The translations under genes were made by a program, and so were the position numbers. 38,696 nucleotides of DNA, taken from a virus. The stretch's first letter is position 1. Each line of letters begins with the position of its first letter. The notes below the pieces were generated by a model that did not search any database, had not been told where the DNA came from, and was given only the letters and a program-made list of their open reading frames with translations. This document shows positions 1 through 38,696 of this stretch, piece by piece. The stretch spans positions 1 through 38,696 of the IMG/VR virus record IMGVR_UViG_3300045988_140085; one strand, given 5' to 3'.

Positions 1-75
1 CGCATCCGAGGAAACGCAGGCCGCAGAGACCAACGCATCCGAGGAAACGCAGGCCGCAGAGACCAACGCATCCGA
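1..75. repeat. Terminal overlap: bases 1..75 are identical to 38622..38696 (circular closure or terminal redundancy signature); unique unit 38621 bp
   Basis: Direct comparison of the two window ends. The overlap is made of 2.3 copies of a 33-bp tandem unit. Protease-to-capsid synteny is restored across the junction. Confidence 0.9.
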
Positions 76-112
76 GGGAGAAACGAACCACAGTCGCCCC
101 CTGCCGAAAGGT

Positions 113-1429
113 ATGACGTGGCATGAACATACAATTAATCAAAAACCAAAATCATTAAACATGGAAAAGACTTTTCGTGAACTCAACTGTGACGTTGAGT
201 TTCAGCGTCGTCTCAACGTTCTGAACGCGGCTTTCCGGGCCGGGGGTACGACGGCTGACAACAACCCCGAAAACGTGGAGACCGTCCGCATGATCGCGTG
301 CTCGATGCTCGCCGATCAGAACATGGTGGTGCTTGCAAACGCTTGCAACTTCACCAACTCCGTAACCAAAGAGCGCAAAAACGGTCTCGGTCTGCTCGTG
401 GAGTGCGCCGCTGGTGGTGCCGCCGCCGCTACGCTGTCTGCCGCTGACCTCGGTGTGATCAAGTGGATGTCGTTGTTCTACGAAAAACTCCTCCCGAACA
501 ACTCGTTCATGCGTTCGATCCGTTTCGTCCCGATGTCCGACAAGGAGGGTGCGATCTACGTGGAAAGCGGTATCAACCCCGCAACGTACACCGGATCGGT
601 TACGCCCGTCAACGCTCCGCGGTACTTCTACGACGACATCAAGCGTACGATTGCGCGTGAGGTGTTCTCGATCCAGCCCGTGACGTTCCAGAACGCGGAC
701 ATGGCCATCCTCGCGTACGACAAGCAGTCGTGGGGTTGGACCATCGCAATGGACTCGCTGATGTCCGACGTGTGCACGTACATCTTGCAGGTCGTTGCCA
801 ACACCCCCGGTATCGCAAAGGTTCCGACCACGGGTGCAACGTTCTCGTCGAGCGGCCTGTTCCCCATCGAAGCCCCGAACTCGAACGTGAACATCAAAGG
901 TGTGTCATCGGACGACATCACTATGGCCGTCGGTGCGTTCCTCGTACAGAACTATAAACTGAACGGTCGCCGCGTCGAAGCCGTCCTTTCGTCGAACCTG
1001 TTTACTAAACTGGCCACCGACCCGACGTTCAAAACCATCCTTACCCCGCAGTTGTCGGGTGCCGTTGGTAGCGAGTTCCAGTACAACGGTGTCACGATCT
1101 CCGGACGTAACCCGGTCGCACGCTACAACACGACCTCCGGCAAGCCCGAACTCGACCCGGCCATGTACACCGACGGTACGGTGGACAACGACGGCAAGAT
1201 CACCGACGTAACCCCGGCAACGACCACCGCCAATCATGTAGGTGCGGGTCTCGCATTCGTCGAGGGCGAGGTTATCGCAGGTGTAGGTACGATCGACGTG
1301 ATCGTCATGCCCGATCCGACCAACTACGGCATCACGATGTCCGGTTGGATGTCTACCGGTGCAACCGTGGCCCGTCAGAACGGCAAGGGCGTCGCGCTGA
1401 TTACCCCGACCGTCGTAGCAGGCTCGTAA
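113..1429 (+). CDS. Major capsid protein (candidate). The reading frame is open from base 2, so it is in frame with the prohead protease ORF that runs off the window end. Alternative internal start at ATG 161 (MEKTF...).
   Basis: 438-codon ORF immediately after the protease and before sheath and tube. A 32-nt perfect palindrome follows the stop. The fold family was not verifiable by eye. Confidence 0.7.
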   Translation: MTWHEHTINQKPKSLNMEKTFRELNCDVEFQRRLNVLNAAFRAGGTTADNNPENVETVRMIACSMLADQNMVVLANACNFTNSVTKERKNGLGLLVECAAGGAAAATLSAADLGVIKWMSLFYEKLLPNNSFMRSIRFVPMSDKEGAIYVESGINPATYTGSVTPVNAPRYFYDDIKRTIAREVFSIQPVTFQNADMAILAYDKQSWGWTIAMDSLMSDVCTYILQVVANTPGIAKVPTTGATFSSSGLFPIEAPNSNVNIKGVSSDDITMAVGAFLVQNYKLNGRRVEAVLSSNLFTKLATDPTFKTILTPQLSGAVGSEFQYNGVTISGRNPVARYNTTSGKPELDPAMYTDGTVDNDGKITDVTPATTTANHVGAGLAFVEGEVIAGVGTIDVIVMPDPTNYGITMSGWMSTGATVARQNGKGVALITPTVVAGS

Positions 1430-1438
1430 AGTTCAACC

Positions 1439-1470
1439 GACACGTAGGCACATTAATGTGCCTACGTGTC
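1439..1470 (+). terminator. 32-nt perfect palindrome (gacacgtaggcacatt/aatgtgcctacgtgtc) just after the capsid gene; hairpin terminator or attenuator candidate
   Basis: Read directly. It lies 10 nt after the capsid stop. No U-tract follows. Confidence 0.55.
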
Positions 1471-1489
1471 ACTTAACTCCTTAAATCGT

Positions 1490-2059
1490 ATGAAAGTAAA
1501 CTTTGTAAAACAGCAGATTCTCTACATCGCTCTCGCCGTACGGCAGTACAAGAAAATGTACGTGCTCACGAACGGTCAGATGTTTCAGAAAGAGAGCGAC
1601 GCGGAAAAAACCGCGCGTACCCTCAATCAGATTATCGAAGACCCGATGCTTCACGTCGGTATCAAGGTAATCACCGAAGACATGGTATCGGAGGCCGATC
1701 TTCGGACGTACGGAAAATCCCCCGAAAAATTCAACGAATTGTTTGACGACGCTATCATTCCGCTCGTACGTGGTACTCGTGACTACGAGGGCCGGAAATA
1801 CGAGGCGCCCGTTGAGCAGGACGAGGACGAAAAGGCACGTTTGGCCGCCCTCCTCGGCGACGAAGTTCCGGAGCCCGCAAAGGAGCCGGAGCCCGCAAAG
1901 GAGCCGGAGCCCGTAAAGGAGCCGGAGCCCGTAAAGGAGCCGGAGCAGGAGGTCGAAAAGGCTGTCAAAGACGTGGAGGCTGAAAAAGCCGCCGCCGAGA
2001 AAGAAGCCGCAGAACGGGCACTCGCCGCCGCGTCCAAGTTCGCACCCAAGAAAAAATAA
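1490..2059 (+). CDS. Hypothetical virion protein with a Pro/Glu/Lys-rich repeat tail (EPEPAKEPEPAKEPEPVKEPEPVKEPE, then an Ala/Glu/Lys helix)
   Basis: ORF between capsid and sheath. ATG 1490 is preferred over GTG 1466, which lies inside the hairpin. Start context ttaaatcgtATG. Confidence 0.6.
   Translation: MKVNFVKQQILYIALAVRQYKKMYVLTNGQMFQKESDAEKTARTLNQIIEDPMLHVGIKVITEDMVSEADLRTYGKSPEKFNELFDDAIIPLVRGTRDYEGRKYEAPVEQDEDEKARLAALLGDEVPEPAKEPEPAKEPEPVKEPEPVKEPEQEVEKAVKDVEAEKAAAEKEAAERALAAASKFAPKKK
1868..1947 (+). repeat. 18-bp coding tandem repeat ccggagcccg(c/t)aaaggag, 4.4 copies
   Basis: Read directly; units at 1868, 1886, 1904, 1922 and a partial unit at 1940. Confidence 0.9.
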
Positions 2060-2065
2060 CAAACT

Positions 2066-3256
2066 ATGGCACGAACAGGTTTCAGCGTAAACGTTAGCAA
2101 TACGGTCATGGGGACGCCCCCGTCTGTGAACGCTAACACTATGCTAATCGTCCCCGGTACCGCAACCACCGGGTCAACGTTCCCCGTGGCCCTCGATACG
2201 CCCGTGTTGTTCAAATCCATTGACGATCTCGAAACACACGGGATTACGGAGGAAAACAATCCGTCAGCGTATCGTCAGGTCACGGACTTCTACAACCCCA
2301 CCCCGGAGGTCAATAACACAGGTACGTACCTGTGGGTTGTTCTTATCGAGGCGCTTGACACTCTGAGTCTCGTAACGAAACTCCCCGCTTTCCTTCGGGC
2401 CACCGTTGTGAACGGGTTCCAGTATCGTCCGCGGCAGATTCTCGTCGCCTTCAACCCGCAGACAACACAACTCCCCCTGTTGCAAAGCGCGATTATGTCG
2501 ATGTACGATGAGGGGTTCTCCACATGCGCGATTATCGATGGCTACTCTTTTATGAAGGACGGCGCTATCGATACGTCGGTCGAAAGTATGACCGATCTTT
2601 CGACGCAGAAAGCAGGTATGGTTGGCGTCGTCATCTTTACAGACGTGCAGAAAACGCCCGCATGTGTTGGCAAGGTCGGTGGCTGGATGGCCTCGCTGTC
2701 CGTCGGCACGTCTATCGGCGATACGTCGCTCCCCGCATTCGGTGATTCGCTTTACATGTGCGACAAAAACGATTCGGAGCAGTACGTAAACACTCCGTGT
2801 GCGCAGATGTCGTTGGCGACTGTAAACGCGCTGGGGGACAAGCAGTACATCTTCCCCCGTACCCGGCCGCCTAAGAACGGGCTGTGGCTGAACGACGGAG
2901 CGACTGCCGAGGACCCGCTTACCGCGTTATCTTCGCTGGAAGCCGCTCGAACCATCGCCTCGATGGTGGACGATCTGCGTGCGTTTTACACGCCGTATAT
3001 TAACGGCAAAGTGCCTATCGACGCTAACGGTAAGACGCAGTCTTCGTACGTCGATGTGGTTACTTCCCTCGCGCGTGAGAATGTCATCGTACCTTACATC
3101 GACAGCGGTGACATCTCGGACGCTCGAATTACGCAGACGGACCTCAACGACGACTTTTCCGGAACGCGCACGTGGCAGGTATCGCTGGAAATTCTGCCCG
3201 CACCGACCCTGCGCTGGGTGAATTCTTTCGTGTTCTACGTTAAAAAACTCAACTAA
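2066..3256 (+). CDS. Tail sheath protein (candidate)
   Basis: 396 aa. The N-terminus resembles the sheath pattern (G.SVNV...IVPGTATTGSTFPVALDTPVLFKSIDDL, compare P2 FI). It is followed by tube, frameshifted chaperones and tape measure. Confidence 0.65.
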   Translation: MARTGFSVNVSNTVMGTPPSVNANTMLIVPGTATTGSTFPVALDTPVLFKSIDDLETHGITEENNPSAYRQVTDFYNPTPEVNNTGTYLWVVLIEALDTLSLVTKLPAFLRATVVNGFQYRPRQILVAFNPQTTQLPLLQSAIMSMYDEGFSTCAIIDGYSFMKDGAIDTSVESMTDLSTQKAGMVGVVIFTDVQKTPACVGKVGGWMASLSVGTSIGDTSLPAFGDSLYMCDKNDSEQYVNTPCAQMSLATVNALGDKQYIFPRTRPPKNGLWLNDGATAEDPLTALSSLEAARTIASMVDDLRAFYTPYINGKVPIDANGKTQSSYVDVVTSLARENVIVPYIDSGDISDARITQTDLNDDFSGTRTWQVSLEILPAPTLRWVNSFVFYVKKLN

Positions 3257-3259
3257 GGT

Positions 3260-3742
3260 ATGGCACAAAAAGTAATCGCCGCAAGAGACTTTGATCTCTA
3301 TCTCAACTTTGACGAAATTGGCGTCGTCTATAAAGTTGAGACTGGCGCCAATTTCAGCGCAAACATCTCCGGAACGACCGACGACATCGGAGCGTTCTCT
3401 ACCGACGAGCCTATCGCAACGGACAATGGCGGTAACACGTACGACATTTCGTTCTCGTTGCAACAGGCCGAAGCCCTCACGATCCTTGCTGCCCTCGCCG
3501 CGGCTACGCAGAACCGTGTAGGAGGTCCTATCTGCCACATCCGTCAGATTGTCGAATCGGCGACTATCACGGCTGTATGGCACAAACGCCGCGACGTACC
3601 CGCGACGTCCACTACCGAAACGTACGGTCGTTGTACCGGCGTTGAGGAATCGGACGGCGTAGAACGTCGGGGCACCGAGACGCTTAAGTCGTGGCGGTTC
3701 CGCGCCCGGAGTAAGAGCGTCAAAACGTCGGTATCGGCGTAA
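3260..3742 (+). CDS. Tail tube protein (candidate)
   Basis: 160 aa ORF between the sheath and the chaperone genes; the call is positional. Confidence 0.55.
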   Translation: MAQKVIAARDFDLYLNFDEIGVVYKVETGANFSANISGTTDDIGAFSTDEPIATDNGGNTYDISFSLQQAEALTILAALAAATQNRVGGPICHIRQIVESATITAVWHKRRDVPATSTTETYGRCTGVEESDGVERRGTETLKSWRFRARSKSVKTSVSA

Positions 3743-3750
3743 ACACAGGT

Positions 3751-3774
3751 ATGCGGGCTTTGATCGGCCCGCAT
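3751..3774 (+). terminator. Hairpin atgcgggc-tttgatcg-gcccgcat (8-bp stem, 8-nt loop); a T6 run lies 10 nt downstream
   Basis: Read directly; sits in the 60-nt gap after the tube gene. The loop is identical to that of the hairpin at 25107..25132. Confidence 0.6.
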
Positions 3775-3802
3775 ATCACTACATTTTTTAAACAAAAGCA
3801 GG

Positions 3803-4150
3803 ATGGAAAAAGAAATCAAATTGCGTAAAGTTACGCTTAAAAAAGTGCTGACGCCGGAGAGCGAGCAGGACTTTACCGTAGAGGTAGTACCGTTTAACCG
3901 TCGGAACGACGATCATGTGAAATTTGCGTTCGATTACATCGACATGCTCGGGCGCAAACCGTCGCCGTTCGAAACGGAGAGCGACGCCGCGCGTGCGTAT
4001 GCCATGCTTTTCATGGCGCATAAAGCCGACGATCTTAACGATCAGAACAGCGCAATTTCGTGTGTGCTGTCCGACGTACGCGCGTGTCGTGTGCTCCTCT
4101 TTCAAGCCGAGACGCAGAAAGAGTTTCACGATTTTTTCGTCAACGACTAA
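3803..4150 (+). CDS. Tail assembly chaperone, short (zero-frame) product
   Basis: 115 aa ORF directly upstream of the tape measure. Ends 12 nt after a T_TTT_TTC slippery heptamer. Confidence 0.7.
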   Translation: MEKEIKLRKVTLKKVLTPESEQDFTVEVVPFNRRNDDHVKFAFDYIDMLGRKPSPFETESDAARAYAMLFMAHKADDLNDQNSAISCVLSDVRACRVLLFQAETQKEFHDFFVND

Positions 4151-4461
4151 CATACCCTATCGGGGATGTTGAGGGGGTCGAAGACGATAAGCAAGAGGAA
4201 GCAAAACGTATTGCGCAAAACTTTAAGATCATCAAGCAGGCAAAGGAGCGAGACCCGTATTTCATCAAACGGGTATTCGTTTCCCACTACTGTAACATCC
4301 CGTATCACCTTATGTTAGATGGGGACCTGTACCCCATGACGTTGTTAGAGGAACTTTTTGCGGCGTCGTATTACCTAATACGTAACTTTGAGTTGGCCCC
4401 GTGGGCCACAGGTAATTTAGAAGACCGTGTAGAAAAACTGGTAGAAGATGGCAGGATATAA
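3803..4461 (+). CDS. Tail assembly chaperone, long product made by -1 frameshift: join(3803..4138, 4138..4461)
   Basis: ORF 4060..4461 is in the -1 frame relative to 3803..4150. It is open across the slippery site and continues ...DFF/RQRLTYPIGDVEG... Confidence 0.6.
4132..4138 (+). promoter_or_regulatory. -1 programmed ribosomal frameshift slippery heptamer T_TTT_TTC
   Basis: Zero frame reads gaT TTT TTC. This is the canonical X_XXY_YYZ pattern at the expected position in the chaperone pair. Confidence 0.65.
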
Positions 4462-6589
4462 TATAGTACTGGATTTAGGGGGCAATGCGGTTTCTCGTTC
4501 GGAGAAATTGGCGGCTAACCTCGGGGTAGCGGCGGCAAACGCAACTACCCTCGCGGCGGCATTACGTTCCGTTGGAACGGCGGCCGCCGCTGTCCCCGCC
4601 CGTACTATACGAGTAGGGGCCGTCCCTACTGGTTCGTCTGTTCGCGGACGGTCTTACGCCGCTGACAACGGACGATTCCGGGAGTACATACAAGGTATGA
4701 CGCGACAGAGCGACGCAATGCGCTCGATGTCACGTTTTTACAAAGAGCAGGAGCGCGTAACCCGTTCACGTTACACCCGTCACCGTAATACCAATATCTT
4801 TTCGTATGGTACCGGGTTCAATCTCGGCGGTTTCAGCGGGCGTTTCTCGACAATTTTACAACCGGACGCTAACGGCAACATTCTCGGCATGAACGCTGAG
4901 AAGTTAATGCGGGGTGTAAACGTAACGGCTATCGCTACATCTATGGTGGCGAAGATCGGCAAAGGCATACTCAAAACGATGGCGTACTCAACGGCGGTAC
5001 CACTTGGTGTGGGGGCGTTAGGTATGAAAGGCATGATAAGTATGTTACAGTCCGAGGGCTTTGCTTCCGGCGTACGTCTTATCTCACGTCGACATCAAGC
5101 ACGCGCAGGTCTCGGTGCGGGTTTTGAGCAGGCCAACTCTAACGCAGACTTTTTGGCCGCAAGTTACGGTTTGGACCGCAGTACCGCGTTGAGCAGTATC
5201 AACGTTCTGTCGGGACTTGGTATCGGCGGGTCCGGTAAAACTAAGGTTTCGCTTGCGCAGGCAACGAACCTTACGAAAGTTGGCGGTCTTATCTCCCAAC
5301 AGGCGGGCGTACCGTTTGAACGTGTAATGACCAACATCCAGCAGTTGTTGGTACAGGCGTCTCCGAACATCCGAGACATCCGCGAGTTGCTCAACCAAGC
5401 CCCCGTACTCGGTAAGTACGCGCTTAAGGAGATGGAGGAGCGAGGTATGCAGGGTGTAGATGTGCGCACCTTTCTTAAAGACCAAGGCGCTCTTTTATCA
5501 GTCCTCCGTCGTTACGAGTTGGACAATGCGTCCAATGCAGGTATGCGGGCACGCGGTCAGATTGCACTCGCGCAACAGGACTTTTGGGCCAAGATAGCTG
5601 GAAATAACGACGTATGGAGCTACGTTGGTGGGGCTGGTGCAGGTCTTATTAACTCGGGAGGGAACGCCGTAAACTCACTTCTTTCTACCGTTGTCAATAA
5701 CGACGCATTTCGCGTAATGGTTAAGCGGGTTGAGAACTTGTTCGAAAATTTCGAGGATAACGGGACACGGCTCGTCGATAAACTTATTACGTTTATAGAA
5801 CGTGCTGGAGAAAAACTCGGCCTCGATCTCGGGGATTCACAGAAAGCCAAAATAGCGAACGACAAAGAACGTGCACTCGATGACCTTCGCTATAACCGCA
5901 CTTTTCGTAAGAATTTCGAAACTACATTGGATAGTGCCGGGCTTCTTAAAGACGTATCGCCGAGTATGCGTGGCAAAGCCATCAATGACTATCTGTCGCA
6001 ATACCTCGATGCAATAAAACGGGACGAAGACGTACTAAATGTAGTACGGGGTATAGGCACGTTACGCGATGCAAACGGCCCGTGGACACCAAGTCAGCGG
6101 AGAAAAGCGAATGAGGCTACGGTTGATTGGGCCGCGGGACTTGCGTTTAACTCCGATTCAACCGCTGTTTATTATCCGGTAACGGGTAATTACAAAGGAT
6201 ATACGGGTGTTAAGCATTCCGGAGCGTGGGACAGAGCAACGTTGCGCAATCCAATGACTGCGAACGCGGCGTACGCTATTGACTACGCGGACCTTGGCGA
6301 ATCGCTCGGAACGTTTATTAAGAAATTAACGGACATCGCCCCGGGCGCATTACCCGCGATAACAGGTGCGGGGGCTACTGGGTCGGACCTTTCGGGTTTT
6401 AACAAAGACCGTCGCAACCTCGAAATTCATTTCCACGACGCAATCGTGAAGTGGACTTCGAACATAAGTACCGACGACCCGCAGGAGGTCGTGGCAGAAG
6501 TTAAACAGAACATCGACCAAATTGCGTCCGAAGCTATCCAAAAGGCTATGCTTGCCGCAACAGGTAAGATGGGAACACGTTGGATATAG
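4448..6589 (+). CDS. Tail tape measure protein
   Basis: 713 aa, Ala/Gly-rich with a central hydrophobic stretch. Follows the frameshifted chaperones and is the longest late gene. Confidence 0.8.
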   Translation: MAGYNIVLDLGGNAVSRSEKLAANLGVAAANATTLAAALRSVGTAAAAVPARTIRVGAVPTGSSVRGRSYAADNGRFREYIQGMTRQSDAMRSMSRFYKEQERVTRSRYTRHRNTNIFSYGTGFNLGGFSGRFSTILQPDANGNILGMNAEKLMRGVNVTAIATSMVAKIGKGILKTMAYSTAVPLGVGALGMKGMISMLQSEGFASGVRLISRRHQARAGLGAGFEQANSNADFLAASYGLDRSTALSSINVLSGLGIGGSGKTKVSLAQATNLTKVGGLISQQAGVPFERVMTNIQQLLVQASPNIRDIRELLNQAPVLGKYALKEMEERGMQGVDVRTFLKDQGALLSVLRRYELDNASNAGMRARGQIALAQQDFWAKIAGNNDVWSYVGGAGAGLINSGGNAVNSLLSTVVNNDAFRVMVKRVENLFENFEDNGTRLVDKLITFIERAGEKLGLDLGDSQKAKIANDKERALDDLRYNRTFRKNFETTLDSAGLLKDVSPSMRGKAINDYLSQYLDAIKRDEDVLNVVRGIGTLRDANGPWTPSQRRKANEATVDWAAGLAFNSDSTAVYYPVTGNYKGYTGVKHSGAWDRATLRNPMTANAAYAIDYADLGESLGTFIKKLTDIAPGALPAITGAGATGSDLSGFNKDRRNLEIHFHDAIVKWTSNISTDDPQEVVAEVKQNIDQIASEAIQKAMLAATGKMGTRWI

Positions 6590-6591
6590 GT

Positions 6592-7371
6592 ATGGGAATA
6601 GTCAGAGACGCAATAGAAACTACCACCGAATCGGTCCGGGGTGCGATCCAAAACTCCGGGCCGTACAAGGTGGCCAACCGTGTGATCGCCGAGACGCTCG
6701 ACGCACGCGACGCTGTTCGAAATACCGCCGTACTCGCTTTATCGAAAACGTGGATCGGCATAAGCCAAGTCTTGCCCGCGCAGACGGACCGTGCACAGCA
6801 ACAGCAGAACGCCCGTAACATACCTTTCACTCGAAAGGAACAAGTCGTTAACGGGTTGGAACGTAGGTCCGGTCCGGAGTTGGATCGGTACGACTACACA
6901 AAACTCTTTTCGTTGCAGATCGGCGACTATTTTATGCCGATGTCGCAAACGTTTAGCGTGAAAGCAAAGAAACGGTTAAACGTCTCGGCCCTCGTTGACG
7001 GGCCCGACATTATCCAGCAAACTCGTAAAGAGGCTAAGACGATTAACTGTACGCTTCGCCTTACGTTGAGAGACAACCAGCCAAACCTCCAAATCATGGA
7101 GCGGCTGGAGAACGAAGCGGAGGCAAAAGTCGCAGAGTTGTCAAAGTTTCTCAACGAATTTTACGAAAAGGATCAGATTCTGCGCATACGTAACCAAAAA
7201 ATTAACGAAACGCACGGTATCGAGTACGCGATAATCACCGAGTATACGGACACGCCCCGAGTAGGTATGGGGACGTATCAGTTCGAGTTTACTCTTACAG
7301 AGGTGAAATACGGGGAAAACGTTGTTACGTTCAACCTACGCGAGGTCGATTCGGATGCTGGCAACTATTAA
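6592..7371 (+). CDS. Hypothetical tail/baseplate protein distal to the tape measure
   Basis: ORF. Start moved to ATG 6592 (TAGGTATG, right after the tape measure stop). Confidence 0.55.
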   Translation: MGIVRDAIETTTESVRGAIQNSGPYKVANRVIAETLDARDAVRNTAVLALSKTWIGISQVLPAQTDRAQQQQNARNIPFTRKEQVVNGLERRSGPELDRYDYTKLFSLQIGDYFMPMSQTFSVKAKKRLNVSALVDGPDIIQQTRKEAKTINCTLRLTLRDNQPNLQIMERLENEAEAKVAELSKFLNEFYEKDQILRIRNQKINETHGIEYAIITEYTDTPRVGMGTYQFEFTLTEVKYGENVVTFNLREVDSDAGNY

Positions 7372-7373
7372 CT

Positions 7374-8495
7374 ATGAATTCGAACTACCTTATCTGCCAC
7401 AACGAGGTATACATAGAGGGTATTTGGGTAGGACAGTTTGAATCGTTCGTGCTTACCGGGAACGATAAGCAACTCGGCGATTCGGCTGTTCTCACCTTAC
7501 CCTTGTACGCTATCGGTATTGAGCAACAGGGGGAGGCCCGCTCGCGTATGCGTGAGGTCTTTAAACCCAATGTTATCAAACCGTTCGCGCACGTTGAGGT
7601 GTATATGTGGTACGAGGGGTATACGAAAATGCGTGTGTTTAACGGGTTGATCGAGCAGGTTGTAGAGGGCTTCCCCACTACGCTATACCTGCGCGACTTC
7701 ACGCTGATCCTCAAATTTGGTCGTGTCCAAAAGGTATGGGGCGACGTGAAAATGACGAAGATCATGCAGGACATCCTGCCCATCGCAAACGAAGCGTTCG
7801 CAAAGGAGCGTGAGAACATGGGTTTTGATATAAACCCGAACATACCGGAACTGACGTATACAACCGACGGACCGTTTGTACAAGCTACGACCAGCACGTT
7901 CCCGTTTAACAACCCGGTCGATTTCAGCCCGTACGATACCGTACAGCGGCTTATGCAGTTGATGGTTTTGTATGGAGGTGTGACGGACGACGGGAAAGTG
8001 TACATAGGAGGTTTGACGAAAGACAGCACCGCCCCTGTTGAGAAACTCAACACGAAGTATAACGTTTTTGGCGCAGACCTTATCCGTGAAGATTCACGTT
8101 TCATTAACTATGAAGTTAAGGTTACGGGCATCCTCAAAACGGGCAAGCGGTACACAGCGACCGGAGGTTTGCGCACGTCGCGTAGCACGAAGCAAAAAAG
8201 TGAACTGGACAAAAGGTATGCCGAGACGATACGTAGCTACTCTACGTTGGATAGCGTAACGGAGTTGGATAAGTTTGCGGACAAAATGTTACTGTCTTTA
8301 CAGGGACGCAGGAACAAAGGCAAACTGATCCTCCCGCTCTATCCAAAGGTAGACCCTTTGCAGACGGTTGAGTTTACACACACGCTGTTCCCGGAGCTAT
8401 CCGGACAGTACTACGTATTGGAGTATCAACTCAAAGGTGATGTTAATGGTTTTTTCCAAACGTTAACTGTCACCGATAAAGTATTTGCGATATGA
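7374..8495 (+). CDS. Baseplate hub / gpD-like tail protein (candidate)
   Basis: 373 aa. Lies before the spike. Loosely resembles the P2 gpD / Mu gp44 pattern (VEVYMWYEGYTKMRVFNGLIEQV...). Confidence 0.45.
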   Translation: MNSNYLICHNEVYIEGIWVGQFESFVLTGNDKQLGDSAVLTLPLYAIGIEQQGEARSRMREVFKPNVIKPFAHVEVYMWYEGYTKMRVFNGLIEQVVEGFPTTLYLRDFTLILKFGRVQKVWGDVKMTKIMQDILPIANEAFAKERENMGFDINPNIPELTYTTDGPFVQATTSTFPFNNPVDFSPYDTVQRLMQLMVLYGGVTDDGKVYIGGLTKDSTAPVEKLNTKYNVFGADLIREDSRFINYEVKVTGILKTGKRYTATGGLRTSRSTKQKSELDKRYAETIRSYSTLDSVTELDKFADKMLLSLQGRRNKGKLILPLYPKVDPLQTVEFTHTLFPELSGQYYVLEYQLKGDVNGFFQTLTVTDKVFAI

Positions 8496-9160
8496 GTATT
8501 AAACGTGTTAGTTACGACCCGGCCGAGGAAGCGGGAGGCGATTTCGGCACGTTCCTCGCGCAGATGTTCTCCACCGTTCGCACCGTGCTTGTCACCGTCA
8601 AGGAGGTAGACGCGGCGAACGGGGTCGCGCAGGTTTACCTGTTTGAGGAGGACAAGACGTTCCCCGTACCTTTGTCTTTGTACGGGACGGAGGAATACGG
8701 AACGACGTGCGTACCTACCGAGGGGTCCGCCGCTCTTATTACATATATCGATGGGGACCTTAACCGTCCGGTGTTTGTGGGTATCTCGGAAGCCGACAAA
8801 TGGGAGTTTAAGCGCGGGCAGACTGTTGTAACGTTTACGACCGACCCCGACGACTCGTCGAAAGACGAGGTGAGTGTGACAGTCGGTAACTCTAAGGTAC
8901 GCATGACACCGGACCTTATCGAATTGAACGAGGGGTCGTTAGACGGACTGGTGATCGTGGGGAAACTTACGGAACGATTGAACAAACTGCAACAGCAGAT
9001 CGACCAAATACAGTCTGCCATAGCGTCGCACACGCACACGGTATCAACCACGGGGTCCGCGACAGCGCAAACAGGTACTACAACAGGTACCACCTATTCG
9101 AGGGTGGGTGTTGACAAGTTCAACAACAGCGACTACGAGAACGAAAAAATTAAACAGTAA
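8492..9160 (+). CDS. Baseplate central spike (gpV/gp5-like OB fold with a C-terminal HxH apex)
   Basis: GSAALITYIDGDLNRPVFVG matches the gpV-type motif. A coiled segment follows, then SHTHTVSTTGSATAQTG (His-x-His as in metal-binding spike tips). Confidence 0.65.
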   Translation: MSIKRVSYDPAEEAGGDFGTFLAQMFSTVRTVLVTVKEVDAANGVAQVYLFEEDKTFPVPLSLYGTEEYGTTCVPTEGSAALITYIDGDLNRPVFVGISEADKWEFKRGQTVVTFTTDPDDSSKDEVSVTVGNSKVRMTPDLIELNEGSLDGLVIVGKLTERLNKLQQQIDQIQSAIASHTHTVSTTGSATAQTGTTTGTTYSRVGVDKFNNSDYENEKIKQ

Positions 9161-9885
9161 TGAAAGGTATCTTATACGACTTCGACGTTGCAGACGTCAA
9201 CATATCGGGAGATGGGTTTAGCGGCCCGTACGAAGAGTTTGGCGTAAAAACTCCTACTCGTTTGGGTGTCTTCTGTAACTTCTATAAATCCGTAATCACG
9301 GATATGCGCCCGGTCAAAATTACAGCAGAGATACGTTGTAACTACGAACTGTGGCAAGGCCCGTATTTGAACTTTGTCATGGACGCAAACGTAGGCAAAG
9401 CGAAACGTGTAGAACTCTCTATACTCAACACGATTGGCGAATATCTATACATCGCCCCCGGTGGCACAGGTGTTACATCTGACGCTTTTTTGCAGATACG
9501 TGTGGTTAAAATTGAATCGATCAATTTTAACGACCCCCCGGTTGTATTCCCGGACGGCGTTTGGACCGAAAGCGAGAATACATACCGGGTCAATAACGAT
9601 ACGACTATGTACCAAACGCCAAACGTCCCGGCTAACTCCGGACCGTTTACAAAGGGTATCATCGACAACCAAAATGTCGCACTTATCGCCGTGTCACAGG
9701 TATGCCGCATCACCAAGCCCGAGATAGGTGCACAGATCGGGGCGCGGATTATCAATCGGCGTGCGGGTGAGATCGCTGGGGTACTGGCCGATGCAAAGAA
9801 GCAGGCACAGAAAGACGGCGCGACAGATGTCTCTATCGAACTGATCGACGAACAACTTTTATTCACGGGACGCTATGAAGATTAA
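9160..9885 (+). CDS. Hypothetical baseplate-module protein
   Basis: 241 aa ORF whose start overlaps the spike stop (TAATG). Confidence 0.5.
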   Translation: MKGILYDFDVADVNISGDGFSGPYEEFGVKTPTRLGVFCNFYKSVITDMRPVKITAEIRCNYELWQGPYLNFVMDANVGKAKRVELSILNTIGEYLYIAPGGTGVTSDAFLQIRVVKIESINFNDPPVVFPDGVWTESENTYRVNNDTTMYQTPNVPANSGPFTKGIIDNQNVALIAVSQVCRITKPEIGAQIGARIINRRAGEIAGVLADAKKQAQKDGATDVSIELIDEQLLFTGRYED

Positions 9886-10195
9886 AGAGAATACGACTAT
9901 TGTCGACGTCGCGTTTAACCTATACGGCTCGCTGACGGGCATCCCCGCCATCCTGCGACAACTGCCCGTCAGCGAACGTATTGGTTTCGATACGCTACCC
10001 GGTATGGGTGAGGATGTTGCAGACATCGGCCAAACGTGGACGCCGGACCTTGCAGGTAAGGACGTAACTATTAAGGTTGAGAAAGTGTATAACACGCTCG
10101 GCGTTGCGAAAGCCCCGTACTCCACAGACCTTTACCGGATCGGGGCCGCTGTAAGGTATGGGGAAGGGATTATCGAAACGCTTTTAAATACGTAA
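9875..10195 (+). CDS. Hypothetical small baseplate-module protein (weak LysM / tail-protein-X-like N-terminus)
   Basis: 106 aa. TIVDVAFNLYGSLTGIPAILRQLP resembles the gpX/LysM pattern, but this is weak. Confidence 0.4.
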   Translation: MKIKENTTIVDVAFNLYGSLTGIPAILRQLPVSERIGFDTLPGMGEDVADIGQTWTPDLAGKDVTIKVEKVYNTLGVAKAPYSTDLYRIGAAVRYGEGIIETLLNT

Positions 10196-10199
10196 TATA

Positions 10200-10598
10200 A
10201 TGGCAGAGTTTTTTACCAAGTCGGAACTTACGCGCTCCGACGTAGCGAAAGAAAGGGGGATTGACAACACCCCTACACCCCAAGCGTTGGCCGCACTCGA
10301 CGCTTTGATGTGGAACGTACTGGACCCGATCCGTCGAATGTGGGGGCACCAGATCATCGTCAACAGCGGGTACCGATGTCCGAAGTTGAACGCGGCAGTC
10401 GGCGGCTCCGCAACGTCGCAACACATGAAAGGTGAGGCGGCGGATATTACGGCGGGCGATCCGGAGAAAAACAAGGTACTATTCGACATGATCGCACGCT
10501 CCGCAATCCCGTTCGATCAGTTGATCGACGAAAAGAACTACCGTTGGATTCACGTTTCGTACCGCCCTAACGGACGTCGGAGCGTATTACACCTATAA
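10200..10598 (+). CDS. Peptidase M15 (M15A/VanY-like) peptidoglycan hydrolase, probable endolysin
   Basis: SGYRCPKLNAAVGGSATSQHMKGEAADI ... YRWIHVSY gives the canonical H/D/H zinc ligand arrangement of the M15_3 family. Confidence 0.85.
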   Translation: MAEFFTKSELTRSDVAKERGIDNTPTPQALAALDALMWNVLDPIRRMWGHQIIVNSGYRCPKLNAAVGGSATSQHMKGEAADITAGDPEKNKVLFDMIARSAIPFDQLIDEKNYRWIHVSYRPNGRRSVLHL

Positions 10599-10601
10599 AC
10601 T

Positions 10602-11399
10602 ATGGGAGCAGTAACCACAATTACTAACGCGCTGAAAGCCGTACTGCCCACGTTCGGAACGACGAACGCGGACATCGAGAGTAAAATCATCGATGTAGTA
10701 GGTACGTTGGCCGACAGCGAAGCGATGGAGCGTAATAATACGTTGAACGTTATCAACGAAGCGCTCGCAAATCAGAAGATCACGACGGTGGAATACTACC
10801 GTCGGAAAGCCGTTGCGTTCCAGTACAGCGATTCGTTGGTCTATGATCCGATCAATCAAGGTGGGTATTACGACACAATCGACACGGAGAAACAGATCAT
10901 CAAGCAGGCATACGTTGTCGGTGCTTATCCGAACTGGACCTTACTTGCCAACGCACTCGGCACGAACGGTCATCTGCGGAAACTCACCGCCGACGAGTTG
11001 TCCTCGTTGCAGACCTATTTCAAAGCGTTCCAACCGATGGGGCTGGAATTGAACGTTACGTCTATGGACGTTGCGAAGATCACCGACCCCGGCCTTATCA
11101 TCTATGTGCAGACAGGTACGGACGCACAATACGCCGCAGACCAAATTACGGCAAACCTGTTATCACACGAAGCGACCCTGCGAGAGACCAATACCGTCAC
11201 GTTGACCGAGATCGTGGACGTAATTCAGCAGTATGAAAAGGTACGCGCGGTAAGTTTCGGCAATCCTGTCGCAACGGAGGTTGCGCTGGATGGAAGTACT
11301 CGTACTGTCAAACCTGTTGACGGTATCTTCAACCTCACGAACGGTGCGTTTACGTTTGCCACACCGATCACTACGGCACTTATTAAAACGCTTGCGTAA
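10602..11399 (+). CDS. Baseplate wedge protein (gpJ-like candidate)
   Basis: 265 aa ORF upstream of the fibre genes; the call is positional with weak pattern similarity. Confidence 0.4.
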   Translation: MGAVTTITNALKAVLPTFGTTNADIESKIIDVVGTLADSEAMERNNTLNVINEALANQKITTVEYYRRKAVAFQYSDSLVYDPINQGGYYDTIDTEKQIIKQAYVVGAYPNWTLLANALGTNGHLRKLTADELSSLQTYFKAFQPMGLELNVTSMDVAKITDPGLIIYVQTGTDAQYAADQITANLLSHEATLRETNTVTLTEIVDVIQQYEKVRAVSFGNPVATEVALDGSTRTVKPVDGIFNLTNGAFTFATPITTALIKTLA

Positions 11400-11863
11400 T
11401 GTTCCGATACATCGACATGCCTAAGTTGGTTGCGTTCTACCTGCGGGAGTTTTCATACGACGCAGGTGGGAACGCTTCCAACTTATACAAATTCGTCTTC
11501 TGCCTTTGCCTGCCGTTCGTCTCACGCACGTTCCGTCGTGCAAGACTGATCGCGTTGGCGATAGCGGAATGTACCAACAGCCAAGACCAAATTACTCGGG
11601 TCTTGGAGAAAATCACAGGTGCGAAAGCCGATTATATTTCACTCGACGATAGCTACTATCTATCGTACGACGGCACGGGCAATACGCCGGAGTTCCCTTA
11701 CAACGTGTTAAGCGAACCGTTGGTACCATTCAGCGAAACGCCTAACCAACTGTATATGTACATCGATCTTAACGGTGCATCAGAAGATGAGGTACGTGCA
11801 TACCTGCAACTACTTATACCGTTTTACGTTAAAGTAAACTTAGTTTTTGGTCCTAAACCTTAA
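11399..11863 (+). CDS. Hypothetical baseplate/tail protein
   Basis: 154 aa ORF with an ATG overlapping the upstream stop (TAATG). Confidence 0.5.
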   Translation: MFRYIDMPKLVAFYLREFSYDAGGNASNLYKFVFCLCLPFVSRTFRRARLIALAIAECTNSQDQITRVLEKITGAKADYISLDDSYYLSYDGTGNTPEFPYNVLSEPLVPFSETPNQLYMYIDLNGASEDEVRAYLQLLIPFYVKVNLVFGPKP

Positions 11864-11868
11864 TAGTT

Positions 11869-12882
11869 ATGTCAATTCTCAAAATTAATAGCGCAAACCC
11901 CGGCGTAAAACGCCCGTTAAAGGTCGAGGACCTTGCAAACCTGTGGGAGGGTATCGAAAGTGCGTTGGCACAGGGGACAGATGGCAAACCGCGTATCATT
12001 TGTGGTTTCGACACGAATGATTATGACGAGTTGGAGCCGGGTATAATAGCGTTCAACGGACATCTCTATATGTACGATGCCGAGTTGAGCTTACAGGTGG
12101 GTTCCGATATATACGCCGCAGAGATTTCTACGGGTGATACTCGTGTGCTGGGAGACGGTACGACGCAAATATTCTCCTACGCGCGTGTTATCACGACCAG
12201 TTCGACCGCACCGGGTGCGGTTCTTATTGGCGAGGCCACGCTTGAGAACCTCGAAGCGTGGAAAGCACCCCTTGCAATCCCCGGGTCGTCCATTCTCACG
12301 AATATGATACGCGACTTGGCTATAACGACGTCGAAACTCGCCGACGAATCGGTAACGGGCGAGAAGATCGCCGACGAATCGATAACCGGCGGTAAGCTCG
12401 CCGACGGTGCGTTGGGGACAATGCAACTCGCGGACAGCGCTGTCACGCAATTCAAAATGGACTATGTGGTACGCCCGTGTCTGATCTCGTCCATACCTTT
12501 CGAGTTCTCCCCCAGTTCCACAAACCTCCAACCCAAACTATCCAATCTTATGATAAGCCCGTCCGTCTCCGGGCAAGGTGTGTGGGAGACGAAGATTCTG
12601 AAACTCGTAAACATTGCGACGTCCGGTCTTATGCTTACGGTTGCACTAAATGACTTAGGTTCGTCCTATGAGGATATGCCTGCAATCATCCCTATTATGG
12701 TATCGCACACTAACCCGGACGTTTCTATAACGGTAAGGTTCTCCTACCCCGATCCTATTGAGGGTGGTATACGTTTCACCGTACCGTACACGTTACAAGA
12801 CGGTAAGGGTATGCAGGTCATGCTGGCAAAGTGTTCGACAAGACCATGCTACTTACCCATTTCTGTAATACAAGAGGCGTAA
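11869..12882 (+). CDS. Tail fibre / receptor-binding protein
   Basis: Contains fibre-type decapeptide repeats (ITTSKLADESVTGEKIADESITGGKLADGALGTMQLADSAVTQ). It is the last large gene of the tail module. Confidence 0.7.
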   Translation: MSILKINSANPGVKRPLKVEDLANLWEGIESALAQGTDGKPRIICGFDTNDYDELEPGIIAFNGHLYMYDAELSLQVGSDIYAAEISTGDTRVLGDGTTQIFSYARVITTSSTAPGAVLIGEATLENLEAWKAPLAIPGSSILTNMIRDLAITTSKLADESVTGEKIADESITGGKLADGALGTMQLADSAVTQFKMDYVVRPCLISSIPFEFSPSSTNLQPKLSNLMISPSVSGQGVWETKILKLVNIATSGLMLTVALNDLGSSYEDMPAIIPIMVSHTNPDVSITVRFSYPDPIEGGIRFTVPYTLQDGKGMQVMLAKCSTRPCYLPISVIQEA

Positions 12883-12883
12883 T

Positions 12884-13195
12884 ATGAAAATCGTATATAA
12901 CAACATAATCCCTTTTAAGGGGTTTGCGGCGATCAATCTGTTCGGAGTAATATTTGCACGCAAAGAATGCCGCCCGTTATCAACATCAACTGTGAATCAC
13001 GAAGCGATTCACACGGAACAGATGAAAGAGTTGCTATATATAGGCTTCTATGTATGCTACGTCGTAGAGTGGCTGGTACGTCTCTTTATGAAAGGTAACG
13101 CATACCGTAACATCTCGTTCGAGAAAGAAGCGTATAATTGTCAACATATACCCAGCTACACGCAAATCAGACAACGGTTTGCTATGTGGAGATAA
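12884..13195 (+). CDS. Small membrane protein with an HExxH motif (NHEAIHTEQ)
   Basis: 103 aa. HEAIH is followed by a hydrophobic helix (LLYIGFYVCYVVEWLVRLF) and a FEKEAY motif. It is the last gene of the late arm. Confidence 0.55.
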   Translation: MKIVYNNIIPFKGFAAINLFGVIFARKECRPLSTSTVNHEAIHTEQMKELLYIGFYVCYVVEWLVRLFMKGNAYRNISFEKEAYNCQHIPSYTQIRQRFAMWR

Positions 13196-13196
13196 G

Positions 13197-13223
13197 AAAA
13201 GCCCGACTATTTGTCGGGCTTTT
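13197..13223. terminator. Bidirectional rho-independent terminator aaaa-gcccgac-tattt-gtcgggc-tttt
   Basis: 7-bp GC stem flanked by A4 and T4. Sits exactly where the convergent late and early arms meet. Confidence 0.8.
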
Positions 13224-13359
13224 GCCGTTTTAAACGTTTCTGTTTGTCACGCTGTCGCGCACGTTTCTGCCTACGCATCGGAACGTTGTCGTCATACAAC
13301 TCAATCGTGTAGGCTGTACCGTCATCGTTCCACAATCTTCTGATAGGTCTGTCCGTCAT
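13207..13359 (-). CDS. Small basic protein, 50 aa (MTDRPIRRLWNDDGTAYTIELYDDNVPMRRQKRARQRDKQKRLKRQKPDK), not in the ORF track
   Basis: Its ATG overlaps the upstream stop (ATGA at 13359..13356). Its stop lies in the terminator stem. Confidence 0.4.
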   Translation of the reverse strand: MTDRPIRRLWNDDGTAYTIELYDDNVPMRRQKRARQRDKQKRLKRQKPDK

Positions 13360-13598
13360 ACTTCATAGATTATGTAAAAATCTTTCCACGAAAGTTCACG
13401 ACCGTCGGGACGGCTTAGGGGCTCTCCGCCCCATCCATACCAAGTATGTACGAGGTCTGCGTCCAAACGTCCGCACCAGCATTCGTTGTGTCGCTCAACG
13501 TAAACCGTATAGATGCCACACGACGCGAAACCAATGTCGCCGTTTGTCAACTTCTCGGTAAGTGCTTCTTTGACCCAATCGGGTATTATCTGTGCCAT
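13356..13598 (-). CDS. Hypothetical protein
   Basis: 80 aa ORF with start context tatagtATG. Confidence 0.55.
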   Translation of the reverse strand: MAQIIPDWVKEALTEKLTNGDIGFASCGIYTVYVERHNECWCGRLDADLVHTWYGWGGEPLSRPDGRELSWKDFYIIYEV

Positions 13599-13721
13599 AC
13601 TATAAATCTATTATCCATTCGATAAACACTACCAGTAGTCTGAGAAAGAAACAGATGAAAATTAGTGCTCCTGCGCATACTGACAGTAGCAGTAGAGTAA
13701 AAACGATCCAGTCCAGTATCA

Positions 13722-15059
13722 TTACATTGAAGTGTAAAAAGTTTCTGCGTCGCGCTCTTTGCGCTGTAAAATTTTGAGTACTTTCTCGTCGATTGTTCCA
13801 CGAGTGATAAGATGGATGATACTCACGGTTTCACGTTGTCCGCTTCGATGCAGACGTTTGTTCAACTGTGCGTAAAGTTCGGCGTCGTATGTAAGGCTGT
13901 ACCAAACGACTACTGACCCGCCAAACTGTAAGTTGAGCCCGTGGCCTACACTCGCCGGGTGGACCAGCGCCATGCCGATCTTCCGGGCGTTCCAATCGGC
14001 AATGTCCTGCGGCGTATCGAGGCGTCGGGCCGTCGGGAAGGCTTTTTTTAACTCCTCATACTCGCTCTTAAAACCATAGGCCACGAGCAATCCCCCGTCA
14101 TACGATTCTCGGAGGTCTTTGAGAGCCTCTATTTTTTCGGTATGCACCACGTCATACGTTTCGTTCGTATCGTCCAAGTACACGCACCCGGATGCGAACT
14201 GACGTAGTTTCATACCGAGCGACGTACGGGAGAACGCAAGGAATGTTTTCTCATCGCCCCCGTAAGGTTTGCCCCCGTTCTCCTTTTCGAACGCAAGTAC
14301 GTTTGTCTCTTCGAACGTTTTGTACTCGCTCATCCGCTTTTTAGGTAGATCGATATACACGTTCTTATAAAGGCACTCCGGTAAGGCGACACTATTTTTG
14401 ACGATGTACACCAAGTGCCGACAGTCGCTCATCAGTTGATCCACCTGCGACGGGTCTACCTCGTAAATCGACACAACCCCATTTACTTGGTATTTCACAC
14501 GACAGTAGCGACGGTAGAACTCTCCGAGCGTACGGCCTAACGCCGCTCCGCCGTCCAACAGGAAACATTGATGCCACAGACCTATGTACCCGTTATGTAC
14601 AGGTGTGCCGGACAAAAGGATGCGACGCGGGACCTTGTTACAGATACGCCGGGCTTCACGACTGCGTAACGATTGCTTATGCTTCATTAAGGTCGATTCA
14701 TCGATGATGACGCAGTCCCAACAACCGTGCGGGATTTCCTTAATGCGGGTCACGCTACACACGCATACCTTATGCGGTTCCGGGGACATAAGGAACAACT
14801 TCACGTCCAACGCTTTTTCACAGTAACGCACGTTGAGGCCCATGTTGAACGTAGCCGCTTCCTGCGACCACACGCTCGATGCTACACGTTTTGGGGCTAT
14901 TATAAGTATGTTCTTTAAGCCCTCTCGTACGATCAAAGCGGCGGTCGCAGTCAGCGTTGCCAACGTTTTACCAGCACCCATCGGCGCGACGATCAGAACG
15001 TTTTTACGTTCCATCTCTACACGCACGATGCTCTTTTGGTATTCGCGTAACTCTACCAT
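13722..15059 (-). CDS. SNF2-family (DEAD-like) DNA helicase/translocase
   Basis: Walker A APMGAGKT, motif II VIIDEST, SNF2 motif III LLSGTPVHNG, motif VI HGLNLQFGG...HRSGQ. Confidence 0.85.
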   Translation of the reverse strand: MVELREYQKSIVRVEMERKNVLIVAPMGAGKTLATLTATAALIVREGLKNILIIAPKRVASSVWSQEAATFNMGLNVRYCEKALDVKLFLMSPEPHKVCVCSVTRIKEIPHGCWDCVIIDESTLMKHKQSLRSREARRICNKVPRRILLSGTPVHNGYIGLWHQCFLLDGGAALGRTLGEFYRRYCRVKYQVNGVVSIYEVDPSQVDQLMSDCRHLVYIVKNSVALPECLYKNVYIDLPKKRMSEYKTFEETNVLAFEKENGGKPYGGDEKTFLAFSRTSLGMKLRQFASGCVYLDDTNETYDVVHTEKIEALKDLRESYDGGLLVAYGFKSEYEELKKAFPTARRLDTPQDIADWNARKIGMALVHPASVGHGLNLQFGGSVVVWYSLTYDAELYAQLNKRLHRSGQRETVSIIHLITRGTIDEKVLKILQRKERDAETFYTSM

Positions 15060-15184
15060 CTGTTACGTTTTTTGTACTCGTTCCATTCACGTTGCTTTAC
15101 CACTTTACGGTACAGGATATGCACCAGTATCACGAGTGGCGCAACGATCATGACAAGCAGTATCATACACACGAAGTACATCAT
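15053..15184 (-). CDS. Micro-ORF, 43 aa single-pass membrane peptide (MMYFVCMILLVMIVAPLVILVHILYRKVVKQREWNEYKKRNRW), not in the ORF track
   Basis: Its ATG overlaps the Dps stop (ATGA). Its TGGTAG end overlaps the helicase ATG (ATGGTAG). It exactly fills the 121-nt gap. Confidence 0.5.
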   Translation of the reverse strand: MMYFVCMILLVMIVAPLVILVHILYRKVVKQREWNEYKKRNRW

Positions 15185-15645
15185 ACGGCGGCCGTCCAGT
15201 TTGCGAGGAAACCATCGAGGAACAGGATGTGATGACGAAGCGCACTCGAAATGTTCAGTACGTCGTTCTCGGTGGTGGGATCGAAAAAGCCCTCCCGCAC
15301 TCCGCTGTGAATGCTCTCGATAAGCACGTTGAGTTCGTTGCGTGTACGTTCAACCATCAGTTCTGCCCCAATTGCGATTTGCGGGTCTTCCGCAACGATT
15401 GACCTTTCGACAAATTCGGACAAACCAATGTAAGGCACGCCGCCGATTACACGTTGCGTCTCGGCCACCTTGTCGGCGGCATCGAGGAGTGTCTTCCACA
15501 CGTCGTCGAACTCCAAATGGAGTGAACGGAAATGCGTTCCCGCCACCAGCCAATGCCGGCCTTTTACATTCATCGCTACTACTTCGATAGTCGCCAGCAG
15601 GATGTTCAGTGCGTCCTGCTGTTCGTCATTGTTTGTTCTTGCCAT
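15181..15645 (-). CDS. dps: Dps-family ferritin-like protein (DNA protection / ferroxidase)
   Basis: KGRHWLVAGTHFRSLHLEFDD...DAADKVAETQRVIGG. The residues His31, Trp32, His43, Asp58 and Glu62 sit at the canonical Dps ferroxidase positions. Confidence 0.85.
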   Translation of the reverse strand: MARTNNDEQQDALNILLATIEVVAMNVKGRHWLVAGTHFRSLHLEFDDVWKTLLDAADKVAETQRVIGGVPYIGLSEFVERSIVAEDPQIAIGAELMVERTRNELNVLIESIHSGVREGFFDPTTENDVLNISSALRHHILFLDGFLANWTAAV

Positions 15646-15647
15646 AG

Positions 15648-15947
15648 CTAATACGTTTTGTAAGATAATGTTTGAAGTTCTTTAAGGTTATGTACAGGTA
15701 CGTCTAATACGTACGTTTCGATTCCTTGCTCTTTAAGCATTTTGTGAAAGAATACTTGCGCTTCTGTGCATACCTTTCCCGTGGTCTTAGTCTCCACGTA
15801 AAAGGTATGTCCGTTACAATGCACGAGATAGTCCGGTATACCCTTGTTGGTTATCGGGTGCATCTTAAAGATAAGGCCGTCGGCCTCCTTTATTACGTTG
15901 AGTAGGTATTTCGCAACGAGTTTTTCGCTATAAATTTTCTTACTCAT
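15648..15947 (-). CDS. VRR-NUC domain nuclease
   Basis: GIPDYLVHCNGHTFYVETKTTGKVCTEAQVFFHKML fits the PD-(D/E)xK VRR-NUC pattern. Start taken at MSKKIY (8-nt overlap with the upstream gene). Confidence 0.75.
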   Translation of the reverse strand: MSKKIYSEKLVAKYLLNVIKEADGLIFKMHPITNKGIPDYLVHCNGHTFYVETKTTGKVCTEAQVFFHKMLKEQGIETYVLDVPVHNLKELQTLSYKTY

Positions 15948-16227
15948 AGTCGTTAAATTTATGCGTTCCTGCGTCCGGGTCAATCGTCACATCCAACGTG
16001 ACTACCCGTGTCAGATTATCATCGACGTAATTGAGTACGTCGTTTGCGAGCACAAAATCTCCCTTATCTACAATTACTGCCGTAACAAGATATTCGTGCT
16101 TGTCGTATGCGTCGCAAAACGCAGGAAATGTTGAGGGGTTAACCTCCACGACGTGCTCCCCGTTGGTCGCAAGTCGTTGCACAGCGGAGAACTTATAGTA
16201 CGGCTTGTTCGAAAGGTTAATTATCAT
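15940..16227 (-). CDS. Hypothetical protein
   Basis: 95 aa ORF with an ATGA overlap with the upstream gene. Confidence 0.55.
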   Translation of the reverse strand: MIINLSNKPYYKFSAVQRLATNGEHVVEVNPSTFPAFCDAYDKHEYLVTAVIVDKGDFVLANDVLNYVDDNLTRVVTLDVTIDPDAGTHKFNDYE

Positions 16228-16715
16228 GGCTTTGCCAACTCTTTAAGTTTATCTTTAAAGTATTCGCTACGTATTTTGTACACCATAGAATGGCGTACCT
16301 TTAACTTAGGCATAATATCCTTTACGCTCAAACCTTGTTCGAGGAGGATGATAACCGCCAGTTGTATACAATGGGGGTAGTTGTATTCTACAATTTCGTC
16401 CCAAAACGTGGGGAATTTGTATTTCTCTTTTATCACCCCCATGACGGCGTCATAGTTGGGTATCTTCTGCAACTCTTTGATGGGTCGCGTCTCGAAACTG
16501 TACAGCGCGTAACGTATACGCGCTAACGGTACAGTCTCGTCCATAAGCATGGACATAGCCAATATCGAACCGTTCTTATCGTTTCGGTCCACCAAACGTC
16601 TTGCCGTCCATGAAAGATAAGGTGCGTGGCCAAACTTGGCGAGTTGCTCACATAGAGCGTACGGCACCTTGAATTTCGACATCTCTATGTAAAAAAAGTC
16701 TACTACCGGATTCAT
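16224..16715 (-). CDS. Hypothetical protein (possible C-terminal helix-turn-helix)
   Basis: ORF. Start moved to MNPVV (TAAATAGTATG, right after the primase stop). C-terminal LSVKDIMPKLKVRHSMVYKIRSEYF is HTH-like, but this is weak. Confidence 0.5.
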   Translation of the reverse strand: MNPVVDFFYIEMSKFKVPYALCEQLAKFGHAPYLSWTARRLVDRNDKNGSILAMSMLMDETVPLARIRYALYSFETRPIKELQKIPNYDAVMGVIKEKYKFPTFWDEIVEYNYPHCIQLAVIILLEQGLSVKDIMPKLKVRHSMVYKIRSEYFKDKLKELAKP

Positions 16716-16720
16716 ACTAT

Positions 16721-19054
16721 TTATTTTTTCTTTTTCTTTTCGGGGTTTCTTATCCATGCAAGCGAGGACCCATAAATACCAAAGATACGTTTTTTCCCTG
16801 TCGGTCGGTATACTTGGGTCGCACGTATTGCATCCGCTACTTTACGACCTATGGCCGTGTTCATTTCTTTGCGTTCGTACCCGTAGAACTCTCGTGCTAC
16901 CTCCTGCGTACAAATGTACTCCCGAGGTTTGCCAGTCCATACCTCTTTTTTATCCTCCCAATAATCTTTATGTTCAAACGTTGACATCTCCTCCCAATTA
17001 TCGGGGACGGGCATGTTAAGATAATCGAGCAATGAACCGAGGTCTAAGTCTTCCGCACGATGCACGTTACGCACCTCTCGCGCTTGCTCCTCCGCCTCCT
17101 GCGACAATACGGGCAACACACCTTGTAAATAGTAGTGTACGGCTTCGGCCCAATATTTATCTACGAGATCGAGGAACGAATTGTCGTGCACGCTTATCGT
17201 AATACGCTCCGGATTGCACATCAAACCCCACCAACGCCGACCGTCCTCCGACGGGTCGTCGAGAAAAACGACGTCGTTCGACGAAGCGATAAATACGCAT
17301 TGACGCTTGTACGTCTTTGTGTATTTAAGGTATGCCGAGCGATAGCGATCTTCACCTTTGGTTACGAACGCTTTGCGGCTGTTGGTGGATCGGTTTTGCA
17401 CACCGTTCAACTCGGGTATCTCCATGATCCACACGCCGCGCAACTGCTCGTACGCCTCCTTACTGCCGTTAAACGTGTAGAACGTATCGCTACCCCATAA
17501 CTTCGCCATACGTCGAATGAAACGCGACTTACCAAGACCTTCCTCCGAGACCAACACAGGTATGTAGTCCATCTTTGATGCGGGCATGAACACACGTCGT
17601 ACCGCTCCAACGAAAAACTTTATGCCTACCTCGCGTGAGTACAACGTATCAGCCACACCGAAACAGTCGATAAATATCGTCTCCAAACGTTTCTCGCCGT
17701 CCCATTTAAGCGAGTTAAGATAGTCACGCACGGGGTGAAAAGCGTTTTTATGCTCAACGATGTTCAAAGCATCGTTCAATACGATACGGGAGTCGAACTC
17801 GTATTTTTCCTCGAAATGCAAACGTAGATAACTCTCGTCCACATCCTCCATGTCGATGTACTCCTGCAAGTTCTTACAATCCTCGTTATCCGTACGCACC
17901 TGTGAGGTACGCCAGTAAGGTAGTCTTTTCAACACGGGCATCTCGGAGAACTGATCGTACCCAAATACGTCCCGCACGTCGGGATCGTAGGTGAGGATCA
18001 ATTCCGCGTTTTTCAACGTTTTCGTAAGATTGCCCTTATTGTCTACCTCCAAACGTTCGTTAAGGATCGCTTTTGCTTCCTCGTCAGACATGCTGTCCAA
18101 CGTAAGCCTGTGTGCTTTCCCGCTGTCCGGCTTAATGCCGAGAGAGTCGCAAAGCGCGGCCATCGCCGCTTCACCCTGTTTACCCTCTCCGAACTTGTAT
18201 AGACGCACGGCATCATACGCATTGTGGCACCTACCTAAATAGGGGTCGGACGAGTGATTGGAGTACAAATATTTGTCCTCGTAGATCACACCTCCACCGT
18301 ATGTCGTTGCACCTGCTAACGTGTATCGTCCGTTGTTAGTAGGCAACCAAATATCCGATAGGTATGTATCGATCGCTTCGCGTATCGTATACTTCGAACA
18401 GAATCCACCGATAATGCCGCCCTTAAATTTGGGGTCCTGCACACGCACCTTTGTGGGCACCTCTATACCGGATAGGTCACGCCAGTTTTTAAGTTGTCCC
18501 AGTATCTCGTCTGCGTCCAACGGTTCACCGTCCTCGTGCGCATCGAAGTAGTACTTTGCGTCTTTCGGTACGGACGGCAGGAACATGATACGATTAAAGT
18601 CGAACGTCGACGTGTCGAGGGGCAATTTGAACTGATCGTGTAGTATGCGCATTATTGCGGCATACTCGTCCGCAACTACAATACGAGACAACGGCGCGAC
18701 TACACGATAACGTGGTTCTGTCGGTGTCGAACTGTGGGTCGAATGTATGATATACTGACGACCGTACAGCCATGTGTGCAAACTTTTCAACGTCTCTACG
18801 TCAGCCTCGTCTATGTCTATAACGAGTAACTGACGATACGCTACCTTACGTTTAGTTACAAGCCCTCCTATGAAAAAACCTACGTCCTTTACTTCGACAC
18901 GCTGGGCTTTCGTCATGTCTGAGTACTGCCGCATAGTCTCTTGCGTATATACGACGTCCTTTAGACGTTTGACGATCTCGGGCCACTCCCATTGATATTG
19001 CTGTTGTACGCTTGTGGCCGTACGTTTTGCTCCTAACGCTATGTCATAAACCAT
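16721..19054 (-). CDS. Primase-helicase: N-terminal AEP (prim-pol-like) domain fused to a VirE/VapE-family P-loop helicase
   Basis: LLVIDIDE plus IIHSTHSS...RYRVV (AEP-like motifs). The VirE block is YLNSLKWDGEKRL...VLVSEEGLGKSRF (Walker A)...VFIASSND...RRWW. Confidence 0.85.
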   Translation of the reverse strand: MVYDIALGAKRTATSVQQQYQWEWPEIVKRLKDVVYTQETMRQYSDMTKAQRVEVKDVGFFIGGLVTKRKVAYRQLLVIDIDEADVETLKSLHTWLYGRQYIIHSTHSSTPTEPRYRVVAPLSRIVVADEYAAIMRILHDQFKLPLDTSTFDFNRIMFLPSVPKDAKYYFDAHEDGEPLDADEILGQLKNWRDLSGIEVPTKVRVQDPKFKGGIIGGFCSKYTIREAIDTYLSDIWLPTNNGRYTLAGATTYGGGVIYEDKYLYSNHSSDPYLGRCHNAYDAVRLYKFGEGKQGEAAMAALCDSLGIKPDSGKAHRLTLDSMSDEEAKAILNERLEVDNKGNLTKTLKNAELILTYDPDVRDVFGYDQFSEMPVLKRLPYWRTSQVRTDNEDCKNLQEYIDMEDVDESYLRLHFEEKYEFDSRIVLNDALNIVEHKNAFHPVRDYLNSLKWDGEKRLETIFIDCFGVADTLYSREVGIKFFVGAVRRVFMPASKMDYIPVLVSEEGLGKSRFIRRMAKLWGSDTFYTFNGSKEAYEQLRGVWIMEIPELNGVQNRSTNSRKAFVTKGEDRYRSAYLKYTKTYKRQCVFIASSNDVVFLDDPSEDGRRWWGLMCNPERITISVHDNSFLDLVDKYWAEAVHYYLQGVLPVLSQEAEEQAREVRNVHRAEDLDLGSLLDYLNMPVPDNWEEMSTFEHKDYWEDKKEVWTGKPREYICTQEVAREFYGYERKEMNTAIGRKVADAIRATQVYRPTGKKRIFGIYGSSLAWIRNPEKKKKK

Positions 19055-19069
19055 AGTTGTTTTTTTTTT

Positions 19070-19495
19070 TTACTTCCACACTACTACCATACTCGGAAAC
19101 GGTGCGCTATTTTGCGCGTTGCCGAATTTCAATCTACCTTTTATAAAACGTATTTCTTTCGCTTTATGGTAAATGAAATCGTGAAAATACCGCGTATCGG
19201 TCCGTGCCGGAATAAGGGCTACTACAATCGTATTAGGCTTTTGCGATTCTGTGTAACACTTCTTTACCCATTCTTTTATCGCTTTCCCGTACGGAGGGTT
19301 GCAAAACACGGTCTCCCCCTCCCAGTTTTGTTTCAAACCGTTTTCTACGACCGTGTAGAACTTCTCGCACTTAGCGTTTTCCGCAGTAGCGCACGGGTCC
19401 AACGTAAAACTGAACTCTACGTTCAGTTTATCGAAAAAGTCACGTGGGGTCGCCCATAAATCGGTAGCACTTGAAAACATTACATTAGTATTCAT
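19070..19495 (-). CDS. Phage-type DNA N6-adenine methyltransferase (Dam family)
   Basis: WATPRDFFDKLNVEFSFTLDPCA ... VFCNPPYGK ... ALIPARTDTRYF ... FIKGRLKF gives the full motif order of the phage Dam family. Confidence 0.85.
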   Translation of the reverse strand: MNTNVMFSSATDLWATPRDFFDKLNVEFSFTLDPCATAENAKCEKFYTVVENGLKQNWEGETVFCNPPYGKAIKEWVKKCYTESQKPNTIVVALIPARTDTRYFHDFIYHKAKEIRFIKGRLKFGNAQNSAPFPSMVVVWK

Positions 19496-19503
19496 TCTTT
19501 TTT

Positions 19504-19818
19504 TTACTCTAACACCTCGAACCCCTCTTTACGCACCTTACGAATAGCGTTTTTCAAATTCAACGCTTGAACGTACATGCACCCGTCGCGTACTTGCACA
19601 CGGGTTCTGGTACTGACGCCAATCTTTTTCGTCTTCTCATTATAATGATAAGAGTATTGCGCATCTATCTCGGCTACTTGCACGACCTTTGACTTTGAGT
19701 TATACTCAAACAACGTAAGACCGGGATGGCGTATTACCGTCCCCAAAAATCGGTGCTCCTGCTTTTGAGGCTTGGGCGCGACAACCGCGTCCTTTGTTTT
19801 AAGTTTATCGAGTTCCAT
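19504..19818 (-). CDS. Hypothetical protein
   Basis: 104 aa ORF, tightly packed in the operon. Confidence 0.55.
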   Translation of the reverse strand: MELDKLKTKDAVVAPKPQKQEHRFLGTVIRHPGLTLFEYNSKSKVVQVAEIDAQYSYHYNEKTKKIGVSTRTRVQVRDGCMYVQALNLKNAIRKVRKEGFEVLE

Positions 19819-19819
19819 A

Positions 19820-20014
19820 TTACTTTATATTTCCACGTTGATCTAACTCTCGAAAAATGCGTCTCTCTCCCCAATCGCCGCTAAGTAATTCACATATATG
19901 CACGTCTTTACCGTAACATAATTTGATTAACGAACAGTTATAACACGCATTGTCCCCGTCTATAAAACAAAGGGCGTGAGTGATTCCGCATATGGTTACT
20001 TTTACGTCTTTCAT
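19820..20014 (-). CDS. Small Cys-rich protein, paralog B (CxxC-x5-C-x7-C)
   Basis: 64 aa ORF. Shares MKDV.(I/V)TI.G..H.L and CxxCSL...C.......IC with the adjacent 59-aa ORF. Confidence 0.6.
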   Translation of the reverse strand: MKDVKVTICGITHALCFIDGDNACYNCSLIKLCYGKDVHICELLSGDWGERRIFRELDQRGNIK

Positions 20015-20190
20015 ACACGTTCGAAGTAAAACGATTTGTCGAGGTCTGCCCCGCTCAATTTACAGATCGGATCGGTCCAATCGTTACACACCAAACTCAA
20101 CGAACACAGATCGCAGTCGTGCGCACCGTTTGATTCAGTATATACGAGTTTATGGACCTCGCCGTCAATGGTTATAGTTACGTCTTTCAT
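20011..20190 (-). CDS. Small Cys-rich protein, paralog A, 59 aa (MKDVTITIDGEVHKLVYTESNGAHDCDLCSLSLVCNDWTDPICKLSGADLDKSFYFERV), not in the ORF track
   Basis: Hand translation. Its stop overlaps the ATG of paralog B (ATGA). It fills the gap after the polymerase gene. Confidence 0.6.
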   Translation of the reverse strand: MKDVTITIDGEVHKLVYTESNGAHDCDLCSLSLVCNDWTDPICKLSGADLDKSFYFERV

Positions 20191-20199
20191 ATCGGTTAG

Positions 20200-22251
20200 T
20201 TATTTAATGTATCGGTCAGAATAGAATCCGTCGCCTGTCGTAACAAGACCCGGTGCCCACTCGATGGGCCGCTCCATCTCTTGTATAAGGTTTGCGTACG
20301 CCTCAGCGCCATCGTCGACAAGATACCACACTTCGTCATGGACGGTACCCACACACTTATATGTGCAGTATGCGTTTTGTACGCGACGCATAATATCGAC
20401 CAGTATGTCGCGTGCTATCGCCTGTACAATGTTCTCCGTCAACACTCCGCCCCATAGCTTCGTCCGCACGGCGTGTTCTCCGCCTCGGGAGTAATCGAGG
20501 TAATACAAATCGTGCCGTTCGTCCATGTGCACGCCTTTATAGTATAAGGCACGCCCGCTGGGTAAAGTAATCGAAGCGGTTCGACCGTCATACTTAAAGA
20601 CGAGACGCACGTTATCGACAACGGTTACACGGCATACGCTCGATCTCAAAGATTCACGGAACGCACGCTCCAGCCTACGCCACAAATCGCAAATTTCGGG
20701 GTTTGCTCCACGCCATTTACGCACGATCTCCGTAACTTTTTCAAGCCCTACCGTGCGGAAAAAGTCCGGCGCAACGCGGTCGATTGCGTTCGGACCCCCG
20801 CCAAACCCCAACCCGAGTTCCGCGCACTTACCCATCTGTCGCTCCGGCATACCTTTGTGAACCTCCGGGATGTTGAACATACGCTCGGCTGAACGCGAAT
20901 ATATATCCTCTTTGTTGATGAAAGCGTTCATGCGCCATTTGCATTGCGCAAGCCACGCCGTTACGCGCGCTTCGATCTGCGAAAGGTCTGCACACACGAA
21001 GTCCTTACCCGCTCCGTAGATGCACAAACGCAGATGCTTACGCAGGTGGTCGTAGCTTTGTACCTTGGACAGGTCTGTCGACGTGTCGTCTCCTCCGTGT
21101 GCAAAATTTTGCAACTGCACGCCGCGACTACTCCAGCGGCCCGTGTGGGCGCCGTGTCCTACGAATTCACCATGCAGACGGCCGTCCGGGCAAATTCGCT
21201 CGCGGGCCGTTTTGATCTTCGAAAAGGCGGCCCCGGTGGCTTGATCGCGCAACTCCAAAATAGGGTGCGTGACCCCCTCGCGTGCCTTTTTGTTGAGGGA
21301 CGAGAGTGTCACCCCGCACGAGGCTAAAGCGGCCTGCACCTGCTTCGTAGATCGCAAATTCTCTACGCCGTACAGTCGTCGCGCCTCCTCGCCTGCATCC
21401 GTTGCGTATTTATGCGCGAGTGTCTCGATCTGCGTGGCGAGGTCCATATCGAACGGCACTCCATCGAAGTTCATGTAAAATGTAAACTGCATTACGAAAC
21501 ACTCGATGTTCGGAAGCGGAGACATAATTTTATATGCCTGTCGCATTACCTCCACGTCCGAAACTGCGTACAGTTTGAACAATAAGGTACGTTCGATTTC
21601 GATTATCTCCTGCCCGTATTGCATGACAGATTTTACCATAGGACTGTTGTGCAGACCTTGCACATATTCTAGACACACGCGCAGGTGCTCCGCCGTTTCG
21701 ACGTCCCGCACGTCTTCGTTATATCTGCCTACACTCACCGATTTTTCGAACGACTCCGAAAAACGTTCTTTCATTTCGTTATACTGGGTGTCAGTAGGTA
21801 CGCCGAACAAGTCCATCGAATCGGCGGGTGCGGCTTTCTTTACGGGTTTTGCGTAATGCAACATCTGTTCCGGCGAGGCTTTGGCCTGCGTTTTGAGTAC
21901 GTTGGCAAGAAAGCCCAACTTACGGGGCAAGCCGTAGTATGCCGCAACGTATGCGGTATCATACCAGTCACACAAACGCGTGTCGATACCTAATACATGG
22001 ATCGCAATCGCCGCATCGAACTCGGCATTATGCGCAACTTTTAACGTATCGTAGTCCTCGATTGCTTTGTATACCTCCTCCGGCATTTCACGAGACGTAC
22101 ACGCCGTCTCGTCATTAAACGCCCACGAAATAAGCGTCATTTCCGTAGACGCATGGCGAGCATACCTATGGGACCCGACGTCCTGCACGTCCAACTCCGA
22201 ACGTGTCTCGAAGTCAAGAAACAGAATTTGTTTATAGTTCTTGCGTATCAT
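20200..22251 (-). CDS. Family A DNA polymerase with 3'-5' exonuclease domain
   Basis: ExoI LFLDFETRS; motif A CADLSQIEARV; motif B RQMGKCAELGLGFGGG; motif C GTVHDEV. Start at MIRKNY (ATGA overlap with the upstream gene). Confidence 0.9.
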   Translation of the reverse strand: MIRKNYKQILFLDFETRSELDVQDVGSHRYARHASTEMTLISWAFNDETACTSREMPEEVYKAIEDYDTLKVAHNAEFDAAIAIHVLGIDTRLCDWYDTAYVAAYYGLPRKLGFLANVLKTQAKASPEQMLHYAKPVKKAAPADSMDLFGVPTDTQYNEMKERFSESFEKSVSVGRYNEDVRDVETAEHLRVCLEYVQGLHNSPMVKSVMQYGQEIIEIERTLLFKLYAVSDVEVMRQAYKIMSPLPNIECFVMQFTFYMNFDGVPFDMDLATQIETLAHKYATDAGEEARRLYGVENLRSTKQVQAALASCGVTLSSLNKKAREGVTHPILELRDQATGAAFSKIKTARERICPDGRLHGEFVGHGAHTGRWSSRGVQLQNFAHGGDDTSTDLSKVQSYDHLRKHLRLCIYGAGKDFVCADLSQIEARVTAWLAQCKWRMNAFINKEDIYSRSAERMFNIPEVHKGMPERQMGKCAELGLGFGGGPNAIDRVAPDFFRTVGLEKVTEIVRKWRGANPEICDLWRRLERAFRESLRSSVCRVTVVDNVRLVFKYDGRTASITLPSGRALYYKGVHMDERHDLYYLDYSRGGEHAVRTKLWGGVLTENIVQAIARDILVDIMRRVQNAYCTYKCVGTVHDEVWYLVDDGAEAYANLIQEMERPIEWAPGLVTTGDGFYSDRYIK

Positions 22252-22661
22252 CGTTTTGTAATCTCCTCTATTACTTTGTAAATAAATGCGGATCGCTGTG
22301 CGTACCTGAGTTCGTAATATACCGCATTGAGCAACATACAAGCGTTCTTTACACTCAGTTGTTCCAAAGCGTTCAATTTTGCTTTATCTACGTTATATTG
22401 ACGTTGCGTTTCTTTCCACACCATTACGTTAACAGGGTTGTTCCATGTGGCTACGACGGCCCCGCGGCTATGTATAACCGCGTTGTTCTCGAACTCATGC
22501 GCTACTATTGCACCCGGTACCGCGTAAGGATTGACTTTAGCGTTGTAAAGCACATGCGTACCTTTGGTACTATCGGTCAGATCATCGAGATTATCCAAAC
22601 GTAAGTAATGATACCCGTATTCGTTCCGATACATGTAGCATAAATAACCCATCTCTTTCAT
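22248..22661 (-). CDS. Hypothetical protein
   Basis: ORF. Start moved to MKEMGY, which carries the conserved leader ttaaaaattaaacgtATG. Confidence 0.55.
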   Translation of the reverse strand: MKEMGYLCYMYRNEYGYHYLRLDNLDDLTDSTKGTHVLYNAKVNPYAVPGAIVAHEFENNAVIHSRGAVVATWNNPVNVMVWKETQRQYNVDKAKLNALEQLSVKNACMLLNAVYYELRYAQRSAFIYKVIEEITKR

Positions 22662-22684
22662 ACGTTTAATTTTTAAGAAATTTG

Positions 22685-22734
22685 CACGTTGTGCCGTCCC
22701 GCCCGGCGAGGCTTTCGCCTCTCTATGCAACGTG
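22685..22734 (-). promoter_or_regulatory. Structured intergenic element: outer stem cacgttg/caacgtg enclosing gaggc-gaaa-gcctc (GNRA-type tetraloop hairpin)
   Basis: Read directly in the 128-nt gap between the SSB gene and the next gene. Terminator or processing-site candidate. Confidence 0.4.
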
Positions 22735-22789
22735 TCCCTTTTTAAAAAGGTAAGTCGCCGTTATCGTTTTCGATAGGTGCGCCCGGTTT

Positions 22790-23389
22790 TCAGGCGTATT
22801 CTTCGAGGTCGATATAATCGTCGACGTTGTTCGACGATCCGGCGATACGTTCACCGTCGGCATACTTCACCACAGCGTGAACATTGCAACCGATGCCCTG
22901 CGCGGTGGAGTTGTAATACGTCCAGAACGATACGTTTGCAATGATGTAATCGCCATCCTCCAGACGTTCGTCGGAAAGGTTTTCCACCGACACGTTCGGC
23001 ATGGGCACACCGTTTATAATCATACGGCGTTGCATGTCCGATACCAACGGGCGGAAATTCTTGGACGCTACTTTGAGCATCATATACCCGCGAAACGCTT
23101 CTTTGCCGTCGTTCATATCGGCGAACTCGTCACCGTCAACCCAGCAGTTATTTTTAGGGTTGATCGCTTTCGCGTTCTTGCCTTTGAATCCTTTCGACTG
23201 AAGTTCTGCGAACGCTTCGGCGAAACGGTCGTTGATCTGTTTGACTTTGTCCTCGTCCGTCTTAGGCACGAGGATAATTGCGTTGTACTTGGGGTCGCCC
23301 TCCACACCCTTTACTGCCTTTTTCTCGAAAAGACCTGCGGGGTACACGACACGGCACACGGGTGCGCCCTTAATTTGAAATCTGTCCAT
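22790..23389 (-). CDS. Single-stranded DNA-binding protein, T7 gp2.5-like (DUF2815-type)
   Basis: 199 aa. The N-terminal pattern (YPAGLFEKKAVKGVEGDPKYNAIILVPK) and the acidic aromatic C-terminal tail (NNVDDYIDLEEYA) are typical of phage SSBs. Confidence 0.65.
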   Translation of the reverse strand: MDRFQIKGAPVCRVVYPAGLFEKKAVKGVEGDPKYNAIILVPKTDEDKVKQINDRFAEAFAELQSKGFKGKNAKAINPKNNCWVDGDEFADMNDGKEAFRGYMMLKVASKNFRPLVSDMQRRMIINGVPMPNVSVENLSDERLEDGDYIIANVSFWTYYNSTAQGIGCNVHAVVKYADGERIAGSSNNVDDYIDLEEYA

Positions 23390-23421
23390 ACGTTTAAATT
23401 GTTTAATTGGTTTGAAATGTG

Positions 23422-23853
23422 TTATGCGTTTTTAAGCGCGTTAATGTAGTACTCTTTGAGACGTTTTTGTCCCTCGTCGTCATCCTCCGAGATGAAAATA
23501 TGGGCGAGAGTAAGCACGTTTTTGTCCGTAACGTTCAGCGTTACGCCGTTGCTCACCTCAAACTGCAACATTATGCCTTGCACGAAGACCTGTTCGTGCA
23601 AATCCATGCAGTCTTTTACATAGTCGTGCAGGTCTTTGAGTGCGTCGGCCTCGTCTGCCTCCCCGATCAAGGCCTCCCACAGACCTTTAGACTGTTTGAT
23701 CGTTTCGATCAGTCCGATGACGTGGCAGGCCGTCGATACGTCGGGATTCGGGAACTTTTCGACCGTGTTCCCGATCTTAACCTCCAAAGCGCCGTTTTCG
23801 TACTCAACGAATTTTGCGCTCATAAGAGCGTTCAAATCATAATAGCTTTTCAT
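23422..23853 (-). CDS. Hypothetical protein
   Basis: 143 aa ORF with the conserved leader aattaaacgtATG. Confidence 0.55.
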   Translation of the reverse strand: MKSYYDLNALMSAKFVEYENGALEVKIGNTVEKFPNPDVSTACHVIGLIETIKQSKGLWEALIGEADEADALKDLHDYVKDCMDLHEQVFVQGIMLQFEVSNGVTLNVTDKNVLTLAHIFISEDDDEGQKRLKEYYINALKNA

Positions 23854-23861
23854 ACGTTTAA

Positions 23862-24599
23862 TTAAATTAAAGGATTTATAACGTTAGCGAGTTTACATAA
23901 CTCGACAATACGTTCGGAATGGTTTAAGTAGTAATACGAACTTTTATGCAACAACGTAACCGGGAGTTCGTACCGACGGTCCGGCGTGTAGCCCGCACGA
24001 GTAAAAAGACCAATAAGATACTCTACGTTGCAATGGTTTTGGTAAGACTTACGTCGGTGAAACTCGTCGCGCGGCACCTCGTCCGTGAAAAATAAGTCCA
24101 TCATGTCGCCCGTTGATAGCGTGTTATTACACTCTATATAAATATGATCGAAACGTTTGTCTTTCAACGCACGAATGATGTATTTTTCGTCCACAATTTC
24201 GTTAAAATCGGTAAGCCAAAGGATCGTTTGCGGTTCAGCGTATTCCGACCGTGCACACCTTTGTATCTCGAAGCCCACGCACGGGACGTCATGCCGCAAG
24301 GGGATGATCTTAACGGTGTATTGGAACTCATTGGAACACAGCACTTTAACGTCACCCGGGGTAAGGCTGGAGAATGCCAAGAAAGGCCATTTATGGGCTA
24401 ATCTGTCGGCTGTCTCGGGGGTGCAGTAGGTAGGTAAGCCCCCCACCTTATCGAGGCATTTTGTGTGGTCCGTGTGGTTGTGAGTGAGTAATACATGCTC
24501 CCCTTTGGGCACCTCGGGCCACCCTACGTCAATAATCAGAAAGTCGTCGATTGATGCGGTGTTACCGCTACTACCGGAGTGTACTATATTTACGTTCAT
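23862..24599 (-). CDS. Metallo-beta-lactamase-fold hydrolase (possible nuclease)
   Basis: HxHxDH motif LLTHNHTDHTK near the N-terminus; later His/Asp ligands (RHDVPCVGF, LTDFNE). Confidence 0.75.
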   Translation of the reverse strand: MNVNIVHSGSSGNTASIDDFLIIDVGWPEVPKGEHVLLTHNHTDHTKCLDKVGGLPTYCTPETADRLAHKWPFLAFSSLTPGDVKVLCSNEFQYTVKIIPLRHDVPCVGFEIQRCARSEYAEPQTILWLTDFNEIVDEKYIIRALKDKRFDHIYIECNNTLSTGDMMDLFFTDEVPRDEFHRRKSYQNHCNVEYLIGLFTRAGYTPDRRYELPVTLLHKSSYYYLNHSERIVELCKLANVINPLI

Positions 24600-24602
24600 A
24601 CC

Positions 24603-25079
24603 TTATACGTTTAACTTTGCACCGCTTGCGTTTTCGATCGCTTTGAGGACTTGATCCAATTTGTTGGCGTCACGTTCGGACAAAGCCGTGAACAGGTTTG
24701 TCAGTACCTTACGACGCAAGGCGTGGAATGTAGGATTTGCGAACGCATTAACGAGGTCACGACCGCCCCGTTTCTCGTGCACAACACGGAACTCACGCAC
24801 GTTAAATTCGCTCATATCGTCCCCGTTAGGGAACTCGACACAAACGGTAAACCAGCCTTTGAACCCCGGCAGGCATTCGTCCGGCGACTCGACCCCGGAC
24901 GAAAATACATTGCGTATTAGATCATTGATACCCTCGACGCTACCGCACTCCATGATGGTACGGGGTATATCAGCACACCCGAAACCGTACCCTATATATT
25001 TTAATGGTGTGTAGTACTTGCGCACGCTCGTTTGGATATAATTTGCGTGCACCGTTACCGTTAAGACGATGTTATTCAT
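24603..25079 (-). CDS. Hypothetical protein
   Basis: 158 aa ORF. Confidence 0.55.
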   Translation of the reverse strand: MNNIVLTVTVHANYIQTSVRKYYTPLKYIGYGFGCADIPRTIMECGSVEGINDLIRNVFSSGVESPDECLPGFKGWFTVCVEFPNGDDMSEFNVREFRVVHEKRGGRDLVNAFANPTFHALRRKVLTNLFTALSERDANKLDQVLKAIENASGAKLNV

Positions 25080-25106
25080 GGCTTAATTATGTTAAATTAT
25101 TAGGGC

Positions 25107-25132
25107 CCGGCGGTCCGATCAAAGACCGCCGG
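25107..25132 (-). terminator. Hairpin; sense strand reads ccggcggtc-tttgatcg-gaccgccgg (9-bp stem, 8-nt loop)
   Basis: Read directly in the gap between 25145 and 25079. The loop is identical to that of hairpin 3751..3774, but the stem sequence differs. Confidence 0.6.
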
Positions 25133-25144
25133 ACAAGATGCGCA

Positions 25145-25702
25145 CTACTGGATGCCGTGCGTCTCGGCTATCGCACGCAGGCGGGCCGTTTCTTGCGCTT
25201 TTTGGTAGAGTGCATCCAACTGATCCGCTACGACCGGATAGTGATTGAACGCGGGTCCGCGCTTGCACTCCGTGACAAAACAGCAATAGTTGCCATACCT
25301 CAGACAATACCCACCGCTCTCCACCGTAATCGTCGCACCTTTATCGACCAATTCGGTCCATTGTTTTATGATGTTAATAAACGTTCGCGGTACTTTTTTC
25401 CATCGTGCCGCCTCGCCGATTAATCCGCCCGCACTCGACATCTTTTGTACAAGCCAGTCGATAGTAGGCTCTTTGGGGTATTGGTACGTCTTACTCCCGT
25501 TGCGCGTTTCGATCTTTATACCGGACCGCGCTACGCGCGGGAAATTGGTGTACCAATCATTATACTCCTGCGAAACTTTCGCAGGAAATAGACATACATC
25601 CACACCGTACTCGTCGGATAGCTTTTTAAGACGTTCGTACAAAGCGCGTGATTCCTCGGACGTATCCGGGATTATCGGGTTCCCTTTCTTCGCTACCACC
25701 AT
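25145..25702 (-). CDS. Hypothetical protein
   Basis: ORF. Start moved to MVVAKKG, because the longer N-terminal extension overlaps a better micro-ORF. Confidence 0.5.
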   Translation of the reverse strand: MVVAKKGNPIIPDTSEESRALYERLKKLSDEYGVDVCLFPAKVSQEYNDWYTNFPRVARSGIKIETRNGSKTYQYPKEPTIDWLVQKMSSAGGLIGEAARWKKVPRTFINIIKQWTELVDKGATITVESGGYCLRYGNYCCFVTECKRGPAFNHYPVVADQLDALYQKAQETARLRAIAETHGIQ

Positions 25703-25800
25703 GATATAAACGATGCTATAATAATAACTACTACGATTACATATAGCAACCCTACGCACATAAAGAATAGAATTGCAAAATCTTTTTGGTCTTCCTCCAT
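25693..25800 (-). CDS. Micro-ORF, 35 aa membrane peptide (MEEDQKDFAILFFMCVGLLYVIVVVIIIASFISWW), not in the ORF track
   Basis: TAAGGTATG start context right after the upstream stop. Its TGGTGGTAG end overlaps the downstream ATG. Fills a 100-nt gap. Confidence 0.5.
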   Translation of the reverse strand: MEEDQKDFAILFFMCVGLLYVIVVVIIIASFISWW

Positions 25801-25803
25801 ACC

Positions 25804-26325
25804 TTAATCTTTTGTTACCATCTCCCACGAATCAGTGAGCGAATTGTGTTTGCCGTACTTGGTTGCGGATAGGAACATGGCACCGGGGGTACGTTTTTCG
25901 AACATCTTTTGTGCGCTGTACACGTCCGGTGCTTCTACGCTGGCGTGGTACCCGTTGCAATCCGCAGGATCGGCCTTTGTATAGATTATATCATAGCCGA
26001 ATTTGTCGTACAGTCGCCCAAACTCTTTGTAATGATCCTCTACGATCTGCCGCGCGGCCTCTTTGAGAATGCACACGCGCGTTGAGGGTGTCGAATGCTC
26101 CCCAACTGCATCTAACAAACGGTGGTCCGTGGGGCAGGGCAGTCGGCCCCATTGCGAAATAGACGTCACCCGTGTGTTAAATGCTTCGTCATTCTCCCAC
26201 GCTCGTACCAACTCTTTAGTCGTCCATCGCTCCAATACGATCCGCTTGTGCAAGCCGTTCACGAACTGTGCGAGATACTCGCGGTGCGTGCATTTGTGAT
26301 TAAGATAGTCCTGACGTGTGTACAT
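25804..26325 (-). CDS. Hypothetical protein
   Basis: 173 aa ORF with leader cttaaacactcaaaactATG. Confidence 0.55.
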   Translation of the reverse strand: MYTRQDYLNHKCTHREYLAQFVNGLHKRIVLERWTTKELVRAWENDEAFNTRVTSISQWGRLPCPTDHRLLDAVGEHSTPSTRVCILKEAARQIVEDHYKEFGRLYDKFGYDIIYTKADPADCNGYHASVEAPDVYSAQKMFEKRTPGAMFLSATKYGKHNSLTDSWEMVTKD

Positions 26326-26424
26326 AGTTTTGAGTGTTTAAGTTTGCGGGCAATATCGCCCGGTTCGTGCGTTACGCGGTTTCGCTCCGCCGTGTTGCGT
26401 CTTACGCAAATAACGCTACCCCCT

Positions 26425-27618
26425 TTACTCTCCGACGGTGAAACGTATTACGTTCTGCACGTCGTCGAGGCCCTGCACGCTCTCGGCGTTGTCGATGATG
26501 ATCGGTATCTTGTCGATGGTACCCGTCATCACTCGCGCCGTCTCCAATATCCGCACGCATATCTCTACGCGCTTGGCCCGGTTAACGCTTTTGAGCGGCA
26601 CACCTTTGTAGGTGAGGGTGCAGGTGGACGAGGTGCGCCCGGTTGTCTTGGCCGTCGTCTCGGTTATGATCTGCACGTCGTCCGGCAGGGCGGGACGGAC
26701 TGCCGCCGCATCAGCGGCCCGGATTTGTTCCTCCAGCGCGGCCATCTGCTCGTCGATGTCCTGCACACGACGGCGTGCGCCGGACGCCCGCGATATGATC
26801 GCTTCGGCCTCATTGATGGCCGCCGTCTCAGCATTGTAGGCTTTGAGCCGCTCGGTTATCCTCTCCACCTCCGCCCGCATACCTTGATAGGCTTCGTTGG
26901 CGGCGTCCCGCTCGCGGCGCACGGCGTCGATCTCGGCGGCTGTGTACTGCTTGCCGCACGTCGGGCAGACTGTCGGCAACGTCCCGCCGATCCGGTTAAG
27001 CGTCGCAACGTGCTCACCTGCTCGCGCCATGTAGTCCGTTTCGGCCTCGGTCAGCGGCTCGACGGTCCGGGTAGGCACGGCCACGGTGGTTAGCGCGTAT
27101 TGCTCGGCCGCGCGGCGTTCTTTGCGCAGGGCATCACGCTCGCGCCGGAGGTTTGTCGCTTCGTCGTTCTCAACGAGGGACGCACGCGCTAACAGGCGGC
27201 GTAACTGCTCGGCGGTAAGCGCCGGGTCGGTCAAAAGGTTTGCGTCAGCACACGCGACTACGAGGTCAATAGGTATGCCGAAACGCTGGGCGAGGATGTC
27301 GGTAAACTCGGCTTGCGTAACCACCTCATCGCACAAATATAATTGTGTCGATCCCTTGGGGGTGAGTACACGCCGTATAGTCGTGCCGTCGGAGGGCCAG
27401 CCCGTAATCGTTACACAGGTGTTGACACTTGGGCTTGGGTCCATACCTGTCTGCGGGTCTATGCGCCGCGGTTGGAACCCGTTGAGCGTTCTACCCGTGA
27501 GGGCGAAGACCCATGCGTTAACCTGCGTTGTTTTGCCCGCCCCGTTAGGCATCGTGCGGGATGTGAATGGCGCGTTAAAGACATCGAACGCGCCAAATAG
27601 TACCATTGATAGTTTCAT
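26425..27618 (-). CDS. Mini Rad50/SbcC/SMC-like ATPase with a central CxxC zinc-hook-like motif
   Basis: Walker A MPNGAGKTT at the N-terminus. A long Arg/Glu/Ala coiled region has CPTC (26956..26967) at its midpoint. C-terminal IPIIIDNAES is Walker-B-like. Confidence 0.7.
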   Translation of the reverse strand: MKLSMVLFGAFDVFNAPFTSRTMPNGAGKTTQVNAWVFALTGRTLNGFQPRRIDPQTGMDPSPSVNTCVTITGWPSDGTTIRRVLTPKGSTQLYLCDEVVTQAEFTDILAQRFGIPIDLVVACADANLLTDPALTAEQLRRLLARASLVENDEATNLRRERDALRKERRAAEQYALTTVAVPTRTVEPLTEAETDYMARAGEHVATLNRIGGTLPTVCPTCGKQYTAAEIDAVRRERDAANEAYQGMRAEVERITERLKAYNAETAAINEAEAIISRASGARRRVQDIDEQMAALEEQIRAADAAAVRPALPDDVQIITETTAKTTGRTSSTCTLTYKGVPLKSVNRAKRVEICVRILETARVMTGTIDKIPIIIDNAESVQGLDDVQNVIRFTVGE

Positions 27619-27647
27619 ACGTTTAAGTGTTTAAGAGTTTTAAAAGA

Positions 27648-27678
27648 GTCCCCGGCCCGGCACCTCCAAGCCGGGGAC
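27648..27678 (-). terminator. Rho-independent terminator; sense strand reads gtccccggc-(13 nt)-gccggggac followed by tcttttaaaa
   Basis: 9-bp GC stem plus a U-rich tail, 60 nt after the stop of 27740..28345. The conserved leader motif follows immediately. Confidence 0.7.
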
Positions 27679-27739
27679 GTAGTAAGGTATGCACCGCCTG
27701 CGAAAGCGAATGGTTTTTGATGCACACCTATTTACCTCT

Positions 27740-28345
27740 CTACTGCGCGTCCGGGTCGATACCGGCGGCGATCAGCATTTGCCGCAGACGCTCGGCTTCG
27801 CTCTGCATCTTGACGGCCTTGCTCTCGACCTCGGCCAGTCGTGCCGATACGCTCGCGCGGCCCGCGCTCTTAGGCAGTTCGAACGACATTACGACCTCTT
27901 TTGCGGCCTCGACGTCGGCGTCGAACTGTTCCGCTTCCTCTTTGCGGGCCTGCAACTCGGCTTCGAGGCGGGCGATCTCGGCGACGATCTTCTCGCGGTT
28001 CTTCTCCTCGGCCTGCACGAAAGCGGCGGCACGTTTGGCGGCGATCTCGGCGGCACAGTCGGCGGGGATTTCGATGTCCTCGACCACACCACGCACGAGT
28101 TTTTCGGTCCCATCTTCCTGCTTGGTGAGCGTTGCGCGGAAGAAATTCCCGGTTCGCTTCTCGAAGTTGAGCGCGGCGGCACTCAATGCGGGCAGTTTGG
28201 CGCGGAGAATCGCGGTTGCTTTCTGCACCTCGGGCGTTGCGTTTTCGGCGGCCTCTTTTTCAGCGTGTTCTGCGGGGATCGGCTCGGTCTGCGGCTTCAT
28301 CTCCTGCAATTCGTTCGGGTTCTGTACTTTCGTTTCGTTTTTCAT
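27740..28345 (-). CDS. Hypothetical coiled-coil protein (Ala/Glu/Lys-rich)
   Basis: 201 aa ORF. It is the only frame with a sensible start and leader (aaaaacatttacaggtATG); the antisense ORFs are GC artefacts. Confidence 0.6.
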   Translation of the reverse strand: MKNETKVQNPNELQEMKPQTEPIPAEHAEKEAAENATPEVQKATAILRAKLPALSAAALNFEKRTGNFFRATLTKQEDGTEKLVRGVVEDIEIPADCAAEIAAKRAAAFVQAEEKNREKIVAEIARLEAELQARKEEAEQFDADVEAAKEVVMSFELPKSAGRASVSARLAEVESKAVKMQSEAERLRQMLIAAGIDPDAQ

Positions 28346-28396
28346 ACCTGTAAATGTTTTTAAGTGATTAATAATTAGACGTCTTTACGTCGTTGT

Positions 28397-28444
28397 GGCG
28401 GGCCGGGGTGTTACTCCCCGCGGGACGGTTTGCCGTGACCCGCC
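28397..28444 (-). other. GC-rich multi-hairpin element (outer ggcggg/cccgcc; inner cgggg-tgttact-ccccg and acgg-tttg-ccgt)
   Basis: Read directly in the 104-nt gap between 28450 and 28345. Confidence 0.4.
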
Positions 28445-28449
28445 GTACC

Positions 28450-28884
28450 TTATTTGTTGTACTCCCGGTCGAATGCACGGAGTAAATAGTAGTCCTTTTT
28501 GTAGTACTTGCTTACTATTAGCACCCTTTGCGACGTATTGAGGCCTATGGCCATACCTGCTACACCTTGAACGTACGTTACTAACGGCAGGTCTTCGTGT
28601 ATCGCTGTTTTGTACGCTTCGTCGTACTCCTTGAACGTTTTGAATCTTACCTCTTTTGTCGAGGCGCTACGCACCACGATTGCAAACTCCCCCTCGGCTG
28701 TTGTGACGATCTTTGCGCGTCGTATCGGCTCGTACTCCTTTTTGCACCTCTCGCAGAACTCCGTTACGGTCATCTGTTCGTCGTATAACCGCGAATAGTC
28801 CATTACGTTGTACAGTCGGGCCGTCGTGTCATACGTTACACGCACTAACGTGCTACGCTTTTTGTTGATATAATACGTTGTCAT
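28450..28884 (-). CDS. Hypothetical early protein
   Basis: 144 aa ORF. Confidence 0.55.
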   Translation of the reverse strand: MTTYYINKKRSTLVRVTYDTTARLYNVMDYSRLYDEQMTVTEFCERCKKEYEPIRRAKIVTTAEGEFAIVVRSASTKEVRFKTFKEYDEAYKTAIHEDLPLVTYVQGVAGMAIGLNTSQRVLIVSKYYKKDYYLLRAFDREYNK

Positions 28885-28890
28885 ACCTTG

Positions 28891-29235
28891 TTAGTCTAAG
28901 ATAAAACAAACTACGTTATACATGTGCTTTTCGTCCGGGTCCCGCACCGCTATCACGGCGTCAGCCACATGCCCGAGGTAGGCAAGCCTACCTAAAAGTA
29001 TCTCGGATTGATCGCTTTGATCTACGATGCCCACCACCGTGCATTTGGTCTTTTCGTCCATTGCCTGCCGTATTCGTGGCGTGCAAGTGAGCACTACGCC
29101 GTCGCCGTCCTCCGGCGTTATCTCCGTCTCGACCCCCGCCGTACCTTTGAGCAGGTCCCCGGCGCTCAACAGTGCGTAATTCTCTGGTTCGATGTTGAAC
29201 TCTTTGGTGATCTTCAAAAACTCGATTGCTTTCAT
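28891..29235 (-). CDS. Hypothetical early protein
   Basis: 114 aa ORF with leader cacttaaacacttaaacgtATG. Confidence 0.55.
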   Translation of the reverse strand: MKAIEFLKITKEFNIEPENYALLSAGDLLKGTAGVETEITPEDGDGVVLTCTPRIRQAMDEKTKCTVVGIVDQSDQSEILLGRLAYLGHVADAVIAVRDPDEKHMYNVVCFILD

Positions 29236-29274
29236 ACGTTTAAGTGTTTAAGTGTTAGAGCCGGGCCACGGTTT

Positions 29275-29652
29275 TCATTGCATACAACGCTCGATTAACG
29301 CCCACGCCCGTATATGCGCCCTTACTTGCACGTCCATCCACGTTTCGCGTGCGTTGGGGGCCTTGCGTCCATAGTCGGTACGTCTCAACTCGGACGGCGT
29401 GCAAAGCGTTTCAGCGATTTCTCCGTCGTAGATCATTGCACAACCGCCATAACAATACTGTTCCCAGCCGTTCGCACCGTTAAGTACAGTTTTTTCGGTT
29501 AGCGGGGGCACCGAGTCTGACCCCTCCCGATCCCGTACTATCTCCTCGTACCTGTCTAACAGACCCTTGGCGATCTCTTTCACGCCCTTGTCCCATGCTG
29601 ACCGGGGTTTAATGCCCTCCAGTCGTACCCGTATCTTCTGCATCTCTTTCAT
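29275..29652 (-). CDS. Hypothetical early protein (first gene of the leftward operon)
   Basis: 125 aa ORF with leader cttaaactatttaaaaacttaaacacttacaactATG. Confidence 0.55.
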   Translation of the reverse strand: MKEMQKIRVRLEGIKPRSAWDKGVKEIAKGLLDRYEEIVRDREGSDSVPPLTEKTVLNGANGWEQYCYGGCAMIYDGEIAETLCTPSELRRTDYGRKAPNARETWMDVQVRAHIRAWALIERCMQ

Positions 29653-29725
29653 AGTTGTAAGTGTTTAAGTTTTTAAATAGTTTAAGTATATCGGGGTGTC
29701 GTTATCTTCTCCCCCTTTCGTTACA

Positions 29726-29756
29726 CAAATATACAACGAAAAAACGGAATCACAAA
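29726..29756 (-). promoter_or_regulatory. Leftward (early) promoter, Bacteroidota type: TTTG-N19-TATATTTG
   Basis: Sense strand reads ttatTTTGtgattccgttttttcgttgTATATTTGtg. Perfect match to -33 TTTG / -7 TAnnTTTG with 19-nt spacing, about 70 nt upstream of ATG 29652. Confidence 0.65.
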
Positions 29757-29956
29757 ATAAAATTACGGAAAAATGTGATAAAATCGTGAAATAAAACGGT
29801 TTTGTGTACTATACACCCCTTGCAGACCTTTTTTGTTTACTTTCCTGCCCTTGCATACCTTTTTTGTTTTGGGTCCGGGCCGAAACGGTTTACTTTACTT
29901 TACAGGGTGTTAAGTAAAAAGACGAAAATCGTTAAGTAAATGACAAATGATTTCGC

Positions 29957-30782
29957 TGTAAATCAGTAAGTTACAAAGGTGCTTACTTAACCCCCTTGAG
30001 TATCAACGAGTTACACGGGAAAATGAACTCCCTGTAAATCAAGTAATTACAAGGGTCATTTTGTAACTACTTGTCGCACAGTCGGTTAGACGGGAAGATT
30101 AACCCGCTAACAATCAAGCAGTTACAAGGGTCTAATTTCGCGGAATCAAATTCGAAAAATGTGAGTCCCTGTAAATCAATACGTTACAACCTAAAAATTC
30201 CACGAAATCGAACACCTCCGGGAAGATGCAAAAACCTAACTTTTTCACGACTTTTCGACCCCCCAAGGGCCATTTTCCACGAATAAGTTAGGAATTACAT
30301 TAAAAAATTACCCCTTGAAATTTATAAACGTTTGATAATCATAGGTTTGCAGAGATTTTATTTTCCGGCAAATGGCATGAAATCGCTGTAAAGGTCTGTA
30401 AATCAATACGTTAATCTTCCGCTGTAACGCCCTGTAAATCAAGGCGTTACAAAAGGCCTCGTAACGTATTGATACTCAGCGGGTTAATCTTCCGCGGCAA
30501 CGCCCTGAGTATCAAGTAGTTGAAAAATGGCCCTTGTAACTTGTTGAAAGTCAGCGAGTTCATTTTCCCGGGTAATTCACTGAGTATTAGCAACTTAGAG
30601 AGACCGATTATCAGGCAGTTACAGCCCTTGATAATCAGGCAGTTACGAAAATTGACCGACTAAATTGGTAGACCAATTTTTACTCAGAAGCTAATGCGTT
30701 GATAACCAAGTAGTTAATAGAATTAGAAAAAACTATAAGCTATGCAAATAGTTCTAAACTGCTTGATTTATAGTGAGTTACG
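29957..30782. repeat. Array of at least 15 copies of a 19-bp iteron TG(T/A)RWATCARNNNGTTAC(A), in both orientations
   Basis: Forward copies start at 29957, 29997, 30033, 30108, 30170, 30397, 30433, 30506, 30581, 30605, 30629, 30700 and 30764. Reverse copies lie at 30062..30080, 30460..30478 and 30535..30553. Confidence 0.8.
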
Positions 30783-30886
30783 GCGATACGGCGGCCCGTC
30801 GGCCCGGCGATACGGCGCGAAAGGCTGGCCGCCGAGACGCCGCCCCGCTGTTTCAATAATTGAACTTGCTCCCCGTGGAACACTCT

Positions 30887-30946
30887 CGACGTATCGACGT
30901 ATCGACGTATCGACGTATCGACGTATCGACGTATCGACGTATCGAC
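30887..30946. repeat. Perfect 8-bp tandem repeat cgacgtat x 7.5
   Basis: Read directly. Flanked by GC-rich blocks carrying related cgatacgN octamers in the opposite orientation. Confidence 0.95.
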
Positions 30947-31078
30947 TGAATGGGAATGCGTATGAGATAAATACGATACGGCGATACGACGGCCCGACGG
31001 GCCGGCGCGAAATCGAATCGCCGGGGCAAACAGGCGGCGGGGGGTCGGCCCGCTGACCGGGCTCCCCGACGTATCGTC

Positions 31079-31262
31079 AAAAAAATTTTTTAAAAGTACC
31101 ACCGGAATAGTAGGTCTAAAAATTTTTAAAAGTACAATTAATAGGGTAGGCCTAAAAATTTTTTAAATGGTAAAATTGGAGTAGCGTATACGTTTAATTT
31201 TTAAATGGTAAAATTGGAGTAGCGTATACGTTTAATTTTAAAACGGCAAATTTGGAGTAGCA
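31079..31262. repeat. AT-rich tandem repeats, about 5 units of 36-38 bp; the two central units are an exact 42-nt duplicate (31160..31201 and 31198..31239, period 38)
   Basis: Read directly; units begin near 31079, 31117, 31154, 31196 and 31234. Confidence 0.85.
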
Positions 31263-31406
31263 CACACGTTACGACGGCCCGACGAGACGATGCCCCAAAT
31301 TCCAACGCTGAAACTGCGTCCCGACCCAAATAAAATAGGTATGTAGACGTAAATCGGTCGATTTCGATTCTGTGGAAAAGAATTTCACGAAATTCATGGA
31401 CGAAAG

Positions 31407-31437
31407 TTTGAAATGTCGGAAAATTTTATTATCTTTG
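31407..31437 (+). promoter_or_regulatory. Rightward (late) promoter, Bacteroidota type: TTTG-N19-TATCTTTG
   Basis: cgaaagTTTGaaatgtcggaaaattttatTATCTTTGaat is a perfect consensus match with 19-nt spacing, 22 nt upstream of ATG 31460. Confidence 0.65.
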
Positions 31438-31459
31438 AATGACGAGAAAATTTTCACGC

Positions 31460-31678
31460 ATGAAAAAAGTTCAAAAACGCTTACAGGACCTTACGACCAT
31501 GATCCTCAACCATGAGGACCCTACGTCGGACGAGTGCGCCGCGTATATCGCTGAACTCAAACTGTTGCGTGAGTTGATCGCCACATGGAAAGCGTTCAAC
31601 GGGTACGAGGGGGACCTCGACCCGGACGCCGACCCCGGAGACAGGCCCGAGCGGAAATCGACGCAGGTGTGGGAGTAG
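31460..31678 (+). CDS. Hypothetical small protein upstream of the large terminase (a small terminase role is possible but unsupported)
   Basis: ORF. Start moved to MKKVQK because ATG 31439 would lie at or upstream of the predicted transcription start. Confidence 0.5.
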   Translation: MKKVQKRLQDLTTMILNHEDPTSDECAAYIAELKLLRELIATWKAFNGYEGDLDPDADPGDRPERKSTQVWE

Positions 31679-31705
31679 GTTTGTAGGGCCATATATAATA
31701 TAGGT

Positions 31706-33136
31706 ATGGGACTTACAACGAAAATACGGCTCACGAAAAAACAGAACGAAGCGATACGGCTTTTGGACGACAGACACAAAGACCTCATACTCTTGCTGGG
31801 GGGCTCGGGATCGGGGAAATCTTTTGTCGAAGTCTACAAGGTCATACGCGACGCACTGCGGTACAAAGCCCCGTGTCTTATCGCCCGTGACAAACTGATC
31901 GACTTGACCACAGGTGTGATCGACCAAATCGTTCCGGTGATCCTCCAGTTGATCGCAGAGGAGAACGGGCAGGAGAGATGGGACAAATGGACCATCGACG
32001 GGTTGAAGTTCGCCGTTTGGTCGGACAAACGAACCAAACTTACGTTCGCAACAGGCGGTTATGTAAGGTTCGCAGGTCTGTCGAAACGTGACATATCGGA
32101 GAGCGGTTCGGATAAAATCCTCTCGCCGTCGTGGTTGCACATCGCAATCGAGGAGGTGTCGGAGGTCGATTGGCCGATCATTGAGTTACTTATCACACGT
32201 TTGCGTTTTCAGACCGAAGGTGTGACAAATAAACTCATAATGACGGAGAACCCGCCGTCGATGTATCACTTCTCGTACAAACGTTTTTTGGAGAACCAAC
32301 GCGAGGACGGATCGGAGTTGCCGGAGGAGGAACGCGCACGACAAGCGTACCTTTTCATGCAACCAAAAGACAACGAGGAGAATCTTTCGGAGAACTATAT
32401 ACGTAACCTTTCGCAACTGTCCGGCGCGAATCGGGAACGTTTCTATTTGGGACAGTTCCAAGACGCAGAGCAGGGAGAGATATTCAAACGTATAAGTTGG
32501 ACGAAAGTCCTGCCGCGCAAGTGCGAGTGGGAGCGGTTGTGCATATACACCGACCCGACCCCGCTTACAGGTACGGACCACAGCATTTGGGCGGACTATA
32601 AGGCAAGCGTGCTTTGCGGTCTGTTTGACGGTAACGCATACGTGCTCGACATACGCATCGTAAAAGGCTCTACGTTGCAAATGCTTAACAACATCAAGCA
32701 GTTGTGGGACATGTCGCCAAACCAATCCATAACAGAGGTATGGATGGAGAAAAAGCAGATACCGTCGGACTTCGATCAGGTCATGCGTAACTTTGCGCTT
32801 ACAACCGGGTGGATGTGCCCCGTAAGGTATGACACGCGCAACTTCGGTGACAAGACCGCCGCAATCGAGACGTTCCTCGAACCGCTGTTCGAGGACGAGC
32901 ATATATTTTTTAACAACGCATTCCGCGATACGGAGCGTGGCCGACAGTTGCAACATCAGATACTTAAGTTCTCGCGTAAGCAGAACAAGAACAGGCACGA
33001 CGATATACCGGACGCAATCATGCGTTGCGTAACGAAATTAATGGGTAAAAAGGGACGTAAGCAACGTATGAAAGACGCACCGTTGGTTATGTTCGCAAGA
33101 CCCGGTTACATTCACGATATAGTAAACAATGGATAA
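31706..33136 (+). CDS. terL: Terminase large subunit
   Basis: Walker A LLLGGSGSGKSF, Walker B-like WLHIAIEEVSE, and a C-terminal nuclease region with ...CIYTDPT... and NRHDDIPDA acidic motifs. Confidence 0.85.
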   Translation: MGLTTKIRLTKKQNEAIRLLDDRHKDLILLLGGSGSGKSFVEVYKVIRDALRYKAPCLIARDKLIDLTTGVIDQIVPVILQLIAEENGQERWDKWTIDGLKFAVWSDKRTKLTFATGGYVRFAGLSKRDISESGSDKILSPSWLHIAIEEVSEVDWPIIELLITRLRFQTEGVTNKLIMTENPPSMYHFSYKRFLENQREDGSELPEEERARQAYLFMQPKDNEENLSENYIRNLSQLSGANRERFYLGQFQDAEQGEIFKRISWTKVLPRKCEWERLCIYTDPTPLTGTDHSIWADYKASVLCGLFDGNAYVLDIRIVKGSTLQMLNNIKQLWDMSPNQSITEVWMEKKQIPSDFDQVMRNFALTTGWMCPVRYDTRNFGDKTAAIETFLEPLFEDEHIFFNNAFRDTERGRQLQHQILKFSRKQNKNRHDDIPDAIMRCVTKLMGKKGRKQRMKDAPLVMFARPGYIHDIVNNG

Positions 33137-34091
33137 GGTAGACGCATACGACAAGGAGCAGTTACAGGCTATGGGCTGGCTTTTCGACGAGATCGAGACG
33201 CCGGACACCGCTGTGCGCTTCGTCGAACAGGACCTTACGTCCGAGCAGCAGAATCAAGCGTGCGCGAATATCGGCCTCAACTTCGTAGACATCTCGGACG
33301 TTATAGACGCAGGGGGTGTCTTGGACGACACCACATTTAACAAGGTGCGCAACGCAAAATGTTTGTATTACTCGGCAGATGGCATTACGGTCTTTTTGAG
33401 CCGGACATCCATCGATGTGGCGGGCCTCGACAATGTGTACTGGGCGTCGATGAACGTTTCGTTGGACCCGCTTACGCAGGGAGGTTTGATGCCGCTCCAG
33501 TTCCTCATTTTGGGGTTGACCATCAGCACCAAAACGTTGCAGTTCGCGTCGGTATCAGGCACGTTGGCACAAGAGGCGATGACGTTTTTGGCGTCTAACG
33601 TTGACTTCATAAACCGACTGCAACCCGTAAGGTACACCACGCAATCGTTGACGACGGATCAGCAAAATACTGTTTTAGCTAACATCGGTCTTGGCATCAT
33701 GGTTGTAAACCTCACGAACGGGTCGGCGACGCTGACACAGGCGCAGGCAGATGCGCTATTTGCGTCGAACGGTGTTATCTTTATTGGATCAGGTGAGAAT
33801 GAGGTGCAAACGAAGCAAATGAAAAATCGGATATTTTTCCGTTCCGATAATGATTTTTATGCTATAGGTATTAGAGCGTACATGGTGTACGCCGTATACT
33901 ACCCCAGTACGAGAACTATTACCGTTCGAAATTTATTGAAAATTTTAGACTCAGATTCGGTTCATTTTACCACTCAAACACTCACCGAAGCACAACAGGC
34001 CCAAGCGCGAGAAAATATCGGTATCACACAAGGTTTGCTGAACGACGCGGACTTTATCGCGGAGTTGAAAACGAAATTAGGGTTAACGTAA
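33129..34091 (+). CDS. Hypothetical protein with three copies of a Q.LT..QQ.....NIG(L/I) motif (fibre-anchor-like)
   Basis: VEQDLTSEQQNQACANIGL (aa 32-50), YTTQSLTTDQQNTVLANIGL (aa 169-188), FTTQTLTEAQQAQARENIGI (aa 280-299). Confidence 0.6.
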   Translation: MDKVDAYDKEQLQAMGWLFDEIETPDTAVRFVEQDLTSEQQNQACANIGLNFVDISDVIDAGGVLDDTTFNKVRNAKCLYYSADGITVFLSRTSIDVAGLDNVYWASMNVSLDPLTQGGLMPLQFLILGLTISTKTLQFASVSGTLAQEAMTFLASNVDFINRLQPVRYTTQSLTTDQQNTVLANIGLGIMVVNLTNGSATLTQAQADALFASNGVIFIGSGENEVQTKQMKNRIFFRSDNDFYAIGIRAYMVYAVYYPSTRTITVRNLLKILDSDSVHFTTQTLTEAQQAQARENIGITQGLLNDADFIAELKTKLGLT

Positions 34092-34540
34092 TGAAAGCGG
34101 CCATAGCAATTTTAATTACGTTTTTACTCGTCGCGTGTACGAAAACGGTCTATGTCCCGGTAGAGCGCGTACGTACCGTGACGAACACAGAGCGTGACAC
34201 CATCATCAAGATCAAGCCGGTCAAAGAGATGGTTTACGTGGTTACGAGGGACACTATTGCTCGGGCGAGGACGAGTTACGCAGAAGCGGAGGCATCGTTA
34301 ACGTCCGGGCAGTTAGCCCTCAATCTCCAAAACTTGGACGTAGAAATACCTGTCGAAACAAAGGTACTCGAAACGTTCATACGGGACAGCGTACCGTACC
34401 CGGTGGAAGTTACCAAGTATGAGGAAGTAAGGTATGTACCGTGGTACGACAAAGTGATACGATGGTTGGCACTTGCGTGCATCATCCTAAACGCTATCGG
34501 GTTTAATGTATTTGATATACGTAAAATTTTTCGCCTCTAA
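34091..34540 (+). CDS. Lipoprotein with a C-terminal transmembrane helix (unimolecular-spanin-like candidate)
   Basis: Signal peptide plus lipobox MKAAIAILITFLLVAC. A beta-rich middle is followed by a C-terminal TM helix (IRWLALACIILNAIGFNVF). Confidence 0.5.
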   Translation: MKAAIAILITFLLVACTKTVYVPVERVRTVTNTERDTIIKIKPVKEMVYVVTRDTIARARTSYAEAEASLTSGQLALNLQNLDVEIPVETKVLETFIRDSVPYPVEVTKYEEVRYVPWYDKVIRWLALACIILNAIGFNVFDIRKIFRL

Positions 34541-34543
34541 ATT

Positions 34544-34957
34544 ATGTCGGACTTCGCTACTGTTCTATCGCTTATACTTGGGTTCCTCGGTGGTGGAGGG
34601 GCATTAATAACATACATGCTTTATCGCAAGCAGTTGAAACGTTTCAAAAACGCGGAGGCTGTGGAGAAAGAGGTCGCTACGTTACGTAGCGCGATTGCGG
34701 CGATGGAGCAGAACCAAAAATGGTACGAGGAACGGCTGGGATCGTTGCAAAAACTGCTGTTGGAGAAAGAGAGTTACGTTGAGGTTTTATCGAAAGATAA
34801 GAACCTTTTGGAAATTAAGCATTCCAAAAATAAAGGTGCGATCAACAAAGCGTACGAATGTAGTTTTTGTCCCGACACATCGAAGTGTCCGGTACTGATA
34901 CAACGCAGTAAAAACGAAGATGAGTATTTAAAAACGTTAACGAATACAGTAAAATGA
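34544..34957 (+). CDS. N-terminally membrane-anchored coiled-coil protein (holin or i-spanin-like candidate)
   Basis: TM helix ATVLSLILGFLGGGGALITYML followed by basic residues, then a coiled coil and a C-terminal CSFCPDTSKC motif. Confidence 0.4.
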   Translation: MSDFATVLSLILGFLGGGGALITYMLYRKQLKRFKNAEAVEKEVATLRSAIAAMEQNQKWYEERLGSLQKLLLEKESYVEVLSKDKNLLEIKHSKNKGAINKAYECSFCPDTSKCPVLIQRSKNEDEYLKTLTNTVK

Positions 34958-35289
34958 CAAACGGTGGCATTAACAATCCCGGCGCTTTGCGCTTGATCGT
35001 AGACGCGGCGAGTGGGGTCAGTAGCGTGAAGTTAACCGACATACAGGCCGACGCAATCATGCGTTGTGAGTCTCTCGAAATCGTTAAGCAACAGAGTGGA
35101 TCGACCACAAGCGTAGAGATTCTGTATCCTACGGTAGGGTATGTCCCCGGTCTTGCTGACCGAACGTTTGTGAGTAGCGGCGTAATAGGAGAGGGTGACG
35201 CGGTAGGCGTTATGTTTTACCAAATATCGTACAACAAAGAGCAGAATGCCTTTACGGAAAAAGGGGTTATGCTGACCCCGCAAGCATAA
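34954..35289 (+). CDS. Hypothetical protein
   Basis: 111 aa ORF with an ATGA overlap with the upstream gene. Confidence 0.5.
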   Translation: MTNGGINNPGALRLIVDAASGVSSVKLTDIQADAIMRCESLEIVKQQSGSTTSVEILYPTVGYVPGLADRTFVSSGVIGEGDAVGVMFYQISYNKEQNAFTEKGVMLTPQA

Positions 35290-35295
35290 AAAGGT

Positions 35296-35871
35296 ATGTG
35301 GACTGAAACCGTACAGAAAACCATAGTCGACCCCTCTACGGGCGACGAGACGTTATATACGTTTAGCGCAAGCGCCGCAACGAAAGAAGCGGCTTTGCGC
35401 TATGCGTGTACGTATGCGTCTATGGTTGAGTACGGAATCGTTGCACAGAAATGGGAACCCACCGAAATGGCGTTTCCTCGTGAACAACTGTATCAGTTCA
35501 TCCAACCCAACCAGTTGGAAATTATCGAACGCATGTACCCGGACGCTGTGGCTACCGCCTATCAGAACGCTATGGCGTATGTACAGTCTTATATCGGTGC
35601 GATGTTCGACGTTGATACGATGCTGGCATCCGGAGATACGTCCTCGACGGCTCTTACATTGCGGCTGGCATTGTGCCTTAAAACGGTTGTATATATTCTC
35701 GCATCGTCTCCGCAATACTCCGAGACTATCGAAATGCACGAGCGTCAAATAACGATGCTGTTGCGTGGATTGAAAATCGGTAGTCGTAACATGGGTAAAC
35801 ACGGAATTGCGGGAGACCCGAACGTACGTGTTTCTGTTGTTTCATTACAAAAAACCGGAGCAAAACCCTAA
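35296..35871 (+). CDS. Hypothetical head-module protein (weak Mu gp36 / DUF1320-like pattern)
   Basis: 191 aa ORF with start context aaaaggtATG. The similarity is judged by eye only. Confidence 0.45.
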   Translation: MWTETVQKTIVDPSTGDETLYTFSASAATKEAALRYACTYASMVEYGIVAQKWEPTEMAFPREQLYQFIQPNQLEIIERMYPDAVATAYQNAMAYVQSYIGAMFDVDTMLASGDTSSTALTLRLALCLKTVVYILASSPQYSETIEMHERQITMLLRGLKIGSRNMGKHGIAGDPNVRVSVVSLQKTGAKP

Positions 35872-35874
35872 GCT

Positions 35875-37209
35875 ATGTTTCAGAATCCGTATAACATAAT
35901 GAATTTCCACGGCGTCCCCGGCGCACGGATTCAAGCGTTACCTCAAAACTACCACTTTGAGTTGACGATGGAAACGTGGTGGAGCGCTGTACAACGTGCC
36001 CGAGTTTACTCGGATTTTACAGGTTTGGACGCATTGTTCAGCTACCTGTTGAAAAGTAGCACGTTGATCCGGTCCGCTGTTGACAAGCGACTGCGCCCGT
36101 TAAAGTCACGCACATTTGGCGTGATGGTAGACGGGAAAGAGGACGAACGTTTGACGAAGTTGATTAAAAACTCGCCGTTTGTCCGTGAACTGATCTACCA
36201 ACGAGGCTTGGCCAACTTCACGTTCGCACGTGTTGTAGGTGTGAATAAGGATTTCTCGACGTACGTTTATCCGTTGAGAAACCTCGACATCGTGAACAAA
36301 GCCGTACGTCGGATGACTTACGAGATACAAGACCCGATTTACGTCAAATCGCACGTAAACCTGTTTTGGATGCAGACCTCGTACAACTCCGAAGATACGT
36401 TAGGACTTTTGGAGCCTGTGGCCCGCGATTACATCAACATGTGCAACGCACAGAACAACTGGCAGACCGCCTCGCAGTTCCTTGCGTACCAGCAGATGAT
36501 GATGTATTTCGAGAACGGGGACGAGGAAATGCAAAAGGCGGCCGAACTCGGAGCCAAACAGGTAGGTTTGGGGCAGGTAATTATATCCGGCAAATCTACC
36601 GACGAGACGACGGGCAAGGTTGTCAAAGACTTGGAGTTGGAGAACGTTTACGGCGGCGCGTCCGCTGATACGTTCCGTATCTTCAAAGAGAACATCGAAC
36701 AGTTACGCGGTTCGATTATGCAGTTGATCCTCGGTTCCTCTTTGCTCGGCATGAGCGAAAAGAATACGAACTCCGAACGTTTGGTGCGTGCGCATCTTAA
36801 ACTGTTCCGGGATATTACCGAGGCTGACGCAATCGACGTGCAGGATTGGTTCAACATCCCCGAGGTGAAGACAAAACTCGCTTACCTGTTCAACGAGCCT
36901 GCTTTGGAGGAAGCACGTTTTGAGGTGAAACCGTCGAACTACATTGACATCGGGGACATCGAAGCGTACACAAAAATGCTCAAAGACTTGATGTTGCTCC
37001 CTACGGAGGGTTTCATTGAGAAAACAGGTTTGAGCGTAGCAGACGTAACAGGCTATGAAAACAATAAAAACGTTAGCAAGGGAGGCCAAGCAACTGGCGA
37101 CGTACGCAAAAAGGGGGATGATAAGAGAGGTTTCGCAAGTATGGTTATGGACCGCGCAAAACGCTTTTTTAACAGAAACCGACCCGTCGACGGGGGAAAA
37201 GTGGGCTGA
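35875..37209 (+). CDS. Portal protein (candidate)
   Basis: 444 aa. Lies between the terminase block and the head-maturation genes. Has a disordered Gly/Lys/Asp-rich C-terminus. Confidence 0.55.
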   Translation: MFQNPYNIMNFHGVPGARIQALPQNYHFELTMETWWSAVQRARVYSDFTGLDALFSYLLKSSTLIRSAVDKRLRPLKSRTFGVMVDGKEDERLTKLIKNSPFVRELIYQRGLANFTFARVVGVNKDFSTYVYPLRNLDIVNKAVRRMTYEIQDPIYVKSHVNLFWMQTSYNSEDTLGLLEPVARDYINMCNAQNNWQTASQFLAYQQMMMYFENGDEEMQKAAELGAKQVGLGQVIISGKSTDETTGKVVKDLELENVYGGASADTFRIFKENIEQLRGSIMQLILGSSLLGMSEKNTNSERLVRAHLKLFRDITEADAIDVQDWFNIPEVKTKLAYLFNEPALEEARFEVKPSNYIDIGDIEAYTKMLKDLMLLPTEGFIEKTGLSVADVTGYENNKNVSKGGQATGDVRKKGDDKRGFASMVMDRAKRFFNRNRPVDGGKVG

Positions 37210-37570
37210 TCGTCACGGTTTCATACGTGATTCCCGTGGTCAGCATTTCGGCAATGTTGAGCCGTACCTCTCGTACAGTAAGTTACATCGTACAGGACGG
37301 CTGTTAAAAGGTCTGAAAGTGCGCTATTCTACGTTTGCGACCGGAAAAGCGTTTATAGAACTCTACAACAAGGTTCCTTACGCAGAGGTGCATGAAAAAG
37401 GGGGAAGCGATACGTTTCGCGTGTTGAAGTTCCCCGATACACCAGCAAAAACGTCCGTAAAGGTCGGCGGAAACATCGAGCCACGTCCGTTTATGGAGCC
37501 GAGCAAACAAGTGTTAAAAGCACCCTATCGCCTGTTGACAATGAAAATGCAGGAATTCGGGTGGAGATAA
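37055..37570 (+). CDS. Head-tail joining / virion morphogenesis protein (HK97 gp10-like or Mu G / P2 S-like)
   Basis: HRTGRLLKGLKV...YNKVPYAEVHEKGG...IEPRPFMEPS matches the family pattern. The ORF opens only at 37049 and overlaps the portal 3' end by 155 nt. Confidence 0.5.
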   Translation: MKTIKTLAREAKQLATYAKRGMIREVSQVWLWTAQNAFLTETDPSTGEKWADRHGFIRDSRGQHFGNVEPYLSYSKLHRTGRLLKGLKVRYSTFATGKAFIELYNKVPYAEVHEKGGSDTFRVLKFPDTPAKTSVKVGGNIEPRPFMEPSKQVLKAPYRLLTMKMQEFGWR

Positions 37571-37579
37571 TAATAAGGT

Positions 37580-38107
37580 ATGGTAGGATACGTAAGTGAA
37601 GCCGTTGCCAAAGCGTTGAAAAACTGGAAACCTTTGGCCGACGCAGGCATTATCCCGATCCGCGCAACGGGCGGCACTACGGTACTGGAGAACATCCCGC
37701 TACCGTCCATAGGTTTGCATGTGATCGGAGACGACGGAGAGGGTAATACGTTTTTCGGCGGCGGTATTCGTCAATATTTCGAACTTATATTGTACGTTTT
37801 GCTCCCGATAACAAACTACACGTTCTCTCCGGACGGCGGGGCGCAAGCCGAGCAGTTGGATATTTCGGACGACGTCATACGTTGTATGGAGCAGTCCAAA
37901 GACTTGGATTATATCAAGCAGAGGCACGATTTTAACATACAGTACGACCGTATGGATACGGACCAAACGTACGGAACGCAAGGTGCTATGTCCGTAGTTG
38001 TTGACGTTCATAAGATCGTGTACAAAGGTTCTGTCGAGTTCGACCCGAAATTGCAGTACGATGATACGGCGGTTTTGGAAAACGTAAATATTAATATCGA
38101 AAAATAA
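37580..38107 (+). CDS. Hypothetical virion-module protein
   Basis: 175 aa ORF with start context ataaggtATG. Confidence 0.5.
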   Translation: MVGYVSEAVAKALKNWKPLADAGIIPIRATGGTTVLENIPLPSIGLHVIGDDGEGNTFFGGGIRQYFELILYVLLPITNYTFSPDGGAQAEQLDISDDVIRCMEQSKDLDYIKQRHDFNIQYDRMDTDQTYGTQGAMSVVVDVHKIVYKGSVEFDPKLQYDDTAVLENVNINIEK

Positions 38108-38696
38108 TGAGGGTATCAGAAAAGAAACAGGTTCTTACGACCAGCGCGGTCAATCTGAACGGGGTTCAGATTCCGACTGACTGTATCGACTGGAGTGTCT
38201 ACGACAAGAACCCCGTACTTTTGTACAATCGTGCAAACGAGAGTCACAAAGGTGTGGTAGTAGGTAAGGTTCTGAACCGCGAACGTGTAGGGGATGCGAT
38301 TGTTGCAAACCTCGCTTTCATGGAACGGAACGAGGACGCGGATATCGCGTTCGAAAAGTACGATCAAGGCGTCCTGCCTCACGTTTCTGTGGGTGGATAT
38401 GCACGCGGCGAGGAAAACTCGGAGGGCGTATTTATCTGCGACAAGTACATGATTCGTGAGGTATCGCTCGTAGCGTTCCCCGCAAACATCGAATGTGCTG
38501 TGTTGGACGACAACAACGTACTCGCATCAGAACAGCCGATCGTGGAAGGTATGCGAACGGGCAAAACCGAAATCCGTTATGTAACGTTGAGTTGGGACGG
38601 TGATATGGGAACCATCGTGAACGCATCCGAGGAAACGCAGGCCGCAGAGACCAACGCATCCGAGGAAACGCAGGCCGCAGAGACCAACGCATCCGA
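38107..38696 (+). CDS. HK97-family prohead (capsid maturation) protease, S78 type. The ORF is not terminated in the window and continues in frame at base 76 into 113..1429. Not in the ORF track.
   Basis: Hand translation: MRVSEKKQVLT...NESHKGVVVGKV (His), HVSVGGYARG (Ser), IREVSLVAFPANIE (family hallmark). Its ATG overlaps the upstream stop (TAATG). Confidence 0.8.
   Translation, partial: MRVSEKKQVLTTSAVNLNGVQIPTDCIDWSVYDKNPVLLYNRANESHKGVVVGKVLNRERVGDAIVANLAFMERNEDADIAFEKYDQGVLPHVSVGGYARGEENSEGVFICDKYMIREVSLVAFPANIECAVLDDNNVLASEQPIVEGMRTGKTEIRYVTLSWDGDMGTIVNASEETQAAETNASEETQAAETNAS
38620..38696 (+). repeat. In-frame 33-bp tandem repeat (aacgcatccgaggaaacgcaggccgcagagacc, encodes NASEETQAAET); 2 full copies plus a diverged partial copy continuing at 76..85
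   Basis: Exact tandem copies at 38620..38652 and 38653..38685; the same text is seen at 1..66. Confidence 0.9.

Follow-up and report, generated by a model that had tools for sequence, protein, structure and literature searches.

A non-coding control region in a human-gut Bacteroidales phage, with a likely iteron-type replication origin and a second conserved element that may be a packaging site

In the genome of the phage considered here, two divergent genes are separated by a gap much larger than any other, and the question that it raises is what these 1.8 kb do: whether they hold decayed genes, encode RNAs, or act in cis. The window, the whole stretch of 38,696 nucleotides that was analysed, belongs to a virulent-looking phage of the human-gut Bacteroidales type. 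The lineage has been sampled as 46 metagenome contigs, all of them from human gut, and as no isolates. No relative of the phage was found in the genome collection searched and no DNA similarity to deposited phages was detected, the nearest TerL among the latter being only 40% identical.

The gap, 29653-31459, is the non-coding interval between the ATG at 29652 (minus strand) and the ATG at 31460 (plus strand). In each of the six close relatives, the longest open reading frames (ORFs) inside it, of 71, 104 and 120 aa, are all disrupted by 2-6 in-frame stops or by a frameshift, whereas the 72-aa gene at 31460-31678, taken as a control, is unbroken in the same six. The first-pass annotation had described the region as divergent and ORF-free, and this comparison bears it out. 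It had also named genes at this place in homologous phages as a sign of decay; relatives at every distance are without ORFs in the gap. Structured RNAs have been considered on account of the GC-rich islands within an AT-rich context and of fold energies that slightly beat those of shuffled sequences (z = -2.0 and -2.5). However, an Rfam search of the gap gave no match at E <= 1, no tRNAs lie within it, the consensus fold reaches only -6 kcal/mol with a covariation term of +0.14, and a search for consensus promoters or terminators inside it was negative. With Rfam, folding and covariation all negative, a known RNA family, tRNA or structured RNA in the gap was rejected, and the earlier suggestion of non-coding RNAs gains no support. 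That the gap encodes structured RNAs, or consists of decayed protein genes, is in our view extremely improbable. Judging from its sequence and that of its relatives, 29653-31459 is a genuine control hub, cis-acting and non-coding. The cumulative GC-skew minimum falls inside the gap, and the skew is fully confounded with gene orientation.

The margins of the gap carry the following features:

29658-29687, minus strand: 5' leader of the first leftward gene, in which an octamer of the TAAGTGTT type is repeated (x3.6)
29726-29756, minus strand: leftward Bacteroidota-type promoter (-33 TTTG, -7 TATATTTG)
29800-29867, plus strand: tandem duplication of a 31-nt unit (x2.2)
31274-31406, plus strand: upstream region of the rightward promoter, conservation 0.82-0.98, with a TTTCACGAA word at 31383-31391
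31407-31437, plus strand: rightward Bacteroidota-type promoter (-33 TTTG, -7 TATCTTTG)
31452-31460: TTTCACGCA word, just 3' of the rightward promoter
31460-31678, plus strand: gene of a 72-aa protein of no assigned family, directly upstream of TerL
31706-33136: TerL, downstream of the 72-aa gene

The pair of outward-facing promoters that had been seen to bound the region holds up. Both have the properties expected for the Bacteroidota primary sigma factor, namely a -33 TTTG, a -7 TAnnTTTG, a spacing of ~19 nt and an orientation upstream of genes, and the pattern TTTG-N19-TAnnTTTG occurs four times in the genome against 0.54 expected. Both are conserved in lineage A, in which the -7 and -33 elements of the leftward promoter are kept (conservation 0.89-0.96). 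These predicted host-type promoters face outward into the early (replication) block and the late (terminase and structural) block, with transcription starts predicted near 29719 and 31444. The TAAGTGTT-type octamer family is also found upstream of other early genes and reaches x13 in contig L004. The tandem duplication had been listed as a 22-bp direct repeat, which is present but has the exact form of a 31-nt x2.2 tandem. It is a recent local duplication, doubled only in the window and in L027 and single-copy in the other close relatives.

Between the promoters, the left half of the gap contains the following:

29954-30192: iteron zone 1, five 26-bp sites (CnCTGnnnATCAAnnnGTTACAAnnn), all on the plus strand (29954, 29994, 30030, 30105, 30167)
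30198-30283, plus strand: block with three TTYCACGA words (30198, 30243, 30275)
30283-30343: AT-rich core, candidate DNA-unwinding element, 79% AT, between the iteron zones
30394-30651: iteron zone 2, with plus-strand sites at 30394, 30430, 30503, 30602 and 30626 and minus-strand sites at 30419, 30456 and 30531
30697-30775: poorly conserved AT-rich stretch with two outlying degenerate iterons (30697, plus; 30750, minus)

A 26-nt iteron matrix has 15 matches of at least 12 bits in the whole genome, and all 15 lie in 29954-30775; four of them are sites that had been left out of matrix building. The core ATCAAnnnGTTAC, with up to one mismatch, has 11 of its 16 genome-wide matches in the gap. The 26-bp iterons carry internal dyad symmetry, and the two zones are related by a long-range dyad (arms 30003-30129 and 30457-30583, 73% complementary), in agreement with the first description of an iteron field with such symmetry. 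Among all 60-nt windows of the genome, the AT-rich core ranks second in duplex instability. A weak -7 box is present at its edge (30342-30349, plus strand), and a DnaA-box cluster was searched for and is absent. Copies of the iteron word number 10-13 in lineage A, 7-8 in lineage B, 1-2 in lineage C and none in lineage D, a lineage specificity that fits the expectation for pairs of initiator and origin.

A candidate for the protein that would bind these sites is encoded elsewhere in the genome:

16721-19054, minus strand: 777-aa fused primase / SF3 helicase-initiator, candidate iteron binder

The protein matches PHROG primase and helicase families, and its residues 343-688 match the SaPI1 Rep1-DNA structure (PDB 7PDS, E = 2.5e-57). 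A model of the C-terminal domain built from a 67-sequence alignment (pLDDT 78.8) matches 7PDS chains with E = 2.5e-5, a probability of 1.0 and a TMq of 0.62. A single-sequence model of this domain was discarded at a pLDDT of 36. About 60 orthologues of the protein were found. Of its domains, the C-terminal one (residues ~689-777) has diverged most; the identity of this domain is 0.56 for lineage B, which shares the iteron word, and 0.49 for lineage D, where the word is absent, a difference too small to discriminate. No rival iteron or repeat cluster adjoins the rep gene (16721-19054), and an alternative origin beside it was rejected for want of one.

SaPI Reps contact iterons via a C-terminal winged helix, and in SaPI origins the iterons flank an AT-rich region on both sides in opposed orientation (PMC9371898). 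The sites here are not cleanly opposed, with five plus-strand sites in zone 1 and five plus- and three minus-strand sites in zone 2. Since the iterons are confined to the left half and flank an AT-rich core, and since the phage encodes an initiator homologous to SaPI Rep, 29954-30775 is most likely the replication origin. The phage's own self-loading SF3 helicase, of the primase/Rep type, would contact the iterons through its winged-helix C-terminal domain, and helicase hexamers would assemble on either side of the core at 30283-30343. Melting of the core by these hexamers would then lead to bidirectional replication, as has been proposed for SaPI Rep proteins. An origin had already been suggested from iterons plus an AT-rich block, and the SaPI Rep-like initiator supports it. 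The AT-rich element of that proposal has to be corrected to 30283-30343, between the iteron zones; it is not the 38-bp repeats of the right half, which lie beyond ~300 bp of GC-rich DNA from the iterons.

Against an origin stand the differences from SaPI in iteron length, orientation and distance from rep, and the position of the easiest-melting segment of the genome in the right half of the gap; the 26-bp sites could also be operators. As an operator array for a transcription regulator of the phage, the iteron field would time the early and late promoters, and replication would begin elsewhere or depend on transcription or recombination. The field does lie between two divergent promoters, yet its nearest iteron is ~200 nt from the leftward and ~630 nt from the rightward one. 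The internal dyad of the sites is typical for dimeric regulators, TTYCACG words stand on both sides of the rightward promoter, and the iteron words vary by lineage, like immunity specificities; but a repressor, HTH or RHH protein was sought across the genome and none was detected. SbcC-like and nuclease genes in the genome could support recombination-dependent replication. On the other hand, 15 sites across 800 bp around an AT-rich core follow the grammar of an origin, and the genome has a gene for an initiator from the class that binds iterons. We consider the operator array unlikely and retain the origin.

With the SaPI Rep/PriRep origins (PMC9371898; PDB 7PDS, 7OLA), the phage shares an initiator that is homologous in the helicase core and the C-terminal DNA-binding domain and, like PriRep5, is fused to a primase. 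Both also have multiple iterons on either side of a central AT-rich region, some of them opposite in orientation. The SaPI iterons are 5-6 nt long and the SaPI origin lies directly downstream of rep, whereas the 15 iterons here are 26 bp with internal dyad symmetry, spread over ~800 bp, and 10.6 kb separate the candidate origin from the initiator gene. SaPI is moreover a satellite element, and the present genome is that of a complete phage of Bacteroidales. In lambda, ori has dyad-symmetric ~19-bp iterons beside an AT-rich segment, inside the initiator gene. The P4 alpha protein is a fused primase-helicase with a C-terminal origin-binding domain; its iterons are 8 bp and a second cis region (crr) is needed. 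The likeness of our locus to lambda ori and P4 alpha is one of layout.

The right half of the gap has a different composition:

30776-30885, plus strand: GC-rich block 1, 8-nt phased (lag-8 z = 4.8)
30838-30853: inverted partial copy of the conserved motif (CGCCGCCCCGCTGTTT), inside GC-rich block 1
30867-30882: decayed host-type parS, TGCTCCCCGTGGAACA, with 14/16 matches to TGTTCCACGTGGAACA
30886-30946, plus strand: perfect octamer array (TCGACGTA), x7.6, with GC-rich blocks on both sides
30947-31021, plus strand: GC-rich block 2, degenerate octamer field (z = 3.4 at lag 8, 3.5 at lag 16)
31022-31078, plus strand: conserved G-rich motif region, with AAACAGGCGGC at 31028-31038
31079-31091: A7T6 tract, directly 3' of the motif
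31082-31273, plus strand: five A/T-tract-led repeat units, 36-nt x2 (31082-31153) and 38-nt x2.7 (31160-31273)

The GC-rich blocks around a perfect 8-mer array and the AT-rich 38-bp repeats of the first-pass annotation are both present. Its view of the gap as three unrelated repeat systems is right only in part: the octamer array is a local expansion in a domain that is 8-nt phased throughout. This phase across the whole GC domain had gone unmentioned. GC-rich block 2 is a direct repeat of block 1 (families D2, D5 and D7), and the A/T-tract repeats include 31117-31177, where the duplex is less stable than in any other window of the genome. A GACG core common to all octamer units was considered and rejected, as it has 11 copies in lineage A against 1-2 in lineage D.

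The repeat units and copy numbers of the GC domain vary even among near-identical genomes, and the octamer array ranges from x3.0 to x12.2 among relatives. It can be argued from this free variation that the octamer arrays and the variable A-run behind the motif are neutral products of slippage, the promoters, iterons and short conserved motif alone being functional. The arrays are perfect and hence recent, and the same habit of 8-nt slippage is seen in the AT-rich leaders of early genes. However, the 8-nt phase is present in all five lineages (z = 5.6-12.6), in degenerate, non-array sequence as well, and such persistence implies long-term upkeep at this locus. Neutral slippage is therefore rated as quite improbable. 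We know of no other described case in which an 8-nt phase is combined with units that differ by lineage.

Surrounded by this phased, slippage-prone GC-rich domain, the AAACAGGCGGC motif, which is likewise absent from the earlier description, is invariant in lineages A, B and D and in E-type contigs, and takes the form AAACAGGGCGAC in lineage C. It is followed by ...GGGG..GCGCTGACC..CCGACG and by an A-run that varies from A6 to A33 among relatives. The motif region lies within the sole part of the gap that nhmmer recovers in all lineages, and the architecture of the right half is conserved across lineages A-E. The small ORF in front of TerL follows AAACAGGCGGC at a distance of ~430 nt. Wherever the pattern is found it lies 411-641 nt upstream of TerL, with a comparable distance in lineage C, and the motif is present in every lineage with a TerL identity of 65-98%. 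It is thus near the terminase genes and conserved with them, as expected for a pac or cos site.

More weakly than the origin, we infer from these patterns that the right half (30776-31273) is a second conserved cis element. Because it lies upstream of the TerL-side ORF and is conserved together with the packaging module, the leading guess for its function is a pac-type packaging-initiation site. The first-pass annotation had named a pac site as a possible fit for this position, and the idea is still plausible. The whole reading, a hub with an origin in its left half and a second conserved cis element, as a leading guess a pac-type site, in its right half, appears moderately probable to us.

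A search for a TerS gave none. The 72-aa protein, which matches no Pfam or PHROG family and shows a pattern of two helices and an acidic tail, is not recognisable as a TerS or DNA binder. Its homologues are confined to this phage lineage. TerL matches only generic terminase families in PHROGs, and an attempt to type it for packaging mode by relatives with solved structure gave no match. The ends of many contigs fall 250-800 nt before TerL, nearly all of them inside tandem arrays. These ends cluster at the gap because assemblies break in tandem arrays, here in hypervariable octamer arrays, and they were rejected as physical genome ends.

Repeats are known near several packaging or cleavage signals, among them SRL and SRR of T7, the DR2 arrays and the GC-rich and T-rich pac motifs of the herpesvirus 'a' sequence, and pacL and pacR of SPP1. 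The present locus compares with these in having a conserved GC-rich motif with an A/T tract and variable short tandem repeats near the terminase genes. A precedent for one intergenic region with both functions is PLE, a satellite of the Vibrio phage ICP1, where the ori has been validated and the pac site is putative (bioRxiv 10.1101/2024.04.22.590561). PLE resembles the gap in that a candidate packaging signal lies together with an iteron-type origin upstream of packaging-related genes, but it is a satellite that mimics the pac site of its helper, whereas the motif here is unlike any known pac site.

A further set of words runs through both halves of the gap. TTYCACGMA occurs five times in the genome against 2.1 expected, with four of the five in the gap, and the 7-mer TTYCACG reaches 3.8/kb in the gap against 0.46/kb elsewhere. 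The enrichment is real but modest. The scattered word had been reported with an inverted copy near 29785, which is unconserved; the block around the words at 30243 and 30275 (30231-30305) has a conservation of 0.80-0.91. TTYCACG is half of a host-type parS palindrome that is intact in relatives, a link that had not been made before. Half-parS heptamers that are perfect occur at chance level in the window, and their enrichment was rejected accordingly.

TGTTCCACGTGGAACA is the chromosomal parS of P. aeruginosa and P. putida (PMC4368675; PMC7022226). The 16-mer is found, often clustered, in many bacterial genomes, it lies in or adjoining gidA in gut Bacteroidales genomes, and at least 120 other viral contigs contain it. 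Among the relatives of the phage, a perfect copy stands at the equivalent position in L004, L029 and L034 and in lineages C and D. It is decayed in the window and its sublineage, and lineages B and E lack it. In the window copy, TGCTCCCCGTGGAACA, two positions differ from TGTTNCACGTGNAACA, and one of these mismatches breaks the central CACGTG. In comparison with chromosomal parS (PMC4368675; PMC7022226), relatives thus have the exact TGTTCCACGTGGAACA, and the window has a 14/16 copy and TTYCACG half-words. In P. aeruginosa half-sites position 2 is always G, and the half-words of the window do not have this G. The phage differs from a chromosomal ParABS system in encoding no ParB or ParA, and in that the site has decayed or been lost in several lineages. 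A crude search of the literature for phage-borne host-type parS without a phage ParB found nothing.

These sites allow the GC-rich 8-nt-phased domain to be read as a platform for partition or DNA organisation rather than for packaging. Either the ParB of the host would be loaded at parS or some other protein would form polymers in steps of 8 bp, so that phage episomes are kept segregating in a carrier state or replicated DNA is organised. Short-period tandem boxes are bound by some centromere or operator binders, such as the 7-bp heptads of omega and the 8-bp metboxes of MetJ. A perfect TGTTCCACGTGGAACA at the equivalent position in lineages A2, C and D, despite flanks that cannot be aligned, argues for such a role, as do the identity of the site with the Pseudomonas chromosomal parS, its presence beside gidA in gut Bacteroidales, and the search of the phage for a ParB and an integrase, which found neither. 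But parS is dispensable, being decayed in the window sublineage and absent in B and E, and it is not special to this lineage, given the other viral contigs that carry it. The repeat units also vary between lineages without a common core, and half-parS heptamers are no more frequent in the window than by chance. A partition platform in place of the packaging site is thus improbable.

With a similarly low probability, gut Bacteroidales phages that lack lysogeny and partition genes place the centromere (parS) of the host chromosome by their origin, inside a GC-rich domain that keeps its 8-bp phase while its sequence changes, and this would be a new kind of phage cis-platform if host ParB, and through it SMC, or an 8-bp polymerising protein assembles there. 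Through such a platform, packaging could be coupled to genome organisation or to the segregation of episomes in a carrier state, and the window would be a lineage caught losing its parS part.

For the uncultured Bacteroidales phages, the origin candidate with its named initiator offers a handle on replication and, if true, the two would supply a minimal replicon for engineering. The AAACAGGCGGC motif with its A/T tract is a defined candidate packaging signal, and the octamer arrays are possible strain markers. The parS of the relatives raises the question of whether virulent-looking gut phages may persist via the segregation machinery of the host, which bears on stable phage-host coexistence in the gut, a long-standing puzzle.

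The genome is that of a complete phage of ~38.6 kb, circularly assembled, with positions 1–77 identical to 38620–38696. This 77-nt direct repeat is itself a perfect 33-nt tandem repeat (2.3 copies), and is most likely an assembly overlap of a circular molecule broken at a repeat, rather than a physical terminal repeat. The plus strand encodes the terminase, a Mu-type portal, and tail and baseplate proteins, and the minus-strand genes (13722–29652) include a SNF2 helicase, a primase/helicase, a Dam methylase, a family A DNA polymerase, and an Enc34-type SSB. We found no integrase, repressor, or ParB among the phage genes. Relatives are confined to human-gut metagenomes (46 metagenome loci and seven viral contigs), and none was found in the genome collection searched. 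By TerL identity they form lineages A (95–98%), B (74%), C (70%), D (68%), and E (65–67%).

Several features outside the gap were also observed. A near-perfect 18-nt repeat (CCGGAGCCCGCAAAGGAG, 4.4 copies, 1868–1946) within a 197-aa ORF (1466–2059) encodes a PEPAKE-type hexapeptide repeat in a protein of the structural module. The late and early gene blocks converge at a clean bidirectional terminator hairpin (13200–13225, AAAAGCCCGAC...GTCGGGCTTTT), and the remainder of 13230–13720 probably holds small minus-strand ORFs. The replication module includes a ferritin-like protein of the Dps/ferritin family (15181–15645, Pfam E = 1.7e-10), an unusual auxiliary gene. The 381 nt that separate the DNA polymerase from the following listed gene (19819–20199) contain a 24-nt repeat ending in TTTCAT at 19992 and 20168; the two copies resemble paralogous start regions of small minus-strand ORFs absent from the gene list.

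The 1807-bp gap (29653–31459) is non-coding. In six of six close relatives, stops or frameshifts disrupt all three of its longest ORFs (71, 104, and 120 aa), while the 72-aa gene next to the gap is intact in every one. The first-pass annotation had proposed that genes at this locus in homologous phages would mark the gap as decayed genes; every lineage shows a comparable ORF-poor gap of about 1.5–1.8 kb, and the relatives have no genes there. The two outward promoters it described as perfect are both exact, and the consensus has four matches genome-wide versus 0.54 expected:

29726–29756, minus strand, leftward promoter, exact Bacteroidota consensus
31407–31437, plus strand, rightward promoter, exact Bacteroidota consensus

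The repeat systems it listed all exist, two of them with qualification. What was listed as a 22-bp direct repeat proved to be a 31-nt duplication, present only in the window's own sublineage, and the enrichment of the scattered word TTYCACGMA is real but modest. The first leftward genes beside the gap are mosaic (28450–29652 compared with the related contigs L004:124–664, L008, L006:6822–8281, and L017:2522–4240). Relatives swap or insert small genes between the gap and the homologue of the 125-aa gene, so that the left border is a hotspot for the exchange of early genes.

The left half of the gap holds iterons, 26-bp sites (CnCTGnnnATCAAnnnGTTACAAnnn) with an internal dyad CTGTAA...TTACAG. 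Eleven of the 16 genome-wide matches to the 13-nt core lie inside the gap, and all 15 genome-wide matches to the position matrix, four of them not used for training, fall within 29954–30775. They form two zones related by an imperfect long-range dyad of 127 nt:

29954–30192, iteron zone 1, position-matrix sites
30394–30651, iteron zone 2, position-matrix sites in mixed orientation

Among all 60-nt duplex windows of the genome, the one between them (30283–30343) ranks second least stable.

The key independent evidence for an origin is a Rep-like protein of 777 aa (16721–19054, minus strand). Its residues 343–688 match the SaPI1 Rep1–DNA structure 7PDS (E = 2.5e-57), and a confident model of residues 640–777 (pLDDT 78.8) has 7PDS as its best structural match (E = 2.5e-5, probability 1.0), with various winged-helix DNA-binding proteins ranking below it. 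Primase families match the N-terminal third, so the protein has a PriRep5 architecture. SaPI Rep/PriRep proteins combine initiator and self-loading helicase, and their C-terminal winged helix recognises iterons; SaPI origins have 6–12 iterons in opposed orientation, split by a central AT-rich region, and two hexamers are thought to load, one per side (PMC9371898). The left half of the gap has the same grammar of iterons flanking a central AT-rich region. Unlike SaPI origins, the phage sites span 26 bp rather than 5–6 nt, zone 2 is of mixed orientation, and the candidate origin lies 10.6 kb from the initiator gene.

On initiator homology and site grammar, we lean towards the left half being the replication origin, and infer both iteron binding and origin activity; the first-pass annotation had read the region's iterons and AT-rich block as origin grammar. 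Other observations would fit an origin as well. The iteron word is lineage-specific (10–13 copies in A, 7–8 in B, 1–2 in C, and none in D), and the C-terminal domain is the most divergent of the 777-aa protein. There is no DnaA-box cluster and no repeat cluster beside the rep gene, and the cumulative GC-skew minimum lies within the gap, skew being confounded with gene orientation.

In the right half, ~30800–31130 is the only part of the gap that a profile search detects in all lineages. Its core is GGYAAACAGG(C/G)G.C...GGGG...GC.C..ACC...CCGA, in which AAACAGGCGGC is invariant in lineages A, B, and D and E-type contigs; the lineage C counterpart is AAACAGGGCGAC. The motif is followed directly in every case by an A-run/T-run and then by lineage-specific A/T-rich repeats; in the window, the genome's least stable duplex segment lies within these repeats. 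Among relatives the A-run ranges from A6 to A33; the A33 homopolymer of one related contig (L031:163–195; A6–A10 in others) results from either extreme slippage or faulty assembly. The earlier suggestion of non-coding RNAs is unsupported: base pairing is not kept at variant positions and the covariation term is +0.14, so the motif behaves like a site in DNA rather than like an RNA helix. From its position and conservation, the right half is plausibly a packaging-initiation (pac) site, our leading guess; terminus, TerS, and TerL-type evidence for it was sought and none was obtained. PLE, where an ori and a putative pac site share one region, provides a precedent for the arrangement conjectured here.

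Perfect tandem arrays with a period of 8 or 16 lie upstream of the motif in every lineage. The units vary between and within lineages (GTATCGAC, CGGCCCGG, GTAACGCT, TACAGACG, TTGCCGCCGAAACGTT, CAAAGGCG, ACGGCTCG), and copy number differs among near-identical genomes (GTATCGAC from 3.0 to 12.2 copies). Lags 8 and 16 remain the strongest autocorrelation peaks when the window's perfect array is left out (z = 5.6), and they also rank top in lineages B and E, which have no long arrays (z = 5.9 and 8.1); the coding controls reach z = 0.6 and 1.6. The 8-nt phase is therefore more than the arrays alone. The period is conserved and the unit sequence is not. A common unit core was rejected as the cause, since no core accounts for the phase. 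AT-rich octamer arrays of the TAAGTGTT/GTTTAAGT type also lie directly upstream of early leftward start codons, with 13 perfect copies in one relative:

27621–27640, 29238–29256, and 29658–29687, AT-rich leader octamer arrays in the window
L004:2–106, 445–493, and 643–664, AT-rich leader octamer arrays in a related contig

One possibility is that these are unstructured leaders for translation in a host that does not use Shine-Dalgarno sequences; another is that they are a further sign of the 8-nt slippage habit.

The scattered word TTYCACGMA is half of a 16-bp palindrome, TGTTCCACGTGGAACA, which in P. aeruginosa and P. putida is the perfect chromosomal parS; in the literature on chromosomal parS, some ParBs also bind half-parS heptamers. 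The palindrome occurs in >120 genome loci, often as 2–5 copies within a few kb, and in gut Bacteroidales in or adjoining gidA. Lineages A2, C (two copies in tandem), and D carry the perfect palindrome immediately 5' of the arrays. The window's copy (30867–30882) has two mismatches, one in the central CACGTG, and lineages B and E have no site, so parS is under constraint in some lineages and dispensable in others. Exact copies in at least 120 other IMG/VR viral contigs (L244–L323 among those listed) show that the 16-mer is not unique to this phage family. Conserved TTYCACG words flank the rightward promoter on both sides in lineage A (31383 and 31452) and also occur in the spacer of the candidate origin. 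They do not have the G invariant in P. aeruginosa half-sites, so any link of theirs to ParB would be tentative.

The gap is thus a phage origin, on the reading favoured here, and a control hub, with two features for which no ready precedent was found: a conserved 8-nt phase with churning sequence, and a host-type parS in relatives lacking their own ParB.

Follow-up and report, generated by a model that had tools for sequence, protein, structure and literature searches.

A mirrored repeat field between divergent promoters as the likely replication origin of an uncultured gut phage, with a SaPI Rep-type primase-helicase as its proposed initiator

The 38,696-nt viral genome analysed here (IMG/VR record IMGVR_UViG_3300045988_140085, referred to below as the window at its full length) contains a gene-free gap of 1.8 kb bounded by diverging early and late promoters, and this gap harbors a field of repeats, the sole iteron-bearing region of the genome, organized as a long imperfect inverted repeat. 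What is such a field for? Our computational analysis favors the reading that the field, at approximately 29934..30783, serves the phage as its bidirectional replication origin, an expanded and composite relative of the SaPI origins that are served by a self-loading helicase. The following features delimit the gap and its center:

29726..29756, minus strand: early leftward promoter, TTTG-N19-TATATTTG, before the first early gene (start codon at 29652), from a pattern scan
30282..30361, unstranded: AT-rich center (76% AT), a candidate DNA-unwinding element, from the lowest duplex stability over an 80-bp stretch
30342..30349, plus strand: box reading TAGGTTTG, which could be a -7 promoter element although it has no proper -33 partner, from a pattern scan
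30781..31075, unstranded: GC-rich blocks around an array of (TCGACGTA)x7.6, forming a zone of its own within the gap, from repeat analysis
31083..31262, unstranded: AT-rich repeats of about 38 bp, another separate zone and the least stable 150 bp of the genome, from repeat and stability analysis
31407..31437, plus strand: late rightward promoter, TTTG-N19-TATCTTTG, before the gene for a 72-aa protein (31460..31678) and the TerL gene (31706..33136), from a pattern scan

We take the two outer promoters to be of the Bacteroidota type, going by the -33 TTTG / -7 TAnnTTTG consensus of that phylum. No 80-bp stretch of the genome is less stable than the AT-rich center, although two stretches elsewhere in the gap come very close to it. 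The center encloses both the symmetry center of the inverted repeat (30293) and the minimum of the cumulative GC skew (30314), which lie 21 bp apart. The skew forms a plateau from 29638 to 31023, that is, across the whole gap, and its minimum is not independent evidence because gene orientation switches at the same place. The lone TAGGTTTG box in the center, pointed out in the first-pass annotation of this DNA, is present as described, and reads AAGGTTTG in two of the three aligned close relatives. No DnaA box (TTATNCACA, with at most one mismatch) was found between 29653 and 31370, which fits the expectation for an origin with a self-loading helicase; genome-wide, such boxes number 36 against 27.9 expected, a near-chance figure given that 5 of 100 shuffles contained at least 36. 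A search of the gap for RNA families in Rfam gave sub-threshold chance matches only, and no tRNA genes were found.

An independent repeat finder recovered the long inverted repeat that had been proposed from hand alignment, with two 127-nt arms that are 73% complementary and lie 327 nt apart:

30003..30129, unstranded: left arm, long and imperfect, from the repeat finder, ungapped counts and shuffle score
30457..30583, unstranded: right arm, long and imperfect, from the same three sources

Over these extended arms, 93 of 127 positions are complementary without gaps, and the symmetry center follows as (30003+30583)/2 = 30293. The top inverted-repeat score in 29700-30900 was 42, compared with 10.8 +/- 0.9 (maximum 13.5) in 60 dinucleotide-preserving shuffles, so that the repeat survives both the change of method and the control. 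An ungapped count over the shorter arms of the original alignment likewise returned 68/91 matches, with the near-exact blocks at its two ends reproduced at 14/14 and 15/16. The symmetry was also said to extend by one iteron inward and one outward; the inner pair (30108-30126 / 30460-30478) does so at 12/19 positions, whereas the outermost pair (29997-30015 / 30581-30599) matches at only 5/19 as a reverse complement and consists of direct copies (repeat family D8). A cruciform-forming platform, another earlier suggestion, is unlikely to arise by extrusion from the duplex because the arms are only 73% complementary and the spacer measures 327 nt; strong pairing is predicted for the separated single strands of the field (z = -8.9).

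The arms do contain iterons, as originally proposed, but the true repeating unit is a module of about 75 bp that includes a second element, the G-box, in the order iteron, G-box (GGGAARATKAAC), iteron, spacer. The modules run in tandem on the left and are inverted on the right, and between the arms the G-box is the most conserved component (27/28 positions), followed by the iterons (69%) and the spacers (59%). The arrays and their G-boxes are as follows:

29934..30160, plus strand: left array of three tandem modules of about 75 bp, of which the one starting at 29934 is degenerate and the other two begin at 30010 and 30085 (repeat family D1, spacings 76 and 75 bp)
30384..30606, minus strand: right array of three inverted modules of about 75 bp, starting at 30384, 30457 and 30532 (repeat family D3, spacings 73 and 75 bp)
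30017..30030, plus strand: left G-box, GGGAAAATGAACTC, from repeat alignment and G-box scans
30092..30105, plus strand: left G-box, GGGAAGATTAACCC, from repeat alignment and G-box scans
30357..30367, minus strand: right G-box nearest the AT-rich center, which it adjoins, with the minus-strand sequence CGGAAAATAAA, from a relaxed G-box scan
30410..30421, minus strand: right G-box, from G-box scans
30483..30494, minus strand: right G-box, from G-box scans
30558..30569, minus strand: right G-box, from G-box scans

The G-boxes are thus arranged ++ on the left and ---- on the right. The lineage is abundant in human gut metagenomes, one scan having yielded 36 related loci. In the seven relatives that span both arms, the left side reads ++++(+) and the right side ----, with a fifth right-hand box in L165, so that sorting into plus on the left and minus on the right is strict in the window and in 7/7 of these relatives, and the arm symmetry that the first-pass annotation had proposed to compare among related phages is retained in the form of this opposed layout. 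The left array, with three modules in the window, has four or five in the relatives, and the right array has an invariant three.

The second element, the iteron, is best described by a 21-nt position weight matrix (PWM). Applied at a 13-bit threshold to the 38.7-kb genome, this PWM gave 18 matches, 16 of them within 29956-30773, compared with 0.43 on average, and never more than 2, in shuffled sequence; the clustering noted for the 19-bp word is therefore far above chance genome-wide. Similarly, ATCAANNNGTTA occurs 7 times against 0.31 expected, with 6 of the 7 inside the field.

29956..30189, mixed strands: six left 21-nt iterons (29956+, 29996+, 30032+, 30061-, 30107+, 30169+), PWM scores 20.8-28.2 bits
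30396..30773, mixed strands: nine right 21-nt iterons (30396+, 30432+, 30459-, 30505+, 30534-, 30604+, 30628+, 30699+, 30753-), PWM scores 20.7-28.2 bits

The left-side iterons have the consensus CTGnnAATCAAnnnGTTACAA. Iterons are mostly in plus orientation on both sides and are opposed only in part. The TGTAA-N9-TTACA copies lie where they had been placed (29957, 30033, 30170 and 30433), but the dimeric binder deduced from them is not supported, because only 4-5 copies, a minority, are partly palindromic; the conserved iteron core is asymmetric (CTGnnAATCAAnnnGTTAC). This core fits the IHF consensus WATCAANNNNTTR, all ten matches to which in the genome (10/10) fall inside 30001-30704, and the iterons could therefore be sites for a host bending protein of the IHF/HU type. 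Helical phasing of the iterons was not detected (R <= 0.34), and no repeats were found downstream of the primase-helicase gene described below or elsewhere in 13100..29700.

Conservation of the iteron reaches beyond that of the G-box, which only one lineage possesses. In lineages whose primase-helicase is only 64-76% identical, the homologous gap also contains a cluster of this iteron word, in most cases with opposed sets on either side of an AT-rich stretch. Scanning 2.9 million viral contigs with the word alone was uninformative, returning more than 120 single chance matches.

Which protein would read these sites? Three coding features on the minus strand are relevant:

16721..19054, minus strand: PriRep-type primase-helicase of 777 aa, the proposed initiator and replicative helicase (phrog_256, 4.9e-194)
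16724..16990, minus strand: C-terminal domain (CTD) of PriRep (aa 689-777), a predicted winged helix and proposed origin-reading domain (AF2 and Foldseek)
16224..16757, minus strand: HTH-like ORF overlapping the PriRep stop codon, an alternative or additional DNA-binder candidate (weak HTH_23 match)

PriRep contains a VapE-like domain (2.2e-59), and its residues 343-688 match residues 30-366 of SaPI1 Rep1 (PDB 7PDS_A; E 2.5e-57, phmmer against PDB), with a DNA primase (phrog_9765, 1.5e-68; aa 4-294) fused N-terminally. An AF2 model of aa 660-777 (pLDDT 86, pTM 0.79) was used for Foldseek with the predicted CTD, and the top six hits were 7PDS chains A-F (TM 0.66-0.72, probability 1.0), followed by winged-helix DNA-binding factors. 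The CTD is thus predicted to adopt the same fold as the ori-binding winged-helix CTD of SaPI1 Rep1, which speaks against the earlier impression that the genome encodes no obvious iteron binder. Across lineages the CTD forms a conserved block, paralleling the iteron word; co-variation of the two gave no sharp signal, both being broadly conserved. In the L006 lineage the CTD is 49% identical, and there we found few iteron matches and other word families. PriRep was already on the first-pass annotation's own list of proteins for EMSA or footprinting.

Other candidates yielded little. The HTH-like ORF evolves fast (20-32% identity between lineages), and a fold search with its medium-confidence model gave no significant match. 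The small early proteins encoded beside the field (125, 114, 144 and 201 aa) gave no family match and showed only chance-level similarity to PDB entries and to an H-NS coiled coil. Scans of the replication-block ORFs against PHROG, Pfam and NCBIfam turned up no initiator of the RepA, pi, TrfA or O type, and reading the sequences of the remaining small ORFs turned up no phage-encoded HU or IHF.

Taken with these predictions, the bidirectional origin that the first-pass annotation had suggested gains support from the divergent promoters, the stability and skew minima at the center, the conserved architecture and the SaPI Rep-type initiator-helicase. We infer that PriRep binds in the field and that the DNA melts, and replication starts, at its center. 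Specifically, PriRep would bind, via its C-terminal winged helix, two opposed sets of sites flanking the AT-rich center 30282..30361, which would then melt; one PriRep helicase ring would load per side, and the forks would leave both ways, each traveling in the direction in which the early or late unit on its side is transcribed. The winged helix may read either of the two elements, the orientation-sorted G-boxes or the 19-21-bp iterons, and the origin would have been expanded in this lineage into composite modules of about 75 bp, with iteron, G-box and iteron. A more elaborate version, which we regard as doubtful, has the iterons as amplified sites for a host IHF/HU-type protein (e.g. Bacteroides BHFa), interspersed, at a period of 75 bp, with G-boxes that would be the true initiator sites, the whole forming a wrapped nucleoprotein origin of about 0.85 kb. 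In this version the module number, which varies in natural populations (from 2 to 5 on one side, constant on the other), might adjust the strength of the origin or its dependence on a host factor. No described origin is known to carry a modular mirror array with as many as ten IHF-type sites or more.

The closest parallel is provided by the SaPIs, where the ori has an AT-rich center with iterons on either side in opposite directions, the CTD binds the iterons, and deletion of the CTD abolishes ori binding (PMC9371898). SaPI iterons are penta- or hexanucleotides (5-6 bp), 6-12 per origin, located immediately downstream of rep, and SaPI5 PriRep5 is a 790-aa protein with a fused primase and a CTD at 676-790 (PMC9371898). 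The phage shares with these elements an SF3-type AAA+ initiator-helicase homologous to Rep1, a primase fused to it as in PriRep5, the predicted winged-helix fold of the CTD, repeats opposed around an AT-rich center (strictly so for the G-boxes, only partly for the long iterons) and a field without DnaA boxes. Yet differences in word length and position count against the origin reading: the words are 12-21 bp long (12-14 bp for the G-box, 19-21 bp for the iteron), and a distance of about 11 kb separates the field, in the divergent gap between early and late genes, from the rep gene. The words are also set in 75-bp modules, and the field comprises 15-20 long sites and 6-9 G-boxes over about 850 bp. 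Moreover, this is a complete phage with a probable Bacteroidota host, whereas SaPIs are satellites.

Origins of the pSC101, R6K, P1 and oriC type combine repeated initiator sites with a DNA-unwinding element, and IHF/HU sites aid their melting (PMC4980987). The phage field resembles them in its arrays of 17-22-bp iterons beside an AT-rich candidate unwinding element and in the fit of the iteron core to WATCAANNNNTTR, but there the helicase is host DnaB, loaded by other factors, one or two IHF sites stand in place of ten or more, and the phage has neither a RepA-, pi- or TrfA-type initiator nor DnaA boxes.

Two further systems can be likened to this one. The P4 alpha protein also joins primase, SF3 helicase and, at the C-terminus, a winged helix in one polypeptide, as predicted for the 777-aa PriRep, and the P4 origin is likewise made up of short sites that recur in at least two clusters. 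Alpha, however, belongs to a different primase-helicase family (Toprim/D5-type, compared with the VapE-like PriRep), P4 iterons are 8 bp long (TGTTCACC), and P4 ori and crr are 4.5 kb apart, in contrast to mirror arrays around one center. Lambda ori is similar in having 19-bp iterons of partial internal dyad symmetry beside an AT-rich region and an origin function linked to nearby transcription. It differs in that its four iterons are direct and lie inside the O gene, whose product recruits host DnaB via P; the phage has no O-like protein, and its arrays are mirrored.

The position of the field, 0.9-1.7 kb upstream of the terminase gene, leaves room for a role in packaging. As a pac or cosB-like site, it would bind a small terminase subunit at the G-boxes, with the IHF-consensus iterons bending the DNA for terminase assembly, on the model of the lambda cosB R sites with the I1 IHF site or of P1 pac, with two hexamer clusters and an IHF site. 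We consider this quite unlikely. The cosB logic of opposed protein-binding boxes and IHF sites (or, in P1 pac, two clusters) near terminase genes is indeed recognizable, with TerL (31706..33136) downstream and all of the genome's IHF-consensus matches inside the field; TerL matches Terminase_3 and Terminase_6N, which together with the circular assembly is compatible with headful packaging. The gap is also the end point of many related contigs, the zone at 30781..31075 in particular being a breakpoint, but these ends lie outside the field, in the tandem arrays of 8-bp and 38-bp units that separate it from TerL, a pattern that assembly breaks at repeats would also give. Lambda cosB and P1 pac lie right beside the cleavage site and the gene for the small terminase and, like other known sites of this kind, span about 100-300 bp, whereas the phage field, with 6-9 boxes over 850 bp, is larger, lies at a distance from the terminase operon and upstream of the operon's promoter, and is paired with a Rep-type initiator. 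The family scans turned up no small terminase carrying a DNA-binding domain, and the 72-aa protein encoded before TerL has no family match. Packaging would also leave unexplained the coincidence of the stability and skew minima and the presence of a Rep-type initiator for which the genome offers no other candidate origin.

The divergent promoters that flank the field suggest instead a transcriptional control platform, with the repeats as operators that set the early-to-late switch, possibly by looping between the arrays; candidates for the one or more phage regulators include the HTH-like ORF product (16224..16757) and the small early proteins. An HTH-like protein encoded beside PriRep that diverges fast, as lineage-specific words such as the G-box do, and the TAnnTTTG-like box in the center are in line with this reading, which we nevertheless judge unlikely. 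The number of sites, 15-20 long ones and 6-9 G-boxes within 850 bp, far exceeds that of known phage switches, the nearest iterons are about 200 bp from the early promoter and, on the right side, about 630 bp from the late one, the iteron word is conserved across lineages in which the HTH-like protein is only 20-32% identical, and neither scans nor fold search assigned a regulator family. A regulatory role could, in any case, accompany an origin rather than replace it. The fixed 75-bp period of tandem modules in two clusters also recalls partition sites, sopC having 43-bp repeats and parC two iteron clusters, so that a parS-, parC- or sopC-type site, bound by a centromere-binding protein, might serve a plasmid-like carrier state. 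This appears highly improbable: no ParA, ParB, ParR or integrase-type gene was present among the scanned ORFs (most ORFs of the structural block lay outside the scan), 185,579 bacterial and archaeal genomes searched for a host or prophage contained no related sequence, and the genome looks virulent, with a full replication set of its own. Given the lack of partner genes among the scanned ORFs, we rejected a partition site.

If the field is the origin of replication, it would provide a concrete pair of origin and initiator for an uncultured gut phage family, and the mechanism of the SaPI-type self-loading primase-helicase would extend beyond Gram-positive satellites to complete phages whose hosts are probably Bacteroidota, with an origin that gains and loses whole 75-bp modules. 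Conceptually, this would extend known principles and introduce no new one; in practice, a defined origin and initiator would help in constructing replicons and in the engineering of such phages.

The lineage stands apart from described phages. A DNA similarity search with 29500-31200 against 50,697 phage records gave no match. The lineage has no cultured relative, and the top TerL match among annotated phages has 40% identity. The host is probably a member of the Bacteroidota, an assignment whose only grounds are the promoter words and distant protein matches to Bacteroides and Phocaeicola phages; Phocaeicola phage BD26P1, when compared, was not syntenic.

The ends of the 38,696-base window overlap by 75 bp, so it represents a genome that assembled as a circle of about 38.6 kb. 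The overlap (1..77 / 38620..38696) sits in a coding 33-bp tandem repeat and, because the circular join falls within this repeat, the number of copies at the join is uncertain. Annotated phages include no close relative of the window, the region has no DNA match, and the best match of the large terminase (TerL), at 40% identity, is from an unannotated human faecal phage. The repeat field lies in a 1.8-kb gene-free gap separating minus- and plus-strand gene blocks and bracketed by TTTG-N19-TAnnTTTG promoters, which we take to be the Bacteroidota promoter consensus. The layout is as follows:

13722..29652, minus strand: SNF2 helicase, Dps-like protein, primase-helicase, methyltransferase, DNA polymerase A, gp2.5-like SSB and SbcC-like protein
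29756->29726, minus strand: complete leftward promoter at the edge of the gap
31407..31437, plus strand: complete rightward promoter at the edge of the gap
Plus-strand block: a 72-aa gene first, then the large terminase (31706..33136), then structural genes
38107 to beyond the window end: ORF with the 33-bp tandem repeat

The first-pass annotation had proposed a long inverted repeat built from iterons and centred near 30293. A repeat finder recovered it, with arms at 30003-30129 and 30457-30583 (127 nt, 73% complementary), and the match at 68 of 91 arm positions, together with both near-exact end blocks, was reproduced. The repeat exceeds chance (best inverted-repeat score 42 vs 10.8 +/- 0.9 in dinucleotide shuffles), as does the iteron: a position weight matrix (PWM) made from 15 iterons yielded 18 sites in the genome compared with 0.43 in shuffled sequence, and 16 of the 18 fall in 29956..30773. 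Elsewhere in the genome, also downstream of the primase-helicase gene, no iteron-like clusters occur. The finer description required revision. The outermost pair, previously called inverted, is a direct pair (reverse-complement match of just 5/19), the partial palindromes hold for a few iteron copies only, and the arms, while indeed containing iterons, have as their true unit a composite module of ~75 bp, ordered iteron, G-box (GGGAARATKAAC), iteron, spacer. By the repeat finder, the left modules are tandem (spacings 76 and 75 bp) and the right ones inverted (73 and 75 bp); the G-box is the element best conserved between the arms (27/28). Cruciform extrusion from duplex DNA, also suggested earlier, is unlikely, although the strands, once unwound, would fold into a long hairpin (z = -8.9).

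The metagenome scan alone provided 36 related TerL loci, many in assemblies labelled human gut, and a viral-contig scan contributed eight further ones. In the window and in the seven close relatives whose sequence covers the gap completely, G-box orientation is strictly plus on the left and minus on the right, with 2-5 left G-boxes at 75-bp spacing, constant right spacings of 54, 73 and 75 bp, and 253-265 bp between the innermost G-boxes. Given this variable left count at 75-bp spacing and the fixed right spacings, the left array changes by whole modules, with the centre and the right array remaining stable. Lineages with only 64-76% primase-helicase identity lack the big modules and the G-box, and in them the iteron word is still clustered in the homologous gap (3-8 copies), usually in opposed sets flanking an AT-rich stretch; in L150, a related locus, one minus-strand copy is followed by an AT-rich stretch (820-857) and three plus-strand copies. 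Homologous gaps also hold other word families, TGTTCTAAATGTCC and GTTCCACGTGGAAC. In L150 (219..590) and another related locus, L006 (4415..4700 and 5370..5725), these comprise TGTTCTAAATGTCC in both orientations, GTTCCACGTGGAAC palindromes, TGTTCA-N-TGAACA palindromes and TTGTTGCTATG, which suggests further lineage-specific DNA-binding proteins. The gap is a mosaic, probably acted on by more than one protein.

The consensus of E. coli IHF is WATCAANNNNTTR, and the iteron core fits it: the genome's 10 exact matches are all located within 30001..30704 (1.19 expected), and other lineages likewise concentrate such matches in the gap. No HU/IHF-like protein was recognised among the phage ORFs, either in family scans or, for the remaining small ORFs, by reading their sequences. 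The Bacteroides host factor BHFa belongs to the IHF/HU family, and in CTnDOT recombination in vitro E. coli IHF can stand in for the Bacteroides host factor (PMC2034462, PMC6606824); IHF and HU also help initiators at oriC and several iteron plasmid origins (PMC4980987). Thus, the short, strictly orientation-sorted G-boxes may be initiator sites and the long iterons architectural ones. A purely IHF-based reading is disfavoured because the iteron conserves positions outside the consensus (5' CTG, G before TT, AC after TTA).

Partly on the basis of a structural model, the candidate reader of the repeats is the 777-aa primase-helicase (PriRep; 16721..19054, minus strand), which combines an N-terminal primase with a VapE-like ATPase. 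Residues 343-688 match the SaPI1 Rep1-DNA complex (PDB 7PDS, E 2.5e-57); the last ~90 aa give no sequence alignment to Rep1. For an AlphaFold2 model of residues 660-777 (83-sequence alignment, pLDDT 86, pTM 0.79), the top structural matches are all six 7PDS chains (TM-scores 0.66-0.72, probability 1.0), followed by classic winged-helix DNA binders. The C-terminal domain (CTD, residues 689-777) is the most diverged part between lineages (49% identity vs 76% for the helicase body); its block ICTxEVAREFY...GRKVADAIRRT...RFGxYGSxLAWxR is kept in all of them, much as the iteron word persists. The Reps of SaPIs act as initiator-helicases that load themselves and bind iterons through a C-terminal winged-helix domain; the iterons lie on either side of an AT-rich centre and point in opposite directions, and PriRep5, a 790-aa fusion, no longer binds ori once its CTD (676-790) is deleted (PMC9371898).

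The least stable 80-bp stretch of the genome, 30282..30361 (76% AT), includes the symmetry centre at 30293; at this resolution, two more stretches in the gap are almost as unstable. Cumulative GC skew of the circularised genome, with its minimum at 30314 and maximum at 12265, is suggestive of an origin but not independent evidence, given that the genes change orientation at these very positions and the plateau of the minimum spans the entire gap. There are no DnaA boxes in the field.

On balance, and by analogy, we lean towards the field being the bidirectional replication origin of the phage, SaPI-like in action. Alongside the observed anatomy, conservation, helicase homology and fold match of the predicted CTD, we infer binding, melting and initiation at the field: the PriRep winged helix would bind the opposed site sets, the AT-rich centre would then melt, and each side would load one helicase ring, sending forks outward, co-oriented with early and late transcription. 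As in SaPI Rep/PriRep systems, the helicase is homologous, a primase is fused to it, a winged-helix CTD is predicted, and opposed repeats surround an AT-rich centre. However, SaPI iterons are 5-6 bp, unlike the longer words of the field, and the SaPI origin is immediately downstream of rep, whereas the field is not. The searchable literature yielded no account of an iteron origin in a Bacteroidota phage. The origin principle is familiar. Three aspects are new and directly testable: 75-bp modules are arranged in mirror arrays whose copy number changes at population level, IHF-type cores are dense, and self-loading PriRep origins would extend to a gut phage family that is abundant and uncultured.

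The same logic of opposed boxes and IHF sites is found in packaging sites of the cosB or pac kind, a rival reading for which the nearby terminase gene also speaks, but 0.9-1.7 kb separate it from the field, which is located upstream of the late promoter, contigs of relatives end not in the field but in the adjacent tandem arrays of 8-bp and 38-bp units, and no small terminase that binds DNA was recognised. The field could also be a transcriptional control platform, possibly coexisting with an origin. A candidate binder is the HTH-like ORF after PriRep, although its all-helical model gave no firm fold match, only a local one with HTH domains of the resolvase type and a faint resemblance to ECF sigma factors. 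This ORF (16224..16757, minus strand) overlaps the primase-helicase stop codon, carries its HTH-like segment C-terminally, and is just 20-32% identical between lineages with 64-76% primase-helicase identity. A centromere is unlikely because family scans of the ORFs examined turned up no partition genes.

Other repeats surround the field. Between the early promoter and the iterons, 29800..29867 holds 2.2 copies of a 31-bp unit (TTTTGT.TAC....CCCTTGCAKACCTT). The zone 30781..31075 contains a (TCGACGTA)x7.6 array (30886..30946) and GC-rich flanking blocks with CGGCGATACGGCG words. Many related contigs, including near-complete ones of 36-38 kb, stop here or in the next zone, a pattern that either broken assembly at repeats or true genome ends may explain. 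The stretch 31083..31262, upstream of the late promoter, comprises about five AT-rich ~38-bp repeats (2.7 clean copies by TRF, 31160..31261), possible activator sites for that promoter or a possible alternative unwinding element; over 150 bp, the genome is least stable here, at 31072..31221. Directly upstream of their start codons, several early minus-strand genes have short arrays in which an 8-bp unit is tandemly repeated (plus strand TAAGTGTT, coding strand AACACTTA); these could be a leader/translation signal or promoter-proximal element:

Window: 29658..29687, 29238..29256, 27621..27640, 23392..23423
L004, a related contig: 2..106, 443..483, 641..665 (one array, at the contig end, has at least 13 copies)

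Within the replication block, 15181..15645 (minus strand) encodes the ferritin/Dps-like protein (PF00210, E 1.7e-10; phrog 'DNA binding protein'), and two adjoining paralogous Cys-rich small ORFs of 64 and 59 aa (19820..20014 and 20011..20190, minus strand) are placed between the polymerase gene and the next gene. In the related phages L140 (13266..14171 and 15539..15757) and L141 (13347..14270 and 15911..16126), genes with Gad2 and Sequestin Pfam matches adjoin the SNF2 helicase gene; they are absent from the window and are possible anti-defence cargo. A perfect 32-bp palindrome (GACACGTAGGCACATT / AATGTGCCTACGTGTC), probably the hairpin of a terminator, occupies 1439..1470 between ORF 113..1429 and ORF 1466..2059.

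Follow-up and report, generated by a model that had tools for sequence, protein, structure and literature searches.

A perfect tandem array of an 8-bp unit lies in the main non-coding stretch of a human gut phage genome and changes copy number among the closest relatives of that phage; it is a real non-coding, hypervariable tandem repeat. We tentatively read it, at somewhat below an even chance, as one of a family of 8-bp-period repeats, at present the expanded one, that together form the iteron part of the phage replication origin. The window, meaning the whole stretch of 38,696 nucleotides analyzed here, is a complete, circularly assembled phage of ~38.6 kb, whose host is probably a Bacteroidota species and not a staphylococcus. 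The array sits within a 1.7 kb spacer that separates divergent early (replication) and late (72-aa ORF, TerL) promoters, both pointing outward, away from the array, and both at least 480 bp from it. The cumulative GC-skew minimum coincides with the array region but is confounded as an origin signal, as it is also the point at which gene orientation switches. No tRNA or tmRNA was found in the window, no DNA in the phage collection matched this phage, and no relative of it was present among the GTDB genomes. The features on which the argument draws are as follows.

16721..19054, minus strand: gene for a 777-aa primase-helicase of SaPI Rep/PriRep type (Pfam VapE-like, 2.2e-59)
29726..29733, minus strand: -7 box (TATATTTG) of the leftward early promoter (TTTG-N19-TAnnTTTG, Bacteroidota type)
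29940..30790, both orientations: ~22-bp repeat (CTGTAAATCAAGnnGTTACAA) in at least 12 copies (families D3, D4, D6, D10; inverted pairs I1-I10)
30781..30820, plus strand: left degenerate 8-bp-period block, CGGCGATA CGGCGGCC CGTCGGCC CGGCGATA CGGCGCGA (lag-8 autocorrelation, CpG lag-8)
30827..30854, minus strand: G+C-rich segment in inverted orientation, GGCCGCCG AGACGCCG ... (pair I24 and direct reading)
30850..30881, no strand: two palindromes with a common GTTC/GAAC half-site, GTTTCAATAATTGAAC and TCCCCGTGGAAC (from the sequence)
30886..30946, plus strand: perfect (CGACGTAT)x7.6 array (Tandem Repeats Finder: period 8, 100% matches, score 122)
30947..30973, no strand: 27-bp spacer, ~36% G+C, from the forward array to the inverted units (from the sequence)
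30974..30989, minus strand: two units in opposite orientation, CGATACGG CGATACGA, matching the reverse-complement unit CGATACGT at 7/8 bases
30979..31026, plus strand: right degenerate 8-bp-period block, CGGCGATA CGACGGCC CGACGGGC CGGCGCGA ... (lag-8, CpG lag-8, alignment A3)
31028..31058, plus strand: conserved 31-bp anchor, AAACAGGCGGCGGGGGGTCGGCCCGCTGACC (alignment A3)
31067..31091, plus strand: solo forward unit CGACGTAT (31067-31074), then an A7 T6 tract (31079-31091)
31082..31273, plus strand: A+T-rich repeats (27-28% G+C), 36-bp x2 and 38-bp x2.7 (families D9, D12)
31267..31295, plus strand: third G+C-rich 8-bp-period block, CGTTACGA CGGCCCGA CGAGACGA ... (families D2, D5)
31408..31437, plus strand: rightward late promoter, TTTG-N19-TATCTTTG, preceding the 72-aa ORF (31460-31678) and TerL
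31706..33136, plus strand: TerL, terminase large subunit (PHROG 979, 38, 2)

The initial annotation counted 7.5 error-free octamers at 30887..30946, and the 7.6 copies found here, beginning one base earlier, bear this out. The window contains 14 copies of CGACGTAT (3.2 expected), a count that none of 100 shuffles reached, and 8 of the 14 copies, the solo forward copy included, fall within 30887-31074. Head-to-tail identical short units and copy-number polymorphism, the two marks of a VNTR or microsatellite, are both present. All six reading frames are open across the array because the unit contains no stop codon; a coding role was nonetheless rejected, as the frame that links the N-terminal flank to the C-terminal one differs from relative to relative and the flanking frames are not conserved. 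A CRISPR array was likewise rejected, as the units abut with no spacers between them. Tandem Repeats Finder also reported several other perfect tandem repeats elsewhere in the same genome. Literature searches returned primer sequences only for the octamer and nothing useful for octamer repeats in phages.

Most of what had been claimed for the surrounding sequence held up. The flanks reach 64% G+C in 100-bp windows, against 27-45% in the remainder of the non-coding region, and were rightly described as the most G+C-rich non-coding DNA; they carry the octamer in opposite orientation, as CGATACG at 30784, 30808, 30974 and 30982, together with the further forward copy at 31067. The direct repeat described in both flanks was recovered (30784-30822 versus 30974-31012, 79% identical, family D7), as was the recurrence of a palindrome near 31273, where GGCCCGACG appears again at 31272-31289 (families D2 and D5). 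An inverted element said to be common to the two flanks (30836-30854 versus 31027-31047) is ~80% complementary by eye, but its alignment requires one indel and it is absent from the 25 longest inverted pairs of the window. The statement that the array has no degenerate copies proved wrong, as both flanks are decayed 8-bp-period arrays. With the perfect array excluded, lag-8 base autocorrelation is 0.59 on the left (z 4.5) and 0.48 on the right (z 4.1), and flank CpG recurs at lags 3, 5, 8, 11, 13 and 16, the skeleton of CGNCGNNN, with CpG lag-8 z-scores of 5.2 in the left flank and 4.0 in the right.

Several further elements are interleaved with these blocks. The start of the left block forms an inverted pair with the adjoining segment (I24, 30781-30796 versus 30827-30842, 81%), and that segment (30827..30854) holds an imperfect inverted copy of the anchor. 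No other non-coding element is as well conserved in three clades as the anchor (alignment A3), whose core (AAACAGGCGGC, then GGGG) and terminal GACC are invariant among 11 aligned sequences from these clades; the anchor is unique in the window at up to 3 mismatches without gaps. A scan of viral contigs for the anchor gave 54 matches, with the full anchor only in contigs already known. A GGCG...CGCC inverted repeat lies inside the right block, with a loop that differs among relatives, and the palindrome TCCCCGTGGAAC is degenerate in the window relative to the version found in relatives, TTCCACGTGGAAC. CGTATACG is present in each full 38-bp unit of the A+T-rich repeats at 31082..31273, which are a candidate DNA-unwinding region. 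The 22-bp repeats on the far left show a 75-bp super-period, and GTTAC, conserved among them, corresponds on the opposite strand to GTAAC, the core of a second array type. GTAAC/GTTAC occurs at 7.8 per kb in the 22-bp repeat region versus 2.4 per kb elsewhere, and GTATCG/CGATAC at 6.7 per kb in the region versus 1.2 per kb elsewhere.

To determine how the array behaves in related genomes, a check proposed at the outset, relatives were compared in the register GTATCGAC. The array is present at this place in all close relatives, with copy numbers of 3.0, 3.9, 4.75, 7.0, 7.6, 7.75 and 12.25 in complete arrays and 10+3 copies in one k141 contig, a spread (3.0-12.25) that agrees with the recent expansion initially proposed. 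Two scaffolds whose flanks are 99.8-100% identical (L052 and L054) both have unresolved gaps in their arrays. Ten contig ends lie inside the array, and many assemblies of relatives break there; no contig end in the repeat region falls outside a tandem repeat, and the 55-66 bp of repeat that many ends retain are what assembler k-mer limits would leave. As every end is on a tandem repeat, these ends were rejected as physical termini of the DNA.

The neighboring blocks turn over in a similar manner. In relatives, the left block is a perfect (CGGCGGCC)x3-4 array; (CGGCCCGG)x3.2-4.2 is found in L010, L017, L022, L023, L025, L045 and L052-54, and (ACGGCCCG)x2-2.6 makes up the third block of L008 and L015. 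Inverted units number one to three per relative, several having only 1-1.5, and those of L003 and L008 read CGATACGT CGATACGT CGATACGA. The spacers from forward to inverted units are ~20-45 bp long in relatives and have GGATGGG...GATAAAT in common, and the A-run after the solo unit measures 15 (L021), 19 (L052), 21 (L054) or 34 (L019). The second array has a drifting unit, which reads CGTATCGA, CGTAACGC or CGTACAGA in different close relatives. The GTTC/GAAC palindromes are conserved in the clade with 68% TerL identity, and the palindrome is interleaved with arrays up to four times in some relatives, as in the four alternating copies of L053.

At greater distances, the position and the period are retained while the unit changes. 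Period-8 or period-16 arrays with differing units occupy the same place in clades with TerL identities of 95-98%, 68%, 64-65% and 62%, those of the distant relatives (62-68%) being arrays other than that of the window. The core is GTATCG, GTAACG, GWAACG or GAAACG in various clades, with the reverse complement CGTTAC or GTTAC in the 22-bp repeats; the units of the 68% clade, GCAAAGAC and GCAAAGGC, do not obviously contain this core. The extremes are represented by L140, with 18.6 forward units, a 30-bp spacer and 36.5 inverted units, and L139, with 2 forward units and one inverted; both contain a diverged copy of the anchor. All 53 units of L140 are identical at 6/8 positions, and each of the four main versions of the unit is found in both of its arrays. 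Across all relatives, the copy number of the unit ranges from 2 to >36, and 300-700 bp of repeat material is kept in every member examined, despite a compact genome of ~38.6 kb. Every relative has, at the same position, period-8/16 repeats in forward and inverted sets beside the 31-bp anchor and an A+T-rich block. In phages that encode distant homologs of the 125-aa first early protein, arrays with a period of 9 or 10 lie upstream of the gene for it.

The initial annotation suggested an origin factor as one possible ligand of the array, and the phage does encode a candidate, although its bearing on the array is indirect. The 777-aa protein is a SaPI Rep/PriRep-type self-loading initiator-helicase by sequence homology, matching SaPI1 Rep1 (PDB 7pds_A, E 2.5e-57) over residues 343-688, and it carries a predicted C-terminal winged helix at ~residues 689-777, with a putative recognition helix at ~residues 733-746. 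An AlphaFold2 model of the C-terminal domain has a pLDDT of 80.8 (>85 over model residues 31-130), and the best Foldseek matches of that model are the 7pds chains (E 9e-6, probability 1.0, TM 0.62), followed by winged-helix transcription factors; a sequence search of the domain against the PDB was uninformative. Across 58 homologs (60-97% identity), the C-terminal domain is 0.48-0.59 identical to that of the window protein and the ATPase core mostly 0.8-0.96. In sequence terms this low conservation fits a specificity domain, although parts of the N-terminal domain are equally poorly conserved. The protein is thus a candidate binder of the repeats through its C-terminal winged helix. A distance of 11.8 kb separates its gene, whose end is overlapped by the next gene, from the array.

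The other proteins considered gave no comparable lead. The 125-aa first early protein had no family in PHROGs and Pfam/NCBIfam scans, only insignificant sulfiredoxin/ParB-like matches (E 0.6) and a weak, all-alpha AlphaFold2 model (pLDDT 68) with no fold match; it was dropped as a candidate for the array binder. The 72-aa ORF before TerL has no family and no DNA-binding motif, and the small terminase subunit initially proposed as binder was found neither there nor among the ORFs after TerL. Scans of ~40 ORFs, which covered part of the small ORFs, with PHROGs, Pfam or NCBIfam turned up no small DNA-binding protein, whether ribbon-helix-helix, ParA or other.

We propose the following mechanism for an origin of this kind. 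Slippage would have expanded one perfect array among the origin iterons, and the winged helix would read a short core, G-W-A-W-C-G (GTATCG, GTAACG), once per 8 bp, with (CGACGTAT)n and (GTAACGCC)n DNA as putative targets of the C-terminal domain or the full 777-aa protein. Hexamers may then assemble on the opposed iteron sets and open the nearby DNA, the spacer and the A+T-rich block 31082-31273 being the two candidate sites. If a few units suffice, copy number would be free to drift between 2 and >36. Replication slippage or unequal exchange can account for both the purity and the changing length of the array; the strong selection for flawlessness initially invoked is not needed, because slippage alone keeps arrays pure. 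In favor of the origin reading count the position of the array between outward-facing promoters, the Rep1-like initiator, the forward and inverted layout, the conservation of such arrays across clades, the low conservation of the C-terminal domain and the period-9 or period-10 arrays near homologs of the 125-aa protein. Several features count against it, the 11.8 kb between gene and array and the 8-bp length of the unit among them. In the window the opposed sets are very unequal (7.6 forward versus 2 inverted units), and the 27-bp spacer between them is short and only moderately A+T-rich. The same region holds a second candidate iteron family, the 22-bp repeats, and a position 760 bp upstream of TerL suits a packaging site equally well.

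One close parallel is offered by the SaPI origins (SaPI1 Rep1, SaPI5 PriRep5), in which the C-terminal winged helix of Rep binds short iterons in opposed sets (PMC9371898). These iterons are 5-6 bp long and present in 6-12 copies, half on each side of an A+T-rich region and at least two per side in opposite directions, and the DNA used for cryo-EM of Rep was a 19-bp substrate with 2 iterons (PMC9371898). By sequence, the phage protein is a homolog of Rep1, with a matching predicted C-terminal fold; the phage repeats are likewise short, in two opposite-orientation sets and near A+T-rich DNA, and in both systems the number of repeats differs between elements (PMC9371898). In contrast to SaPI iterons, the phage units are 8 bp long (around the 6-bp core G-W-A-W-C-G), run head to tail in 2 to >36 copies, and are often error-free and hypervariable. 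Whereas the SaPI origin lies directly downstream of rep, the phage array is 11.8 kb from the gene, and whereas SaPI sets flank A+T-rich DNA, the phage spacer (27 bp; 30 bp in L140) is ~36% G+C and the 27% G+C block lies 130 bp further on. A second parallel is satellite phage P4, in which the 777-aa alpha primase-helicase uses its C-terminal winged helix to bind the type I iterons of ori/crr, octamers of sequence TGTTCACC. Octamer repeats in direct and inverted orientation and a fused primase-helicase with a C-terminal DNA-binding domain, predicted in the phage, are common to P4 and this phage, but P4 iterons are few and are not known to form contiguous head-to-tail arrays like those of the phage; a literature search for the P4 iteron returned nothing useful.

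Segregation sites bound by ribbon-helix-helix proteins share the layout of the repeats. In parH/OF, the centromere-operator of plasmid TP228, ParG binds 4-bp boxes at regular 4-bp spacers, one dimer per box, and its 8 + 12 degenerate boxes, direct and inverted, are coated cooperatively and tolerate rearrangement or loss of boxes (PMC3130281). The effective 8-bp period and the direct and inverted repeats are shared with the phage, but parH is A+T-rich, has an ACTC core, requires ParG and ParF and is not a perfect hypervariable array, and the phage has no ribbon-helix-helix or ParA gene among the ~40 ORFs scanned. The omega sites in the parS/operator arrays of pSM19035 are 7-bp heptads, direct or inverted, of which at least four contiguous ones are needed (PMC9499535); they resemble the phage repeats as contiguous short non-palindromic repeats of mixed orientation, and differ in their 7-bp period, in overlapping promoters and in their ligand, no omega-like protein having been found in the phage. 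The phage region does contain the contiguous 7-8 bp direct and inverted repeats that characterize arrays of this kind.

Four other explanations were weighed against this background. A neutral origin, in which selfish or neutral expansions accumulate in a tolerant non-coding region and the common period descends from one ancestral 8-bp repeat, is unlikely in our judgment. The range of copy numbers (2 to >36) with no visible constraint, the drift of the second-array unit among close relatives and the other perfect tandem repeats in the genome speak for it, and since each flank is in part a duplicate of the other (D7), the period could be inherited. Against it, the periodicity and the forward/inverted layout persist to 62% TerL identity, where other non-coding DNA has little similarity; 6/8 positions are invariant over the 53 units of two opposed arrays in L140; a core hexamer is common to clades and 22-bp repeats; and a compact genome keeps its 300-700 bp of repeats in every member examined. 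The initial annotation held that free copy-number variation with no phenotype and no binding protein would mark a neutral microsatellite. Copy number does vary freely, but the repeat architecture is retained across clades that otherwise have little in common in their non-coding DNA, which speaks against a repeat that is neutral and nothing more. That the array instead belongs to a pac site, where terminase would bind repeats and anchor cooperatively via a small subunit or other adaptor and make the first headful cut, is a decidedly unlikely alternative. The repeat block lies 630-930 bp upstream of TerL, behind the late promoter, with the TerL start 760 bp downstream of the array, and the anchor is conserved in three clades, which is what recognition by a conserved enzyme would lead one to expect. 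Repeated sites in both orientations are likewise a feature of P1 pac and lambda cosB. Precomputed Pfam annotation gives Terminase_6N and Terminase_3 on the TerL genes of L052-L054 and the window portal is Mu-type, families that mostly go with headful packaging, and the circular assembly fits a permuted genome. However, no small terminase subunit was found, unit sequences differ between clades while TerL stays 62-68% identical, and the contig ends on repeats give no sign of physical termini; the pac role as initially suggested is an argument from position. TerL itself had one substantial match in a protein search, an unannotated fecal contig at 40% identity with genes and no arrays upstream of TerL, and partial matches only (24-31%) to six further records.

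We regard an operator-like array, coated in 8-bp register by another small DNA-binding protein for early/late regulation or DNA organization, as about as improbable as a pac site. Contiguous short direct and inverted repeats are the grammar of ParG and omega sites, the block sits between two divergent promoters, and the unit agrees at 6/8 bases with the MetJ met-box AGACGTCT. The arrays, however, keep their distance of at least 480 bp from either promoter, no small DNA-binding protein of the ribbon-helix-helix, ParA or other kind emerged from the ~40 ORFs scanned, and the 125-aa early protein models as all-alpha at low confidence with no fold match. A structured non-coding RNA or single-strand hairpin, formed by the array folding against its inverted copies, is highly improbable. 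The block is G+C-rich in A+T-rich surroundings, pairing of the forward array with the inverted units is possible (with a stem of up to ~149 bp in L140) and folding gives z-scores of -2.7 (DNA) and -2.3 (minus-strand RNA), but the plus-strand RNA gives -1.3 and the scores are modest overall. No Rfam family matched at the gathering threshold and sub-threshold matches (E up to 1) miss the block; with these results and z-scores of -1.3 to -2.7, a known structured RNA family was rejected. Nor is there a well-placed Bacteroidota-type promoter toward the block, the single -7-box match facing it, at 30342, being 440 bp upstream and lacking a correctly spaced TTTG, and candidate stems are conserved as sequence and break in relatives, as where GGTCGG/CTGACC becomes GGCCGG/CTGACC in L028.

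The array also recalls bacterial simple-sequence contingency loci, which likewise have perfect short-unit repeats whose copy number shifts among very close relatives. In contrast to these, the phage array lies outside conserved ORF and promoter elements and no on/off gene switching is apparent; a phase-variation locus was rejected, as flanking frames are joined differently in each relative and the promoters are distant and face outward. A related idea, which we rate as a long shot, is that opposed arrays slipping between ~2 and >36 units and able to pair constitute a hypermutable cis-acting contingency locus that tunes recruitment of the helicase (or terminase), and hence replication or packaging. 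The phage population would in this way continually vary how strongly the helicase or terminase is drawn in, and would not turn a gene on or off.

That assemblies of this phage family are interrupted at one and the same position is explained by the arrays, which can also serve as a strain-level marker. Should the replication-origin reading be true, an abundant, uncultured family of human-gut phages would gain a mapped replication origin, with the Rep1-like winged helix and the 8-bp unit as a testable protein-DNA pair. SaPI-type self-loading initiator-helicases would then also serve full-size phages in a different bacterial phylum, and the iterons of this origin would amount to a hypervariable tandem repeat.

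Tandem Repeats Finder places the octamer array at 30886-30946 (period 8, 7.6 copies, 100% matches), in agreement with the initial annotation. Its unit, CGACGTAT, has 14 occurrences in the window where 3.2 would be expected; 8 of the 14 fall within 30887-31074. The G+C-rich flanks described earlier (64%, versus 27-45% in the surroundings) were recovered together with the opposite-orientation octamer, seen as the heptamer CGATACG at 30784, 30808, 30974 and 30982, and with a direct repeat common to both flanks (39 nt, 79% identity, family D7). With the perfect array left out, both flanks retain lag-8 autocorrelation (z 4.5 and 4.1), and their CpG recurrence lags of 3, 5, 8, 11, 13 and 16 imply a CGNCGNNN skeleton. 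Periodicity and skeleton together show that the 300-bp block consists of decayed 8-bp arrays around one perfect 8-bp array, contrary to the claim that degenerate copies are lacking.

A complete phage genome makes up the window, and its ends (1-77 and 38620-38696) are an identical 77 bases. This end sequence comprises 2.3 copies, a number that may differ from the true one, of a coding 33-bp repeat that specifies the repeated peptide NASEETQAAET inside an ORF starting at 38108; the break therefore arose in assembly, within a gene of a genome that is circular or permuted. The features bearing on the array and its 1.7 kb spacer are as follows.

13722-29652, leftward: replication module genes
23922-23929, 26336-26343, 27621-27628, 29238-29253 and 29663-29687, minus strand: ACTTAAAC-type motif sites
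29726-29733, leftward, away from the array: Bacteroidota-type promoter, canonical TTTG-N19-TAnnTTTG
31028-31058: the anchor, AAACAGGCGGCGGGGGGTCGGCCCGCTGACC, 31 bp, better conserved over three clades than any other non-coding sequence
31408-31437, rightward, away from the array: Bacteroidota-type promoter, canonical TTTG-N19-TAnnTTTG
from 31460, rightward: 72-aa ORF, then the terminase large subunit (TerL), a Mu-type portal further on, and virion genes

Because both canonical promoters face outward, the spacer is transcribed by neither; the cumulative GC-skew minimum lies within it. The replication module encodes an SbcC/Rad50-like ATPase (26425-27618) and a metallo-beta-lactamase-fold protein (23862-24599), both on the minus strand, as well as an Enc34-type single-strand-binding protein, DNA polymerase A, a Dam-type methylase, a 777-aa VapE-like primase-helicase, a weak VRR-NUC match and an SNF2 helicase. 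Between the Dam methylase region and the polymerase gene lie two adjacent paralogous Cys-rich small ORFs of 64 and 59 aa (19820-20014 and 20011-20190, minus strand), both starting MKDV.VTI.G. All 7 occurrences of the motif ACTTAAAC, against an expectation of 1.7, are on the minus strand, and four or more of them directly precede the start codon of an early gene (as in AACACTTAAACACTTAAACGTATG). The motif may belong to a leader or serve in initiating translation, the phage having no Shine-Dalgarno sites. At 29658-29687 lies a related TAAGTGTT repeat, present in 2.4 to 4.1 copies depending on the relative.

Human-gut assemblies contain this phage family in abundance: searching with TerL returned 36 metagenome loci, and the first early protein (125 aa) returned 173 protein clusters, the 120 listed each being at least 77% identical. 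No relatives were found in GTDB genomes, nor any cultured ones. A search for the octamer in related genomes, a check proposed at the outset, found (CGACGTAT)n at the same position in every relative of 95-98% TerL identity whose contig reaches there, with complete arrays of 3.0, 3.9, 4.75, 7.0, 7.6, 7.75 and 12.25 copies. Ten contig ends lie within it, and several of these retain exactly 55 bp of the repeat, the signature of an assembler k-mer limit; two scaffolds carry N-gaps in their arrays, with flanks 99.8-100% identical, and in a k141 contig 10+3 copies and (CGTAACGC) arrays alternate with four occurrences of the palindrome CGTTCCACGTGGAGCAATG. This copy-number spread and these breaks mark the perfect array as a fast-evolving tandem repeat, whose purity requires no special selection. 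The initial observation is confirmed and its interpretation borne out in part: recent expansion is supported, and strong selection is not needed for a flawless array. Public contigs of this phage often measure about 28 kb, which matches the distance from a near-perfect 18-bp coding repeat (1868-1946, 4.4 copies, inside ORF 1466-2059) to the array, so both repeats probably break assemblies. The 3.5 octamer copies at 416-439 of an unrelated 55-kb contig (L004, IMGVR_UViG_2523533507_000001), in a different context, are probably due to chance.

The repeat architecture is conserved well beyond the 95-98% clade. Relatives carry two neighbouring period-8 arrays at fixed positions, (CGGCGGCC)x3-4 to the left, and another whose unit is CGTATCGA, CGTAACGC or CGTACAGA. 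The 68% TerL clade is without CGACGTAT; immediately in front of the same anchor it carries arrays of period 8 or 16, namely (GCAAAGAC) in 8 or more copies, (GCGCAGCGAGGCAAAG)x5.4 and (GCAATGAATCAAAGGG)x4.2. In a 62% relative the arrays are (TCCGACGC)x7.5 and a 16-mer x3.6, and a 65% relative has just two forward units and one inverted. In L140, a 64% relative, (AAACGCAG)x18.6 is followed by a 30-bp spacer, a reverse-complement array x36.5, and then a diverged anchor and A-run; 6 of 8 unit positions are invariant in 53/53. Since such long opposed arrays could form hairpins, the SbcC/Rad50-like ATPase and metallo-beta-lactamase-fold protein are of note. The three aligned clades share an invariant anchor core, AAACAGGCGGCRGGGG...GCTGACC, and a hexamer core, G-W-A-W-C-G, recurs between clades as GTATCG, GTAACG, GWAACG and GAAACG; in the spacer, hexamers of this type reach 4-5 times the density found elsewhere. 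The A-run 3' of the anchor (31079-31085) has 7 bases in the window and 15, 19, 21 and 34 in the relatives L021, L052, L054 and L019; this difference in length reflects either another hypervariable simple repeat or an artefact of assembly.

The 777-aa protein matches PDB 7pds (E 2.5e-57), the DNA-bound SaPI1 Rep1; Rep and PriRep proteins are self-loading initiator-helicases whose C-terminal winged helix reads short iterons of 5-6 bp (PMC9371898). An AlphaFold2 model of the phage protein's C-terminal domain, built from a 43-sequence alignment (pLDDT >85 over model residues 31-130), found 7pds chains as best fold matches (E 9e-6, probability 1.0, TM 0.62), followed by generic winged-helix transcription factors. 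Conservation among homologues is 0.48-0.59 in this domain versus mostly 0.8-0.96 in the ATPase core. Opposed short-unit sets, the anchor, an A+T-rich block, location in the main non-coding stretch and a Rep1-type initiator combine to make candidate origin iterons the best-supported reading of the array units, one we hold tentatively; the Rep1-type initiator-helicase would be the candidate reader of forward and inverted short units. SaPIs have 6-12 iterons in equal halves around an A+T-rich segment, two or more per side being in opposite directions (PMC9371898), and their origin adjoins rep. Here, by contrast, the array is not beside the 777-aa gene, the spacer between sets is short and not very A+T-rich, and the two sets are unequal. 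A further weak point is another candidate family of iterons or operators, the ~22-bp repeat CTGTAAATCAAGnnGTTACAA, with at least 12 copies in both orientations at 29940-30790, spaced 36, 39 and 75 bp apart and forming 75-bp super-repeats x3.8-4 in relatives; its conserved part is the reverse complement of the G-W-A-W-C-G core. The array's spacer also holds five 36-38-bp A+T-rich repeats.

Other readings were weighed against the same evidence. A purely neutral repeat would suit the unconstrained copy number but is unlikely, given that period, layout and core are conserved across clades. A packaging site, which would agree with a location upstream of TerL and with the anchor's conservation, is improbable: no small terminase subunit was found, and contig ends supply no evidence of termini. 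Similarly doubtful is coating by another protein, by analogy with ParG on parH/OF, which has an effective 8-bp period like the array's, or with omega, which binds arrays of heptads; the repeat grammar fits, but no ParG- or omega-like protein was found among about 40 ORFs scanned, and no fold match was obtained for the 125-aa neighbour. A structured RNA or hairpin element is very improbable, with no Rfam match for the array region and modest fold z-scores. All six reading frames are open across the array only because the unit has no stop codons; a coding role was rejected, since relatives join the flanking frames differently, which makes the array non-coding.

We regard the feature as a putative iteron-type control region, its iterons acting as a hypervariable octamer repeat. 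The viral contigs L151, L154, L157 and L159 (38-88 kb), which encode distant homologues of the 125-aa early protein at 39-48% identity, have different short-period arrays upstream of the homologue gene, namely (GAGACCCAG)x9.8, (GTGTCATTAT)x12.8 and (GTGTCATCAT)x3.7. Having short tandem arrays in the control region may be typical of this wider phage group in general.

What the first reader, a model, noticed from the sequence alone, without database searches (positions are those of the whole stretch)
38107..38696. Prohead protease reads through, without a stop codon, into the major capsid ORF across the circular junction
The protease ORF starts at 38107 and carries the HK97-type hallmarks: ...NESHKG..., ...HVSVGGYA..., ...EVSLVAFPAN.... 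It has no stop before the window end.

After collapsing the 75-bp terminal overlap, codon phase is preserved (38695 corresponds to base 74, and codons fall on 2, 5, ... 113). The frame stays open through ...NASEETQAAETNASEETQAAETNASEGETNHSRPLPKGMTWHEHTINQKPKSLNMEKTF... to the capsid stop at 1429. That gives one ORF of 647 codons.

The two domains are joined by an acidic NASEETQAAET tandem-repeat linker. Either the phage makes a protease-linker-capsid polyprotein that would self-deliver the protease into the procapsid, or the capsid protein is also or instead made from the internal starts at 113 or 161. Nested or fused protease and scaffold genes are well known. I believe a direct protease-capsid fusion is much less common, but I cannot verify this here.
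Basis: partly seen in the sequence, partly recalled or inferred. Interest (0 to 1): 0.65.

Follow-up and report, generated by a model that had tools for sequence, protein, structure and literature searches.

The report
Phage protease–capsid fusion gene, real
The head-maturation protease and the major capsid protein of this gut phage are encoded as one continuous gene joined by a variable acidic repeat, an arrangement already catalogued in other phages, and sequence signals suggest the capsid part is also translated separately from an internal start.

Summary
The ORF starting at 38107 runs off the window end and continues in frame to the stop at 1429. The ends share exact overlaps of 75, 42 and 9 nt because they lie in a perfect 33-nt tandem repeat. 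Copy number is therefore ambiguous (647, 658 or 669 aa), but the frame cannot break. An independent contig is identical over 5.5 kb across the junction and gives 669 aa.

More than 100 related 36-38 kb phage contigs carry the same uninterrupted fusion. So do nearly all relatives down to about 25% identity.

Structure prediction gives four parts:
- an assemblin/T4 gp21-fold protease;
- a disordered acidic linker of variable repeat number;
- a helical, delta-like domain;
- an HK97-fold capsid protein.

Protease-capsid fusions are a known kind (NCBIfam NF045541, PHROG 4523, actinobacteriophage "capsid and protease fusion"). This is a new, unannotated sequence family of that kind, in a Mu-like head module of a probable Alistipes phage.

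New here: ATG161 looks like a genuine start. It is the least structured of 211 internal ATGs, sits at the GC3 minimum of the gene, and the signal recurs across lineages. This suggests nested capsid translation, which is unproven.

The parts
38107..38696 (+). 5' part of the fusion gene (aa 1-196 plus two bases). The start ATG overlaps the upstream stop (TAATG).
   Evidence: Homologues start with the same MRVS(E/K)KKQ.
1..1429 (+). 3' part of the same gene across the assembly junction. Codons fall on 2, 5, ...; the stop is TAA 1427-1429.
   Evidence: The contiguous copy in L028 is identical over 5,508 nt.
38107..38511 (+). Prohead protease domain, aa 1-135. Ser94 (38386-38388) is nearly invariant in the 62-sequence alignment and invariant in the N-domain alignment. 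His47 (38245-38247) is the candidate catalytic His.
   Evidence: AF2 pLDDT 95. Foldseek best match T4 gp21 5jbl, TMq 0.66, prob 1.0, then herpes proteases. Peptidase_S78 in 15 of 62 relatives. Conserved columns N35, G53, F71, S94, E118, S120.
38518..38619 (+). Start of the predicted disordered region after the protease (from aa 138). It includes the conserved short strand EIRYVTLSW and Met167.
   Evidence: pLDDT below 50 over residues 138-212 of the model of P0004. Met167 does not look like a start (dG -9.1).
38620..38696 (+). 33-nt tandem repeat (unit AACGCATCCGAGGAAACGCAGGCCGCAGAGACC, encoding NASEETQAAET), copy at the window end.
1..77 (+). The same 33-nt tandem repeat at the window start. 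It is the acidic variable-number linker, and the assembly broke inside it.
   Evidence: Linker length varies in 11-aa steps among relatives. Nine of 17 IMG/VR relatives break at this point.
78..160 (+). Conserved segment after the repeats (GETNHSRPLPKGMTWHEHTINQKPKSLN). Its last ~35 nt (126-160) are A-rich and G-free and resemble a translation initiation region.
   Evidence: GC3 is 2/14 against 0.71 for the rest of the gene, the gene-wide minimum. It contains the longest G-free run on the + strand.
113..115 (+). It is probably just a conserved residue (GM[TA]WHE).
   Evidence: Start-context score ranks 76 of 215. dG is -11.8, rank 72 of 211, typical of internal ATGs.
161..163 (+). ATG161 (Met226), the probable internal start of a 422-aa delta-domain plus capsid protein.
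   Evidence: Least structured of 211 internal in-frame ATGs (dG -5.5, against a mean of -5.3 for true starts and -13.4 for internal ATGs). The equivalent ATG ranks 1-3 among in-frame ATGs in 10 other lineages. The first helix of the model begins 4 residues later.
173..409 (+). Helical, delta-domain-like (scaffold-like) region, aa 230-308.
   Evidence: AF2 helices 219-297 in P0004 numbering, pLDDT 65-86, followed by a disordered stretch. Its scaffold role is inferred by analogy with the HK97 gp5 delta domain.
503..1426 (+). HK97-fold capsid core, aa 340-647.
   Evidence: pLDDT above 90. Foldseek matches to solved capsids 9jwb, 8i4l, 7y23, 3j7w, 8e16, 8eci and 8eco at E 4e-13 to 1e-8.
1439..1470 (+). 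Perfect 14-bp hairpin (GACACGTAGGCACA-TTAA-TGTGCCTACGTGTC), 10 nt after the capsid stop.
   Evidence: Read directly. Its function as a terminator or RNA stabiliser is inferred only.
37580..38107 (+). Upstream 175-aa gene of unknown function. Its stop overlaps the fusion start. A gene of similar size (181-213 aa) sits at this position in three distant relatives (L019/L020, L021, L025).

Best explanation
This is one real gene of the late (head) operon, of at least 647 aa and 669 aa in an independent contig. It encodes, from N to C:
- a serine prohead protease with the S78/assemblin fold;
- a disordered, strongly acidic tether built from a tandem repeat of variable copy number;
- a helical, delta-domain-like segment;
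- an HK97-fold major capsid protein.

Proposed mechanism (inferred). The capsid part of the full-length product co-assembles into the procapsid shell with its N-terminus pointing inward, so the protease is packaged automatically by covalent linkage. Once concentrated inside, the protease removes itself, the tether and the delta-like segment. This leaves a mature capsid protein of about 310-340 aa.

In this lineage the ATG at 161 probably also serves as an in-frame internal start. It would make a protease-free delta-plus-capsid protein of 422 aa, so the protease-bearing form need not be stoichiometric. I put this at about 0.6. The logic is the same as Mu I/Z, lambda C/Nu3 and herpesvirus UL26/UL26.5, except that here the nested product is the capsid protein itself.

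Shown: continuity of the ORF, its conservation, the folds, the variability of the linker, and the start-like nucleotide signature at ATG161. Inferred: proteolytic activity, cleavage positions, inward orientation, and use of ATG161.
For: Continuity
- The join is in frame for every possible overlap.
- Independent contig L028 is identical across the junction.
- 119 of the 120 listed homologues are full-length fusions.
- Eight IMG/VR loci have uninterrupted ORFs of 637-767 aa.

Family-wide fusion
- Most relatives that match the capsid part, down to about 25% identity, are 600-905 aa long and match in two stretches, the protease and the capsid part.
- The distant relative MT835567 (35% identity) is also fused, at 774 aa.
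- The top BFVD structural matches align over 650-800 columns. They are themselves long proteins annotated as prohead protease or major capsid protein, including Lactobacillus phage SA-C12.

Folds.

Protease signature
- Ser94 is nearly invariant, and invariant in the N-domain alignment.
- Peptidase_S78 is reached by 15 of 62 relatives.
- TIGR01543 and NF045541 give weak hits.

Genome context: Portal_Mu, a Mu gpG-like gene, a 175-aa gene, the fusion, then a DUF2586 sheath-like gene. Three distant relatives (L019, L021, L025) show the same portal-to-fusion order.

Internal start at ATG161
- GC3 is 2/14 in the 14 codons before it, against 0.71 elsewhere (Fisher p = 2e-5). This is the global minimum of the gene.
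- Predicted RNA structure around it is -5.5 kcal/mol, rank 1 of 211 internal ATGs, equal to the mean of true starts.
- The equivalent ATG ranks 1 in clades 2 and 3. It ranks 2 in L027, L018, L019, P0143 and P0149, and 3 in L021 and P0170.
- The modelled structure starts right after this Met.
Against: - There is no expression, proteomic or activity data.
- The protein itself reaches no Pfam threshold. TIGR01543 scores 17.8 bits against a cut-off of 59.
- The canonical catalytic His column holds Arg42. His47 lies 5 residues later, so the active-site assignment is tentative.
- P0165 has no Met at the pre-capsid position, and in P0140 the signal is weak. The fusion alone must therefore suffice in at least some relatives.
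- A-rich, unstructured RNA could also reflect polar linker peptides, although the third-codon-position signal argues against this being the whole story.
- The position-weight score of ATG161 is only 10th of 215.
Confidence: 0.8

Rival explanations
1. Polyprotein only. Every capsid subunit is made as the full protease-linker-capsid chain, 1:1, and ATG161 is not used. Under this view the A-rich, unstructured stretch reflects a polar inter-domain peptide or a translational pause for co-translational folding.
For: - At least one relative (P0165) has no Met at that position, and in P0140 the signal is weak.
- A back-of-envelope estimate, not a tool result, suggests about 415 N-terminal extensions of about 33 kDa would occupy roughly one third of a T=7 procapsid interior, similar to known scaffold loads. 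A 1:1 design is therefore physically feasible.
- Actinophage fusions are annotated as single products.
Against: - The synonymous third-position bias (2/14 against 0.71) is not explained by peptide composition.
- ATG161 is the single least structured of 211 internal ATGs.
- The signature recurs at the same boundary in lineages with different peptide sequences.
Confidence: 0.3
2. Two functionally separate proteins. The capsid protein comes essentially only from ATG161. The long read-through product is an incidental by-product of a lost stop codon, and the protease works as a free enzyme after self-cleavage, without needing the covalent link.
For: ATG161 has start-like features.
Against: - The open frame across the linker is kept in 119 of the 120 listed homologues and in most distant relatives at 25-35% identity, despite extremely fast turnover of the linker sequence.
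- All repeat units are multiples of 3 nt (33 nt and 18 nt). This shows selection to stay in frame.
- No stand-alone capsid-only homologues were found, other than truncated gene calls.
Confidence: 0.05
3. Assembly artefact. The ends of a linear contig happen to share a repeat, and the 'fusion' is created by wrongly circularising.
For: The contig breaks inside a tandem repeat, and three different overlaps are possible.
Against: - An independent contig is identical over 5,508 nt and spans the junction internally.
- More than 100 contigs carry the gene intact.
- Contigs that break do so exactly in this repeat, as expected for a de Bruijn graph problem rather than a real genome end.
Confidence: 0.01

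Closest known systems
[quoted passage not shown]
   Same: The domain order is the same: an N-terminal S78-type protease and a C-terminal HK97-fold capsid protein in one ORF of about 630-730 aa. The gene also sits just after the portal region.
   Different: - Sequence similarity is limited to the protease part (25 bits against a cut-off of 525 for NF045541; PHROG hits cover aa 27-199 only).
- The capsid part matches no Pfam, NCBIfam or PHROG model.
- The host is probably Alistipes (Bacteroidota) and the phage is a contractile-tail type of about 38.6 kb, not a small actinobacterial siphovirus.
- It has a variable-number acidic repeat linker and a start-like internal ATG. I did not find either described for the known fusions, but my literature search was limited.
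HK97 gp4 (protease) and gp5 (delta domain plus capsid protein)
   Same: - The protease family or fold is the same.
- A helical N-terminal extension on the capsid protein probably acts as scaffold and is removed.
- The gene order is portal, protease, capsid (D3/HK97 description in 10.1101/2025.06.14.659615).
   Different: In HK97 the protease is a separate protein, and it is recruited non-covalently (from my own knowledge of the HK97 literature). Here the link is covalent.
Phage Mu head genes I (protease-scaffold), Z (scaffold, from an in-frame internal start within I) and T (capsid)
   Same: - The module is Mu-like: Portal_Mu, a gpG-like Phage_tail_S gene and a DUF2586 sheath-like gene.
- The in-frame internal start within the protease gene is a recognised Mu feature (PMC4378225).
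- In 8 of 8 distant relatives, the least structured internal ATG lies immediately after the protease domain, at the head of a charged scaffold-like region.
   Different: - Here there is no stop between the I-like and T-like parts.
- The window's own clades lack the post-protease start signature. They carry a short acidic repeat in place of a long charged region.
- No Mu transposase was found. The replication genes are PolA, VapE-like, SNF2 and SSB.
- Homology of the capsid part to Mu gpT was not shown.
Herpesvirus UL26 / UL26.5 (protease-scaffold fusion with a nested, more abundant scaffold product)
   Same: The protease has the assemblin fold. It is delivered by covalent fusion to an assembly protein, with a proposed shorter in-frame product that sets the stoichiometry (PMC11565193).
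   Different: - In herpesviruses the fusion partner is the scaffold, not the capsid protein.
- The nested product there comes from its own transcript. Here it would come from internal translation initiation on the same mRNA (inferred).

Membership tests
S78 / HK97-family prohead serine protease (Pfam PF04586, TIGR01543) | Profile match above the curated threshold | tested here: not met
   There is no Pfam hit at E <= 1. TIGR01543 scores 17.8 bits against a cut-off of 59. However, 15 of 62 aligned relatives hit PF04586, the best at 8e-11, so membership holds only by transitive homology.
S78 / HK97-family prohead serine protease (Pfam PF04586, TIGR01543) | Assemblin-like protease fold | tested here: met
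   The AF2 N-domain model has pLDDT 95. The best PDB match is T4 gp21 (5jbl, TMq 0.66, prob 1.0), followed by EBV, HCMV, PrV and KSHV proteases.
S78 / HK97-family prohead serine protease (Pfam PF04586, TIGR01543) | Conserved nucleophile Ser in the (V/I)S(I/V)GG motif, plus the E-x-S-L-V ... P-(A/S)-N motif | tested here: met
   Ser94, Glu118 and Ser120 are invariant in the 30-sequence N-domain alignment, and Pro125 and Asn127 are at least 90% conserved there. Ser94 is nearly invariant in the 62-sequence alignment.
S78 / HK97-family prohead serine protease (Pfam PF04586, TIGR01543) | Catalytic His at the canonical position (KNPxLLxxH) | tested here: inconclusive
   Most relatives have His 8 residues after the K of KNP. 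The window's sub-lineage has Arg or Pro there and a His 5 residues later, which is His47.
S78 / HK97-family prohead serine protease (Pfam PF04586, TIGR01543) | Proteolytic activity on capsid or scaffold precursors | not testable with these tools
   This needs expression of wild-type and S94A constructs, or virion proteomics.
HK97-fold major capsid protein | HK97 fold (spine helix, E-loop, P and A domains) | tested here: met
   The AF2 model has pLDDT above 90 over residues ~330-636. There are 312 PDB matches at E <= 1e-3, and the top 50 listed are all tailed-phage or archaeal-virus capsid proteins, with a best E of 3.9e-13.
HK97-fold major capsid protein | Match to a capsid sequence family (for example Pfam Phage_capsid or Mu-like gpT) | tested here: not met
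   No capsid family is reached in Pfam, NCBIfam or PHROGs for this protein or for 62 relatives.
Prohead protease / major capsid fusion protein (NCBIfam NF045541, PHROG 4523) | Protease and capsid protein in one ORF, with the protease N-terminal | tested here: met
Prohead protease / major capsid fusion protein (NCBIfam NF045541, PHROG 4523) | Full-length sequence match to the family model | tested here: not met
   NF045541 scores 25 bits (cut-off 525), covering aa 44-174 only. PHROG 4523 has E 8e-6, covering aa 46-199 only. The architecture is the same but the sequence family differs.
Nested in-frame head genes (Mu I/Z, lambda C/Nu3, herpes UL26/UL26.5) | An internal in-frame start codon with the features of a real initiation site | tested here: met
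   ATG161 has GC3 2/14 against 0.71 (p = 2e-5), dG at rank 1 of 211, and a signal conserved across lineages. The evidence is computational only.
Nested in-frame head genes (Mu I/Z, lambda C/Nu3, herpes UL26/UL26.5) | The shorter product is actually made | not testable with these tools
   This needs initiation-site ribosome profiling, N-terminal proteomics or mutagenesis.
Mu-like morphogenesis module | Mu-type portal, gpG-like and sheath-like genes in Mu order | tested here: met
   Portal_Mu scores 42.6 bits (cut-off 23.9). DUF2586 scores 53.7 bits (cut-off 26.4). Phage_tail_S scores 21.8 bits, just under its cut-off of 24.3. PHROG 26 also hits.
Mu-like morphogenesis module | Transposable (Mu-type) replication | tested here: not met
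   The large early genes scanned encode DNA pol A, a VapE-like protein, an SNF2 helicase and an Enc34-type SSB. No transposase was seen among the proteins scanned, but not every ORF was scanned.

The most novel reading that the evidence does not exclude
The whole family uses one long head gene as a set of nested genes. In the window's phage, the full-length protease-tether-capsid chain would be a minor, self-delivering form, and ATG161 would give the bulk protease-free capsid precursor. In distant relatives a second internal start, right after the protease domain, would add a scaffold-capsid form, for three products from one frame. That would extend the Mu I/Z and herpes UL26/UL26.5 principle to the capsid protein itself. 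It would operate through SD-less, A-rich initiation sites of the kind reported for Bacteroidota (my own knowledge, not checked here). The hypervariable acidic repeat would be present only in the minor form.
Probability: 0.55. Interest if true: 0.55.

Novelty: new member of a known kind. Interest (0 to 1): 0.4.

Why it matters
For annotation: this abundant family of gut-phage head genes is invisible to Pfam, and sources label it 'hypothetical protein' or just 'prohead serine protease'. Its capsid protein is therefore missed, and assemblies break in its repeat.

For biology: it gives a compact, all-in-one head-assembly gene, with protease, tether, scaffold-like segment and shell in a single ORF, in phages that probably infect Alistipes. 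It also comes with a clear, testable prediction of nested translation.

If confirmed, it would show how protease dosage is set when the protease is fused to the shell protein. It would also provide natural variants of tether length (36-145 aa) for studying how a tethered protease works inside a procapsid.

Tried and rejected
- Pfam on the fusion gave nothing.
- A profile search of the N-domain against PDB sequences gave only a chance hit to a fucose synthetase. The fold search was needed instead.
- tblastn against 50,697 deposited phage genomes found one unannotated relative, so no isolated phage can serve as a reference.
- The search for related loci with the 62-sequence alignment failed because no block was conserved enough. 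Three scans of viral contigs with distant representatives found nothing. The look-up of encoding contigs supplied their DNA instead.
- A simple position-weight matrix of 46 gene starts discriminates poorly. ATG161 ranks 10 of 215, and the top 'internal' ATG is probably a mis-called true start. I relied on RNA-structure and third-position tests instead.
- My first scan for a pre-capsid Met used too narrow a window and wrongly suggested it was absent in P0143 and P0170. Widening the window found it.
- ATG113 is rejected as a start.
- SD-led GTG/TTG starts were looked for in distant relatives and not found.
- Literature searches for experimental work on protease-capsid fusions returned only genome announcements. 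PMC11965321 held nothing relevant.
Full report
**1. Observation**

The ORF that starts at 38107 overlaps the stop of the upstream gene (TAATG) and has no stop before the window end.

Both window ends lie in a perfect 33-nt tandem repeat, at 38620-38696 and 1-77. The ends therefore share exact overlaps of 75, 42 and 9 nt. These give ORFs of 647, 658 or 669 codons, all ending at 1427-1429. Because the unit is 11 codons, copy number cannot change the frame.

An independent MEGAHIT contig (L028, 38,443 bp) holds the gene internally. It is identical to the window, joined with the 9-nt overlap, over 5,508 nt, and encodes the 669-aa version exactly. The junction is an assembly breakpoint in a repeat, not a genome end. 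Nine of 17 related IMG/VR contigs end at the same place.

**2. Conservation of the fusion**

A search of 5.8 billion proteins returned 217 hits. Of the best 120, 119 are full-length fusions of 636-737 aa, most on contigs of 30-38 kb. They fall into an 89-97% identity clade and a lower-identity set at about 58-73%. Reading the loci shows a third clade within that set.

An exhaustive HMMER search of 1.84 billion cluster representatives found 118 hits. Most proteins that match the capsid half, down to about 25% identity, are 600-905 aa long and match in two stretches, the protease and the capsid part. Stand-alone proteins of 130-460 aa match only the protease part, and weakly.

The only relative among deposited phage genomes is MT835567 (35% identity). 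It is unannotated and is also fused, at 774 aa. The fusion is thus the ancestral state of a large, uncharacterised family.

**3. Anatomy**

An AF2 model of the 636-aa homologue P0004 was built with a 62-sequence alignment and has mean pLDDT 82. In P0004 numbering (add 11 after the repeat for the 647-aa window version) it shows four parts:

| Part | P0004 residues | Confidence |
|---|---|---|
| Compact N-terminal domain | 1-135 | pLDDT > 90 |
| Disordered stretch | 138-212 | pLDDT < 50 |
| Helices | 219-297 | pLDDT 65-86 |
| HK97-like domain | ~330-636 | pLDDT > 90 |

- **Capsid part.** It matches solved phage capsids at E down to 3.9e-13, including cyanophage A4, P-SCSP1u, Kp9, T7 and several actinophages.
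- **Protease part.** Modelled alone (pLDDT 95), the N-domain best matches the T4 prohead protease gp21 (TMq 0.66, prob 1.0), then herpesvirus assemblins. Fifteen of 62 relatives reach Pfam Peptidase_S78. Ser94 is nearly invariant in the 62-sequence alignment and invariant in the N-domain alignment.
- **Caveat on the active site.** The canonical His column holds Arg42 in this sub-lineage, and His47 lies five residues downstream. The catalytic His is therefore not settled.
- **Sequence families.** Neither half reaches a Pfam threshold in the window protein. The capsid half matches no Pfam, NCBIfam or PHROG family.

**4. The linker**

The linker is always acidic and low in complexity, but its unit differs by clade:

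- Clade 1 has NASEETQAAET, NASAEPEPEPV and DASEQEPAPEPV-type units.
- Clade 2 has EAAAEGEGEPV.
- Clade 3 has DPEPNN.

In clade 2, the spacing between two fixed motifs is exactly 90 + 11n residues, with n = 0-9, in 85 sequences. The linker segment measured ranges from 36 to 145 aa, and its net charge from -6 to -40.

Copy numbers from short-read assemblies may be compressed, so individual values are uncertain. All units are multiples of 3 nt, so the frame is kept despite rapid turnover. This argues that the covalent link is under selection.

**5. Context and host**

The neighbouring genes are Portal_Mu (35875-37209), a Mu gpG-like gene (37055-37570), a conserved 175-aa gene, the fusion, a 189-aa gene, a DUF2586 sheath-like gene (2066-3256) and a large terminase (31706-33136). 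Three distant relatives (L019, L021, L025) show the same portal-to-fusion order.

The replication genes are PolA, VapE-like, SNF2 and SSB, not a transposase.

One homologue is labelled Alistipes putredinis. The only hit in 185,579 species genomes is a 38.5-kb contig binned with an Alistipes MAG. The host is therefore probably Alistipes, but this is not proven.

**6. One product or two?**

I built a set of 46 likely gene starts and 211-215 internal in-frame ATGs from the window.

- **Composition.** True starts are A-rich and G-poor: mean A 0.39 and G 0.165 in the 25 nt upstream, against 0.26 and 0.27 for internal ATGs.
- **RNA structure.** True starts are unstructured. Mean dG over -30..+30 is -5.3 kcal/mol, against -13.4 for internal ATGs.
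- **ATG161.** Its dG is -5.5, the least structured of all 211 internal ATGs.
- **ATG113.** Its dG is -11.8, rank 72.
- **Third positions.** The 14 codons before ATG161 have GC3 2/14 against 0.71 for the rest of the gene (Fisher p = 2e-5). This is the global minimum of the gene. The bias is at synonymous sites, so peptide composition does not explain it.

The equivalent ATG ranks as follows among in-frame ATGs in other lineages:

| Lineage | Rank of the pre-capsid ATG |
|---|---|
| Clades 2 and 3 | 1 |
| L027, L018, L019, P0143, P0149 | 2 |
| L021, P0170 | 3 |
| P0140 | 4-5 (weak) |
| P0165 | absent |

In all eight distant lineages, rank 1 belongs to another ATG. It lies immediately after the protease domain, at the head of a long charged region. 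That is where Mu starts its scaffold gpZ inside gene I (PMC4378225). The window's clades lack this first signature (Met167, dG -9.1) and have only the short acidic repeat there.

The modelled structure begins four residues after Met226, so a product starting there would have a natural N-terminus.

I conclude that nested initiation at ATG161 is likely (about 0.6) but unproven. The fusion alone must suffice in at least P0165.

**7. Comparison with known systems**

The architecture is already catalogued:

- NCBIfam NF045541 is named 'prohead protease/major capsid protein fusion protein'.
- PHROG 4523 is 'major head and protease protein'.
- Actinobacteriophage papers describe the fusion as common in small siphoviruses (PMC9671004, PMC6606914).
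- The best BFVD structural matches are long fused proteins, including the 'major capsid protein' of Lactobacillus phage SA-C12.

The window protein matches those models only through its protease part and far below threshold. It is therefore a new sequence family of a known kind, not a member of NF045541.

Functionally, it combines HK97-style capsid-borne scaffolding with covalent protease delivery of the herpesvirus or Mu type (PMC11565193).

**8. Verdict**

The added value lies in three points:

- proof that the junction is real;
- the family-wide conservation and the hypervariable in-frame tether;
- a specific, testable prediction that ATG161, not ATG113, starts a nested capsid precursor.

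Noticed in passing
window 1868-1946 (inside gene 1490-2059): There is a second in-frame tandem repeat (18 nt x 4.4, 98% matches, encoding KEPEPA/KEPEPV) in the gene immediately downstream of the capsid gene. The otherwise identical contig L028 starts to differ from the window exactly here (window ~1928), and its product is 183 aa rather than 189 aa. This is a second acidic Pro-rich variable-number repeat in the head region.
   Followed up: partly
window 1439-1470: A perfect 14-bp hairpin with a TTAA loop lies 10 nt after the capsid stop, with no T-run after it. It may be a terminator, attenuator or mRNA-stabilising element. Its conservation was not checked.
   Followed up: no
window 37055-37209: The portal ORF (35875-37209) and the Mu gpG-like ORF (37055-37570) overlap by 155 nt in different frames. 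The gpG-like domain match already starts at residue 5 of the second ORF. In relative L019 the overlap is only 17 nt, and in L028 the gene caller skipped this ORF. The overlap could be real, a recoding site, or an extended portal tail.
   Followed up: no
window ~22250-29660, minus strand gene starts: Several minus-strand early genes carry TTAAAC-containing stretches directly before their ATG, and some carry near-identical ones (CTTAAACACTTAAACGT, CTTAAACACTCAAAACT, ATTAAACGT). Examples are the genes ending at 27618, 29235, 29652 and 26325. The hexamer TTAAAC also directly precedes ATG161.
   Followed up: partly
window 30886-30946, 31160-31261, 29800-29867: Three further repeats: a perfect 8-nt repeat TCGACGTA x 7.6, a 38-nt repeat x 2.7 just upstream of the terminase region, and a 31-nt repeat x 2.2 in the gap between the divergent gene blocks. 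They are candidate origin, packaging or operator sites.
   Followed up: no
window 38230-38247 (aa 42-47): In this sub-lineage the canonical catalytic His column of S78 proteases holds Arg or Pro, and a His appears 5 residues later. Most distant relatives keep the canonical position. This may be a shifted active-site His.
   Followed up: partly
loci L018, L019, L021, L022-L026 (distant relatives): In all eight distant relatives, the least structured in-frame ATG of the fusion gene lies right after the protease domain and opens a long charged region rich in Glu, Lys, Asp and Ala (for example IINQFENK|MKNEEEKK). This suggests a Mu gpZ-like nested scaffold start, which would yield a scaffold-capsid product.
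   Followed up: partly
window 13722-27618: The head and tail genes are Mu-like (Portal_Mu, gpG-like, DUF2586), but the replication block encodes family A DNA polymerase, a VapE-like primase/helicase, an SNF2 helicase, an Enc34-type SSB and a metallo-beta-lactamase-fold protein. The genome is therefore mosaic and apparently not a transposable phage.
   Followed up: partly
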